From NCBI GenBank assembly GCA_964016885.1, contig OZ024766.1, positions 2,418,001 to 2,482,000 on the forward strand: DNA of 64,000 nt, written 5' to 3'. The notes beneath the pieces are model-generated. The model saw nothing but the letters and a program-made list of their open reading frames with translations. It did not search any database and had not been told where the DNA came from. Origin of the DNA: Eledone cirrhosa (lineage: Eukaryota). The translations under genes were made by a program, and so were the position numbers. Shown piece after piece: positions 1-64,000 of the stretch (within the stretch, counting starts at the first letter, position 1; each line of letters starts with the position of its first letter).

Positions 1-2
1 AT

Positions 3-81
3 AGAATCGTTGCTTTCACCCTTAACGGGATCTTCTGAAAGAGTTTCAGAAGATCCCGTTAAGGGTGAAAGCAGCGATTCT
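3..81. repeat. Near-perfect palindrome (38-bp arms, 3-nt loop)
   Basis: 3-40 pairs with 44-81, one G-T mismatch. Confidence 0.95.
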
Positions 82-183
82 TTGTTTTAATCTGTTATTC
101 TAATAAATATTTGCTCTACGGTTTTCTATCTATTATCCTTCGGATTTTGGTCTTCACATTTATTATTATTACCATATATATAC

Positions 184-1051
184 CATCATCATCAACATCA
201 CCGTTTTACGTCCGTTCTTCCAGGCTAGCATGGGTTAGACGGGTTGTCCTGTTGTGGGCAATACCAGGTCGGGTGACCTGCTCTTGGTCATACGGGAACT
301 GATTCTGGCTTGGTTTCTACAGCTGGATGCCCTTCCTAACACCAACCTCATTTACAGTGAGTGCTGGGTGCTTTTTTTTCGTGGCACCTACACGTCCACT
401 TTACAGAGTGGACTGGGTGCTTTTTGTTGTGACACCTACATCACCACTTTACAGTGTGGACTGGGTACTTGTTGTTGTGACACCTACATCACCACTTTAC
501 AGTGTGGACTGGGTGATATTTGTCATGAGACCTCCACGACCACTTTGGAGGGGTGGGGCACATTGTCTATATGCTTTGGCTTGTTCCCGTGGGAAATCGG
601 GTCTTCTGTATTACTGCGTGACGCCAGAGGTCACGGTCATGTGTCATCGCCTTTGAGAGGTGCAATTGGGCAAGGTCAGCTTTTATCACCTCATCCCAGG
701 TCTTCTTGGGTCTCCCCACTCCGCTGTTTCCATTGACTTCTAGTGCTCTGCACCTTTTTATGCAGCTGTCCTCCTTCATACGCATCACATGTCCATACCA
801 ATGCAACCTCCTCTCCAGCACACATCATTTGATTCCTCTTATGCTCAGTCTCTCTCTCAATTTGTTTATACTTTGCTGTTCGCGTATATTACTATTACAC
901 ATCCATCGGAGCATGCAGGCTTCATTTCTTTCTAATCAACGCAAGTCTTCTACACACAGCACCCAGGTCTCACTACCATGTATTCACCATACAGTCTGCC
1001 TTTTATTTTGAGGGAAAAGCCTTTTGCAGCCAGCAGTGGCAGTAGCTCCCT
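184..1051 (-). mobile_element. RTE-clade LINE 3' remnant with 48-bp repeats in its 3'UTR and (GAT)n tail; copies at 5503-6322, 10923-11790, 19178-19798
   Basis: ERRLHWYGHVMRM...GRPKKTWDEVIKADL...DRDLWR C-terminal motifs; tail reads CATCAT on +. Confidence 0.85.
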
Positions 1052-1143
1052 AAATATATATATATATACTTGGGAACTTGTGTGGGTATGTAGATATTTG
1101 TATTATATATATATATATAAACATATAAAATTATATACATAAA

Positions 1144-1680
1144 ATGTTGACAAAGAAGGGTTTCTCTCTACATATGAAAGGTCGGTTATATGATGCCTGT
1201 GTGAGATGCGCGATGCTGCATGGGAGTGAGACATGGGCAGCAACTGCAGAGGATATGCGACGGCTGGAGAGAAATGAAGCAAGCATGCTCCGTTGGATGT
1301 GTAATGTCAATGTGCGTGAACGACCAAGCATAGACAAGTTGAAAGAGAAACTGTGTTTAAGAGGGATAAGTTGTAGTGTGCGGGAGAGAAGACTGAGATG
1401 GTATGGACATGTGATGTGTTGAGAGAGAAACTGGGTATAAGAGGGATAAGTTTTAGTGTGTGGGAGAGAAGACTGAGATGGTATGGACATGTGATGTGTT
1501 GAGAGAGAAACTGGGTATAAGAGGGATAAGTTTTAGTGTGTGGGAGAGAAGACTGAGATGGTATGGGCATGTGATGTGTTGAGAGAGAAACTGGGTATAA
1601 GAGGGATAAGTTTTAGTGTGTGGGAGAGAAGACTGAGATGGTATGGACATGTGATGTGCATCGAGGATGACTGCTGGGTA
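1144..1680 (+). mobile_element. RTE-clade LINE remnant; copies at 6415-6951 and 11881-13937
   Basis: KGRLYDACVRCAMLHGSETW...MLRWMC...RRLRWYGHV. Confidence 0.85.
1338..1658 (+). repeat. 80-bp minisatellite, 4 units (also 6609-6929, 4 units)
   Basis: gggagagaagactgagatggtatg recurs at 80-bp spacing. Confidence 0.95.
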
Positions 1681-2489
1681 TTAAGTCATTGCATGGTTGT
1701 CTCTCCTGGAAGTTTAAGTCCGTTACATTTGTTTGTGACACCCTTACAACATCGAATGTTGGTGTCACATATGTTGCCCCAAGCAGCGGGAGAAGAGAAT
1801 TAGGGCATACTAGACAGACATAACAGGAAATACAAGCAGTGAGATGCTACACAAGATCTCAATAAACAAGTTAACCAGTGTTGGACCAGACAATGTCATG
1901 TCATTATCTGCCACTAGGTGGCAGGGGAGTTGTTTTCTCGTATGAGAACCATATAGTCAACTAGAAATCTTCTGTTACAGGTCCAGTCAAGTCAATTAAC
2001 AATGGGTAGGCAAGGCTTGCTAAGGCATGGGACTTACCTGGTGGGCACACCTTGAGGTAACAGCTTGTCCCCACTTCATGCTATGAAAAGCCAGATTAAC
2101 TGGCTAAGGGACCTTACCCCAGTACCACTGACCACAGGATTAATGGGCTCCTGTGCCCAGCTAATTTGAGATATAATGATTCCTAAGGATATTTGGCCTT
2201 TCTTAGTCACCTGAGTAGGTGTCAGCTCTCTTGCAACAGCATGGCCATTGTCTACAGAAATATCTTTGCTGTTTTGTCCATGGGGTGCAGCAGAAACATT
2301 TCCCTGACTTCCCTGTTGAGTCTGTCACCCTCGCCTAATAGTCCTTACTCTTTTCTTCACTAAGTTCTTCCTCTACTTTCCTTTACAGTCAGATTTGCCC
2401 TTCTTCACCCTTTCTCCCTTGGCTTTTCATATACTTAATTTTCTTGATATCTTTTTTTTAAATATTTCCATTGTATAACTTCTGTTTGT

Positions 2490-3001
2490 AAAATATAGTT
2501 GACATGTGTATGACAGGTATCAAAATATAGTTGACATATGTATGACAGTTATCAAAATACAGTTGACATATGTATGACAGCTATCAAAATACAGTTGACA
2601 TATGTATGACAGGTATCAAAATATAGTTGACATGTGTATGACAGGTACCAAAATATAGTTGACATATGTATGACAGGTATCAAAATATAGTTGACATATG
2701 TATGACAGCTATCAAAATACAGTTGACATATGTATGACAGCTATCAAAATACAGTTGACATATGTATGACAGGTATCAAAATATAGTTGACATGTGTATG
2801 ACAGCTATCAAAATATAGTTGACATATCTGTGACAGGTATCAAAATATAGTTGACATATGTATGACAGGTATCAAAATACAGTTGACATATGTATGACAG
2901 GTATCAAAATATAGTTGACATGTGTATGACAGGTATCAAAATATAGTTGACATATATATGACAGCTATCAAAATACAGTTGACATATGTATGACAGCTAT
3001 C
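2490..3001. repeat. 32-bp minisatellite, 16 units
   Basis: aaaatatagttgacatatgtatgacaggtatc. Confidence 0.97.
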
Positions 3002-3501
3002 AAAATAAAAGCCTAATTTATAGAATTGATTAGGTAAAAATGAATCAATAATAAAAAAGGAAAAGACACACATACTTCCTTAATTACACACCACAACAGG
3101 GAATGTTGGTGTTGCCCCCAAGATTTAATATAGCAGACAAGACATTACCTCAGATGATAGAGGGACCCTTAATTACACACACTATAGCAAGCAATGTTAG
3201 TGTTGACAAACCAATGATGAAATTTCTGGCATAGACTTAAAATTAATTCAAAAAGTCAAGAATAGATCAAAGAAAGATTTTAATTTTAAATGAAAATATA
3301 TTTGTAAAAATGGCCAGCAATGTTTGGAGTCTATCAAACTGCCAAGTATTCACATTTGATATTGGTGGAAAATAAGTTTAGATTTGTAAGAGGAAGGATG
3401 TCTCCTGTTTATAAGTTAAAAACTTTCCTTCCTCTGTATGTGTGTCTAAGTAACTGTTAGAGAAAAAATATTTCCCACATATTTCAGAGTGTAAAAAGTT
3501 T

Positions 3502-4395
3502 CTAACCAGTGTGTGTTATTTTGTGTTTATTATATTCACTGTTACTAATAAAAGATTCCCCACATATTTCACAGGGATAAGGTTTCTCTCCAGTGTGTGT
3601 TCGTTTGTGACTAGTTAAAAAACTGTTTGTTACAAAAGATTTCCCACATATTTCACAATGATAGGGTTTCTCTCCAGTATGTATTCTTTTATGTATAGTT
3701 AAATAACTGCTCTGTACAAACGCTTTCCCACATATATCACATGGATAGGGTTTCTCTCCAGTGTGTGCCCTTCTGTGAACTATAAGAACAGCACTATCAG
3801 CAAAAGATTTCCCACATATTTCACATTTAAAAGGTTTCTCTCCCGTGTGAAGACGTATATGTCTAACAAGATTAGATTTCTCTCGAAAAGATTCTCCACA
3901 TACTTCACAGGGAAATAGTTTTTCTCCACTGTGTGTACGTAAATGCCTAAGAAAATTGTGATTCTGGCTGAAAGATTTCCCACATGTTTCACATTTGAAG
4001 GGTTTCTCTCCAGTATGTGTTCTTTTGTGAACTGCAAGACCACCGAACTCAGTGAAAGATTTCCCACATATTTCACAATGAAAAGGTTTCTCTCCAGTGT
4101 GTCTTCTATAGTGTCGAGTCAATTGAGTATTCCTACCAAAAGATTTCCCACATATGTCACAATGATAGCGTTTGTCTTTAATATGTATGAGGTTGTGTGT
4201 AGATAATTCATCTTCTGATGAAAAAGTTTTCATACAAATCTCACAGCTATATTCAGGAATATTTCCGTGTAATGATCCTTGTTCAGTACATGTTTCACTA
4301 GGTAAAGGTTTCTCACCACTGTATGTCTGTGTAACTGTATCTATATCGGTAGAAACAGGTGTGGTATACATGTCCAAGTACTTAACGCCCTGCAT
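3502..4395 (-). CDS. C2H2 zinc-finger protein, family A copy 1 (9 fingers)
   Basis: 297-aa ATG ORF; 9 CX2CX12HX3H repeats with TGEKP linkers after a 50-aa leader. Confidence 0.93.
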   Translation of the reverse strand: MQGVKYLDMYTTPVSTDIDTVTQTYSGEKPLPSETCTEQGSLHGNIPEYSCEICMKTFSSEDELSTHNLIHIKDKRYHCDICGKSFGRNTQLTRHYRRHTGEKPFHCEICGKSFTEFGGLAVHKRTHTGEKPFKCETCGKSFSQNHNFLRHLRTHSGEKLFPCEVCGESFREKSNLVRHIRLHTGEKPFKCEICGKSFADSAVLIVHRRAHTGEKPYPCDICGKAFVQSSYLTIHKRIHTGEKPYHCEICGKSFVTNSFLTSHKRTHTGEKPYPCEICGESFISNSEYNKHKITHTG

Positions 4396-4571
4396 AGTAA
4401 TTCTTGAAGAATTCTTCGAAGTTCTGAAGATATATAACTGTGTAAGACTGATGTAGGTATAAGAAAGAGGGAGTCTGTGTTTGTTTGTGTCTTAATAAAT
4501 CAGGATTGTTCACCACGGAGTGTAGAAAAGTACACAATATCTGCTGTGTTAGCAATACAAATAATACGTAC

Positions 4572-4650
4572 TTTATATTTCAAGTCCAAATGTAAAGTCA
4601 AGAAAGCTAATTGTTCAGATGTTGGTGATTTAAACCTATTTCTCACTGTC
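4572..4650 (-). other. Putative non-coding leader exon of family A genes (copies near 9999-10085, 17033-17121, 22663-22741, 38889-38977, 58648-58736 on -, 26990-27078 on +)
   Basis: Conserved ttccacattttacag|G acceptor and AAA|gtacgt donor in all 7 visible copies; a 10-bp indel argues against coding. Confidence 0.55.
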
Positions 4651-5128
4651 CTGTAAAATGTGGAACAACCAATTCACGATGTAGCGTAGTTTCTCATGAA
4701 ATGAAATATTTAATCATGTAGGAGATGGAACACCTACCCTGGAACATGTAGCTCACTCTATGTTATCTACAGAATATTATCTTTCACTTTAACATGAGAT
4801 AATTGCTACACAAGATATAATTAGATTAATTAAAGTTATAATTAAGATAGCTGGTACGTGGTGTTGTTGGTAGTGCTTCACTCTCCTGAATAACACCGGT
4901 GTCATTACGTTAAAGGTCCCTGACATAAATTAAAACCTTCAGAAAGACCTTCAGTTATATCAATTAACTCTATCAATTGTATCCAACCCCTGGTAAAACA
5001 AGCAGCATCACTCAGTGAAATATTTATGACGCATCAAGGAGGGAGTCTCTTACCTGGTTATTGTCCTGGTAGAAATAGCAGCCAAATCACACTCTACTGT
5101 CATAAAACAGAGGAAGAACACATTCAGT

Positions 5129-5170
<42 letters not shown>

Positions 5171-5172
<2 letters not shown>

Positions 5173-5270
5173 GTTGACCCCCGGTATTTGCGGGGACTAC
5201 GTTCCGAGAGCACCAGTGAAGAGTGAAAAACCGCGAATATTGGGCGTGGTTCATAAAAATGCAATAAAGA
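5171..5270 (+). mobile_element. Tigger/pogo-like DNA transposon end (copy at 10591)
   Basis: CAGTTGACCCCCGGTATTTGCGG resembles Tigger-type TIRs; second TIR not found. Confidence 0.4.
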
Positions 5271-5303
5271 TCAATATATATATATTTATATTTATTTTTA
5301 AAA

Positions 5304-5418
5304 AATAACAGATTAAAGCATAGAATCGTTGCTTTCACCCTTAACGGGATCTTCTGAAAGAGTTTCAGAAGATCCCGTTAAGGGTGAAAGCAGCGATTCT
5401 TTGTTTTAATCTGTTATT
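5304..5418. repeat. Palindrome copy 2 (56-bp arms)
   Basis: 5304-5359 pairs with 5363-5418 with few mismatches. Confidence 0.93.
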
Positions 5419-7761
5419 CTAATAAATATTTGCTCTACGGTTTTCTATCTATTATCCTTCGGATTTTGGTCTTCACATTTATTATTATTACCATATATAT
5501 ACCATCATCATCAACATCAACGTTTTACGTCCGTTCTTCCAGGCTAGCATGGGTTAGACGGGTTGTCCTGTTGTGGGCAATACCAGGTCGGGTGACCTTC
5601 TCTTGCTCATACGGGAACTGATTCTGGCTTGGTTTCTACAGCTGGATGCCCTTCCTAACACCAACCTCATTTACAGTGAGTGCTGGGTGCTTTTTTTTCG
5701 TGGCACCTACACGTCCACTTTACAGAGTGGACTGGGTGCTTTTTGTTGTGACACCTACATCACCACTTTACAGTGTGGACTGGGTGATATTTGTCATGAG
5801 ACCTCCACGACCACTTTGGAGGGGTGGGGCACATTGTCTATATGCTTTGGCTTGTTCCCGTGGGAAATCGGGTCTTCTGTATTACTGCGTGACGCCAGAG
5901 GTCACGGTCATGTGTCATCGCCTTTGAGAGGTGCAATTGGGCAAGGTCAGCTTTTATCACCTCATCCCAGGTCTTCTTGGGTCTCCCCACTCCGCGGTTT
6001 CCATTGACTTCTAGTGCTCTGCACCTTTTTATGCAGCTGTCCTCCTACATACGCATTTCATGTCCATACCAATGCAACCTCCTCTCCTGCACACAGCATT
6101 TGATTCCTCTTATGCTCCACCTCTCTCTCAATTTGTTTATACTTTGCTGTTCGCGTATATTACTATTACACATCCATCGGAGCATGCAGGCTTCATTTCT
6201 TTCTAATCAACGCAAGTCTTCTACACACAGCACCCAGGTCTCACTACCATGTATTCACCATACAGTCTGCCTTTTATTTTGAGGGAAAAGCCTTTTGCAG
6301 CAAGCAGTGGCAGTAGCTCCCTAAATATATATATATATACTTGGGAACTTGTGTGGGTATGTAGATATTTGTATTATATATATATATATAAACATATAAA
6401 AATATATACATAAAATGTTGACAAAGAAGGGTTTCTCTCTACATATGAAAGGTCGGTTATATGATGCCTGTGTGAGATGCGCTATGCTGCATGGTAGTGA
6501 GACATGGGCAGCAACTGCAGAGGATATGCGATGGCTGGAGAGAAATGAAGCAAGCATGCTCCGTTGGATGTGTAATGTCAATGTGTGTGAACGACCAAGC
6601 ATAGACAAGTTGAAAGAGAAACTGTGTTTAAGAGGGATAAGTTGCAGTGTGCGGGAGAGAAGACTGAGATGGTATGGACATGTGATGTGTTGAGAAAGAA
6701 ACTGGGTATAAGAGGGATAAGTTTTAGTGTGTGGGAGAGAAGACTGAGATGGTATGGACATGTGATGTGTTGAGAGAGAAACTGGGTATTAGAGGCATAA
6801 GTTGTGGTGTGTGGGAGAGAAGACTGAGATGGTATGGACATGTGATGTGTTGAGAGAGAAACTGGGTATAAGAGGGATAAGTTTTAGTGTGTGGGAGAGA
6901 AGACTGAGATGGTATGGACATGTGATGTGCATCGAGGATGACTGCTGGGTATTAAGTCATTGCATGGTTGTCTCTCCTGGAAGTTTAAGTCCGTTACATT
7001 TGTTCGTGAAACCCTTACAACATCAAATGTTGGTGTCACATATGTTGCCCCAAGCAGCGGGAGAAGAGAATTAGGGCATACTAGACAGACATAACAGGAA
7101 ATACAAGCAGTGAGATGCTACACAAGATCTCAATAAACAAGTTAACCAGTGTTGGACCAGACAATGTCATGTCATTATCTGCCACTAGGTGGCAGGGGAG
7201 TTGTTTTTCTCGTATGAGAACCATATAGTCAAACAGAAATCTTCTGTTACAGGTCCAGTCAAATCAATTAACAATGGGTAGGCAACGCTTACTAAGTTAC
7301 GGGACTGACCTGGTGGGCACACCTTGAGGTAACAGCTTGTCCCCACTTCATGCCATGGAAAGCCAGATTAACTGGCTAAGGGACCTTACCCCAGTACCAC
7401 TGACCACAGGATTAATGGGCTCCTGTGCCCAGCTAATTTGAGATATAATGATTCCTAAGGATATTTGGCCTTTCTTAGTCACCTGAGTAGGTGTCAGCTC
7501 TCTTGCAACAGCATGGCCATTGTCTACAGAAATATCTTTGCTGTTTTGTCCATGGGGTGCAGCAGAAACATTTCCCTGACTTCCCTGTTGAGTCTGTCAC
7601 CCTCGCCTAATAGTCCTTACTCTTTTCTTCACTAAGTTCTTCCTCTACTTTCCTTTACAGTCAGATTTGCCCTTCTTCACCCTTTCTCCCTTGGCTTTTC
7701 ATATACTTAATTTTCTTGATATCTTTTTTTTAAATATTTCCATTGTATAACTTCTGTTTGT

Positions 7762-8427
7762 AAAATATAGTTGACATGTGTATGACAGGTATCAAAATAT
7801 AGTTGACATATGTATGACAGGTATCAAAATATAGTTGACATATGTATGACTGCTATCAAAATACAGTTGACATATGTATGACAGGTATCAAAATATAGTT
7901 GACATATGTATGACAGTTATCAAAATACAGTTGACATATGTATGACTGCTATCAAAATACAGTTGACATATGTATGACAGGTATCAAAATATAGTTGACA
8001 TATGTATGACAGTTATCAAAATACAGTTGACATATGTATGACTGCTATCAAAATACAGTTGACATATGTATGACAGGTATCAAAATATAGTTGACATATG
8101 TATGACAGTTATCAAAATACAGTTGACATATGTATGACTGCTATCAAAATACAGTTGACATATGTATGACAGGTATCAAAATATAGTTGACATGTGTATG
8201 ACAGGTATCAAAATATAGTTGACATATGTATGACTGCTATCAAAATACAGTTGACATATGTATGACAGCTATCAAAATACAGTTGACATATGTATGACAG
8301 GTATCAAAATATAGTTGACATGTGTATGACAGCTATATAGTTGACATATCTGTGACAGGTATCAAAATACAGTTGACATATGTATGACAGGTATCAAAAT
8401 ACAGTTGACATATGTATGACAGCTATC
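7762..8427. repeat. 32-bp minisatellite, 21 units
   Basis: Same unit; one unit 6 bp short. Confidence 0.95.
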
Positions 8428-8930
8428 AAAATAAAAGCCTAATTTATAGAATTGATTAGGTAAAAATGAATCAATAAAAAAAAAAAGGAAAAGACACACA
8501 TACTTCCTTAATTACACACTACAACAGGGAAAGTTGGTGTTGCTCCCAAGATTTAATATAGCAGACAAGACATTACCTCAGATGATAGAGGGACCCTTAA
8601 TTACACACACTATAGCAAGCAATGTTAGTGTTGACAAACCAATGATGAAATTTCGGCATAGATTTAAAATTAATTCCAAAAGTCAAGAATAGATCAAAGA
8701 AAGATTTTAATTTTAAATGAAAATATATTTGTAAAAATGGCCAGCAATGTTTGGAGTCTATCAAACTGCCAAGTATTCACATTTGATATTGGTTGAAAAT
8801 AAGTTTAGATTTGTAAGAGGAAGGATGTCTCATGTTTCACAGTTAAAAACTTTCCTTCCTCTGTATGTTTGTGTGTAAGTAACTGTTAGAGAAAAAATAT
8901 TTCCCACATATTTCACTGTGTAAAAAGTTT

Positions 8931-9824
8931 CTAACCAGTGTGTGTTATTTTGTGTTTATTATATTCCCTGTTGCTAATGAAAGATTCCCCACATATTTCA
9001 CAGGGATAAGGTTTCTCTCCAGTGTGTGTTCGTTTGTGACTAGTTAAAAAACTGTTTGTTACAAAAGATTTCCCACATATTTCACAATTATAGGGTTTCT
9101 CTCCAGTATGTATTCTTCTATGTACAGTTAAATAACTGCTCTGTACAAACGCTCTCCCACATATATCACATGGATAGGGTTTCTCTCCAGTGTGTGCCCT
9201 TCTGTGAATTATAAGAACAGCACTATCAGCAAAAGATTTCCCACATATTTCACATTTAAAAGGTTTCTCTCCGGTGTGAATACGTACATGTCTAACAAGA
9301 TTAGATTTCTCTCGAAAAGATTCTCCACATACTTCACAGGGAAATAGTTTTTCTCCACTGTGTGTACGTAAATGCCTAAGAAAATTGTGATTCTGGCTGA
9401 AAGATTTCCCACATGTTTCACATTTGAAGGGTTTCTCTCCAGTATGTGTTCTTTTGTGAATTGCAAGACCACCGAACTCAATGAAAGATTTCCCACATAT
9501 TTCACAATGATAGGGTCTCTCTCCAGTGTGTCTTCTTTTGTGGTTAGTCAATTGACTACTCGTGCCAAAAGATCTCCCACATATGTCACAATCATAGCGT
9601 TTGTCTTTAATATGTATGCGTTTGTGTGTAGATAATTCATCTTCTGATGAAAAAGTTTTCATACAAATCTCACAGCTATATTCAGGAATATTTCCGTGTA
9701 ATGATCCTTGTTCAGTACATGTTTCACTAGGTAAAGGTTTCTCACCACTGTATGTCTGGGTAACTGTATCTATATCGGTAGAAACAGGTGTGGTATACAT
9801 GTCCAAGTATTTAACGCCCTCCAT
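8931..9824 (-). CDS. C2H2 zinc-finger protein, family A copy 2 (9 fingers)
   Basis: 297-aa ORF colinear with 3502..4395; 22 aa differences by manual count. Confidence 0.93.
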   Translation of the reverse strand: MEGVKYLDMYTTPVSTDIDTVTQTYSGEKPLPSETCTEQGSLHGNIPEYSCEICMKTFSSEDELSTHKRIHIKDKRYDCDICGRSFGTSSQLTNHKRRHTGERPYHCEICGKSFIEFGGLAIHKRTHTGEKPFKCETCGKSFSQNHNFLRHLRTHSGEKLFPCEVCGESFREKSNLVRHVRIHTGEKPFKCEICGKSFADSAVLIIHRRAHTGEKPYPCDICGRAFVQSSYLTVHRRIHTGEKPYNCEICGKSFVTNSFLTSHKRTHTGEKPYPCEICGESFISNREYNKHKITHTG

Positions 9825-10561
9825 AGTAATTCTTGAAGAATTCTTCGAAGTTCTGAAGATATATGACTGTGTAAGACTGATGTAGGTATAAGAAAGAGGG
9901 AGTCTGTGTGTGTGTGTCTTAATAAATCAGGATTGTTCACCACGGAGTGTAGAAAAGTACACAATATCTGCTGTGTTAACAATACAAATAATACGTACTT
10001 TATATTTCAAGTCCAAATGTAAAGTCAAGAAAGACCAGGAAAGCTAATTGTTCAGATGTTGGTGATTTAAACCTATTTCTCAGTCCTGTAAAATGTGGAA
10101 CAACCAATTCACGATGTAGCGTAGTTTCTCATGAAATGAAATATTTAATCATGTAGGAGATGGAACACCTACCCTGGAACATGTAGCTCACTCTATGTTA
10201 TCTTTAGAATATTAACTTTCACTTTAACATGAGATAATTGCTACACAAGATATAATTAGATTAATTAATGTTATAATTAAGAGAGCAGGTACGTGGTGTC
10301 GTTGGTAGTGCTTCACTCTCCTGAATAACACCGGTGTAATACGTTAAAGGTCCCTGACATAAATTAAAACCTTCAGAAAGACCTTCAGTTATATCAATTC
10401 ACTCTATCAATTGTATCCAACCCATGGTAAAACAAGCAGCATCACTCAGTGAAATATTTATTACGCATCAAGGAGGGAGTCTCTTACCTGGTTATTGTCC
10501 TGGTAGAAATAGCAGCCAAATCACACTCTGCTGTCATAAAACAGGAAGAACACATTCAGTC

Positions 10562-10592
<31 letters not shown>

Positions 10593-10723
10593 GTTGACCC
10601 CCGGTATTTGCGGGAGCTACGTTCCGAGAGCACCAGTGAAGAGTGAAAAACCGCGAATATTGGGCGTGGTTCATAAAAATGCAATAAAGATCAATATATA
10701 TATATTTATATTTATTTTAAAAA

Positions 10724-10838
10724 AATAACAGATTAAATCATAGAATCGTTGCTTTCACCCTTATCGGGATCTTCTGAAAGAGTTTCAGAAGATCCCGTTA
10801 AGGGTGAAAGCAGCGATTCTTTGTTTTAATCTGTTATT
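10724..10838. repeat. Palindrome copy 3
   Basis: Same as 5304-5418. Confidence 0.9.
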
Positions 10839-12074
10839 CTAATAAATATTTGCTCTACGGTTTTCTATCTATTATCCTTCGGATTTTGGTCTTCACATTT
10901 ATTATTATTACCATATATATACCATCATCATCAACATCACCGTTTTACGTCCGTTCTTCCAGGCTAGCATGGGTTAGACGGGTTGTCCTGTTGTGGGCAA
11001 TACCAGGTCGGGTGACCTGCTCTTGCTCATACGGGAACTGATTCTGGCTTGGTTTCTACAGCTGGATGCCCTTCCTAACACCAACCTCATTTACAGTGAG
11101 TGCTGGGTGCTTTTTTTTCGTGGCACCTACACGTCCACTTTACAGAGTGGACTGGGTGCTTTTTGTTGTGACACCTACATCACCACTTTACAGTGTGGAC
11201 TGGGTACTTGTTGTTGTGACACCTACATCACCACTTTACAGTCTGGACTGGGTGATATTTGTCATGAGACCTCCACGACCACTTTGGAGGGGTGGGGCAC
11301 ATTGTCTATATGCTTTGGCTTGTTCCCGTGGGAAATCGGGTCTTCTGTATTACTGCGTGACGCCAGAGGTCACGGTCATGTGTCATCGCCTTTGAGAGGT
11401 GCAATTGGGCAAGGTCAGCTTTTATCACCTCATCCCAGGTCTTCTTGGGTCTCCCCACTCCGCGGTTTCCATTGACTTCTAGTGCTCTGCACCTTTTTAT
11501 GCAGCTGTCATCATTCATACGCATCACATGTCCATACCAATGCAACCTCCTCTCCTGCACACATCATTTGATTCCTCTTATGCTCAGCCTCTCTCTCAAT
11601 TTGTTTATACTTTGCTGTTCGCGTATATTACTATTACACATCCATCGGAGCATGCAGGCTTCGTTTCTTTCTAATCAACGCAAGTCTTCTACACACGGCA
11701 CCCAGGTCTCACTACCATGTATTCACCATACAGTCTGCCTTTTATTTTGAGGGAAAAGCCTTTTGCAGCCAGCAGTGGCAGTAGCTCCCTAAATATATAT
11801 ATATATACTTGGGAACTTGTGTGGGTATGTAGATATTTGTATTATATATATATATAAACATATAAAAATATATACATAAAATGTTGACAAAGAAGGGTTT
11901 CTCTCTACATATGAACGGTCGGTTATATGATGCCTGTGTGAGATGCGCGATGCTGCATGGTAGTGAGACATGGGCAGCAACTGCAGAGGATATGCGATGG
12001 CTGGAGAGAAATGAAGCAAGCATGCTCCGTTGGATGTGTAATGTCAATGTGTGTGAACGACCAAGCATAGACAA

Positions 12075-13915
12075 GTTGAAAGAGAAACTGTGTTTAAGAG
12101 GGATAAGTTGTAGTGTGCGGGAGAGAAGACTGAGATGGTATGGACATGTGATGTGTTGAGAGAGAAACTGGGTATTAGAGGCATAAGTTGTGGTGTGTGG
12201 GAGAGAAGACTGAGATGGTATGGGCATGTGATGTGTTGAGAGAGAAACTGGGTATAAGAGGGATAAGTTGTGGTGTGTGGGAGAGAAGACTGAGATGGTA
12301 TGGACATGTGATGTGTTAAGAGAGAAACTGGGTATAAGAGGGATAAGTTTTAGTGTGTGGGAGAGAAGACTGAGATGGTATGGACATGTGATGTGTTGAG
12401 AGAGAAACTGGGTATTAGAGGCATAAGTTGTGGTGTGTGGGAGAGAAGATTGAGATGGTATGGACATGTGATGTGTTGATAGAGAAACTGGGTATAAGAG
12501 GGATAAGTTGTGGTGTGTGGGAGAGAAGACTGAGATGGTATGGACATGTGATGTGTTAAGAGAGAAACTGGGTATAAGAGGGATAAGTTTTAGTGTGTGG
12601 GAGAGAAGACTGAGATGGTATGGACATGTGATGTGTTGAGAGAGAAACTGGGTATTAGAGGCATAAGTTGTGGTGTGTGGGAGAGAAGACTGAGATGGTA
12701 TGGACATGTGATGTGTTGAGAGAGAAACTGGGTATAAGAGGGATAAGTTGTGGTGTGCGGGAGAGAAAACTGAGATGGTATGGGCATGTGATGTGTTGAG
12801 AGAGAAACTGGGTATAAGAGGGATAAGTTGTGGTGTGTGGGAGAGAAGACTGAGATGGTATGGGCATGTGATGTGTTGAGAGAGAAACTGGGTATGAGAG
12901 GGATAAGTTGTGGTGTGCGGGAGAGAAGACTGAGATGGTATGGGCATGTGATGTGTTGAGAGAGAAACTGGGTATAAGAGGGATAAGTTGTGGTGTGTGG
13001 GAGAGAAGACTGAGATGGTATGGGCATGTGATGTGTTGAGAGAGAAACTGGGTATAAGAGGGATAAGTTGTGGTGTGCGGGAGAGAAGACTGAGATGGTA
13101 TGGGCATGTGATCTGTTGAGAGAGAAACTGGGTATAAGAGGGATAAGTTGTGGTGTGCGGGAGAGAAGACTGAGATGGTATGGGCATGTGATGTGTTGAG
13201 AGAGAAACTGGGTATAAGAGGGATAAGTTGTGGTGTGCGGGAGAGAAGACTGAGATGGTATGGGCATGTGATGTGTTGAGAGAGAAACTGGGTATAAGAG
13301 GGATAAGTTGTGGTGTGTGGGAGAGAAGACTGAGATGGTATGGACATGTGATGTGTTAAGAGAGAAACTGGGTATAAGAGGGATAAGTTTTAGTGTGTGG
13401 GAGAGAAGACTGAGATGGTATGGACATGTGATGTGTTGAGAGAGAAACTGGGTATAAGAGGGATAAGTTGTGGTGTGTGGGAGAGAAGACTGAGATGGTA
13501 TGGGCATGTGATGTGTTGAGAGAGAAACGGGGTATAAGAGGGATAAGTTGTGGTGTGTGGGAGAGAAGACTGAGATGGTATGGGCATTTGATGTGTTGAG
13601 AGAGAAACTGGGTATAAGAGGGATAAGTTTTAGTGTGTGGGAGAGAAGACTGAGATGGTATGGGCATGTGATGTGTTGAGAGAGAAACTGGGTATAAGAG
13701 GGATAAGTTGTGGTGTGTGGGAGAGAAGACTGAGATGGTATGGGCATGTGATGTGTTGAGAGAGAAACTGGGTATAAGAGGGATAAGTTGTGGTGTGTGG
13801 GAGAGAAGACTGAGATGGTATGGACATGTGATGTGTTGAGAGAGAAACTGGGTATAAGAGGGATAAGTTGTGGTGTGTGGGAGAGAAGACTGAGATGGTA
13901 TGGACATGTGATGTG
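12075..13915 (+). repeat. 80-bp minisatellite, 23 units
   Basis: gagagaagactgagatggta at 12121, 12201 ... 13881. Confidence 0.97.
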
Positions 13916-14747
13916 CATCGAGGATGACTGCTGGGTATTAAGTCATTGCATGGTTGTCTCTCCTGGAAGTTTAAGTCCGTTACATTTGTTTGTGACACCC
14001 TTACAACATCGAATGTTGGTGTCACATATGTTGCCCCAAGCAGCGGGAGAAGAGAATTAGGGCATACTAGACAGACATAACAGGAAATACAAGCAGTGAG
14101 ATGCTACACAAGATCTCAATAAACAAGTTAACCAGTGTTGGACCAGACAATGTCATGTCATTATCTGCCACTAGGTGGCAGGGGAGTTGTTTTTCTCGTA
14201 TGAGAACCATATAGTCAAACAGAAATCTTCTGTTACAGGTCCAGTCAAATCAATTAACAATGGGTAGGCAACGCTTACTAAGTTACGGGACTGACCTGGT
14301 GGGCACACCTTGAGGTAACAGCTTGTCCCCACTTCATGCCATGAAAAGCCAGATTAACTGGCTAAGGGACCTTACCCCAGTACCACTGACCACAGGATTA
14401 ATGGGCTCCTGTGCCCAGCTAATTTGAGATATAATGATTCCTAAGGATATTTGGCCTTTCTTAGTCACCTGAGTAGGTGTCAGCTCTCTTACAACAGCAT
14501 GGCCATTGTCTACAGAAATATCTTTGCTGTTTTGTCCATGGGGTGCAGCAGAAACATTTCCCTGACTTCCCTGTCGAGTCTGTCACCCTCGCCTAATAGT
14601 CCTTACTCTTTTCTTCACTAAGTTCTTCCTCTACTTTCCTTTACAGTCAGATTTGCCCTTCTTCACCCTTTCTCCCTTGGCTTTTCATATACTTAATTTT
14701 CTTGATATCTTTTTTTTAAATATTTCCATTGTATAACTTCTGTTTGT

Positions 14748-15125
14748 AAAATATAGTTGACATGTGTATGACAGCTATCAAAATACAGTTGACATATGTA
14801 TGACAGGTATCAAAATATAGTTGACATGTGTATGACAGGTATCAAAATATAGTTGACATATGTATGACAGTTATCAAAATACAGTTGACATATGTATGAC
14901 AGGTATCAAAATATAGTTGACATGTGTATGACAGGTATCAAAATATAGTTGACATATGTATGACTGCTATCAAAATACAGTTGACATATATATGACAGCT
15001 ATCAAAATATAGTTGACATATGTATGACAGGTATCAAAATATAGTTGACATGTGTATGACAGCTATATAGTTGACATATCTGTGACAGGTATCAAAATAC
15101 AGTTGACATATGTATGACAGATATC
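14748..15125. repeat. 32-bp minisatellite, 12 units
   Basis: Same unit; same 6-bp-short variant as unit 2. Confidence 0.95.
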
Positions 15126-15626
15126 AAAATAAAAGCCTAATTTATAGAATTGATTAGGTAAAAATGAATCAATAAAAAAAAAGGAAAAGACACACATACT
15201 TCCTTAATTACACACCACAACAGGGAATGTTGGTGTTGCTCCCAAGATTTAATATAGCAGACAAGACATTACCTCAGATGATAGAGGGACCCTTAATTAC
15301 ACACACTATAGCAAGCAATGTTAGTGTTGATAAACCAATGATGAAATTTCGGCATAGATTTAAAATTAATTCAAAAAGTCAAGAATAGATCAAAGAAAGA
15401 TTTTAATTTTAAATGAAAATATATTTGTAAAAATGGCCAGCAATGTTTGGAGTCTATCAAACTGCCAAGTATTCACATTTGATATTGGTGGAAAATAAGT
15501 TTAGATTTGTAAGAGGAAGGGTGTCTCGTGTTTCACAGTTAAAAACTTTCCTTCCTCTGTATGTTTGTGTGTAAGTAACTGTTAGAGAAAAAATATTTCC
15601 CACATATTTCAGAGTGTAAAAAGTTT

Positions 15627-16856
15627 CTAACCAGTGTGTGTTATTTTGTGTTTATTATATTCACTGTTACTAATAAAAGATTCCCCACATATTTCACAGG
15701 GATAAGGTTTCTCTCCAGAGTGTGTTCGTTTGTGACTAGTTAAAAAACTGTTTGTTACAAAAGATTTCCCACATATTTCACAATGATAGGGTTTCTCTCC
15801 AGTATGTATTCTTTTATGTATAGTTAAATAACTGCTCTGTACAAACGCTTTCCCACATATATCACATGGATAGGGTTTCTCTCCAGTGTGTGCCCTTCTG
15901 TGAACTATAAGAACAGCACTATCAGCAAAAGATTTCCCACATATTTCACATTTAAAAGGTTTCTCTCCCGTGTGAAGACGTATATGTCTAACAAGATTAG
16001 ATTTCTCTCCAAAAGATTCTCCACATACTTCACAGGGAAATAGTTTTTCTCCACTGTGACTACGTAAATGCCTAATAAAATTGTAATTCTGGCTGAAAGA
16101 TTTCCCACATGTTTCACATTTGAAGGGTTTCTCTCCAGTATGTGTTCTTTTGTGAACTGCAACACCACCGAACTCAGAGAAAGATTTCCCACATATTTCA
16201 CAATGATAGGGTTTTTCTCCAGTATGTGTTCTATAGTGGCGAGTCAAGTCACTACGCCTGCTAAAAGATTTCCCACATATTTCACAATGATAGGGTTTTT
16301 CTCCAGTATGTGTTCTATAGTGTAAAGTTAAATTATTGTTATTAGGAAAAGATTTCCCACATACATCACAATGATAGGGTTTCTCTCCGGTATGTATTCT
16401 TTTATGTTCAGTTAAATAATCAGTTCTTACAAAAGTTTTCCCACATATATCACAATGATTGCGTTTCTCTCGTGTGTGTGATCTTTTGTGGTTAGTCAAT
16501 TCACCACTCCTATTAAAAGATTTCCCACATATTTCACAATGAAAAGGTTTCTCTCCTGTGTGTGTTCTTTTGTGGTTAGTCAAGTCACCACTCCTATTAA
16601 AAGATTTCCCACATATGTCACAATGATAGGGTTTGTCTTTAATATGTATGAGTTCGTGTGTAGATAATTCATCTTCTGATGAGAAAGTTTCACTACAAAC
16701 CCCACAGCTATATTCAGGAATATTTCCGTGTAATGATCCCTGTTCAGTATATGTTTCAGTAGGTAATGGGTTCTCACCACTGTATGTCTGTGTAACTGTA
16801 TCTATATCGGTAGAAACAGGTGTGGTATACATGTCCAAGTATTTAACGCCCTCCAT
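15627..16856 (-). CDS. C2H2 zinc-finger protein, family A copy 3 (13 fingers)
   Basis: 409 aa = copy 1 plus 4x28 aa; same leader and last 7 fingers. Confidence 0.93.
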   Translation of the reverse strand: MEGVKYLDMYTTPVSTDIDTVTQTYSGENPLPTETYTEQGSLHGNIPEYSCGVCSETFSSEDELSTHELIHIKDKPYHCDICGKSFNRSGDLTNHKRTHTGEKPFHCEICGKSFNRSGELTNHKRSHTREKRNHCDICGKTFVRTDYLTEHKRIHTGEKPYHCDVCGKSFPNNNNLTLHYRTHTGEKPYHCEICGKSFSRRSDLTRHYRTHTGEKPYHCEICGKSFSEFGGVAVHKRTHTGEKPFKCETCGKSFSQNYNFIRHLRSHSGEKLFPCEVCGESFGEKSNLVRHIRLHTGEKPFKCEICGKSFADSAVLIVHRRAHTGEKPYPCDICGKAFVQSSYLTIHKRIHTGEKPYHCEICGKSFVTNSFLTSHKRTHSGEKPYPCEICGESFISNSEYNKHKITHTG

Positions 16857-18169
16857 AGTAATTCTTGAAGAATTCTTCGAAGTTCTGAAGATATATAACT
16901 GTGTAAGACTGATGTAGGTATAAGAAAGAGGGAGTCTGTGTTTGTTTGCGTCTTAATAAATGAGGATTGTTCACCACGGAGTGTAGAAAAGTACACAATA
17001 TCTGCTGTGTTAACAATACAAATAATACGTACTTTATATTTCAAGTCCAAATGTAAAGTCAAGAAAGACCAGGAAAGCTAATTGTTCAGATGTTGGTGAT
17101 TTAAACCTATTTCTCACTGTCCTGTAAAATGTGGAACAACCAATTCACGATGTAGCGTAGTTTCTCATAAAATGAAATATTTAATCATGTAGGAGATGGA
17201 ACACCTACCCTGGAACATGTAGCTCACTCTATGTTATCTTTAGAATATTAACTTTCACCTTAACATGAGATAATTGCTACACAAGATATAATTAGATTAA
17301 TTAAAGTTATAATTAAGATAGCAGGTACGTGACGACGTTGGTAATGTTTCCTTCTGCGGAACAACACCGGTGTAATACGTTAAAAGTCCTTGACATAATT
17401 TAATACCTTCAGTTATATCAATTCACTCCATCAATTTTATCCAACACATCTTCCCTTCCACCCCCTCTCGTTTGAACTCGCACGCAACCGCAGCTCTCTC
17501 CCTCTTCACCAATTACTCCCGACCCCGCTTAAACACTTGCCATTACATCACCAACACCACCACCTTCCGTGGGTACAACCGCCAATTCTTAGTAGTCCCC
17601 GACTGCTGTACCATCCTGTCTATGCGCCCCACTGCACGCTAAGGTGAAGCGAAGCAGAGTTAGTAAGTGTTGTTAGAGATGAAATAACATAGAATAAATG
17701 GTTTCGTTTAAATATAAAATTTACTCCACTTCCGTGAATAAAGGAACAAAGAATGAGATTACTTCTCGTCATAAAAATTGCCGATGTTTTTGTTGTTATT
17801 TCGTTATGGTGAAATAGAGAGTTGCAAGATGGTTGGTTAGTCGTAGCAGTAAGGTAGTAGTCCTCGCCCAGTGACAAGGGTAGGTGACGTTTTATTTTGG
17901 TTATAGAAAATTCTCTTTGTCCCTTCAGGACAGCCTATTTATACTGATCTATGACCTCCCGCTATCTTCTCCTCCCTTGGCGTCGTTAAATCTAGCATCA
18001 GGATTCTTCATGGGTTTTTCTGTAGGTGTGGTCAAAGGTCGATTTTTATTGGCCCAATCTACTTTTGAAGGGTTCTTTTAAAACCCACAATAAAAATTCT
18101 CATTTAAATGAAAGTAAATCTATTCACTGATAATAGTATATGATAGTGCACATACTTAAATATGGAATG

Positions 18170-18385
18170 TTACGCGATGCCCCTCCCTCCCTCCAATAAA
18201 GACACTATGGAGAAGGCGTTCCCCCGGGGGACGGTAAGGGAGATGCGCTGGAAAAGCCATTCCAACTCGCGGGGTTCACACCTGTGGCTGGCCAGCTCAG
18301 TGCCTATGGTGGTAAGTAGGGAGGTAGCCCTAGGGCCGAGGACACTAGAAGTCTCCACTGCCAGGGATTTCTTAAACGAGGTTAT
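18170..18385 (-). mobile_element. CRE-like non-LTR retrotransposon 3' fragment
   Basis: AVETSSVLGP...WLFQRISLTVPRGNAFSI C-terminal motif. Confidence 0.65.
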
Positions 18386-19887
18386 ATGTGTGTACATAAA
18401 TATATATATAGTAAGAAAAAAAAAAAAATTTCAAATCCAATGTTATTTAGGATTGGGAATGTACTTTGGATTGTGGAAGAAGTTTGTACTAATTATAAAG
18501 GTTGTTTGGTTTAATTCGTAAGTTATAGAAGAGGCGTATTGTAATTCCAATATGGGAAAATACTGAGTGATATAAAATTGTCAAGGTAAAATTATCTCAG
18601 GTTAGCTGATATTAATACATGGTCATTTAAGTTGTATTTAAATCTTAATATTGTTTTTGAATATCTATTAGAGTTTAGACAGAAGAATATAATTTTCATT
18701 GGAAGAAACTACCTTCATCAGTTGTTAGCTGTCGAGACACTGCATCCTTTAAGGCCTCCATGCTTCCCGAGATCCGCCAACACTACAGCTAATGTTCCCC
18801 CTCCATACACATACACACATGTATACCATGACGCTGTTCACTTCCCTGACATTTGTGTATTATTCTATGTACTATACATACACCTTTGACGAGTTGTAGT
18901 GCACCTGAGCACTTTACACAATAATTTCATTATTATTATTTTTTATTTTTTTATTAAGTCAATTCGGTTAGATTGTAAGTTTTATTCAGTTGCATAAATA
19001 ACGTTACAAATGGGAGTGAAAATATAAACTCATGATATATACAGAGCACATAAATAAATTTACAGTAGAATAACTTGAGAAATATGTTTTAAATATATAC
19101 ATAAATAACATTACAAATGCTTAAATAACATTATAAATTGTTCGCGATTCTTTCAGGATATATTCTTTTAATGTTGCACACTTTACAGTGTGGGTTGGGT
19201 GCTTTTTGTTGCGACACCTACATCACCACTTTACAGTGTGGACTGGGTGATATTTGTCATGAGACCTACACGATCACTGTGGAGAATGGTGGGGGCACAT
19301 TGTCTATATGCTTCGGCTTGTACCCGTGGGAAGTCGGGTCTTCTGTATTTCTGTGTGGCGTCACAGGTTACGGTCATGTGTCATCGCCTTTGAGAGGTGT
19401 AATTGGGTAAGGTCGGCTTTTATCATCTCATCCCATCTCTTCTTGGGTCTCCCCACTCCACGGTTTCCATTGACTTCTAGTGCTCTGCACCCTTTTTATG
19501 CAGCTGTCATCCTTCATACGCATCACATGTCCATACCAACACAACCTCCTCTCCTGGACACAGCATTTGATTCTTCTTATGCTCAGTCTCTCTCTCAATT
19601 CATTTATGCTTTGCCATTCGCGTATATTACTATTACACATCCATCGGAGCATGCAGGCTTCGTTTCTTTCTAATCAACGCAAGTCTTCTACACACAGCAC
19701 CCAGGTTTCACTACCATGTAACATTGCTGTTCGTATGCATGCACATGCAGTCTGCCTTTCATTTTGAGGGAAAAGCCTTTTGCAGCCAGCAGCTCCCTAA
19801 ATATATATATATACTTGGGAACTTGTGTGGGTATGTAGATATTTGTATTATATATATATATAAACATATAAAAATATATACATAAAA

Positions 19888-20375
19888 TGTTGACAAAGAA
19901 GGGTTTCTCTTTACATACGAAAGGTCGGTTATATGATGCCTGTGTGAGATGCGCGATGCTGCATGGTAGTGAGAGATGGGCAGCAACTGCAGAGGATATG
20001 CGACGGCTGGAGAGAAATGAAGCAAGCATGCTCCGTTGGATGTGCAATGTCAATGTGCGTGAATGACCAAGCATAGACAAGTTGAGAGAGAAACTGTGTT
20101 TAAGAGGGATAAGTTGTGGTGTGTGGGAGAGAAGACTGAGATGGTATGGACATGTGATGTGCATCGAGGATGACCACTGGGTAAAGAAATGCCAAGAAAT
20201 TGTAGTAAAGGAAGACCACAAAAATCATGGGCAGAGGTGCTGAGAGCAGACCTCAGATCGCTGAAGCTCACAGAGGAGATGACGAAGGACCGTGACAAGT
20301 GGAGAGATGCTGTGCTGAATAGGACCCATCCCACCCTTGCAAGCAGAGAAAAGCAGACTTAAAATGATGATGATG
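19888..20375 (+). mobile_element. Same RTE remnant with intact 3' end and (GAT)n tail
   Basis: Single copy of the 80-bp unit, then WVKKCQEIVV..., ending gacttaaaatgatgatgatg. Confidence 0.85.
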
Positions 20376-20689
20376 AAATGATTCCTAGGGATATTTGGCC
20401 TTTCTTAGTCACCTGAGTAGGTGTCAGCTCTCTTGCAACAGCATGGCCATTGTCTACAGAAATATCTTTGCTGTTTTGTCCATGGGGTGCAGCAGAAACA
20501 TTTCCCTGACTTCCCTGTTGAGTCTGTCACCCTCGCCTAATAGTCCTTACTCTTTTCTTCACTAAGTTCTTCCTCTACTTTCCTTTACAGTCAGATTTGC
20601 CCTTCTTCACCCTTTCTCCCTTGGCTTTTCATATACTTAATTTTCTTGATATCTTTTTTAAATATTTCCATTGTATAACTTCTGTTTGT

Positions 20690-20849
20690 AAAATACAGTT
20701 GACATATGTATGACAGGTATCAAAATATAGTTGACATATGTATGACAGTTATCAAAATACAGTTGACATATGTATGACAGCTATCAAAATACAGTTGACA
20801 TATGTATGACAGGTATCAAAATACAGTCGATATATGTATGACAGGTATC
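20690..20849. repeat. 32-bp minisatellite, 5 units
   Basis: Same unit. Confidence 0.95.
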
Positions 20850-21340
20850 AAAATAAAAGCCTAATTTATAGAATTGATTAGGAAAAAAATCAATCAATAA
20901 AAAAAAAGGAAAAGACACACATACTTCCTTAATTACACACTACAACAGGGAATGTTGGTGTTGCCCCCAAGATTTAATATAGCAGGCAAGACATTATCTC
21001 AGGTGATAGAGGGTCCCTTAATTACACACACTATAGCAAGCAATGTTAGTGTTGACAAACCAATGCTGAAATTTCTGGCATAGAATTAAAAGTAATTCAA
21101 AAAGTCAAGAAAAGATCAGAGAAAGATTTTAATTTCAAATGAAAATATATTTGTAAAAATGGCCAGCAATGTTTGGAGTCTATCAAACTGTCAAGTATTC
21201 ACATTTGATATTGTTTAGATTTGTAAGAGGAAGGGTGTCCCCTGTTTCACAGTTAAAAACTTTCCTTCCACTGTATGATTGTGTCTAAGTAACTGTTAGA
21301 GAAAAAATATTTCCCACATATTTCACAATGTAAAAAGTTT

Positions 21341-22486
21341 CTAACCAGTGTGTGTTATTTTGTGTTTATTATATTCACTGTTACTAATGAAAGATTCCCC
21401 ACATATTTCACAATGATAGGTTTTCTCTCCAGTGTGTGTTCGTTTGTGACTAGTTAAAAAACTGTTTGTTACAAAAGATTTCCCACATATTTCACAATGA
21501 TAGGGTCTCTCTCCAGTATGTATTCTTCTATGTACAGTTAAATAACTGCTCTGTACAAACGCTTTGCCACATATATCACATGGATAGGGTTTCTCTCCAG
21601 TGTGTGCTCTTTTGTGAACTATAAGTACAGCACTATCAGCAAAAGATTTGCCACATACTTCACAGTGAAAAGGTTTCTCTCCGGTGTGAATACGTATATG
21701 TCTAACAAGATTAGGCTTCTCAGCAAAAGATTCCCCACATACTTCACAGGGAAATAGTTTTTCTCCACTGTGACTACGTAAATGCCTAACAAAATTGTAA
21801 TTCTTGCTGAAAGATTTCCCACATGTTTCACATTTGAAGGGTTTCTCTCCAGTATGTATTCTTTTGTGAACTGCAACACCACCGTACTCAGAGAAAGATT
21901 TCCCACATATTTCACAATGATAGGGTTTCTCTCCAGTGTGTGTTCTATAGTGTCGAGTCAATTGACTACTCCTGCCAAAAGATTTCCCACATATGTCACA
22001 ATGATAGGGTTTTTCTCCAGTATGTGTTCTATAGTGTAAAGTTAAATTATTGTTAGAAGGAAAAGATTTCCCACATACTTCACAATGATAGGGTTTCTCT
22101 CCGGTATGTGTTCTTTTATGTTCAGTTAAATAACTACTTCTTACAAAAGATTTCCCACATACTTCACAATGATTGGGTTTCTCTTGTGTGTGTGTTCTTT
22201 TGTGGTTAGTCAAGTCACCACTCCTATTAAAAGATTTCCCACATATGTCACAATGATAGGGTCTGTCTTTAGTATGTATGTGTTCGTGTGTAGATAATTC
22301 ATCTTCTGATGAGAAAGTTTCACTACAAATCTCACAGCTATATTCAGGAATATTTCTGTGTAATGATCCTTGTTCAGTACATGTTTCACTAGGTAAAGGT
22401 TTCTCACCACTGTATGTCTGTGTAACTGTATCTATATCGGTAGAAACAGGTGTGGTATACATGTCCAAGTATTTAACGTCATCCAT
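21341..22486 (-). CDS. C2H2 zinc-finger protein, family A copy 4 (12 fingers)
   Basis: 381 aa = copy 1 plus 3x28 aa. Confidence 0.93.
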   Translation of the reverse strand: MDDVKYLDMYTTPVSTDIDTVTQTYSGEKPLPSETCTEQGSLHRNIPEYSCEICSETFSSEDELSTHEHIHTKDRPYHCDICGKSFNRSGDLTNHKRTHTQEKPNHCEVCGKSFVRSSYLTEHKRTHTGEKPYHCEVCGKSFPSNNNLTLHYRTHTGEKPYHCDICGKSFGRSSQLTRHYRTHTGEKPYHCEICGKSFSEYGGVAVHKRIHTGEKPFKCETCGKSFSKNYNFVRHLRSHSGEKLFPCEVCGESFAEKPNLVRHIRIHTGEKPFHCEVCGKSFADSAVLIVHKRAHTGEKPYPCDICGKAFVQSSYLTVHRRIHTGERPYHCEICGKSFVTNSFLTSHKRTHTGEKTYHCEICGESFISNSEYNKHKITHTG

Positions 22487-24196
22487 AGTAATTCTTGAAG
22501 AATTCTTCGAAGTTCTGAAGATATATAACTGTGTAAGACTGATGTAGGTATAAGAAAGAGGGAGTCTGTGTTTTTTTGTGTCTTAATAAATCAGGATTGT
22601 TCCCCACGGAGTGTAGAAAAGTACACAATATCTGCTGTGTTAACAATACAAATAATACGTACTTTATATTTCAAGTCCAAATGTAAAGTCAAGAAAGCTA
22701 ATTGTTCAGATGTTGGTGATTTAAACCTATTTCTCACTGTCCTGTAAAATGTGAAACAACCAATTCACGATGTAGCGTAGTTTCTCATAAAATGAAATAT
22801 TTAATCATGTAGGAGATGGAACACCTACCCTGGAACATGTAGCTCACTCTATGTTATCTTTAGAATATTAACTTTCAGTTTAACATGAAATAATTGCTAC
22901 ACAAGATATAATTAGATTAATTAAAGTTATAATTAAGAGAGCAGGTACGTGGTGTCGTTGGCAAAGTTTCGCTCTCCTGAATAACACCGGTGTCATACGT
23001 TAAAAGTCCCTGACATAATTTAAGACCTTCTGTTATATCAATTCACTCCATCAATTTTATCCAACACATCTTCCCTTCCACCCCCTCTCGTTTGAACTCG
23101 CACGCAACCGCAGCTCTCTCCCTCTTCACCAATTCCTCCCGACCCCGCTTAAACACTTGCCATTACATCACCAACACCACCACCTTCCGTGGGTACAACC
23201 GCCAATTCTTAGTAGTCCCCGACTGCTGTACCATCCTGTCTATGCGCCCCACTGCACGCTAAGGTGAAGCGAAGCAGAGTTAGTAAGTGTTGTTAGAGAT
23301 GAAATAACATAAAATAAATGGTTTCGTTTAAATATAAAATTTACTCCACTTCCGTGAATAAAGGAACAAAGAATGAGATTACTTCTCGTCATAAAAATTG
23401 CCGATGTTCTTGTTGTTATTTCGTTATGGTGAAATAGAGAGTTGCAAGATGGTTGGTTAGTCGTAGCAGTAAGGTAGTAGTCCTCGCCCAGTGACAAGGG
23501 TAGGTGACGTTTTATTTTGGTGATAGAAAATTCTCTCTGTCCCCTAAGGACAGCCTATTTATACTGATCTATGACCTCCCGCTATCTTCTCCCTTGGCGT
23601 CGTTAAATCTAGCATCAGGATTCTTCATGGGTTTTTCTGTAGGTGTGGTCAAAGGTCGATTTTTATTGGCCCAATCTACTTTTGAAGGGTTCTTTTAAAA
23701 CCCGCAATAAAAATTCTCATTTAAATGCAAGTAAATCTATTCACTGATAATAGTATATGACAGTGCACATACTTAAATATGGAATGTTACGCGATGCCCC
23801 CCCCCCCCCCCTCACACACACACAGCCCCGGCGGACAGGATGGAGAAGGCGTTCCCCTGGAGGACGGCAAGGGAGATGCGCTGGAAAATCCATTTTGAAT
23901 GTGGGTTTTAAGAGAAACCCTCAAAAGTAGATTGGGCCTATAAAAATCGACCTTTGACCACACCTACAGAAAAACACACGAAGAATCCCTAAAAATAGTT
24001 ATTTCACTAAAGTTCCTCATACATTTAGCCCTGTATGTCAAATGTTGAACATTTATGTAAATTTTAATACATATTTATTTCATAAACAACATTGCAAATA
24101 GTTTGCAATTCTTTCAGAATGAAAATATAAACAGAGCATATGAATAAATTTACAGTAGAATAACATAACAAATATGTTTTAAATATATACATAAAT

Positions 24197-24383
24197 AACT
24201 GTTTCTACTTTAGGCACAAGGCCAGCAATTACCCCAGTACATTACTGGTACTTTATTTTATCGACCCCGTAAGGATGAAGGCAAAGTTAACCTCTGCGGG
24301 ATTTGAACTCAGATCGTAAAGGGACGTAACTATGCTGGAAAGCATGGCGTCCGACTCTCTACCGATACTGCCAATCTACCGCC
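24197..24383 (-). mobile_element. tRNA-derived SINE (Meta-like core) with target-site duplication
   Basis: A box TGGCAGTATCGG, B box GAGTTCAAATCCC, core ACTTTGCCTTCATCCTTACGGGGTCGATAAAATAAAGTACCAG; TSD tatacataaataac; empty site at ~19094. Confidence 0.85.
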
Positions 24384-24456
24384 ATTATATACATAAATAA
24401 CATTACAAATGCTTAGATAACATTATAAATAGCTCGTTTAGTCACTTACATATTAT

Positions 24457-24635
24457 CAGTATCGGTAGAGGGTCGGACGCCATGCTTTGACGCATAGAGT
24501 TACGGCCCTTGCCATTCTGAGTTCAAATCCCGCCGAGGTTAACTTTGCCTTTCATCCTTACGGGGTCGATAAAATAAAGTACCAGTAATACACTGGATAA
24601 TTGCTGGCCTTGTGCCTAACGTAGAAACAATTATA
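24457..24635 (+). mobile_element. Same SINE family
   Basis: B box and core; flanking ttata-atagctcg repeat. Confidence 0.85.
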
Positions 24636-24683
24636 TATAGCTCGCGATTCTTTCAGAAGGATATATTCTTTTAATGTTGCAAT

Positions 24684-24887
24684 ATGGATTGGCAGTATCA
24701 GTAGAGGGTCGGACGCCATGCTTTGCAACATAGAGTTACGGCCCTTTATGGTCTGAGTTCAAATCTCGCCGAGGTTAACTTTGCTTTTCATCCTTATGGG
24801 GTCGATAAAATAAAGTACCAGTCACGCACTGGGGTCGATTTAATCGACTTTCCCCAAAATTGCTGGCCTTGTGCCTATATAAGAAAC
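24684..24887 (+). mobile_element. Same SINE family, inside the CRE 3'UTR
   Basis: A/B boxes and core; caatat TSD. Confidence 0.85.
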
Positions 24888-24892
24888 CAATA

Positions 24893-25470
24893 TTAAAGAA
24901 AATATAAAGGAAGGGATGAACAATGGAGCCAACACCAGAGCAAAAGACAGCAGCGAGGGGGTACTGGGCAACCTCTCTAATGGTTTTTGAGGCAAGCCAG
25001 CACACTGGCAGCGCCGCCTCGGGTGATGGCGAGGCTGAGGTGGTGGAACAACCAAGTACCCTTGAGAGATTCGCCAGTTACCTCTATTAGGCGAGGCTGA
25101 GGTGCTGGAAGAAGCTGTATTAGGTGAGCCGTCAGTTACCTGTATTAGGTGAGCCGCCAGTGAAGAGAGGAACCTCGCAGTCAGCAGCCCGACTCCCCCA
25201 AACGTCTGGAAAGACACAGGCTGAAAAATGTAGCTCGCCGACAGATCAGAGTATTTGAGGGTCTTACTCCACTCAGCTGCGGAAGCTGTGGCTCTCGTCC
25301 TAACTGCACAGCATCCAGGATGTGGGAATAAGCAAAAGAGTCACTAACAGAGATGTCCCAGACAAGGTGCCTCCCTCTCGACCAGGGGCACAGGGTAAGG
25401 CTGTCAGGTCTTTTGCCGTCACTTCTGGACAACCCAGATGGTTCCAAGATTAAGGGGATGTTCGCCCAGG
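24893..25470 (-). mobile_element. CRE-like non-LTR fragment with restriction-like endonuclease motif
   Basis: EPSGLSRSDGKRPDSLTLCPWSRGRHLVWD, then FQPVSFQTFGGVG (frameshifted). Confidence 0.7.
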
Positions 25471-25740
25471 CTAAAGGTCAGGAGTCTATAGTGTTATTGA
25501 AATGAAGAAATACTATATCTGCTTTTGAAGGATCCGATGTTGATTTAATTAATTACCAACATCCATTTATTCTATAGGGAGATTAATTGGGTAAGAATAT
25601 ATTATTTCTAGTTGTGTCTTACTTGGTTGAAGAAACTAGTTATGACCACAGATTGAGGGGCTCTCGATAACCTGATGTAATGCTGTGTTTTGTCACACTA
25701 CTTAGAGGGCAACACTAACATTCTCTGTTGTAAGGTCTTA

Positions 25741-25953
25741 TTAACCCTTTAATGTTCAAACCGGCCAAAATTCTCTACCTCTTTCTGTTGAAATTGGCTG
25801 TAACTGGTCGCTCAAACTTGTAACTTGTTCTCAAAATAAATACTTTCAAAATCTCATAGATTCAATATTATATGAGATAATTATGTGAGGTAAAGCCTTT
25901 TACCATGAAAATATAATAGTATATATAAAATAATGTGAATGCTAAAGGGTTAA
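25741..25953. mobile_element. piggyBac-like MITE
   Basis: TTAA|CCCTTTA ... TAAAGGG|TTAA termini. Confidence 0.7.
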
Positions 25954-25981
25954 GGGACTACATATGCATTTTCAAGTTTGA

Positions 25982-26207
25982 ACATCTAACACCCATCTAA
26001 ATCTGTTATTAACACCATATGTAATGATATCATCTTGTTAGTAGTTTTAATACATCTAACACCCATCTAAATCTCTGTTATTAACACCATATGTAATGAT
26101 ACCATCTTGTAAATAGTTTTAATACATCTAACACCCATCTAAATCTCTGTTATTAACACCATATGTAATGATACCATCTTGTAAGTAGTTTTAATACATC
26201 TAACACA
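25982..26207. repeat. ~72-bp tandem repeat, 3 units
   Basis: acatctaacacccatctaaatct...gttttaat. Confidence 0.9.
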
Positions 26208-27634
26208 AACACTTTGTTGGTTTTTATATTGTTTGAAATTCTATTGAAATTTGTTATTTTTAAACCTGAAATATTAGAATATTTGAAAATCTCAAGGTAG
26301 TGTCATTAATTTTGATGGTGTCATTGACTCCCTAATGTAAAGTTACAAGAAAATTTTAAAATATTAAAACTTAGTTACAGAGAAAACTAAGTTTTCTATC
26401 AAATCAGTATCGAACTTATCAACTTATTGATTACTTGTAGGGCTTAAATTTAAGTCACTTGTTAGTATGATCGAGCAGATCTATATTGAAGGTGTTCCAA
26501 CAGTATCTATTTCTTTCTTTCTAAGTATATACAGTGTGCATTTTGGTGTCCTTCCGTTGACATAAACATGTAGAGAGTGATTTGGCTGCTATTTCTAGCA
26601 CTTCAAGCAACGAGGTAAGAGTCTCCCTAATTATTTCACTGGGTGATGCTGCTTGTTTTACCATGGGTTGGGTACAATTGACGGAGTGAATTGATATAAC
26701 TGAAGGTCTTTCTGAAGGTATTAAATTGTCAGGGACCTTTAACGTATGACACCGGTGTTTGCAGGAGAGTAAACGACACCATGTACCTGCTATCTTAATT
26801 ATAACTTTAATTAATCTAATTATATATTGTGTAGCAATTATCTCATGTTAAGGTGAAAGTTACTATTCTGTAGATAACATAGAGTGAGCTACATGTTCCA
26901 GAGTAGGTGTTCCATCTCCTACATGATTAAATATTTCATTTCATGAGAAACTACGCTACATCGTGAATTGGTTGTTCCACATTTTACAGGACAGTGAGAA
27001 ATAGGTTTAAATCACCAACATCTGAACAATTAGCTTTCCTGGTCTTTCTTGACTTTACATTTGGACTTGAAATATAAAGTACGTATTATTTGTATTGTTA
27101 ACACAGCAGATATTGTGTACTTTTCTACACTCCGTGGTAAACAAGCCTGGTTTATTAGGTCAACACACGTATACAGAAATAAACACGATAATATAGTCTG
27201 CCACCTCATCCCGAATATATACACACACACATTATTTCCGGTCATCAGTCTTATACTGTCATGTCTATTCTTACTTTACAGTTGTGTCAACTGAGAGTTC
27301 CATTATAATCTGTAGAAGGACGACTTTGATCAGAACATCTGCTATCGGTCATTTATAGACAAAACATCTTGTTTTAGACTACATAGCATCCATTAACTAT
27401 AGCCACCTTTCTTAACAAAAAAATAGAAGTATTTTCCTCTACATCAATATATATGTAGCACTTGGAGAGGACTCACTTTGCTACAAGAATGCTAGTGGTA
27501 TGTAGAAAATATATCTACATTGCATATTTTCCACATGTAAACATAGTCCTATGATATCTAAGACAAGAAACTGAACTGTAATATATTATAAATACAGATA
27601 TTTCTCAACTTTTAAGAATTCTTCAAGAATTACA

Positions 27635-28711
27635 ATGGAGGACGTTAAACCCTTGGACATTTCTACCACAGCTGTTTCTACCAATATAGATACAGTTATA
27701 CAGACATACAGTGGTGAGAAACCTTTACCTAGTGAAACATGTACTGAACAGGGATCATTACACAGAAATATTCCTGAATATAGCTGTGAGATTTGTAAGA
27801 AAACGTTTTCAACAAAAGATGAATTATCCACACACAAAAATATACATACTAAGAAAAAACTCTACGACTGTGAAATATGTGGGAAATCTTTCGTTAAAAC
27901 TTCTTATCTTGTAGACCATGTTCGATGTCACACTGGAGAGAAACCCTATCACTGTGAACTATGTGGAAAATCTTTTGTTAACACCAGTCACTTAAACACA
28001 CATAAAAAAATACACAGGGGAGAAAAACCCTTCCACTGCGAAATATGTGGGAAATCATTCACTCAAAAAACTAATCTTGTAGTTCACAAAAGAACACACA
28101 CTGGAGAAAAACCTTTTAAATGTGAAATATGTGAGAAATCTTTCACTCAAAATTCTAGTTTAGATATCCACAAACGTAGTCACACTGGAGAAAAACCCTT
28201 CCACTGTGAATTATGTGGTAAGTCTTTCACATCTAATTCACATCTTGCTGATCACAAACGAATACACACTGGTGAAAAACCTTTCCATTGTGAAATGTGT
28301 GGAAAATCATTTTCTTTTAATTCTAGTCTTACTATCCACAAAAGAACACATACTGGAGCAAATCTATTTTATTGTGAAATATGTGGGAAATCTTTTGTCT
28401 ATAATAGCGATTTAATAAAACACCAAAGAATACACACTGGAGAGAAACATTTTCTTTGTGAGATATGTGGGAAGTCTTTTACTCAGAATTCTACTCTTAT
28501 TCGCCACAAACATAGTCACACTGGAGAAAAGCCATACCACTGTGAAATATGTGGCAAATCTTTTGTCCAGAACTCTAGTTTAGATATTCACAACCGAATA
28601 CACACTGGGGAAAAACCTTACCATTGTGAAATATGTGGTAAATCTTTTGTCTCTAACAGTGATTTAAATAGACACAAACACACACACACTGGAGGGAAAC
28701 TTTTAAACTGA
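27635..28711 (+). CDS. C2H2 zinc-finger protein, family A (11 fingers), the only + strand gene
   Basis: 358-aa [16 protein letters not shown] leader, TGEKP-linked fingers. Confidence 0.92.
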
Positions 28712-28759
28712 AATGTAAGGTACCCTTCTCTTGCAAATTCGTACTTATTGTCTGGTCAC

Positions 28760-29210
28760 CTCTTCTTTATGGCTGCGAATCAGACACGGAGATACTGTGT
28801 GTCTACCAGGATGTATTTCTATTGCAGAATACTCAGGATCTTTACACCGACTGAGTAAATAATGAAGAGGTTTGGAAGAGAGTGTGGATGGAACGTGAGA
28901 TACTGTTCACTATTATAAAGAGACAACTAATGTTCCTAGGACATGCCATCAGGAAAGACATGCTGGAAGACCTTTCTATTAGCGGAAAAATTCCTGGGAA
29001 GTGTGCCAGAGGTCGTCAAAGGAGGTCCTTTTTTGACAATTTCAACATCAAAGCTGCAGAAGTGTGGGATCTCACCCGAGATTGACAAGTGTGGAACATC
29101 AAGGTTCTGTTTGTGCCCTCACTGATACAGTGGGGGCACAAAAAGAAGACTTATTGTCCAACCCATCCTATCTGGGAAAGGAGACATTAAAATGACAATG
29201 ATGATGATAT
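28760..29210 (+). mobile_element. RTE-clade LINE remnant just 3' of the + strand ZNF
   Basis: NNEEVW...KRQLMFLGHAIRK...GKIPGKCARGRQRR; (GAT)n tail near 29200. Confidence 0.7.
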
Positions 29211-29569
29211 CTACCAATATTTGAGAGTATTTATGGGGAAATATATGTCCCCGAAAATCAAAGATTCAACGATGTCACCATCATATGGATTCTCCCTGAA
29301 ACTTGCATTGAGGGTACACATTACTATGGAATATTCAGCCACATGCTCATTAATTGGACTAACTCTATCAGGTATTTTATCACAAGGCTATTACACAGTG
29401 CTGTATTTATCAAGATAAATGACCACCACTTATGATGACTCTTCAGAATGGAAGTCTTAACAGCTCTACATATTTCAAACATTGCTTGCTTCATTTTAAT
29501 TTTTATTTGGAATAAAAATCTTGCTCATATTTGATCCTTGTCTCCTTAAATTTTAGCATTTCTTCTCCT

Positions 29570-30490
29570 TCTGGGGAAGTTTTTTTTGGGGTAGAGCCCT
29601 CAAACACACCTTCCAGTGGGTCCTGTCTCCAATTGATCCAGCAAGAACCCCAAGCGAAACCAGCTGAGTTCATGGATGTTATCCAACCATCTTGTTCAAG
29701 TCTACCGCTGGGTCTCCTGCCACTTGGTTTTGCCTGTAAAATCTGCCCAGCGATTCTTTCCTGAGACATTCTAACCACATGTCTGTAGTATCAGAGCTGT
29801 GATCTCTCAATTCAGAGATTCTTTCCTCAGACATTCTAACCACGTCTGTAGTATCAGAGCTGTGATCTCTCAATCCAGCGATTCTTTCCTGAGACATTCT
29901 AACCACATGTCTGTAGTATCGGAGCTGTGATCTCTCAATTCAGAGATTCTTTCCTCAGACATTCTAACCACATGTCTGTAGTATCAGAACTGTGATCTCT
30001 CAATTCAGAGATTCTTTCCTGAGACATTCTAACCACATGTCTGTAGTATCAGAGCTGTGATCTCTCAACCCGGAGATTCTTTCCTGAGACATTCTAACCA
30101 CATGTCTGTAGTATCAGAGCTGTGATCTCTCAATTCAGAGATTCTTTCGTCAGACATTCTAACCACATGTCTGTAGTATCAGAGCTGTGATCTCTCAATC
30201 CAGAGATTCTTTCCTGAGACATTCTAACCACATGTCTGTAGTATCAGAGCTGTGATCTCTCAATCCAGAGACATTCTAACCACATGTCTGTAGTATCAGA
30301 GCTGTGATCTCTCAATCCAGAGATTCTTTCCTGAGACATTCTAACCACATGTCTGTAGTATCAGAGCTGTGATCTCTCAATCCAGAGATTCTTTCCTGAG
30401 ACATTCTAACCACATGTCTGTAGTATCAGAGCTGTGATCTCTCAATTCAGACAGAGAAGTAGCAGCTCTACCTGGAGTGACTCTCTGATT
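29570..30490 (-). mobile_element. RTE-like LINE remnant containing a 65-bp minisatellite (~11 units, 29750-30450)
   Basis: HVVRMSQERIAGQILQAKPSGRRPSGR; units at 29761, 29826, 29889, 29954, 30019 ... Confidence 0.8.
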
Positions 30491-30997
30491 TCCAAGAAAT
30501 GAAAGATTGTTTAACCCTTTAGCATTTAAACCGCCCATATCTTACGGTGTCGATAAAATAAAGTACACCAGTAATGCACTGGCGTTCGATTTAATCGAAT
30601 TTCCCCTCCCCTAGAATTACTGGCCTTGTGCCTATATAAGAAACAATTATTAGTTATACCAGAGGCCTTCAAACTTTTTGGCTCACCGCTCTCCCACCCA
30701 CAGAATACCTTCAGCCCCCCCCCCCCCTATTTCCAAAGAGACATGCTTACACGCTAATTGCAAATAATATATAATAAACAAAATTACAAATATTATATAT
30801 TTTTTATTTTACTATATTTATATATATATATATATGTATGTATCATTTGATATTTAACATACTATTATATCATCTCTGCTGCCCCCTGGAGGGGCAGTAT
30901 ATATTAACAGGGAAAAGTAGAAAAATAATTTAATCAAAAACAATTTACAACACTTGCTACATAACATTTGACAGGTAAATCTTTTGAATTGATAGAG

Positions 30998-32212
30998 CTA
31001 CTGCCCTGAATGAATATCTATATGTCTAGTTAAGTTACTTTTTTGAGAGAATGATTTATCACAGATATCACAGTGATATGGCTTCTCTCCTGTATGAGTA
31101 CGTCTGTGTTTAGTTAAAGTACCATTCGCAGAGAATGATGTACCACAGATATCACACTGATATGGTTTCTCTCCTGAATGAATACGTTTGTGTTTAGTTA
31201 AGTCAGTACCCCCAGAGAATGATTTACCACAGATATCACAGTGATACGGTTTCTCTCCTGTATGAATACGTTTATGTTTAAATAAGTTAGCTGCATGAGA
31301 GAATGATTTACCACAGACATCACAGTGGTATGGCTCCTCACCTGTATGAACACGTTTATGATTAGTTAAGATACTACGTATAGAGAAAGATTTTCCACAA
31401 ATCTCACAGTGATATGGCCTCTCTCCCGTGTGAACATACTTGTGAATAGTTAACCTACTTCTTTCAGTGAAAGATTTACCACAAATTTCACAGTGATATG
31501 GCTTCTCTCCTGTGTGAACATACTTGTGTGCAGTTAATGTACTTCTTACAGAAAATGATTTGCCACAGTCATGACAGTGATATGGCTTCTCTCCTGTATG
31601 AGTACGCTTGTGTGTAATTAAAGCAGTTGTACAAGAAAATGAATTTCCACAGACATCACAGTGATATGGCTTCTCACCTGTATGAGTACGTTTATGAGCA
31701 GTCAGGTTAACATTTTGAGAGCATGATTTACCACAAATATCACAGTGGTATGGTTTCTCTCCTGTATGAATTCGTTTGTGTTTAATTAAGGTACTTTTGT
31801 CAGAGAATGATTTACCACAGATGTCACAGTGATGAGGTCTCTCGCCTGTGTGAATGCGTTTGTGAAAAGTCAACTTCTTTTTTTCATAGAATGATTTATC
31901 ACAGATATCACACTGGTATGGCTTGTCACAGATATCACTGGGATATGTATTCTCTTCTCTATGAATATATTTATGTGTAGTTAAGCTAGATGTATGAGAG
32001 AATGATTTACCACAGATATCACAGTGATATGGTTTCTCTCCTGTATGAGTACGTTTGTGTATATTTAAGTTACCTTTTTGAGAAAATGATTTACCACAGA
32101 TATCACAATGGTATGGTTTCTCTCCTGTATGAATATATTTATGTGAAATTAAATAATCTTTCCGAGAGAATGATTTACCACAGACATCACAGTGATGTGA
32201 TGTTGCTTCCAT
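30998..32212 (-). CDS. C2H2 zinc-finger protein, family B (14 fingers)
   Basis: Frame open to 32293; first ATG at 32212 ([11 protein letters not shown]); [11 protein letters not shown]-type fingers; one partial finger remnant (YPSDICDKP). Start uncertain. Confidence 0.88.
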
Positions 32213-32464
32213 GTCTTCAAGATAAAAATCTATCTTCCTTTTTTCATCACAGTGAAAGCGTGTGGTTTCGCCATTAGAAAATTGGATTCTCAATAGGAAG
32301 TTTACGAATTCAATTTTCAGACCTGGCGATGCGTTATGTCCTTGAGCAAGACACTTTATTTCATGTTACTCCTTCAACCTGGAGTTGTGACCGATAGATA
32401 GTATCAGCAATGGAAACATTGAATTAGGTCTGTGAATTAGATGTACTTCTTTAACCACAGGAGC

Positions 32465-32745
32465 GATGCTAGAGCTGTGAAATCTTGCATTCATTAATTT
32501 CAACTCTTCTTATTAATAACTGCATTGTTTCTTTCCAGGGACTGTGTTGAAAAATAAACCTCATTTGGTCATTCCATGAGAGTATCTTGGTCAGCCTATG
32601 AAGGAGTGATGCTAGAGCTGTGAAATCTTGCATTCATTAATTTCAACAATTCTTATTAATAACTGCATTGTTTCCTTCTTGGGACTATGTTGAAAAATAA
32701 ACCTCATTTGGTCATTCCATGAGAGTATCTTGGTCAGCCTATGAA
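32465..32745. repeat. 143-bp direct duplication
   Basis: gatgctagagctgtgaaatc...cagcctatgaa twice. Confidence 0.9.
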
Positions 32746-32914
32746 CTTTTCAGTCAGCCTTCGTAAATTTGCCAAGTTTAAATAAAATAGCTGCCTTATA
32801 GATCTCGCAGTAAAATGTTGCTGTAAGTCCCAGTTCAGAAAAAATATTTCATGAATTTCTTTTTATGCCACTGTCATGTGATATTCTGAAATAATAAAGA
32901 AACTATTAATTCTT

Positions 32915-33401
32915 TTGTTACCAAAACCAGCTCTGGTTCTATCAAATAAAACCACCTATTTTAACCCTTTAGTTACCAACCCAGCCAAAACCACCTATTT
33001 TAACCCTTTAGTTACCAACCCAGCCAAAACCAGCTCTGGTTCTATCAAATAAAACCCCCTATTTTAACCCTTTAGTTAGCAACCCAGCTCTGGTTCTATC
33101 AAATAAAACCCCCTATTTTAACCCTTTAGTTAGCAACCCAGCCAAAACCAGCTCTGGTTCTATCAAATAAAACCCCCTATTTTAACCCTTTAGTTAGCAA
33201 CCCAGCTCTGGTTCTATCAAATAAAACCCCCTATTTTAACCCTTTAGTTACCAACCCAGCCAAAACCATTAAATTAAAATCTTCCGACATGATTTTATAC
33301 AAGAACCCTACATTAAGTTACTATCTTAGTAATGAAAAAATTAATAATTGTAGTAAATCTTTCAAAATTCTTCATTAGAGATGTGGTGATGAAAAGGTTA
33401 A
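32915..33401. mobile_element. piggyBac-like MITE with its left end reiterated ~6 times
   Basis: ttaaccctttagtta[c/g]caacccag repeats; right end aaaaggttaa. Confidence 0.55.
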
Positions 33402-33421
33402 GATACAACTGCAAAAGCATT

Positions 33422-33640
33422 CCTGCCAGATACAGTCCTATACGAGTGAGACCCTGTCAGATACAGTCCTATACGAGTGACACCCTGTCAGATACAGTCC
33501 TATACGAGTGAGACCCTGCCAGATACAGTCCTATACGAGTGAGACCCTGCCAGATACAGTCCTATACGAGTGAGACCCTGTCAGATACAGTCCTATACGA
33601 GTGAGACCCTGTCAGATACAGTCCTATACGAGTGAGACCC
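33422..33640. repeat. 31-bp minisatellite, 7 units
   Basis: ccctgtcagatacagtcctatacgagtgaga. Confidence 0.95.
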
Positions 33641-33846
33641 GGTCACCCAATCTTGATACCAGTAGAATTTGACCAGGAAGAAAGCTATATAGGTGTTATC
33701 TCAACGACCTTCTTACTGGATCTTCAGACACGATAATTAAAAGTTGCCATGTGTTAGACGGTGCTTCACAGTACTGCTAACAAGAAACATGAACAAAACA
33801 ATTCTCACCAAAGAAACATCGAAGGTTCTAAATGGCGACATTTTCT

Positions 33847-33852
<6 letters not shown>

Positions 33853-33881
<29 letters not shown>

Positions 33882-34015
33882 ATTTTGAGGTGATTCATTG
33901 AAAACACGAAAAAAAAAAAAAAAATGATTTTGAGGTGATTCATTGAAAACACGAAAAAAAAAAAAAAATGATTTTGAGGTGATTCATTGAAAACACGCAA
34001 AAAAAAAAAAAAAAA
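33853..34015. repeat. Poly-A-separated 29-bp repeat, 3 units
   Basis: An-tgattttgaggtgattcattgaaaacacg. Confidence 0.9.
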
Positions 34016-34084
34016 TCTAGGAAAAATTACTATTTCCCACTGATCGACTGACAGGTGTTTTTACAGTAAATCTACCTTAATCCT

Positions 34085-34715
34085 TTAACATTTACATAAC
34101 TCTATAAATACTATTGTATTTTCACAGTAAAGGCTTTACCTCACATAATATCTCACATAACATTTACATTACTCTATATATACTATTGTATTTTCACAGT
34201 AAAGGCTTTACCTCACATAATATCTCACATAACATTCACATTACTCTATATATACTATTGTATTTTCACAGTAAAGGCTTTACCTCACATAATATCTCGC
34301 ATAACATTTACATTACTCTATATATACTATTGTATTTTCACAGTAAAGGCTTTACCTCACATAATATCTCACATAACATTTACATTACTCTATATATACT
34401 ATTGTATTTTCACAGTAAAGGCTTTACCTCACATAATATCTCACATAACATTTACATTACTCTATATATACTATTGTATTTTCACAGTAAAGGCTTTACC
34501 TCACATAATATCTCACATAACATTTACATTACTCTATATATACTATTGTATTTTCACAGTAAAGGCTTTACCTCACATAATATCTCACATAACATTTACA
34601 TTACTCTATATATACTATTGTATTGTCACAGTAAAGGCTTTACCTCACATAACATTTACATTACTCTATATATACTATTCTATTTTCACAGTAAAGGCTT
34701 TACCTCACATAATAT
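34085..34715. repeat. 72-bp minisatellite, ~9 units, MITE-end derived
   Basis: Unit matches reverse complement of 25870-25953. Confidence 0.9.
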
Positions 34716-35154
34716 CGAATCTATAAACTTTTGATATTATATATTTTGAGAGCAATACCTTAATATCAGTATGAGTAGCAAGGTACAACAGGTTTGAAGA
34801 GAAAGGTCAGAGAATTCTGGTCAGATACGACTGGTTTAAATTGAAACACATTTAAACTAGAATAACGATAGCGTTAGTTTACCTGAAACAAGATACAGCT
34901 TTATATAAAATATATATTATAATGTAAGGTGGATTAACTAGACAGAGGTTAATTACATAATATAGATAACCTTAATTTACCTGAGACAACAAAAGTACCA
35001 CTAGATATAACATATATATATATATATATGAAATAATAGCGAATGTGTGTATATAAGATTCATTACACTTGTTTTATTAAAAAGAAAACTTGGTTTTGTA
35101 CCATTTTTCTATATAAAATACTACGATTTGACGTCATTTTACGGCCATTTATGA

Positions 35155-35562
35155 TCCGAGTTCAGATCCCGCCGAGGTTAACTTTGCCTTTCATCCTTAC
35201 GGGGTCGATAAAATAAAGTACCAGTAATGTACTGGGGTAATTGCTGGCCTTGTGCCAAAAGTAGAAGCAATTATTATAATACAAGGAAGTAAACAACAGG
35301 ATTAAATAGACGGAGGTAATTTAAAATAATAAAGACACTCATAATAACAGTTGATAGTAGAGGCACAAGGCCAGCAATTTGGGGGGAGGGAAAAGTCGAT
35401 TAAATCGACACCAGTGTATTACTGGTACTTTATTTTATCGACCCCGTAAGGATGAAAGGCAAAGTTAACCTCGGCGGGATTTGAACTCAGATCGTAAAGG
35501 GCCGTAACTCTATGCTGCAAAGCATGGCGTCTGACCCTCTACCGATACTGCCTACCCACCGC
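35155..35562. mobile_element. Inverted pair of the same SINE (35155-35275 +, 35360-35562 -)
   Basis: Core sequence on both strands. Confidence 0.8.
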
Positions 35563-35584
35563 ACTAAAGACAGTCATAATAACA

Positions 35585-35850
35585 ATAATTTTTCAGCCTG
35601 TGGCTTTCGAGACGTTTGGGAGGAGTCGGGCCGCTTGACTGCGAGGTTCCCCTCTTCACTGGCGAATCTCGCGGAGGCGCTTGGCTGTTTCAGCACCTCA
35701 GCCTCGCCATCACCCGAGGCAACGCCGCCAGTGTGCTCGCTTGCCCAGTACTTCTCGTTGCTGTCCTTTGCTCTGGTGTTGGCTCCGTTGTTCACCCCTT
35801 CCTTTACATTTTCTTTAATATTGCAACATTAAAAGAATATATCTTTCAAA
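35585..35850 (+). mobile_element. CRE-like 3' fragment (another at 45575-45750)
   Basis: AWLFQHLSLAITRGNAASV; 3'UTR matches 24660-24960 reverse complement. Confidence 0.65.
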
Positions 35851-36070
35851 CAATCTATTTTATATCACATGTAACAGTAGAATCTAGCTATTGTAAAATA
35901 AGACAACATTTCAGTCTAGAAGTATTTTCCTGTATATAAAAGTGACGAGGAAGAAATATGTCCAAAGTTGTTAAATATTTTCACTTGTATATAATTACTG
36001 TATCGTTGAAAGGTTCACATAATTCTATTATTTACACACATTATTATAGACTTCAAGTAAATCTTTCTCA

Positions 36071-36200
36071 ACTTACCCTTTTCCCATGTAATCAATGTGT
36101 TGTCTTCTTATATTTTATTAAACAAAGAAATAATCTCCTTGTTGTTGTTTAATTAGAAATGTCAAAGATTGTCTCACCTTTTCTTTGTCCGCCATTGTTG
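36071..36200 (-). promoter_or_regulatory. Putative first non-coding exon of family B (YY1-like AATGGCGG, donor G|GTAAGT at 36076); copies at 47058-47160 and 55223-55350
   Basis: ~350-bp block seen 3 times, each upstream of a family B gene; consensus donor on the gene strand. Confidence 0.55.
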
Positions 36201-37311
36201 TATCTTCTTATTTAGCCACAGATTCGTATCTTGTCACAATAAACAAGTAGAGTTAGCTAGCTTTCTTTAGCCATTGGAATTCGTATATCCTCTGTCTTTC
36301 TCTATCCCTGTACATCTACGATACTCAACTCAAACTCTATCTTTACCATGAATTTGCTTCCTCTCCCACTACACTTCTTGTATACTCAATATTTACATTG
36401 GGTACATCATACAGAGTTACTACCTACACCTTTTCTACATATCAAACAAGGCTACTTCCCAGATGAGATCAAGGTCTTGTCTTCTTTCCTCTTTATGAAG
36501 ACTTTGGTTATTGTCAAGTTTAGTCTAAACATTTTGTAATATGTTTTTGTTTCTAAAGTTAGAATTTCTACTCCAGCCCTTTCACAGATTCAGCCATAAG
36601 AAACAGATCATCAACATACAGAATTTCCCATAGATATTATGTGTTAAACTCCTCTCTTAGTAAACAGAAGTAGGTTCAGTACAGAGTCATGATCAACTGT
36701 TACCTGTACAAGTATTTGTGTTAGATGTATTAAAACTTCTATTGAGATGATATTAATACATACAGTGTTAATAAAAAATACACACTACAACAGGGAGTGT
36801 GGGTGTTGTGCTCTAAATATTTCTTGAGGCCAGTTACAGCATTATGACATGGGATAGAGGGTCCCTCAATTATACCCTACAACAGGGAATGTGGGTGTTG
36901 TCCTCTAAATATTTCTTGATGACAGTTACAGCATTAAGTCAGTTATAGAGGGCCCCTTAACTATACACTACAACAGGGAATGTGGGTGTTGTCAAAAAAA
37001 TATATTTAAGAAGACAACTATCAGATATGAGAATAACTTTAATCTCACCTAAAAGTAAATAAAACAAATGGAAAGCAATATTTGGAGGCTGTAGAAATAC
37101 TAAGGGTTTCCCTGGATTGTTAGTTGACAATAAGTTTATATTTGTAAGGTGAAGGACATGTCCGATTGCGTAGGTCAAAGGTTTCTTGGCTGGTCTCACT
37201 TGGGGATCTAGCAGGATAAGCTGCTTCTGGTAGAATCTACTGGAAGAAATGTGTAAAGATCCTGACCCTCAAACCCTCTCAAGAATAAGTGGGAAAAAAA
37301 GAAGCGTTTTT

Positions 37312-38625
37312 TTAACCAGTGTGTATTCCTTTGTGCTTAGTTAAAGCACCACTAGAGACAAAAGATTTCCCACATATTTCACAATGAAAAGGTTTCTCTC
37401 CAGTGTGTGTTCTTTTGTGTACGGTTAAAGCGCTGTTAATGACAAAAGATTTCCCACATATTTCACAGTGATAGGGTTTCTCTCCAGTGTGACTACGCAT
37501 GTGCACAAGTAGATGAAAATTCTGAGGGAATGACTTTGTACATATTTCACAATGATAGGGTTTTTCTCCAGTGTGTGTTCTTTTGTGGACAAACAAATGA
37601 GTGTTCCTGCCAAAAGATTTCCCACATGTTTCACATTGAAAGGGTTTCTCTCCAGTATGTGTTCTTATATGTACAGTTAAATCACCACTAGTGACAAATG
37701 CTTTCCCACATATTTCGCAATGAAATGGTTTCTCTCCAGTGTGTGTTCTTTTATGTATTTTTAAGCTACAGACAGAGAGAAAAGATTTTCCACATGTTTC
37801 ACAGTGGAAAGGTTTGTCTCCAGTGTGTGTTTTTTTGTGAAGAGTTAAATAACTGCTTTTAATAAAACATTTCCCACATGTTTCACAGTGGAAGGGTGTC
37901 TCTCCGGTGTGTGTTCTTTTGTGTACAGTTAAATCTGTGTTACTGACATAAGATTTCCCACATGTTTCACAGTGAAAGCGTTTTTCTCCCCTGTGTGTTC
38001 TTTTGTGAATAAGCAGATCATCATTTTCAATGAATGTTTTCCCACATGTTTTGCAGTGGAAGTGTTTTTCTCCATTATGACTACCCATGTGGCTAACAAG
38101 ATTGGAATTGCGAGTGAAAGATTTCCCACATATTTCACAGTGAAAGGGTCTCTCTCCTGTGTGTATTTTTTTATGTCCATTTAACCGACTTGTAGAGACA
38201 AAAGATTTCCCACATATTTCACAATGATACATTTTTTCTCCAGTATGTATTCTTTTGTGGACTAAAAGACTATAATTTAGAGAGAAAAATCTTCCACATA
38301 TTTCACAGCAGAAGGGTTTTTCTCCAGTGTGACTTCGTAAGTGCCTAACAAGACTAATTTTCCAAGTGAAAGAATTCCCACATATTTGACAGTGGAAAGG
38401 TTTGTCTTTGGTGTGTGTTTCTTTGTGTGTGCATAATTCATCTTCTGATGAGAAAGTTTCATTACAAATCTCACAGCTATATTCAGGAATATTTCTGTGT
38501 AATGATCCATGTTCAGTACATGTTTCACTAGGTAAAGGTTTCTCACCACTGTATGTCTGTGTAACTGTATCTATATTGGTAGAAACAGGTGTGGTAGAAA
38601 TGTCCAAGGGTTTAACGTCTTCCAT
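37312..38625 (-). CDS. C2H2 zinc-finger protein, family A (14 fingers)
   Basis: ATG at 38625 gives the [10 protein letters not shown] leader shared with paralogs; ORF-track start 38670 is TTG. Confidence 0.92.
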   Translation of the reverse strand: MEDVKPLDISTTPVSTNIDTVTQTYSGEKPLPSETCTEHGSLHRNIPEYSCEICNETFSSEDELCTHKETHTKDKPFHCQICGNSFTWKISLVRHLRSHTGEKPFCCEICGRFFSLNYSLLVHKRIHTGEKMYHCEICGKSFVSTSRLNGHKKIHTGERPFHCEICGKSFTRNSNLVSHMGSHNGEKHFHCKTCGKTFIENDDLLIHKRTHRGEKRFHCETCGKSYVSNTDLTVHKRTHTGETPFHCETCGKCFIKSSYLTLHKKTHTGDKPFHCETCGKSFLSVCSLKIHKRTHTGEKPFHCEICGKAFVTSGDLTVHIRTHTGEKPFQCETCGKSFGRNTHLFVHKRTHTGEKPYHCEICTKSFPQNFHLLVHMRSHTGEKPYHCEICGKSFVINSALTVHKRTHTGEKPFHCEICGKSFVSSGALTKHKGIHTG

Positions 38626-39428
38626 TGTAATTCTTGAAGAATTCTTAAAACTCGAGAAGAGGTATGACAATGTACGAGTGATTTGGGGTAATAAATGGTC
38701 CTCTATGTACTTATATATATATGATCGAAGTTCTGAAGATATATGACTGTGTAAGACTGATGTCGGTATAAGAAAGTGTAAGAGAGAGAGTGTGTGGGTG
38801 TTTGTGTCTTAATAAATCAAGATTGTTTACCCCAGAGTATAAAAAAGTACACAATATCTGCAGTGTTAACAATACAAATAATACGTACTTTATATTTCAA
38901 GTCCAAGTGTAAAGTCAAGAAAGACCAGGAAAGCTAATTGTTCAGATGTTGGTGATTTAAACCTATTTCTCTCTGTCCTGTAAAATGTGGAACAACCAAT
39001 TCAAGATGTAGCGTAGTTTCTCATGAAATGAAATATTTAATCATGTAGGAGATGGAACACCTACCCTGGAACATGTAGCTCACTCTACAGAATATTAACT
39101 TTCACTTTAACATGAGATAATTACTACATATAATTAGATTAATTAATGTTATAATTAAGATAGCAGGTACGTAGTATCGTTGGTAATACTTCATTCTCCT
39201 GAATAACACCGGTGTCATACGTTAAAAGTCCCTGACATAATTTACGACCTTCAGTTATATCAATTCACTCCATCAATTGTATCCAACCCCTGGTAAAACA
39301 AGCAACATCGCCCACTAAAATAACTATTACATATCAACGAGGCTGTCTCTTACCTGGTTGCTCAATGTGTTAGAAATAGCAGTCAACTCACTATTTACCA
39401 TATTACAACGATGGAAAAATACGTTCGG

Positions 39429-39472
<44 letters not shown>

Positions 39473-39602
39473 CAACGAGACAGTCACGGGTGGAACAAAT
39501 TTATATATAGGTCTGCTTGCCCAACCAGACATGGGATGATGTAAATTAAGGAAATGTGAGGTTGTCTCCCCTGGCAATACATGTGTGTGTGTGTGTGTCA
39601 TC

Positions 39603-39788
39603 ATGGATTGGCAGTATCGGTAGAGGGTCGGACGCCATGCTTTCTAACACAGTTACGTCCCTTTACAGTCTGAGTTCAAATCCCGCCGAGGTTAACTTTG
39701 CCTTTCATCCTTACGGGGTCGATAAAATAAAGTACCAGTAATGTACTGGGTAATTGCTGGCCTTGTGCCTAAAGTAGAAACAATTATT
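39603..39788 (+). mobile_element. Same SINE family (others: 45757-46110 - x2, 47545-47718 +, 54408-54870 - several)
   Basis: A/B boxes and core. Confidence 0.85.
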
Positions 39789-39789
39789 G

Positions 39790-40438
39790 TTTAACCTCCA
39801 TTTTCCATGATAGCATGGGTTAGACAAGTTGTCCCATTAGAAGCAAGTCAGGTTAGGTAACCCGGCCAGGTCTCTACGGTTGGATGCCCTTCCTTCCTAA
39901 AAACCAACTGTATTTACTGTGTGGGCTGGGTACTCTTTGTCATGACACATATTACCACTTTATAGTGTGGACTGGGTACTTTTTGTTGTGACACCTACAT
40001 GACCACTTTACAGTGTGTACTGGGTACTTTTTATCGTGACACCTACACGACCACTTTACAGTGTGTACTGGGTACTTTTTGTTGTGACACCTACACGACC
40101 ACTTTACAGTGTGTACTGGGTACTTTTTGTTGTGACACCTACACGACCACTTTACAGTGTGGACTGGGTACTTGTTGTTGTGACACCTACATGACCACTT
40201 TACAGTGTGTACTGGGTACTTTTTATCGTGACACCTACACTTTACAGTGTGTACTGGGTACTTTTTGTTGTGACACCTACATGACCACTTTACAGTGTGG
40301 ACTGGGTACTTGTTGTTGTGACACCTACATGACCACTTTACAGTGTGGACTGGGTACTTGTTGTTGTGACACCTACATGACCACTTTACAGTGTGTACTG
40401 GGTGTCTTTTATCGTGACCCCTACATGACCACTTTACA
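39790..40438 (-). repeat. RTE 3'UTR with 48-bp minisatellite (~10 units)
   Basis: gacacctacatgaccactttacagtgtggactgggtactttttgttgt following ggatgcccttcc. Confidence 0.88.
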
Positions 40439-40635
40439 ATGACATCACAATTTCCCCAACACACTGCCTCACAATCCTGAACACCTCAAGTTTCTGGTCT
40501 TCACATTGCAAAACATGTTTGAATTTTTTATTTTCCACTTGCCTCCTTGAAAAGTATACTTGATGCCTAGCTTCCATCCTTGCCGCTATGTTGTGTACCC
40601 TGCTTCCCCGACTATTTATATATATATGTATGTAG

Positions 40636-40960
40636 TGAATGCACATGGCTTAGTGGTTAGAGCATTGAGGTTGTGAGTTGGATTCTCGGGCTGGACTATG
40701 TGTTGTGTTCTTGAGCAAGACACTTTATTTCACGTTGTTCCAGTTGACTCAGCTGTAGAAATGAGTTGTGACGTCACTGGTGCCAAGCTGTATCAGCCAT
40801 TGCCTTTCCTTTAGACTACATCTGTGGCGTAGACGGGGGAGGCTGGTATGCTTGGACTACTGCTGGTCTTCCACAAAACAAACCTTGCCCAGTCTTCTAC
40901 CTCGGAGGGAAACTTTCTAGGTGGAAATCACGATCTTTCATGATTGAAGGGGGTCTTTAC
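40636..40960 (+). mobile_element. Second tRNA-derived SINE with CORE-like domain (others: 55476-55710 +, 45140-45285 -)
   Basis: A box TGGCTTAGTGGTTAGAGC, then gtgttcttgagcaagacactttatttcac...ctcagctgtagaaatgag. Confidence 0.7.
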
Positions 40961-41157
40961 CCTTTTATATATATATAAATAATATATATATTTATATATA
41001 TATATATAATATATATATTTATATATATATATATAATATATATATTTATATATATATATATAAATAATATATATATTTATATATATATAATATAAACGGA
41101 AAAAATGAAACGATATTTCATTTCCCACTCTTAGTACGGCTGTTACTTAAATATAAG

Positions 41158-41733
41158 TATGTACACGTACATACATATATGTATACAGACGTACAGTAGT
41201 ATGTATATATATATATATACATACATGCACACACATATATATATGTACGTATGGATTTACCGAACATTTATTATAATGCTCGGTGTGTTTGTAAACAAAC
41301 ATCCTGAATTAAGCCGTAGTGTCTAGCAACCATCGTTGCTCGTTTGTTCAACACTGACAAAGGAACGCTGTACTAGTTTCAAGTTTCGGCCGATTAACTC
41401 ACTCGATATGCAAATTAGGCTGCTCATCCGTTAATATGCATAAGGAAAGTATATACTTTCAGACGTTCAATCATCTGGCAGGAAGGTATGTTGCTGACGA
41501 TAGCTAATAAGCTTGAAACTAGTACAGCGTTCCTTTGTCAGTGTTGAACAAACGAGCAACGATGGTTGCTAGGCACTGTACGGCTTGATTCGGGATGTTT
41601 GTTTACAAACACGCCGAGCATTATAATAAATGTTCGGTAAACCCATACGTACATATATATACGTGTGCATGTATATATATAAATATACATACTACTGTAC
41701 GTCTGTATACATATTTGTATGTACGCATACATA
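41158..41733. mobile_element. Foldback element/MITE with ~225-bp inverted arms
   Basis: 41158-41383 is the reverse complement of 41512-41733; 128-bp spacer. Confidence 0.88.
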
Positions 41734-42083
41734 ATTATATATATAATATATAATATTTATATATATAATATTTGCACAGTAATAACTCGTTGAACAATTT
41801 AGAATATTTCTAAAGTAATATACTGCCAATGAGTTACTATTAATAATGAAAATAATCAATAATTTGAAGGAATTTAATAAATAATTAATTTTTTATTCCC
41901 AAGTTGTTGTTTGGTACATTACTGAACAAAAACTTCTGACACAAATTTGTTGTAAGGTTTTTATATATAAACAATTTTGAAAACAGGAAGTTTTGTTTCA
42001 CCAAAGGAGAGGCGGTTTCATGTGGGTGGGTGTTGAAAATGACAAGCAGAAAACAACATGGCAACTTTTAAACATATACGTAT

Positions 42084-43283
42084 TCATACTCCTGTATGAA
42101 TACGTATATGTTTAGCCAAGCTGCTGTTTTGAGAGAATGATTTATCACAGATGTCACAATGATATGGCTTCTCTCCTTTCTGAGTACATGAGTGTGTAGT
42201 TAAATTAGTTTTCTGAGAGAATGATTTACCACAGACATCACAGTGATGAGGCTTCTCTCCTGTATGAACCAACTTGTGTCTCGATAAGTGACTTACCTGT
42301 GAGAATGTTTTGCTACAGATATCACAGTGATGAGGCTTCTCTCCTGTATGATTGTATTTGTGTCTCGTTAAGCTAACCGTATGAGAGAATGATTCACCAC
42401 AGATATCACACTGATGAGGCTTCTCACCTGTGTGGATATATTTGTGTTTAGTTAAATTTCCCTTATCACAGAATGATTTACCACAGACATCACAGTGATA
42501 TGGTTTCTCTCCTGTATGAGTATATTTGTGAGTAGTTAAGCCAGTTGTATGAAAGAATGATTTACCACAGACATCACAATCATATGGTTTCTCTCCTGTA
42601 TGAACATATTTGTGTGTTGTTAAGTTACCTGCTTGAGAGAATGATTTACCACAGACATCACAGTGATATGGCTTCTCCCCTGTATGAATATATGTGTGTT
42701 TATCTAAGCCACCTTTTTGAGAGAATGATTTACCACAGACATCACACTGATATGGCTTCTCTCCTGTATGAACAAGCTTGTGTTTAGTAAAATTTCCTTT
42801 ATCAGAAAATGATTTACCACAGATATGACAGTGATATGGTTTCTCTCCTGTGTGAATATATTTATGAGTAGTTAAACCTGCTGCATGAGAGAATGATTTA
42901 CCACAGATATCACAGTGATAAAGTTTCTCTCCTGTATGAATAGATTTGTGTGTCGTTAAATGATCCTTTTGAGCAAATGATTTACCACATGTATCACATA
43001 GATATGGCTTTTCTCCTGTGTGAATATGTTTGTGTTTCATTAAGTTACCTTTATCAGAGAATGATTTATCACAGATATCACATTGATATGGTTTCTCTCC
43101 TGTATGAGTACGTTTGTGTGTTATTAACCGACTAATGTGAGGAAATGATTTATCACAGGTCTCACAGTGATATGGCTTTGCTCTGGTGTGAGAATGTTTG
43201 TGTTTTATGAGGCTATCTTCTCGGGAGAATGATTTACTACAGAATTCACAGTCGTATGATAATGTTCCTACTTGCTTTGACAT
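42084..43283 (-). CDS. C2H2 zinc-finger protein, family B (14 fingers, finger 13 lacks last His)
   Basis: ATG at 43283 (MSKQVG) aligns with MSKANG/MSKEIG of paralogs; frame stays open ~45 codons upstream. Confidence 0.9.
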
Positions 43284-43777
43284 CTCTTCAGGTAAAAAGG
43301 ATAAATCTGAAAATGATGCTAATTCCTTTGTAAATTCCTCCAAATTTAATAAGAATGCAATATCTTCTTGTACACTTTCCAGATACTGAAGAGGAGAAAT
43401 TTTTCTATGAACTTCAGTTCAGAAGAAATATTTCACTGTAATCCACCAAATGTTGATATAAAATGGTTCAGGTTAGTTCTGCGTAAAATATTCTTTTAGT
43501 TGTTTAAAAGATGCTATTGATGATATAGCTGAAGTTAAACTCTCTCCTCTGTCAATGTCAGGTGATATTCTGAAATAACAGAGAAACAAAATATGATATA
43601 GAGGAGAGGATATTAAAATGTTGTGATTCAACAATGGGAATTATACAAAATTTCTATATCGATAAACTGTAAAAACTTTCACCTAAATAATTTAACTTTT
43701 CAAATATATCCTTATATCTTAAAGTCTAAAAGTGTGTTTGTGTGTATATATATAAATATATATATATACGTATATAC

Positions 43778-44510
43778 GAAGCTTGCATGCTCCGCTGGAT
43801 GTGTAACAGTAATATACGTGAACGGCAAAGCATAAACGAACTAAGGAAAAAATTAGAAATAAGAGGGATCAGATGTTGTTTACTCGAGAGAAGACTATGT
43901 TGGTACGGTCACGTGATGCGCATGATAGACGACAGCTGTATAACAAAGTGCAGGGCAATAAAGATAGACGGTAGCCACGGAGTAGGCAGACCCAGAAAAA
44001 CATGGGACGAGCTGATAAATTCCGACCTCACACGCTTACACCTCTCCAAGACAATGTCACTGGACCGAGACCTTTGGCGGTACTCAGTAATAGAGAAGAC
44101 CCGCCTTACCTAAATACAAAGTAAAAACCTACTACAGTCAGTAGGCACCTCTATCAAAACACACCCCCGTCCCACCACCTCCACCCCACCCACACCGCCC
44201 CTTTCAATGTAAAGTTATGTTGGTGCCACAAAATCCAGGCCGAAACAAATGAGATCGTGTAGGTGTCACGACAAAAAAACACACAGTCCACGCTGTAATG
44301 TGGCCGTGTAGGCAACACGGTAAAAACCTCCCAGACCCACACTGTAAACGTGGTTGATGTTAGGAAGGGCATCCAACTGTAGAAAGCCTGCCAGACAGTC
44401 CTATGCGAGCAAGACAACCACTCTTGCCTCAAGTGGGAAAACCCCCGTCCAAACCCATGCAAGCGTGGAACACGGACGCTAAACCTGATGATGATGATGA
44501 TGATGATGAT
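43778..44510 (+). mobile_element. RTE LINE 3' remnant with (GAT)n tail
   Basis: MLRWMC...RRLCWYGHVMRM...GRPRKTW...DRDLWR, 3'UTR and tail. Confidence 0.88.
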
Positions 44511-45120
44511 ACATTCATCCATCCATCCATATCCAGTTTTGGTATTTAGGGTGCTGCGGTTGCCCTGGACTCCGAGGTAGACAACGCCAGGCAATGTCTC
44601 ACAGTCGCTCTCCATGAATTTCTGTCCACAGTATCGACATCGGCCAAGTTCCACTTATATAAATCACTCTTCACCCACTCCAACCACGCCTTCCTTGGTC
44701 CGCCGCGATCTCTGGGGCCAGGGATTGCCAAGTGAGTGATGGAGTTGATGTATGGCGTGGTTCGCTGTACATGTCCTTACCAACAGAGACGCTGTGTGTG
44801 AAGGACAGCAGTGATCTCATCCCCACCCAGCTTCTGGTGCAGCACAGTCGAGGAGCCCACCAGATAATAGAACGGGAGAATTTGTCAAAAGCTATCTCTA
44901 GGTCAACAAAAGCCGAGTACAGGGGTTTACCTTTCATCATCATCATCATCATCATCATCATTTTACGTCCGCTTTTCCCTGCTTGCAAGGGTGGGACGGG
45001 AACTGGTTCTGGCTTGATTTCTACAGCTGGATGCCCTTCCTAACACCAACCTCATTTACAGTGAGTGCTGGGTGCTTTTTTTTTTGCCGTGGCACCTCCA
45101 CGACCACTTTGCAGTGGAAT
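44511..45120 (-). mobile_element. Stacked LINE fragments
   Basis: GPRKAWLEWVKSDL...DRNSWR with (GGAT)n tail; AFVDLEIAFD RT motif; RTE 3' tail with (CAT)n. Confidence 0.7.
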
Positions 45121-45495
45121 GATAGGGACCCCGGTCCCTATCATCTCATTTCTACAGCTGAGTAAACTGGAGCAATGTGAAATAAAGTGTCTTGCTCAAG
45201 GAAACAACACATCAGCCGGTCTGAGAATTGAACTCACAACCTTTCGATTGCAAGGCCAATGCTCTAACCAGTAAGCCATGTGCAGGGAAAAAGCGGACGT
45301 AAAATGAAATGATGATGATGTCACTCCACAGTACATCAATATATATATATGTATCTGTATGTCTCTTGCGTTGGAAAAGAGGTCAATTATGTGTACAAAC
45401 ATTGAAAAATGCTCCGAAGACTCCAAGCCGAGGTTTGGATGAAACAATTCTAAGTGAATAAATGCTTCGAACATAGCTTTGATTCTTGTGAATTC

Positions 45496-45532
<37 letters not shown>

Positions 45533-46430
45533 TTATATTTATGGTGGTTTCGATTGCCTCGACTTAGTTCACCATAGAAAACTGCCCATAGCAGAGAAGA
45601 CTTCCGGTGCCCTAAGACTACCTCCCACCTCACCACCATTGTTACAGTGTTGGCTACCCACAGGTGTGAGGCTCGTGAATTGGAATGGCTCTTCCTGTCA
45701 TCTCCCTCAGCATGCTTCAGGGAAGCGCCTTCTTTATTCTGTCCGCTGGGGCTTATAATAATTGTTTCTACGTTAGGCACAAGGCCAGCAATTACCCAGT
45801 GTATTACTGGTACTTTATTTTAGCGACCCCGTAAGGATGAAAGGCAAAGTCAACCTCGGCGGGATTTGAACTCATATCGTAAAGGGACGTAACTCTATGC
45901 TGGAAAGCATGGCGTCCGACCCTCTACCGATCTTTTGGCACAAGGCCAGCGATTACTCCAGTGCATTACTGGTACTTTATTTTATCGACCCCGTAAGGAT
46001 GAAAGGCAAAGTTAACCTCGGCGGGATTTGAACTCAGAACGCAAAGAGCCGTAACTCTATGCTGCAAAGCATGGTGTCTGACGCTCTACCGATACTGCCA
46101 AACCCCACCGGAGTGGGAGAGAGATGGAGGCAGTGACAGAGGCTGTTTAGTATGAGTTCGGACCTGGAGTAAATATCTTTCAGACAGACAAACATTCACA
46201 CTGGGGTTGTGTAGTTACGAACAGATTAAACCCATCATTTCTGCTAGTTTTGAAAGAGATATTCGTTCAAAATACATCTAAAACAATTGGAAAAACATAG
46301 ATTCCCCACCAGAAGCGGGGCGTGGCAAGGTGTAGATTGTAAAACAAGTTACCGGAAAGTGTACATAAAAGTGACGAGGAAGAATTTTATGGAAGAGGCG
46401 ACGTAGCCGGTCCCGGTAAAATAGACCCCC

Positions 46431-46932
46431 AGGCTATGTAGCCGTTAAGATTGTCAGACAACATTAATTACGGCCCTTTACGGTCCGAGTTAAGTCAATT
46501 TGAAATCTTTTCCACCATCAATTGTTAAAAAACAACTTAAAACGTACGTTGGACTTTAGTTACACACACACATATATATATATATATACAGGTAAATACA
46601 TATAAACAGAAGTACACATACACACACACACATCTACACATAAATATACAAACATATACAGACACCAGAAGTACACACACATCTACACATAAATATACAA
46701 ACATATACAGACACCAGAAGTACACACACACATCTACACATAAATATACAAACATATACTGACACCAGAAGTACACACACACATCTACGCGTAAATACAT
46801 ATTCCTAGACACATTATACAAAATAATTATCACATACACACACATCTATGAATGAATAAGGAAGGAACGGGCTGGTGAAACACTATAGCGATATGTGTTG
46901 CGTCCCTTTAGGGTTTACCGGCTACACAGCCT
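46431..46932. mobile_element. Probable MITE with 18-bp TIRs and an internal ~50-bp CA-rich tandem repeat
   Basis: aggctatgtagccgttaa vs ttaccggctacacagcct; interrupts the family B upstream block. Confidence 0.5.
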
Positions 46933-47259
46933 ATTCGAATATGTTTGCCCAAAGTTGTTAAATATTTTCACTTGTATATAATTACTGTATCGTTGAAAGG
47001 TTCACATAATTCTATTATTTACACACATTATTATAGACTTCAAGTAAATCTTTCTCAACTTACCCTCTTCACATGTAATCAATGTGTTGTCTTCTTATAT
47101 TTTATTAAACAAAGAAATAATCTCCTTCTTGTTGTTGAATAAGAATTTTCCACCCAATTAACGCCAGAGAAAGTGCTTCTCCCCCACAATTAAAACAACA
47201 GTAGAGCTAGCTTGGTATTTTTAGCCACAGAAATACGTATCTATCTATTTCACTTTTTC

Positions 47260-47310
<51 letters not shown>

Positions 47311-47819
47311 ATTTATATATATATTGGAAAAGTATAAAAACAAAAACAATAACAAGGAATCAAGTACGAACCGCTTTCAGCCTAAACGGGATCTTAGATC
47401 CCGTTAAGGGTGAAAGCAGCGATTCTTTGCTTAAACTTTAATCTGTTATTTTAATAAATATTTGCTCTACGGTTCTTATATATTTGATATATATTTATCC
47501 TTATCGAGCCCTCTTTGGATCTTAGTCTTAAATTTTTTTTATTATTTGGCAGTATCGGACGCCATGTTTTCGAGCACAGTTACGTCCCTTTACGATCTGA
47601 GTTCAAATCCCGTCGAGGTTGACTTTGCCTTTCATCCTTACGGGGGTCGATAAAATAAAGTACCAGTAATGTACTGGGGATATTTGCTGGCCTTGTGCCT
47701 AGAGTAGAAACAATTATTACTATATATATATATAGGAGGTCTGTTGCATTCTAGTTCGTATTCCAACATTTTCTACCTTAGTCATCTACGTTATCATCAT
47801 ATATATATATACATATATA

Positions 47820-48720
47820 TATGTCCGTTCTTCCACGCTAGCATGGGTTATCCTATTGAGAGCAGTGTCCGGTCGGCTGACCTTGTCTTGCTCATACGGG
47901 AACTGATTTTGGCTTGATTTCTACAGCTGGATGTCCTTCCTAACACCAACCTCATTTACAGTGAGTACTGGGTGCTGACTATTTTACAGTGTGGACTGGG
48001 TACTTTTTGTTGTGACACCAACATGACCACTCTACAGTGTAGACTGGGTGTTGTTTGTTGTGACACCTACATGACCACTTTACAGTGTAGACTGGGTGCT
48101 TTTTGTTGTGACACCTACATGACCACTTTACAGTGTGGACTGGGTGCTTTTTGTTGTGACACCTACATGACCACTTTACAGTGTGGACTGGGTGCTTTTT
48201 GTTGTGACACCTACATGACCACTTTACAGTGTGGACTGGGTGCTTTTTGTTGTGACACCTACAAGACCACTTTACAGTGTGGACTGGGTGCTTTTTGTTG
48301 TGACACCTACATGACCACTTTACAGTGTGGACTGGGTGCTTTTTGTTGTGACATCTACATGACCACTTTACAGTGTGGACTGGGTGCTTTTTGTTGTGAC
48401 ACCTACATGACCACTTTACAGTGTAGACTGGGTGCTTTTTGTTGTGACACCTACATGACCACTTTACAGTGTGGACTGGGTGCTTTTTGTTGTGACACCT
48501 ACATGACCACTTTACAGAGTGGACTGGGTGTCTTTTGTTGTGACACCTACATGACCACTTTACAGAGTGGACTGGGTGTCTTTTGTTGTGACACCTACAT
48601 GACCACTTTACAGTGTGGACTGGGTGCTTTTTGTTGTGACACCTACATGACCACTTTACAGTGTGGACTGGGTACTTTTTGTTGTGACACCTACATGACC
48701 ACTTTACAGTGTGGACTGGT
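47820..48720 (-). repeat. RTE 3'UTR with 48-bp minisatellite (~15 units)
   Basis: Same unit; flank matches 205-370. Confidence 0.9.
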
Positions 48721-48944
48721 GGGAGGGGTGTTTGGGGATTAGAAAGGTGTCTAAATGGGTGTGTGTGAGGAGTATGGAAGGGATGGTGAAGGTGGTACTT
48801 GCCTTATGCTTCAGTCTTAGCATATTTCCTGTCTTAGATACAACATACATAAGTTCTTTGGAAGAATGCTTTTATTAAAAATAAAACAATATCAAATTAT
48901 CTCACCAATATCAGACATAGCTGTAATTATAGTGTTTGAGGCTT

Positions 48945-49600
48945 GTTATTCAAATCCCGTTGAGGTTGACTTTGCCTTTCATCCTTACGGGGGTCGATAA
49001 AATAAAGTACCAGTAATACACTGGATGATTGCTGGCCTTGTGCCTAAAGTAGAAACAGTTATTACAGGGTCGATAAAATAAAAGTACCAGTAATACACTG
49101 GGTGATTGCTGGCCTTGTGCCTAAAGTAGAAACAGTTATTACAGGGTCGATAAAATAAAAGTACCAGTAATACACTGGCCTTGTGCCTAAAGTAGAAACA
49201 GTTATTACAGGGTCGATAAAATAAAAGTACCAGTAATGCACTGGGGTGATTGCTGGCCTTGTGCCTCAAGTAGAAACAGTTATTACAGGGTCGATAAAAT
49301 AAAAGTACCAGTAATGCACTGGGGTAATTGCTGGCCTTGTGTCTCAAGTAGAAACAGTTATTACGGGGTCGATAAAATAAAAGTACCAGTAATGCACTGG
49401 GGTGATTGCTGGCCTTGTGCCTCAAGTAGAAACAGTTATTACAGGGTCGATAAAATAAAAGTACCAGTAATGCACTGGGGTGATTGCTGGCCTTGTGCCT
49501 CAAGTAGAAACAGTTATTACAGGGTCGATAAAATAAAAGTACCAGTAATGCACTGGGGTAATTGCTGGCCTTGTGCCTCAAGCAGAAACAGTTATTACAG
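48945..49600 (+). repeat. SINE with its 3' ~78 bp tandemly repeated 8 times
   Basis: gggtcgataaaata at 48991, 49067, 49144, 49210, 49288, 49366, 49444, 49522. Confidence 0.9.
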
Positions 49601-49941
49601 TGTAGTACCTTTCCTATGGCATGGTATGGTACTGTAACTCCTGATAGAGTCGCAGAGATGCCGAACTGGCATACAGAAATTCTTAGGCATTTTAAGCGTG
49701 GTGGAGCCCATCCCCCTCCAGGGCCGAGTACAGCAGATTTCTTCTAAAGAGAGGAAGAATCGACCCCAGTACTAGACTGGTACTTTTTTTTACCGACCTT
49801 GAAACGATGAAAGCCAAAGTGACCTTGTTAGGACTTGAACCGAGAGAATAAAGGGCCGAAACGAATACCATAAAGCATTTTATCCAACGTTCAAACAATT
49901 CTGCTAATTCACCGCCTATATGTTGATATATTCATGGTTAA

Positions 49942-50557
49942 CTCGCAGTGGTACCCGGCGTTGCACGGGATAAAAGTTGGATTTTCTTTGCTCCCGGTAT
50001 GAAAAAGAGACTGACTAATACATAGTTACAATTTCAAGGAAATCAGTCTGACGTAACGCCTCAAAAAACCCCTAAAAAGCTGGAAAAACGCAGTTTTTCA
50101 CCTAATGCGGGCCTTAGGAGATCAAAAAGTTGAATTTTTTATGTGCATATCACTCCCTGAAACATAAGTAATACACATGTAAAGTTTGAAAAAAATAGGT
50201 TGGGTACTTCTCGAGTTTTAGGGATTCAAACTCACAGACACACACACACACAGACAGACATCCTCAGGGAAGTGATGTAATGCAGACAGCCAGACATACA
50301 GACAGATATTATAAGGGCGCGACGTTATATGTATGTATCTATCTAAAAAGAGAAAGACTAAGAATTATAGATAAAGATCGCTAAATCGCCTAATACGGTC
50401 TTTAGGGCATAGAAAATTTGAAATTTTTTTGGCTCAGAACACTCCCTGAAACATAAGTATTACATGTGTAAAGTTTGAAAAGAGTCGGTTGGGTGGTTCT
50501 CGTGTTTTAGGGATTCAAACTCACACACACACACATCCTCAGTTTTATATATAGAGA
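49942..50557 (-). mobile_element. Non-autonomous Helitron-like element
   Basis: 5' A|TCTCTATATATAAAA, CA microsatellite, 3' hairpin CCCGTGCAACGCCGGG then CGAG|T (CTAG variant); no TSD. Confidence 0.7.
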
Positions 50558-50597
50558 TAAGACAATAGTTTCATTCAATGATTCTTGATACTCACAG

Positions 50598-51545
50598 TTA
50601 CACTTCTGTATGAATACAGTCATGTGTAGTTAATTTGCTTTTTTGAAAGAATGATTTACCACAGATATCACACTGATGAGGCTTCTCTCCTGTATGTATA
50701 TATTTGTGTTGAGTTAAGTGATCATTTCGATAGAATGATTTACCACAAATATCACAGGGATATGGTTTGTCTCCTGTATGAGAATATTTGTGTGCAATTA
50801 AGTTACCTGTATGAGAAAATGATTTACCACAGATATGACAGTGACATGGTTTCTCACCTGTGTGAATATATTTGTGTGTAGTCAAGTTACTTTTCTGAGA
50901 GAAAGATTTGCCACAGATATCACAGTGGTATGGTTTCTCTCCTGTATGGATATATTTGTGTTTAGTTAAGTGATCATTCCGAGAGAAGGATTTACCACAA
51001 ATACCACAGTGATATGGTTTGTCTCCCGTATGAATGTGTTTATGTACAGTTAAGCTAACCGCCTGAGAGAATGATTTACCACAGATATCACAATTATATG
51101 GCTTCTCTCCTGTATGTATATATTTGTGCTTAGTTAAGTCACCTGCTTGAGAAAATGATTTACCACAGATGTCACAGTGATATGGTTTCTCTCCTGTATG
51201 TATATATTTGTGCGTAGATAAGCTGTCTGTCTGCGAGAATGACTTACCACAGATATCACAGTGATATGGCTTCTCTCCTGTATGAATATATTTGTGTCTA
51301 TTCAAGCCACCTGTATTAGAGAAAGATTTACCACAGATATCACATTGATAAGGTTTTTCTCCTGTATGGATATATTTGTGTGTAGTTAAGTGACTTAATT
51401 GAGAGAATGATTTACCACAAATATCACAGCTGTACGGTTTTTCTCCTGTATGAATACGTATGTGTGTAGTGAGATTGTTTTCTCTAGCGAATGATTTACC
51501 ACAGATATCACACTGGTACAATGATTTTCCATTTGCCTTCGACAT
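50598..51545 (-). CDS. C2H2 zinc-finger protein, family B (11 fingers)
   Basis: ATG at 51545 (MSKANGKS); 11 fingers with [11 protein letters not shown] linkers. Confidence 0.9.
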
Positions 51546-52415
51546 CTCTTCAGGAAATATCAATCTTTTAAGTCTCTCTAATATTTTCCCACAACACAAA
51601 ATAAGGATACTTATTTTTTGGTCTCTTTTTTATAGTTTATCCCCAACAAATATTTCCAATGTTAAATTTCCCTCAACTCTAATCTTTGTTGACATCTGAA
51701 AATGATGCAAATTCCTTTATAAATTTACCCAAGTTTAATAAGAATACAATATCTTCTTCTACACTTTGCAGATAGTGAAGAGAAATCTGTCCATGTATCT
51801 CAATTCAGAAGAAATATTTCACTTTAGTTCACCAAATGTTGATATAAAAAGACTTATATGACTACTGTGTAAAATCTTTGGCCATCTAATTGATGATATT
51901 GATGATGTATTTGAAGTTAAAGATTCTCTTCAGTCAATGGCATGTGATATTCTGAAAGAAAACAAGATATAGAGGATATTAAAATATGACTCAACAGTGG
52001 AAATTACACAACATATATATATTGATAAACTATATATAGAAACATTCACCTGAATAATTGAACTTATCCAAAGCATCCTTCAAATTTTATGGTCGAAAAT
52101 ATATATCATCATCACCACCACCACCACCACCACCACCATCTTTAAATCTGTTTTTCCATGCTTACATGGAAGAATTTAATAAAACATCTAACTTTTTAAT
52201 TCCTAATCTGTTGATTGTTGGTTCATTACTTGACAAAGATTCTGACATAAAATTGTGTCGTAAGGTTTTGATTTTAATATATGAGAATTTTAAAAATGGA
52301 CAGTTTTGTTTCACGGAAAAAGAGGCAGTTACAGGCAGGAGTGGGGGGACATAGTCAGCAGAAAACATGATGACACTCTGCAAGGCAACATTCCAACATT
52401 TTTACAGGTAGATAT

Positions 52416-53531
52416 TTATACACCAGTATGAACATGCATATGTGTAGCTAAAATACTTTTACGAGAGAATGATTTAGCGCAGACATCACAGTCATATGGT
52501 TTCTCTCCTGTATGAACAGTTTTATGTCTAGTTAAAGTAGCAGAATGAGAGAATGATTTACCACAGATATGACAGTGATATGGTTTCTCTCCTGTGTGAA
52601 GATATTTGTGTGTAGTTAAGTTAGTTTTCTGAGAGAATAATTTACCACAGACATCACAGTGGTATGGCTTCTCTCCCGTATGAATAGTTTTGTGTTTCGT
52701 TAAGTTAGTTTTCTGAGAGAATAATTTACCACAGACATCACAGTGATATGGCTTCTCTCCTGTATGAATAGTTTTGTGTTTCGTTAAGTTTCCTTTTTCA
52801 GAGAATGATTTACTACAGATATCACAGTGATATGGTTTCTCTCCTGCATGAACATATTTATGTGTAGTTAAGCCAGCAGTATGAGAAAATGATTTACCAC
52901 AGACATCACAGTGATATGGTTTCTCTCCTGTATGAATACGTATGTGTTTCGTTAAATTGCTCGATACAGTGAATGATTTACCGCAGATCTCACAGCTGTA
53001 TAGCTTCTCACCTGTGTGAATATATTTGTGTGTAGTTAAGTGACTTCTATAAAAAAAGGATTTACCACAGATATCACAGCTATACGGCTTCTCTCCTGTA
53101 TGAATGCGTATGTGTTTTGTTAAATTGCTTGATATGGTGAATGATTTACCACAGATATCACATCTGTGTAGCTTCTCTCCTCTATGAATATATTTGTGTG
53201 TCATTAAGTTCGATGAATGAGAGAATGATTTACCACAGATATCACAGTGATGTGGCTTTTCTCCTGTATGCACAGATGCATGTGCGGTTAAGTGACAAGA
53301 TAGCGAGAATGATTTACCACAGATATCACAGTTGTATGGCTTCTCTCCTGTATGAGTATATCTGTGTGTAGTGACGCCACTTTTTTGAGAGAATGATTTA
53401 CCACAGATATCACAGTGGTATGGTTTCTCTCCTGTATGAATACGTTTGTGTGTGGTTAGTTGACATTTTTGTGAGAACGATTTGCCACAGATATCACAGT
53501 GGTATGGTGATTTTCCTATCTCCTTTGACAT
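52416..53531 (-). CDS. C2H2 zinc-finger protein, family B (13 fingers)
   Basis: 371-aa [18 protein letters not shown]... Confidence 0.92.
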
Positions 53532-53920
53532 ATTTTCGGGAGATTTATCAATCTTTGAAAATTATTTAATGATTCATTTTCCCAGGATGATTTCTTTGTT
53601 TTTATAGTTTACTTCTAACAAATATTTCCAATGTTAATTTTCCCTCAACTCTGATCTTTGTTGACATCTAAAAATGATGCAAATTCCTTTATAAATTTAC
53701 CCAAGTTTAATAAGATGCAATATTTTTACTACACTTTCCAGATAGTGAAGAGAAAGTTATCTATGTACCTCAGTTCAGAGGAAATATTTCACTTTAGTTC
53801 ACCAAATGTTGATATAAAAAGACTTATATGACTACTGTGTAAAATCTTTGGCCATTTAATCGATGATATTGATGATGTATTTGAAGTTAAAGATTCTCTT
53901 CAGTCAATGGCATGTGATAT

Positions 53921-53945
53921 TCTGAAAGAAAACAAGATATAGAGG
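53921..53945 (-). promoter_or_regulatory. Conserved splice acceptor of family B coding exons (exon starts 53921, 51951, 43569, 32885)
   Basis: Pyrimidine tract + TTTCAG|AATATCAC at all four family B genes. Confidence 0.7.
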
Positions 53946-54175
53946 ATATTAAAATATGACTCAACAGTGGAAATTACACAACATATCTATATTGATAAAC
54001 TGTATATAGAAACCTTCACCTGAATAGTTGGAATTTGTCAAATGTATCCCTCATATTTTAAAGTATGAAAGTATACACATACATACACACACACACACAT
54101 AAATGAAACAAAAGCAGGGATGCAAAAACACAAGGTCATATTAGTTTAATGCTTGGAGGAAGTGGAGGAGGGTTT

Positions 54176-54204
54176 GACGTTTCGGACAGAAGTCCTTCAT
54201 CAGG
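54176..54204 (-). ncRNA. Minimal hammerhead ribozyme motif (Penelope-type)
   Basis: CUGAUGA-AGGAC-UUCU-GUCC-GAAAC-GUC; stem I pairing poor. Confidence 0.6.
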
Positions 54205-55951
54205 AAAGTTTGAATCAAGAGCAAACAGGTGGATGTGTGAAAGTTAGGAAAAGGGGGCTGGGAGGAGATTGATAGGTTGGGGTTGGGGCTGAAGTAGCGG
54301 GTCTGGGGTGTGTGTGTGTGCCAAAGGGATAAAATTAGTATACACCATATCATAAATGATAGAAACAATACAGAAGCCATATATATACATACACACATAT
54401 ATGAAACTATAATTGTTTTTTCTTTTGGCACAAGGCCAGCAATTACCCCAGTGTATTACTGGTACTTTATTTTATCGACCCCGTAATAATTGTTTCTACT
54501 TTTGGCACAAGGCCAGCAATTACACCAGTATATTACTGGTACTTTATTTTATCAAGGATGAAAGGCAAAGTTAACGTCGGCCGGATTTGAACTCAGAACG
54601 CAAAGGGCCATAACTCTATGCTGTAAAGCATGGCGGCGTCTGACGCTCTACCGATACTGCCAATTCACCCACCGCGCTTATATGAAACTATAATTGTTGC
54701 TACTTTTTGGCACAAGGCCAGCAGTTACCCCAGTGTATTACTGGTACTTTATTTTATCGACCCCCGTAAGGATGAAAAGGCAAAGTTAATCTCGGCGGGA
54801 TTTGAACTCAGAATGGCAAGGGACGTAACTCTTTGCTTGCAAAGTATGGCGTCTGACCCTCTACCAATAATGGCTTCTGATTTAGGAATAGAACCATCAA
54901 CTTTAGGATGAAATCAACTCCAGTATATTACTGCTACTTTATTTTATCGACACTTTAAATATGATAACACATAAAAAAAAAAAAAAAATGAATACCCCCC
55001 CCCCCCCCCGAAATCGAGGGGGGGGGGGGCTATAATAAAACCCAAATAAGATAACATTTCAGTCTAGAAGTATTTTCCTGTATATAAAAGTGACGAGGAA
55101 GAAATATGTCCAAAGTTGTTAAATATTTTCACTTGTATATAATTACTGTATCGTTGAAAGGTTCACATAATTCTATTATTTACACACATTATTATAGACT
55201 TCAAGTAAGTAAATCTTTCTCAACTTACCCTCTTCCCATGTAATCAATGTGTTGTCTTCTTATATTTTATTAAACAAAGAAATAATCTCCTTGCTGTTAA
55301 ATTAGAAATTTTAAAGATTTCATCAGCTTTTCTTTGTCCGCCATTAACGTTGGTGTATCTTCTTATTCTTTAGCCACAGATTCGTAACTTGTAGCAGTAG
55401 AGCTAGTTTTCTATCTTTAGCCACAGGAGTTCGTAGATATATATTATATATATATATATATATACATATATAATCAGTGAAGGCGCATGGCTTAGTGGTT
55501 AGAGCAGTAGGCTTGCAATCGAAAGGTTGTGAGTTCAATTCTCGGACTGGGTGATGTGTTGTTTCCTTGAGCAAAACACTTCATTTCATGTTATTCCAGT
55601 ATACTCAGCTGAAAACGAGTAACAGCAATAGCTGGAGGTTTAACCCTGTGATGGACTGGCGTCCTGTCCAGGGGGGAGTCTTGTACTCTTAGTCACTTCA
55701 CTTCATGCCATGAAACTTTGTCCTCAACCTAGTATTAATTGCTATATTATCAATACATTAGTATACTTTTCTTTTTCTTTAAACTAAAACCACTAATTAA
55801 AATACATCAAATAAGAGATGCTGGGAAGAATTGTGTTAGTAAATGTCAGATAGGTAAATGATAGATTTATATCTTAATGGATAAACAACCTGCTAATGAA
55901 ATTAATATGCAAGTGGCTGAGTATTCCCAACGTGTTTTCTTAACATAATTC

Positions 55952-56440
55952 TCAGGGGTGGTTCAGATTCATCACAGGCAAGGAACACCAGTACAAATTC
56001 TTCTGGGTGGGTAACAAAAATGGGGTGAGTGGAGTAGGAATGCTCCTTGCTGAGAGATAAGTGGACCAGGTAATTGAGGTAGTCAGAGTGAGTGATAGAA
56101 TAATTAAACTTAGACTAACCTTGGGCAATACTACAGCCACTATACTACCAGTATATGACCCACAAGCTGGGCTTGCTGATGAACAAAAAGACCATTTCTA
56201 CGAAGCCCTCCTACAGACTACCTCAATGACAGATGACATTGATCTTATGATCGCAGCTGGTGACTTCAATGGACATGTTGGGAAACATCAGGAGAGATTC
56301 CCTCCTGGCATACATTGAAACTACGGTTACAGAAGAAGAGATGAGGATGGGTCTAGGCTTCTGAAGTTCTGGGAAGCTCTTAACTTAATCTGCAACACAT
56401 ACTTCAGGAAACTGGTCAACTCCCTGGTCACTTACCAATA
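55952..56440 (+). mobile_element. RTE LINE AP-endonuclease fragment (degenerate)
   Basis: GVGMLL...VSDRIIKLRL...VYDPQAG...AGDFNGHVG...CNTYFRK with stops. Confidence 0.85.
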
Positions 56441-56862
56441 AAGAGAATAAAACCGAATGGACTTTGTTACCTTTTAAATGTTTTTGAGGCAAGCCAAGGC
56501 TTGGCATTACATCCTGGAATAGAGTGTCCCTTAATTACACATAACAACAGAGAATGATCTTTCCGGCTAAAAAGTACTGAAATTTCTCCCATAGATAAAA
56601 AGAGAATTTAAAAAGACAGGGATATATATGGGCAAGATTTTAATTTCAAATGAAAATAAATTTGAAAGAATGACAAGCAATGTTTGGAGTCTGTTAAACT
56701 GACAAACATTCACATTTGATGTTGGTGAAGAATAAGTTTAGAATTATCAGAGGAAGGATATCTCATGTTTCACAGTTAAAAGGTTTCCCTCCATTGTATG
56801 TGTTGTATCCAACTATTTCTAGAATCAAAATCTCTGCATATTTCAGAGTGACAAGTTTTTTC

Positions 56863-58089
56863 TTAAATGTGAGTTCTTTTGTGTGAATTTAAATTACTTT
56901 TATTAAGAAAAGATTTTCCACATATTTCACAGGGGAAATGTTTTTCGCTTGTGTGTCTTCTTTTGTGCGTATTCAAGTCACTTCTTGTGACAAAAGATTT
57001 CTCACATATTTCACATTGGAAGGGTTTCTCTCCTGTGTGACTTCGTACGTGGATAACAAGACAAGAATTCCGAGTGAAAAATTTCCCACACATTTCACAG
57101 TGGAAGGGTTTTTCTCCAGTGTGTGTTCTTTTATGTCTATTTAAATAACTGTTAATGATAAAAGATTTCCCACATATTTCACAGTGGAAATTTTTTACTC
57201 CAGTGTGTGTTATTGTATGTGTAATTAATTCACCGTTAGTAACAAAAGATTTCTCACATATTTCACAGTGGAATTTCTTTTCTCCTCTGTGTCTTTTCAT
57301 GTGTTTATTCAAGTCACTGCTTGTAACACAAGATTTCCCACATATTTCACAATGAAAGGGTTTCTCTCCAGTGTGTATTCTTTTGTGTGCGGTTAAATTA
57401 CCGTTTTTCACAAAAGATTTACCACATATTTCACAATGGAAGGGTTTCTCTCCAGTGTGTATTCTTTTGTGAGATATTAAGCAACTGTTAGTGACAAAAG
57501 ATTTACCACATATTTCACAATGATAGGGTTTCTCTCCAGTGTGTGTTCTTTTGTGCGTATTTAAGTCACTGCTTGTAACACAAGATTTCCCACATATTTC
57601 ACAATGAAAGGGTTTCTCTCCAGTGTGTGTCCTTTTGTGTACAGTTAAATTACAGTTTTTCCCAAAAGATTTTCCACATATTTCACAGTGGAATGGTTTT
57701 TCTCCTGTGTGAATACGTATGTGGTAAACAAGATGAGACTTTTTAGGGAAAGATTTCTCACAAATTTCACAATGAAAAGGTTTCTCTCCTGTGTGACTTC
57801 GTATGTGTTCAAGAAGATGAGAAGTTTTAGTGAAAGATTTCCCACATATTTCACATTGGAAGGGTTTGTCTTTAGTGTGTGTGTCTTTGTGTGTGGATAA
57901 TTCATCTTTTGATGAGAAAGTTTTCTTACAAACCCCACAGCTGTATTCAGAAATATTTCTGTGTATTGATCCTTGTTCAGTACATGTTTCCCTAGGTAAA
58001 GGTTTCTCACCACTGTATGTCTGTGTAACTGTATCTATATTGGTCGAAAAAGGTGTGGTAGAAATGTCCAAGGGTTTAACGTCCTCCAT
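56863..58089 (-). CDS. C2H2 zinc-finger protein, family A (13 fingers)
   Basis: 408-aa ATG ORF with [10 protein letters not shown] leader. Confidence 0.92.
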   Translation of the reverse strand: MEDVKPLDISTTPFSTNIDTVTQTYSGEKPLPRETCTEQGSIHRNISEYSCGVCKKTFSSKDELSTHKDTHTKDKPFQCEICGKSFTKTSHLLEHIRSHTGEKPFHCEICEKSFPKKSHLVYHIRIHTGEKPFHCEICGKSFGKNCNLTVHKRTHTGEKPFHCEICGKSCVTSSDLNTHKRTHTGEKPYHCEICGKSFVTNSCLISHKRIHTGEKPFHCEICGKSFVKNGNLTAHKRIHTGEKPFHCEICGKSCVTSSDLNKHMKRHRGEKKFHCEICEKSFVTNGELITHTITHTGVKNFHCEICGKSFIINSYLNRHKRTHTGEKPFHCEMCGKFFTRNSCLVIHVRSHTGEKPFQCEICEKSFVTRSDLNTHKRRHTSEKHFPCEICGKSFLNKSNLNSHKRTHI

Positions 58090-59227
58090 AGTAATTCTTG
58101 AAGAATTCTTAACAATTGGGAAATATCTGTGTTTATAATATATAACAGTTCAGTTTCTTGTCTTAGATATCATAGGACTATGTTTACATGTGGAAAATAT
58201 GCAATGTAGATATATTTTCTACATACCACTAGCATTCTTGTAGCAAAGTGAGTCCTCTCCAAGTGCTACATATATATTGATGTAGAGGAAAATACTTCTA
58301 TTTTTTTGTTAAGAAAGGTGGCTATAGTTAATGGATGCTATGTAGTCTAAAACAAGATGTTTTGTCTATAAATGACCGATAGCAGATGTTCTGGTCAAAG
58401 TCGTCCTTCTACAGATTATAATGGAACTCTCAGTTGACACAACTGTAAAGTAAGAATAGACATGACAGTATAAGACTGATGACCGGAAATAATGTGTGTG
58501 TGTATATATTCGGGATGAGGTGGCAGAATATATGATCGTGTGTTTATTTCTGTATACGTGTGTTGACCTAATAAACCAGGCTTGTTTACCACGGAGTGTA
58601 GAAAAGTACACAATATCTGCTGTGTTAACAATACAAATAAGACGTACTTTATATTTCAAGTCCAAATGTAAAATCAAGAAAGACCAGGAAAGCTAATTGT
58701 TCAGATGTTGGTGATTTAAACCTATTTCTCACTGTCCTGTAAAATGTGGAACAACCAATTCACGATGTAGCGTAGTTTCTCATGAAATGAAATATTTAAT
58801 CATGTAGGAGATGGAACACCTACCCTGGAACATGTAGCTCACGCTATGTTATCTACAGAATATTAACTTTCACCTTAACATGAGATATAATTAGATTAAC
58901 TAAAGTTATAATTAAGAGAGCAGGTACGTGGTGTCGTTGGTAATGCTTCACTCTCCTGAATAACACCGGTGTCATACGTTCAAAGTCCCTGACATAATTT
59001 AATACCTTCAGAAAGACCTTCAGTTATATCAATTCACTCCATCAATTGTATCCAACCCATGGTAAAACAAGCAGCATCACTCAGTAAATTATTTATTACG
59101 TATCAACGAAGGAGTCACTTACCTGGTTACTTGACCTGGTAGAAATAGCAGCCAAATATCCCTCTAGCTCTAAATAAACATCGGCCATATACTGCAGTTT
59201 AGTCATACATAAACACACACTCACGTG

Positions 59228-59274
<47 letters not shown>

Positions 59275-59404
59275 AGAGAGATAACATGATGGTCACGGCT
59301 GGAACAACTTTAAATATAGGATTATTCAGTCATACTAAGGCGAGATTTATATAAAGCTAAAGTGGAGTCATCTCCCCTGGTAGTTTACTACATCACGTGG
59401 TCTG

Positions 59405-61020
59405 TGAGTCATCACGGTTTAACGCCACGCTAGCATGGGTCAGACTAATTTCCCTGTTGTGGGATCAGATGACTGTGTCTTGCTCATACAGAACTGTTTC
59501 TAGCTTGGTCTCTACGTCTGGATTCCCTTCCAACGTCAACCACATTTTCAGTGTGGAGACAGTGTTTTTATCGTGGCTCCAAAACGACAACTTTACAGAG
59601 TGAACTGGGCGCTTTTTGTCGTGTTACCAACGTGACCAGATGACAGTATGGAGTGGTCGCCTTTTGTCGTAGCACCAAAACGACCAATTTACAGTGTGGA
59701 CTGGGAACGTTTTGTCACGTCAACAGCACGACCACTTTACTGTCGGCTCGACGCTTTTCATCTTGTCACCAAGTTTGGGGTGGGCGTATGTTGTGGTGTC
59801 ACCATCACGATAGTGGGGGCTAGACGTTTATTGTTGGGTCGCTACCCAACCTACTCTACAGGGTTGACTGGGTTCTTTTTACATGTCCCCAACATGACCA
59901 CCTTAAAGGACAGACTGGGTGCTCTTTGTTGTGTCAGCGACCACCAGCCCACCCTACAGGGCAGACCTGGCTCCTTCTGTCCTGCTCCAACGTGATCCCC
60001 TTACAATGGGTACTTATCATGTCATCAATGTGACCCCCTCGAGGGAGGCCTCTATGCCCTTTTGTCATGTTACCTTACAGAGCGGAGAGGGGCACAGCTT
60101 TTTTATTCATGGCACCAACACGAGCCCCCAACATGATGGACTAGGGGACTTTTTTGTATCACCACCATGACCAGTTTCTTTCTCAGTTCATTTACTCTTT
60201 GCTGTTCATGTATATTCCTATTACACATCCATTCGGACATGCCAGCTTCATTTCTTTCCAATCTTTGTGTCCTCTACACACAGCAACCAGGTCTCAATAC
60301 CATGCAGGTTTGCTGTTTGTATACACACAGCAATCAGTCTGTCCTTCATTATGAGAGAAAAACCTGTAGCTAGCAGCCATAGCTCCCTGAACTTTCTCCA
60401 TCCAGTTCTCCTTCTGGCTGTTGTATTTTCAGAACACCCACCATCACTGCTAATTTGGTCACCCAGGTAACAGAAGCTATCAACTGCTACTACAGTACCC
60501 TCACAAAATTTAATAAAGCTTGTTACCTGTCAGAATTTGCTTCTTACTGCTCCTATGCAATGGCCACATATAAAACCTACGTACTTAGCTAGCCTACTTG
60601 AGATCTCACTACATCTCTTCTGTCCCCATAGTATACATTTAGGACAGGGTGGAATTTCTACCTACCCTTACATACACACTGAGCAAGGCCATTTCTCTGA
60701 GGAGATCAGGACCTTGTTTTCTTTTCTACATACAAGGACTTTAGTCTTTGCCAATTTGACTTTAATACATTTTTATTCCAGGTTGTGCTACCAGGTCAAG
60801 AATTTGTCTCTACTTCTGCCATAGATTCAGCTATGATAGTTCAATCATCAGCATACTGGATTTCCCAAGAGCATCCTGTTTTAAATTATTCTGATATAGC
60901 CAGGAGGGCGATAACAAACAGACAGAGCCTTGATGGACCCCAACTAGTGAAACTCCTCACTATAGTCATTAATTTTAACCTTACTGATATCACCTGAATA
61001 CATGGCTTATACCACCCTCT
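59405..61020 (-). mobile_element. Old RTE LINE remnant (RT C-terminal half plus 3'UTR)
   Basis: YADD-like motif near 60850, RTGWRKFREL near 60400, degenerate 48-bp repeats at 59550-59990. Confidence 0.65.
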
Positions 61021-61547
61021 CAGATTATCCCATAGAACTTCCTATGTCCCTAACTCCTCTTCCTTACTGTTTTAGATCTAATAATAGGATGTCTCTGAAT
61101 TTGTTACTTACAGAGAGTGCTCTCAGCTTCCAGGTCTTCCTTCTCTAGACTGTACCTCTTAACCCTTACTTTAGGGTCACTGACAACTAGTCTATATTGG
61201 GAGGTACATTCTTCCCCAGGACAGGCATTTACAACCATTTGCCTGTCTCATTTTCTGGTGAGAATAAAGTGTATTTGGTTAGTATGCCCCCCTGATAGGC
61301 AGGTAACCAAGTGGCTGGCTGATTTCTTCAAGTTTGTGTTACACATCAGTCGAGAGTATCACAGAACTCCAGATTCCTAGCCTCCTCCTCATATCTTGTG
61401 CCATATATCTAGCTTCCATATACACCAGGGAGTTTGTCATGATGTTTCCCAACTCACTCTAACTACCTTCAATACCTGGTCTACCTATCAATATAAACAT
61501 TAAGACAGGTATGTGGAATTACATACTCACAATTATCTCACGTTATT

Positions 61548-61962
61548 GTGGATTGGCAGTATCGGTAGGGGGTCGGACGCCATGCTTTCCAGCATAGTTA
61601 ACGTCCCTTTACGATTTGAGTACAAATCCCGCCGAGGTTAACTTTGCCTTTCATCCTTACGGGGTCGATAAAATAAAGTACCAGTAATGCACTGGGTATT
61701 TGCTGGCCTTGTGCCTAAAGTAGAAACGGTTATTACGGGGTCTATAAAATAAAGTACCAGTAATACACTGGGTATTTGCTGGCCTTGTGCCTAAAGTAGA
61801 AACGGTTATTACAGGGTCTATAAAATAAAGTACCAGTAATGCACTGGGTAATTGCTGGTCTTGTGCCTAAAGTAGAAACAGTTATTACGGGGTCGATAAA
61901 ATAAAGTACCAGTAATACACTGGGGTAATTGCTGGCCTTGTGCCTAAAGTAGCAACGGTTAT
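61548..61962 (+). mobile_element. SINE with its 3' 76 bp repeated 4 times
   Basis: Full head plus units at 61662, 61738, 61814, 61890. Confidence 0.88.
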
Positions 61963-62652
61963 TGTGTGAATTTCCTGAGTCATTAGAATATCTGATAGAA
62001 TACTTTGCAGTATTTGTTTCAGCTCTCTACTCTCTCAGTTCAAATCTCACCTAGGTCAACTTCTCCTTTGAGGTCAATAAACAAAGGTACCAGTCTAATA
62101 CTGGTGTCGACTCTTCCTCTTTATCTCTTTCTCATTCACTCTCAATAATTCTCTGGAAGAAATCTGCTGTATTCAGACCTGGAGAGGAGATGGGTCCTGG
62201 CAGGTTATATAATACCCTAGAAATAACCTATGTCAATAGGTTGCTACTACGACTCCCTCAGGAGTTACAGGTCCATACTAGTAACATCAGAGATAAATTG
62301 GAAGCCCATGCTTTACCCCAGGTGATGGAAGGACCCTCAATTACACACAGTACCAGGAAATGTTGCTGTTGGCAAACAAGAGGCTGAAATTTCTGGCAGA
62401 GATTTAAAATGAATTCAAAAAGTCAAGAATAGATCAGAGAAAGATTTTAATTTCAAATGAAAATATATTTGTAAAAATGGCCAGCAATGTTTGGAGTCTA
62501 TCAAACTGTCAAGTATTCACATTTGATATTGGTGGAAAATAAGTTTAGATTTGTAAGAGGAAGGATGTTTCATGTTTCACAGTTAAAAACTTTCCTTCCT
62601 CTGTATGTTTGTGTCTAAGTAACTGTCAGAGAAAAAACATTTCCCACATATT

Positions 62653-64000
62653 TCAGAGTGTAAAACGTTTTTTACCAGTGTGTGTTATTTTGTGTTTAAT
62701 ATATTCACCATTACTAGTGAAAGATTTCCCACATATTTCACAGTGATAGGGTTTCTCTCCAGTGTGCCTTCTTCTGTGAACTAGAAGAACAGCACTATCA
62801 GCAAAAGTTTTCCCACATATTTCACAGTGGAAAGGTTTTTCTCCAGTGTGACTACGTATGTGCCGAACAAGATCAGTTTTCTCAGCAAAAGATTTCCCAC
62901 ATATTTCACAGTGGAAAGATTTTTCTCCAGTGTGATTACGTATATGCCTAATAAAATTGGAATTCAGTGTGAAAGATTTCCCACAAAGTTTACAGTGATA
63001 GGGTTTTTCTCCAGTGTGTGTTCTTTTATGTACAGTTAAATAACTGCTAGAAGCAAAAGATCGCCCACATATTTCACAGTGGAATGAATTTTCTCCAGTG
63101 TGACTACGTATATGTCTAAGAAGATTAGATTTCACAGTGAAAGCTTTCCCACATATTTCACAATGAAAGGGTTTTTCTCCAGTGTGTGTTCTTTTGTGTA
63201 GAGTTAAATTTCTGTTAGAAGCAACAGATTTCCCACATATTTCACAATGATAGGGTTCCTCTCCAGTATGTGTTCTTTTATGTACAGTTAAATCATTTCT
63301 TTTCATAAATGTTTTCCCACATATTTCACAGTGATAGGGTTTCTCTCCAGTATGTCTTCTTTTATGAACTGTAAGTACAGCATTATCAGCAAAACATTTC
63401 CCACATATTTCACAGAAGAAAGGTTTTTCTCCGGTGTGAATACGTATATGCCTAACAAGATGAGCTTTCTCAGCAAAAGATTTCCCACATATTTCACAGT
63501 GGAAAGGTTTCTCTCCAGTGTGGGTACGTGTATGCTTAACAAGATTAGCTTTCTCAGCAAAAGATTTCCCACATATTTCACAGTGAAAACCTTTTTCTCC
63601 ACTGTGACTACGTATATGCCTAATAAAATTGGAATTCAGCGTGAAAGATATACTACATATTTCACAGTGGAAGGGCTTCTCTCCACTATGTGTCTTTTTG
63701 TGTCTATTCACGGCACTATTACGGGCAAAAGATTTCCCACAAATTTTACAATGATAGGGTTTTTCTCCAGTATGTGTTCTCGTATGTAAAGTTAAATTTA
63801 TGTTAGAAGCAAAAGATTTCCCACATATTTCACAGTGATAGGGTTTGTCTTTAATATGTATGTGTTTGTGTGTGGATAATTCATCTTCTGATGAGAAAGT
63901 TTTCTTACAAATCTCACAGCTATATTCACAAATATTTATGTGTAATGATCCCTGTTCAGTACATGTTTCACTAGGTAAAGGTTTCTCACCACTGTATGTT
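62653..64000 (-). CDS. C2H2 zinc-finger protein, family A (15 fingers), 5' end outside the window
   Basis: Frame open from the window edge ([20 protein letters not shown]...) through 63711 to TGA at 62653. Confidence 0.9.
   Translation of the reverse strand, partial: TYSGEKPLPSETCTEQGSLHINICEYSCEICKKTFSSEDELSTHKHIHIKDKPYHCEICGKSFASNINLTLHTRTHTGEKPYHCKICGKSFARNSAVNRHKKTHSGEKPFHCEICSISFTLNSNFIRHIRSHSGEKGFHCEICGKSFAEKANLVKHTRTHTGEKPFHCEICGKSFAEKAHLVRHIRIHTGEKPFFCEICGKCFADNAVLTVHKRRHTGEKPYHCEICGKTFMKRNDLTVHKRTHTGEEPYHCEICGKSVASNRNLTLHKRTHTGEKPFHCEICGKAFTVKSNLLRHIRSHTGENSFHCEICGRSFASSSYLTVHKRTHTGEKPYHCKLCGKSFTLNSNFIRHIRNHTGEKSFHCEICGKSFAEKTDLVRHIRSHTGEKPFHCEICGKTFADSAVLLVHRRRHTGEKPYHCEICGKSFTSNGEYIKHKITHTGKKRFTL

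Follow-up and report, generated by a model that had tools for sequence, protein, structure and literature searches.

Does a constant N-terminus on otherwise variable zinc-finger arrays mark an effector domain? The question is raised by a cluster of C2H2 genes in a 64-kb stretch of DNA (the window, G000:C27:2418001-2482000) from a 3.0-Gb octopod genome, in which an initial annotation had read the common leader and first finger of one gene family as a candidate repressor module, KRAB-like in role, with a CtBP-like PLDIS motif. The window holds eight family-A C2H2 genes, among them the focal gene, and four unrelated family-B genes, with the following features in window coordinates.

26830..27150, forward strand: non-coding block upstream of the focal gene, with a putative promoter or 5' UTR role
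27151..27634, forward strand: variable spacer between block and ATG, ~100-500 bp among copies, with deletion variants and CA/TA microsatellites; possibly an intron
27635..28711, forward strand: focal family-A gene, 358 aa, comprising a 50-residue leader, an acidic finger 1 and ten canonical fingers
27635..27784, forward strand: acidic leader of 50 codons, predicted to be disordered, weakly constrained
27650..27664, forward strand: PLDIS, codons 6-10 of the leader, a minority variant of HLDIS
27701..27742, forward strand: 14-residue remnant of a C2H2 linker plus half finger within the leader, from nhmmer and shuffles
27785..27847, forward strand: finger 1, C2H2 with an acidic helix and a non-TGEKP linker, from Pfam zf-C2H2 and the AlphaFold2 fold
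27869..28711, forward strand: array of 10 canonical C2H2 fingers up to the stop codon
3502..4810, reverse strand: paralogue, ATG at 4395, YLDMY, 9 fingers, block at 4501-4810
8931..10245, reverse strand: paralogue, ATG at 9824, YLDMY, 9 fingers, block at 9928-10245
15627..17281, reverse strand: paralogue, ATG at 16856, YLDMY, 13 fingers, block at 16963-17281
21341..22901, reverse strand: paralogue, ATG at 22486, YLDMY, 12 fingers, block at 22592-22901
37312..39128, reverse strand: paralogue, ATG at 38625, PLDIS, 14 fingers, block at 38823-39128
56863..58887, reverse strand: paralogue, ATG at 58089, PLDIS, 13 fingers, block at 58576-58887
62653..63999, reverse strand: paralogue running off the window edge, 15 fingers, its start (L089) just outside the window reading QLDIS
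30998-32212, 42084-43283, 50598-51545 and 52416-53531, all reverse strand: family-B C2H2 genes, 11-14 fingers, without the leader

The focal protein is a poly-C2H2 (Krueppel-type) protein, with Pfam zf-C2H2 matched in 11 stretches and TGEKP linkers between tandem fingers. A single uninterrupted ORF covers leader and array with no intron between them, so the N-terminus appears not to have an exon of its own. Much of what the initial annotation described within the window holds: the ATGs at 27635 (+), 38625 (-) and 58089 (-) open a common 11-residue start, and the leader and a CxxCxxTFS[ST][EK]DELxTH first finger followed by a non-TGEKP linker are found in all eight family-A genes, the eighth being cut at the window edge. 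PLDIS as a family trait fares less well, being present in three of the eight, with YLDMY in four and QLDIS in the last. Likewise, the arrays are unrelated between sub-lineages but not within them, as the four YLDMY genes have their last 7 fingers in common. A 320-bp non-coding block precedes all seven complete family-A genes, and was missed in the annotation as part of the common unit.

Other elements of the window were also recorded. Family-B genes start only 7-11 residues ahead of their first Cys, and three of the four have an upstream block of their own (430-480 bp, 75-92% identical) that is unrelated to the family-A block. Positions 1-17400 consist of ~5.4-kb duplication units (93-98% identical pieces), each with one YLDMY gene and also holding 48-, 80- and 32-bp minisatellites; an 80-bp minisatellite array of 23 copies lies at 12075-13915. 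Short frames at 43730-45043, recognised by eye, resemble fragments of a LINE reverse transcriptase.

Across the genome, the leader and finger 1 head at least 220 C2H2 genes. A search with both yielded 8119 candidates, of which 150 were scored and all 150 matched (76-100% identity), while a search with one outside homologue (150 scored of 1010 candidates) supplied older copies. Three matches of the latter search were left out and seven block-selected loci (L128-L134) were treated separately; collapsing identical stretches gave an analysed set of 149 young and 71 older copies. The total of 220 is a lower bound, and its leaders are biased towards intact ones because copies were picked by protein similarity. 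They are spread over 21 large and six small contigs, and 177 keep at least eight fingers in frame, with 30 keeping three or fewer. Many truncated copies lie at G000:C18 4.8-12.4 Mb and C28 126.8-127.0 Mb; several are near-identical pairs (e.g., L040/L110), which suggests a duplicated, pseudogene-rich region or a retained haplotype. One sub-lineage (L019, L020, L030, L094-L098 and others) has lost the linker that separates finger 1 from finger 2, and the two fingers abut (HKHKHCETC).

Outside this genome, a profile of 20 leaders matched 16 of 1.84 billion representative proteins. Six have a recognisable leader, three of them named Octopus bimaculoides; the remaining ten comprise unrelated repeats and generic finger proteins (P0008 and P0010 not inspected). 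The O. bimaculoides homologues, in proteins named zinc finger protein 239-like and 664, are 41-58% identical to the leader, whose frame and ~50-residue length have been kept since the split. These diverged homologues indicate that the front-end module predates the recent burst of copies. A single-sequence word search with the leader found no match, a miss of sensitivity given the profile result. A second profile search returned only five already known proteins and no squid-named one, which is weak evidence on range, and the ESM Atlas gave generic C2H2 clusters only.

The most specific claim about the front end was that PLDIS recruits CtBP. Zinc-finger repressors such as ZNF366 and ZNF516 recruit CtBP through PxDLS motifs, and the fourth residue of known CtBP-binding PxDLS motifs is L or M. 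Like them, some family-A copies carry a near-match in a region predicted to be disordered; unlike them, none of the 220 copies contains PxDL, and the motif is not conserved. PLDIS occurs in 30 copies against 88 with HLDIS, and DLS in none. Position 6 is H in 121 copies, P in 42, Q in 33 and Y in 13; position 9 is I in 178, T in 23, M in eight (all YLDMY) and N in eight, never L. Far from standing out among its neighbours, the motif includes the most variable leader column, position 6 (54% modal residue in 127 ungapped young copies), for which a 105-copy tree shows 18 changes. PLDIS is found in none of the 71 older copies, and its proline therefore looks derived. The leader-profile search, which had been proposed as a way to find conserved PLDLS variants, revealed no PLDIS or PxDL in the six outside homologues, where the region reads RLNTS, RLDAS, HLDTS, HLETS, HLDTA and HLDTS. 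On the deep tree, dN/dS for codons 5-10 does not fall significantly below neutrality (0.59, p 0.07), and their pN exceeds pS among young copies.

CtBP recruitment through PLDIS is thus unlikely, despite several points in its favour. The genome has a CtBP exon (L210, G000:C2:352182668-352185799) identical to that of O. bimaculoides at 49 of 49 residues, of the 220 copies 199 retain L7, 203 D8 and 193 S10, and the predicted disordered N-terminus would suit a short linear motif. The proline may also be dispensable, since the RAI2 motif ALDLS, which has none, binds CtBP at ~5 uM (PMC11187106). Set against the rarity, position-9 residues and weak constraint of the motif, these points leave KRAB-independent repression via CtBP extremely improbable, even for the ~30 copies that have PLDIS. 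A complex prediction that paired leader residues 1-35 with residues 20-358 of O. bimaculoides CtBP scored 0.00, but it used no alignments and a tool not validated for peptides or disordered chains, and the score carries no weight here. In the open literature searched, 'PLDIS' and CtBP were not found together. The other reading offered for this region, DVKP as an inverted SUMO site, depends on the same proline as PLDIS and so applies to only 37 of the 220 copies. The inverted SUMO consensus, a [DE]xK-hydrophobic pattern, fits 40 copies and is not a conserved site, and K5 is replaced by N in 19 of 45 deep representatives.

If not through this motif, the leader as a whole might act as a domain. 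It has a net charge of -5, and AlphaFold2 (46-sequence alignment) predicts no secondary structure for residues 1-40 (pLDDT ~44), with fingers 1 and 2 folding normally. Residues 1-50 matched no Pfam family at E up to 10, KRAB included. In 100 intact young copies, the MG94 codon model gave a dN/dS of 0.77 for leader codons 2-49 (p 0.04 against 1), with 0.96 for the motif-bearing codons 2-25, 0.61 for codons 26-49 and 0.76 for finger 1; the IQ-TREE GY model gave 0.657 for the leader. On the deep tree of 45 non-redundant copies the leader value was 0.79 (p 0.02), with 0.63 for codons 2-25 and 1.03 for codons 26-49, and E2, D8, D19, E34 and Y49 lay below neutral. Leader pN/pS in 33 disjoint gene pairs was 0.96 (CI 0.69-1.39). 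These estimates span 0.66-0.96 by method, which is not the range of a strongly conserved N-terminal domain; the tree-based ones are biased by recombination, and those for the half-leaders flip between the young and deep sets. Constraint on the leader therefore appears weak at most, and falls mainly on acidic residues and Y49.

The leader is probably translated from the annotated ATG, and not from a start downstream of the motif, because 124 of 127 young copies retain the start Met and, in 150 of 175 intact copies, it is the only Met among the first 75 residues. The figure of 44 of 45 deep-set copies with an ATG is partly built in, as the starts of older copies were moved to the closest Met. 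The A at -3 (211 of 220 copies) does not serve as a Kozak argument, since it belongs to a conserved AATTA run.

Comparison with the family's own fingers points to where part of the leader came from. At the DNA level, codons 23-36 match a linker and half finger of the family itself (nhmmer E 7.7e-8, profile of its own finger pairs), and the score of codons 24-50 was reached by none of 2000 shuffles. On this evidence, the middle of the leader is a decayed TGEKP linker and half finger, and the outside homologue P0015 retains THTGEK at the relic position. A finger origin for codons 1-25, which bear PLDIS, was not supported (1731 of 2000 shuffles scored as high). The second leader half and finger 1 also recur within or behind arrays (L129, L131, L134, L135 and L140).

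The leader tolerates considerable change, including in-frame deletions of 3, 6 and 15 nt. At L130 (G000:C27:2301600-2306000), the block and ~15 leader codons are in frame with 16 fingers and finger 1 is deleted. L135 (G000:C27:16846000-16852500) has ~11 tandem copies, in frame, of a 72-nt unit from the first leader half, alternating between PLDIS and QLDIS, in addition to a second leader half and finger 1 inside its array; it would be a multivalent test case if PLDIS bound anything. Of the seven block-selected loci, only L133 has a frameshifted leader, and its array is frameshifted too.

Finger 1 had been called almost invariant, which does not extend genome-wide: in 127 young copies E52 is kept in 76%, R55 in 73% and E63 in 80%, and older copies read SSEHEVFTH. 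It is nevertheless under purifying selection on the deep tree (dN/dS 0.51, p 1e-5; ligands 0.04; helix 0.48, p 5e-4), from which we infer that it is kept folded. In young disjoint pairs its pN/pS is 1.00 (CI 0.59-1.83). The net charge of its helix is -2.5, compared with +0.4 in other fingers, and S60 and E63 fit a helix capping box. A zf_UBZ identity was rejected, with a Pfam score of 22 bits against a cut-off of 25.6.

The picture behind this finger is quite different, and bears out the description of a constant front end on fast-diversifying DNA-reading arrays. The 1257 fingers of 102 genes carry 670 distinct contact fingerprints, and 59% of gene pairs have less than 20% of alignable fingers in common. 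In the 33 disjoint pairs, pN/pS is 1.84 at base contacts (95% CI 1.53-2.18) and 0.06 at zinc ligands, with 0.65-0.73 at ordinary finger framework positions. The ligand and contact values together indicate that the arrays are functional and diversifying at their base-contact residues.

The constancy of the front end extends into non-coding DNA. Of 520 candidate copies of the 320-bp block, 40 were scored, and these are 97-99% identical; in 80 genes the mean pairwise difference of the block is 0.042, compared with a leader pS of 0.062-0.075 and pN of 0.041-0.073. In 145 of 147 block matches a leader lies within 1.3 kb. The spacer differs far more (pairwise 0.28, inflated by deletion variants). 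An Rfam search of the block gave no match. Within it, GCTACATGTTCCAG (window 26885-26910, +) resembles a ZNF143-type promoter motif. A short 5' UTR exon could lie between two candidate splice sites, an acceptor (TTTTACAG) near 26989 and a donor (GTACGT) near 27079.

The histories of these front-end parts are mosaic. Synonymous divergence (pS) in the cassette amounts to 0.59 of that in the arrays (CI 0.43-0.75) across the same 33 disjoint pairs. Distances in the block are uncorrelated with those in leader plus finger 1 (rho -0.03, against 0.46-0.67 in 20 single-tree simulations), and the four-gamete share of 0.23 is above all 20 simulations (0.14-0.19), which assume one rate model and to which alignment gaps could add noise. 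Such discordance suggests that paralogues have exchanged sequence by gene conversion or recombination. At greater depth the block is no better kept than the leader: it is 79-81% identical in distant copies (L057, L116-L122 and L123) against 86-92% for the leader, and was found within 1.5 kb in only 26 of the 71 older copies.

Taken together, we consider it probable that family A is an octopod poly-C2H2 subfamily of at least 220 genes whose common 5' cassette serves as a promoter and start module that duplication has spread and gene conversion has homogenised, and not as a CtBP-recruiting effector. This cassette comprises the upstream block, start codon, acidic leader and odd first finger. The block would drive common expression and the front end supply the start codon; the leader may be a translated, flexible acidic spacer, and finger 1, given its acidic helix, may be structural and is unlikely to read bases. 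Specificity would lie in the arrays, reshuffled and selected at their contacts for diverse DNA targets, plausibly repeats. The greater uniformity of the block than of the leader argues for this, as do the absence of leader and finger 1 from family B and the 16 in-frame fingers that L130 keeps without finger 1 and most of the leader. Against it stand the retention of leader frame and length since the O. bimaculoides split, some purifying selection on the leader, constraint on the finger-1 helix and the poor preservation of the block at depth.

The annotated analogy with KRAB holds in so far as a constant front end sits on diversifying arrays, but the role given to the leader is weakened by its near-neutral evolution, predicted disorder and loss in L130. 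It is doubtful, if arguable, that leader and finger 1 are a young octopod effector of KRAB or FiNZ type, in which the acidic helix and leader residues dock a cofactor other than CtBP. The module is also present in O. bimaculoides, finger 1 is constrained on the deep tree and distinctively acidic, the arrays are under diversifying selection as in KZNF and FZNF, and FiNZ is likewise short and acidic (PMC10547256). Leader constraint is, however, close to that of ordinary finger framework and far from that of zinc ligands, finger 1 is neutral in young pairs, the module is deleted in L130 and absent from family B, the leader has no predicted fold, and conservation of S60 and E63 may be structural. 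A bolder version, which we hold to be distinctly unlikely, is an octopod equivalent of KRAB or FiNZ made from decayed fingers, in which finger 1 and the relic-finger leader would dock a silencing cofactor for 200+ readers under one gene-converted promoter cassette. Nor does the family look as if it lacked protein-level function and were mostly a neutral side effect of segmental duplication or of a mobile repeat. The copies with three or fewer fingers in frame, their spread over 21 large contigs and the ~5-kb duplication units that take in flanking repeats in the window would fit such an origin, yet most copies keep at least eight fingers in frame, and the ligand and contact pN/pS values make it very unlikely.

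KRAB zinc-finger genes are known for clustered birth-and-death evolution. Family A resembles them in this and in its constant front end on diversifying arrays; it differs in that its leader has no KRAB or other Pfam family, no predicted fold and no known corepressor link. Octopus-specific C2H2 expansions have been described as large lineage-specific clusters (Holzinger et al., 2025, PMC12513265), and family A, with its large poly-C2H2 clusters, is a well-defined subfamily that probably belongs to expansions of this kind. The term 'N-terminal' does not occur in the portion of that text covered, and no description of the octopus leader or cassette was found in the open literature searched. According to Wells et al. 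(2023, PMC10547256), FiNZ of cyprinid fish is a highly conserved, acidic domain of 28 aa on its own exon, and octopus ZNFs in aggregate show predicted TE enrichment. Family A is like FiNZ-ZNFs in its hundreds of clustered paralogues, short acidic N-terminus and positive selection at base contacts; it is unlike them in that its leader lies in the reading frame of the array, evolves almost neutrally, derives in part from a decayed finger and can be lost, and transposon repression is at most a candidate role for it.

Cephalopod C2H2 expansions are large, and family A is a subfamily amenable to study, in which selection at DNA contacts is clearly diversifying. Its near-identical block and start region mean that one reagent could knock down many members, as in zebrafish FiNZ, and such a multi-member knock-down would probe transposon control in octopods. 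More generally, a constant N-terminus on variable arrays can arise by homogenisation at the DNA level, and need not mark an effector domain.

Follow-up and report, generated by a model that had tools for sequence, protein, structure and literature searches.

Tandem cassettes of alternative last exons at the 3' end of a gene are described for Drosophila PGRP-LC, pip, and CG42235 in the available text of PMC6191721 and PMC9013439. The two terminal exons considered here, B1 and B2, resemble them in being homologous and tandemly arranged, and both have a 3' splice site; as in the fly clusters, both would lie behind one upstream donor, and the choice between them would be tied to polyadenylation. 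In contrast to the Drosophila cassettes, the common part of B1 and B2 is non-coding, each cassette encodes a whole protein, only two cassettes are present, no competing RNA pairing was detected, and the cassettes are predicted from sequence. The closest match in logic is the ANG/RNASE4 type of gene pair, where a common non-coding 5' exon precedes wholly different coding sequences. ANG and RNASE4 are tandem paralogs with a single coding exon each. Together with HOXC4/5/6 and CPNE1/RBM12, they appear in the available portion of PMC2568002 as genes sharing a promoter or first exon, with polyadenylation and splicing named as the likely deciding steps. Transcripts prove these pairs, which are conserved in mammals, whereas the B1/B2 arrangement, which involves poly-zinc-finger arrays, is deduced from a single assembly. 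The proposed architecture would be of a known kind, that of 3' tandem cassettes and ANG/RNASE4 promoter sharing.

In Drosophila lola and mod(mdg4), alternative 3' exons with different zinc fingers follow common 5' exons; the accessible parts of the reports describe a constant coding BTB region with about 20-30 variable exons, partly joined in trans (PMC1947980, PMC13490949). B1/B2 differs from both genes in having two exons and no constant domain. Most lola isoforms are present in all projection neurons and not one per cell (PMC1947980, available portion). For coleoid cephalopods, expansions of C2H2 zinc-finger genes are treated as whole-gene duplicates in the available text of PMC9068888 and PMC12513265. 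Like these expansions, the window (the whole 64-kb stretch of DNA that was analysed, probably of octopod origin) is a dense cluster of multi-finger C2H2 genes, with 11 complete open reading frames and one more that runs off its end.

Acceptors, leaders, and the gap between B1 and B2

All parts of family B (B1-B4) lie on the minus strand. The B1 coding exon (52416-53921; acceptor 53921, ATG 53531, stop 52416-52418) has a 390-nt 5'UTR and encodes 371 amino acids with 13 C2H2 fingers. The B2 coding exon (50598-51951; acceptor 51951, ATG 51545, stop 50598-50600) lies without a family leader of its own and has a 406-nt 5'UTR and 315 amino acids with 11 fingers. The C-x2-C-x12-H-x3-H repeats with TGEKP linkers (9 of 12 in B1; 8 of 10 in B2, the other two being TGDKP) identify both as Kruppel-type tandem C2H2 proteins. 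Homolog searches with the window proteins returned generic finger proteins among the matches listed; the 120 listed homologs included one Octopus bimaculoides entry (61%) and a lizard entry at 62%. None of six window proteins was present in the protein collection by exact-sequence look-up.

The acceptor TTTCAG/AATATCAC was found at exactly four sites in the window, both without and with one mismatch, the first exon bases being 53921 (B1), 51951 (B2), 43569 (B3), and 32885 (B4). The leader block with the donor G/GTAAGT was present in three copies, with last exon bases 55229, 47064, and 36077. Profiles of three leader parts (nhmmer --max) gave three strong matches each with E<=3e-23, which are the training copies; a fourth family-B leader was not found in the window, the next best match having an E value of 0.017. 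The contrast between four acceptors and three leaders in the initial annotation was thus borne out by exact, one-mismatch, and profile searches, and its distance of about 465 nt from the preceding stop to acceptor 51951 is precise (52416 to 51951, 465 nt).

The leader block is probably the first exon that is spliced to the family-B acceptors. Upstream of B1, leader D1 (55229-55438; donor between 55229 and 55228) is likely a promoter-proximal, non-coding first exon. The leader search placed its homologs at 47064-47242 (D3) and 36077-36290 (D4). These belong to the paralogs B3 (42084-47242; donor 47064, acceptor 43569) and B4 (30998-36290; donor 36077, acceptor 32885), which have leaders of their own and served as controls. 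The motifs TGGCTAAA/CTAGCTCTACT occur in all three leaders; ATGGCGG, which we take to be YY1-like, occurs among them in D1 and D4 only. Comparison of D1, D3, and D4 delimited a near-invariant donor core, the exon end plus the first ~120 nt of the intron (55107-55292), with pairwise identities of 180/186, 181/186, and 179/182; within the last 10 leader bases, the three copies are distinguished by single bases. Its folding was not unusual (z of 0.11, 2.02, and -0.12). An Rfam scan of 50000-56600 gave five matches, all below the gathering score, and the donor core matched no known RNA. The putative first intron of B1 (53922-55228, 1307 nt) holds SINE-like repeats at 54398-54967 with four AATAAA within them.

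The 464-nt gap between the B1 stop and the B2 acceptor (52415-51952) consists of the B1 3'UTR (52167-52415, of which 52375-52167 accounts for the gap), which is homologous to the B3 3'UTR (score 168 versus a shuffle maximum of 50), and a B2 intron tail (51952-52103), which is homologous to 53922-54075. Only a 63-nt junction (52104-52166) with a (GGT)n microsatellite at 52113-52138 is left over, so no family leader fits, and no leader-profile match with E<10 was obtained in 52415-51952 (nhmmer --max, three leader parts). The gap has a GC content of 0.32 and a CpG observed/expected ratio of 0.25, and the four promoter-side motifs that were looked for are all absent from it. Its top donor-like site is CAG/GTGAAT at 52049, 98 nt above acceptor 51951; a rough donor score was 5.0 for this site versus 6.4 for D1, 3.6 for the B1 counterpart at 54019, and none of at least 2 in B3. 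A further donor-like site lies at 52165.

Integrity and origin of the B2 exon

The B2 array is intact: all 11 fingers are complete, and all 10 linkers are of the TGE/DKP type. Within the array, dN/dS was 0.10 at framework positions, the lowest among the four B genes, and 1.15 at base-contact positions; the values come from pooled pairwise counts, which are not independent. In simulations of neutral decay at assumed rates, the full set of 11 fingers was never retained in 5000 runs at 5% substitutions plus indels; it was retained in 3 of 5000 at 5% without indels and in 95 of 5000 at 2%. Judged by these values, B2 is under purifying selection. The intact array, the low framework dN/dS, and the simulations together indicate translation of B2 over most of its past, although the selection does not date the loss of a leader. 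Downstream of the B2 stop, no AATAAA or ATTAAA poly(A) signal was found before 48876, 1.7 kb on.

The upstream parts of the two exons are related. The duplication noted earlier between 51630-52055 and 53610-54025 is real, but the stretch is somewhat longer: 52103-51514 aligns to 54075-53500 over 576 columns with 56 substitutions and 9 indel events. BLAST extends it through the arrays at 80% (50597-52103 versus 52583-54075), and the identity of B1 and B2 drops to about 70% near the ATG. The B2 fingers are not one-to-one copies. Their best nucleotide matches (78-90%) are scattered over B1, B3, B4, and B2 itself, with B3 and B4 matched just as frequently as B1. The 3' flanks of B2 and B1 show no homology (local score 27 versus a shuffle mean of 28.7), and a simple head-to-tail duplication of B1 into B2 was ruled out, as no copy of the B1 3'UTR follows B2. 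Across the acceptor, B1 and B2 are identical over 125 nt (53862-53986 in B1), a run length reached in 0 of 20000 permutations and likely a gene-conversion tract. The run takes in the first 60 nt of both exons. These comparisons mark B2 as an old paralog whose acceptor has probably been converted, not as a clean tandem copy.

Proposed use of the B2 acceptor

There is about an even chance, in our estimation, that B1 and B2 belong to a single transcription unit as alternative last exons, with donor 55229 joined to 53921 or to 51951. Transcription would start at the D1 leader, and in most molecules the donor would be spliced to the nearer acceptor 53921; the RNA would then be cut at the B1 ATTAAA near 52200, with its 3' end expected near 52180-52165, and encode the B1 protein with its 13 fingers. 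In the other molecules, a minority, the polymerase would pass this non-canonical signal before B1 is defined as the last exon, and the donor would be joined to the identical acceptor 51951, 1970 nt further, yielding the 11-finger B2 protein. The B1 3'UTR carries ATTAAA at 52278, 52200, and 52180, of which 52200 is aligned with an AATAAA of B3 at 41897; this one-base difference is a weak hint at read-through. The modelled leader-exon mRNAs each contain seven short upstream open reading frames (3-21 aa), all of which stop upstream of the finger ATG, and no constant coding (BTB) region fused to the fingers. Because the leader brings no common protein domain, the outputs would be two different proteins. 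Since the acceptors are identical, the ratio of B1 to B2 would depend on elongation and on how strong the poly(A) sites are, not on a dedicated selector. Identical acceptors would also favour the proximal site 53921, which counts against B2 use, as do the distant poly(A) signal at 48876, the descent of B2 from an old paralog, the donor-like site at 52049, and the missing family donors of the family A genes A2 and A3.

One donor for both acceptors, as first proposed, is the most economical reading given the selection on B2 and the lack of room for a leader, but the junction itself stays inferred. That one promoter selects between the arrays was overstated. Pairing of the PGRP-LC/Dscam type was not found between 55300-55044 and the acceptor regions of B1 and B2: the best duplexes had -17.8 (B1) and -16.6 kcal/mol (B2), and 20 and 31 of 40 shuffles, respectively, were as good. 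With acceptors identical over 125 nt and no docking/selector pairing above shuffles, the sequence shows no sign of a regulated choice. The long inverted repeats, with arms at 47555-49603 and 54397-54830, bracket B1 and B2 together and cannot choose between them. Exclusivity of B1 and B2 would apply per transcript; per-cell exclusivity has no support. Long-range skipping to 43569 (B3), also suggested initially, or on to B4 was dropped for lack of support: both paralogs come with a leader.

Public reads were uninformative on expression. A sequencing-run search with 50560-54000 gave 24 rows, none listed as an RNA run containing the stretch, 21 of them guessed to be RNA with 0.08-0.13 of the words and three of unstated kind with 0.33-0.45. 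Contigs of 4 of the 24 runs on 50200-55900 (likeness 84) were mostly finger or repeat contigs from elsewhere, and no orthologue was visible in them, the 32 listed pieces being at most 153 nt with 14-27 differences. None of the 15 contig joints listed of 1863 lay at 55229, 53921, or 51951. The leader bin 55166-55356 had low cover and the intron bin 54211-54401 none in all four runs, which is likewise uninformative.

It is rather unlikely that B2 represents a formerly independent, old gene that recently lost its promoter, leader, and much of the intron at the microsatellite 52113-52138, or lacks them in this haplotype or assembly, and that is now silent or made only by trace mis-splicing. In its array and 3' flank, B2 has the appearance of a separate, old lineage, which together with the low identity near the ATG fits an old gene with a deleted leader; the junction is a microsatellite, and a recent loss would keep the reading frame intact without special splicing. 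In family A, the genes A2 and A3, two of seven, have no family leader donor either, which suggests that 5' modules turn over in the cluster. However, the deletion must stop just behind the B1 poly(A) region yet spare the intron tail, the loss must be young because B2 shows no decay, and the longer allele is hypothetical.

A start of its own for B2, in the gap or inside B1, is unlikely. It would use an unspliced 5' end or a short private first exon joined from 52049 to 51951. The site at 52049, with its 98-nt intron, may offer this other route to B2 through a mini first exon, but the gap is derived from 3'UTR and intron, AT-rich, and CpG-poor, and the motifs of the family A and B leaders are missing from it.

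An intron more than 50 nt downstream of a stop codon tends to invite nonsense-mediated decay. It is quite improbable that B2 exists solely within the 3' portion of B1 read-through RNA (unspliced, or with 52049 or 52165 joined to 51951), poorly translated or degraded: the B1 signals are all of the ATTAAA type and both donor-like sites exist, but read-through alone leaves the purifying selection on the B2 fingers unexplained, and an intron so far past the B1 stop would invite such decay. Long 3'UTRs, a point in favour of this reading, are the outstanding trait of the Octopus vulgaris transcriptome in the available text of PMC9699675.

Implications for cephalopod zinc-finger clusters

A two-way choice of a known type would be no surprise to a splicing specialist. 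In the covered portions of the cephalopod papers, splicing of the expanded C2H2 family is not discussed; the main text of PMC12513265 has no use of "splic", "exon", or "promoter", and among the papers listed by our literature searches, none deals with cephalopod C2H2 clusters that share a leader or use alternative last exons. PMC4136775 and PMC2865497 contained nothing of relevance. If the junction is real, such cassettes would enter annotations as individual single-exon genes, or pipelines would drop the junction as a fusion, and the long-read annotation in the available text of PMC9699675 removed fusion transcripts.

A far-reaching scheme, which we consider very unlikely, would make the non-coding leader of cephalopod C2H2 clusters a module, portable and nearly invariant, that feeds several whole-protein zinc-finger cassettes by regulated last-exon choice, like an inverted protocadherin arrangement. 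Possible traces are donor cores that are 97-98% identical next to coding exons at most 80% alike, and the lack of a family donor in A2 and A3. If the scheme were true, a large share of the C2H2 "genes", which are annotated in the thousands, would in fact be isoforms, and control of poly(A) or splice sites could let cells change from one DNA-binding array to another. The 55229-51951 junction, if it exists, would be a concrete case in which splicing, beyond whole-gene duplication, adds DNA-binding arrays in the expanded cephalopod C2H2 family.

A coding exon without a leader

The window (GC 33-47% across 64 kb) holds a dense tandem cluster of C2H2 zinc-finger ORFs of two families. Its repeats and its style of fingers are suggestive of an octopod, but a protein homology search gave no proof of such an origin. 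Family A comprises seven complete ORFs and an eighth truncated by the right window edge (62634-64000, minus strand), which is open in one frame and continues past the window end. The four family B ORFs all lie on the minus strand: B1 (ATG 53531; 371 aa, 13 fingers), B2 (ATG 51545; 315 aa, 11 fingers), B3 (ATG 43283; 399 aa, 13 fingers) and B4 (ATG 32212; 404 aa, 14 fingers). An inverted repeat of ~600 nt between B3 and A5 (41148-41743) is 82% self-complementary and presumably MITE-like.

The family B acceptor motif occurred exactly four times in the window, once before each ORF (53921, 51951, 43569 and 32885), but the donor of the leader blocks D1, D3 and D4, the putative first exons of B1, B3 and B4, only three times (55229, 47064 and 36077). 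Profiles of the three leader parts matched only their three training copies (next match in the window, E 0.017). The initial annotation had reported four acceptors against three leader donors, and its count and coordinates were correct. Between the B1 stop (52416-52418) and the B2 acceptor, the leader profiles found no match. Positions 52375-52167 were homologous to the B3 3'UTR (score 168 versus a shuffle maximum of 50) and 52103-51952 to the intron tails of B1 and B3, leaving 63 nt of the 464-nt gap, with a (GGT)n tract. With no profile match in the gap and nearly all of it accounted for by these homologies, a family leader is absent ahead of B2 and could not be accommodated there. A serious rival explanation, which we consider rather unlikely, is that a recent deletion or mis-assembly at the (GGT)n microsatellite removed the B2 leader. 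A private start for B2, using the donor-like site at 52049, is less probable still.

Selection on B2

B2 has 11 complete fingers with canonical linkers. Within its array, framework positions gave a dN/dS of 0.10 and base-contact positions one of 1.15; the framework values elsewhere were 0.36 (B1), 0.35 (B3) and 0.16 (B4), all pooled over pairs that are not independent. Neutral decay was simulated with rates that we assumed, guided by the B1-B2 5' divergence (56 substitutions and 9 indels per 576 columns). The full set of 11 fingers survived in none of 5000 runs when substitutions stood at 5% and indels were allowed, in 3 of 5000 when indels were left out, and in 95 of 5000 at 2%. The intact fingers, low framework dN/dS and rare survival under simulated decay argue that B2 was translated during most of its history; selection gives no date for the absence of the leader. 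The leaderless arrangement is real, and B2 is a coding exon under selection that lacks its own leader; its presence merely as a read-through tail is quite improbable.

Exchange of 5' modules

B1 and B2 were ~75% identical in the part of the intron tail farthest from the acceptor; identity rose to 197/200 around the acceptor and fell to ~90% deeper in the 5'UTR and ~70% near the ATG. An identical run of 125 nt spanning the acceptor exceeded the longest run in 20000 permutations, and we read it as probable gene conversion. A simple tandem copy of B1 was rejected as the origin of B2, because finger matches were scattered (as often nearest to B3, B4 or one another as to B1) and no copy of the B1 3'UTR was found 3' of B2.

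The leader donor cores (55292-55107, 47127-46946 and 36140-35959, minus strand), which include ~120 nt of intron, were 97-98% identical, while the coding exons that follow them reach no more than 80%; this points to conversion or strong constraint. The D1 copy of the core was assigned to no Rfam family, and the folding of the core was not unusual. D1 was nearest to D4 (88% over ~400 nt; 55044-55438 versus 35896-36288) but the B1 exon to B2 and B3, so leaders and coding exons differ in genealogy. D1 and D4 each follow a family A gene (56863-58149 and 37312-38808) at a distance of 1.0-1.4 kb.

The family A donor CAG|GTAAG was present in five of the seven complete genes (A0, A1, A4, A5 and A6). 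A2 (ATG 16856) and A3 (ATG 22486) lack it and share a replacement block (17440-18261 and 23060-23894, minus strand), which is CpG-richer (o/e ~0.96) and contained no strong donor-like site; it is possibly a replacement promoter or a second instance of leader loss. A0, A1 and A2 (window 1-16000) lie within young, near-identical tandem units of 5.3-5.4 kb with common C-terminal and differing N-terminal fingers. The 5' modules of the cluster are exchanged and lost; B2 may therefore plausibly have been born leaderless or have lost its leader.

Proposed alternative last exons behind one donor

The likeliest explanation, in which we have moderate confidence from the sequence, is that B1 and B2 are alternative last exons behind the D1 donor, a known type of splicing. 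One donor faces two identical acceptors 1970 nt apart, with ATTAAA signals between them; the B3 counterpart is AATAAA. D1, as first exon, would by default be spliced to B1, with cleavage near 52180, and read-through past this site would join D1 to B2. The B1:B2 ratio would be governed by poly(A) strength and elongation. The modelled mRNAs carry seven short upstream ORFs each and hence have no coding part in common. Against alternative last exons, however, no canonical poly(A) signal follows B2 for 1.7 kb, and the nearer B1 acceptor would be favoured.

The initial annotation had one promoter selecting between the two arrays, which goes further than the sequence supports. Neither donor-acceptor pairing nor long inverted repeats revealed a selector: predicted pairing between the donor-side block and the acceptor regions did not exceed that of shuffled sequences, and the repeats surround both exons together. 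Competing RNA pairing of the PGRP-LC kind was therefore not detected in the regions tested. A C-run/G-run hairpin (54992-55033) lies ~200 nt behind the D1 donor and is absent from the other two introns. The inverted repeats surrounding B1 and B2 have SINE-like arms (47555-49603 versus 54397-54830; up to 85 nt, 85-100% complementary) and are a possible double-stranded editing substrate within a long transcript.

Coleoid C2H2 clusters are already well known (PMC9068888, PMC12513265), and octopus splicing is described as ordinary overall, in the portions of these sources available to us (PMC9699675 for splicing). Our searches of openly accessible literature listed no report of a leader-sharing or alternative-last-exon layout in cephalopod C2H2 genes. 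The layout resembles 3' tandem cassette clusters and, more closely, the first-exon-sharing pairs ANG/RNASE4 and CPNE1/RBM12, as presented in the accessible part of PMC2568002. It is not of the lola/mod(mdg4) type, because those genes, in the sections consulted of PMC1947980, have a constant coding exon and the B1/B2 locus has none.

A weak donor-like site, ACT|GTGAGT, lies 2 nt past the B2 stop (50595, minus strand; rough score 1.9). If it were used, B2 could acquire a spliced 3'UTR escaping nonsense-mediated decay. That portable leaders might supply many zinc-finger cassettes is a wider prospect, which we rate as very unlikely.
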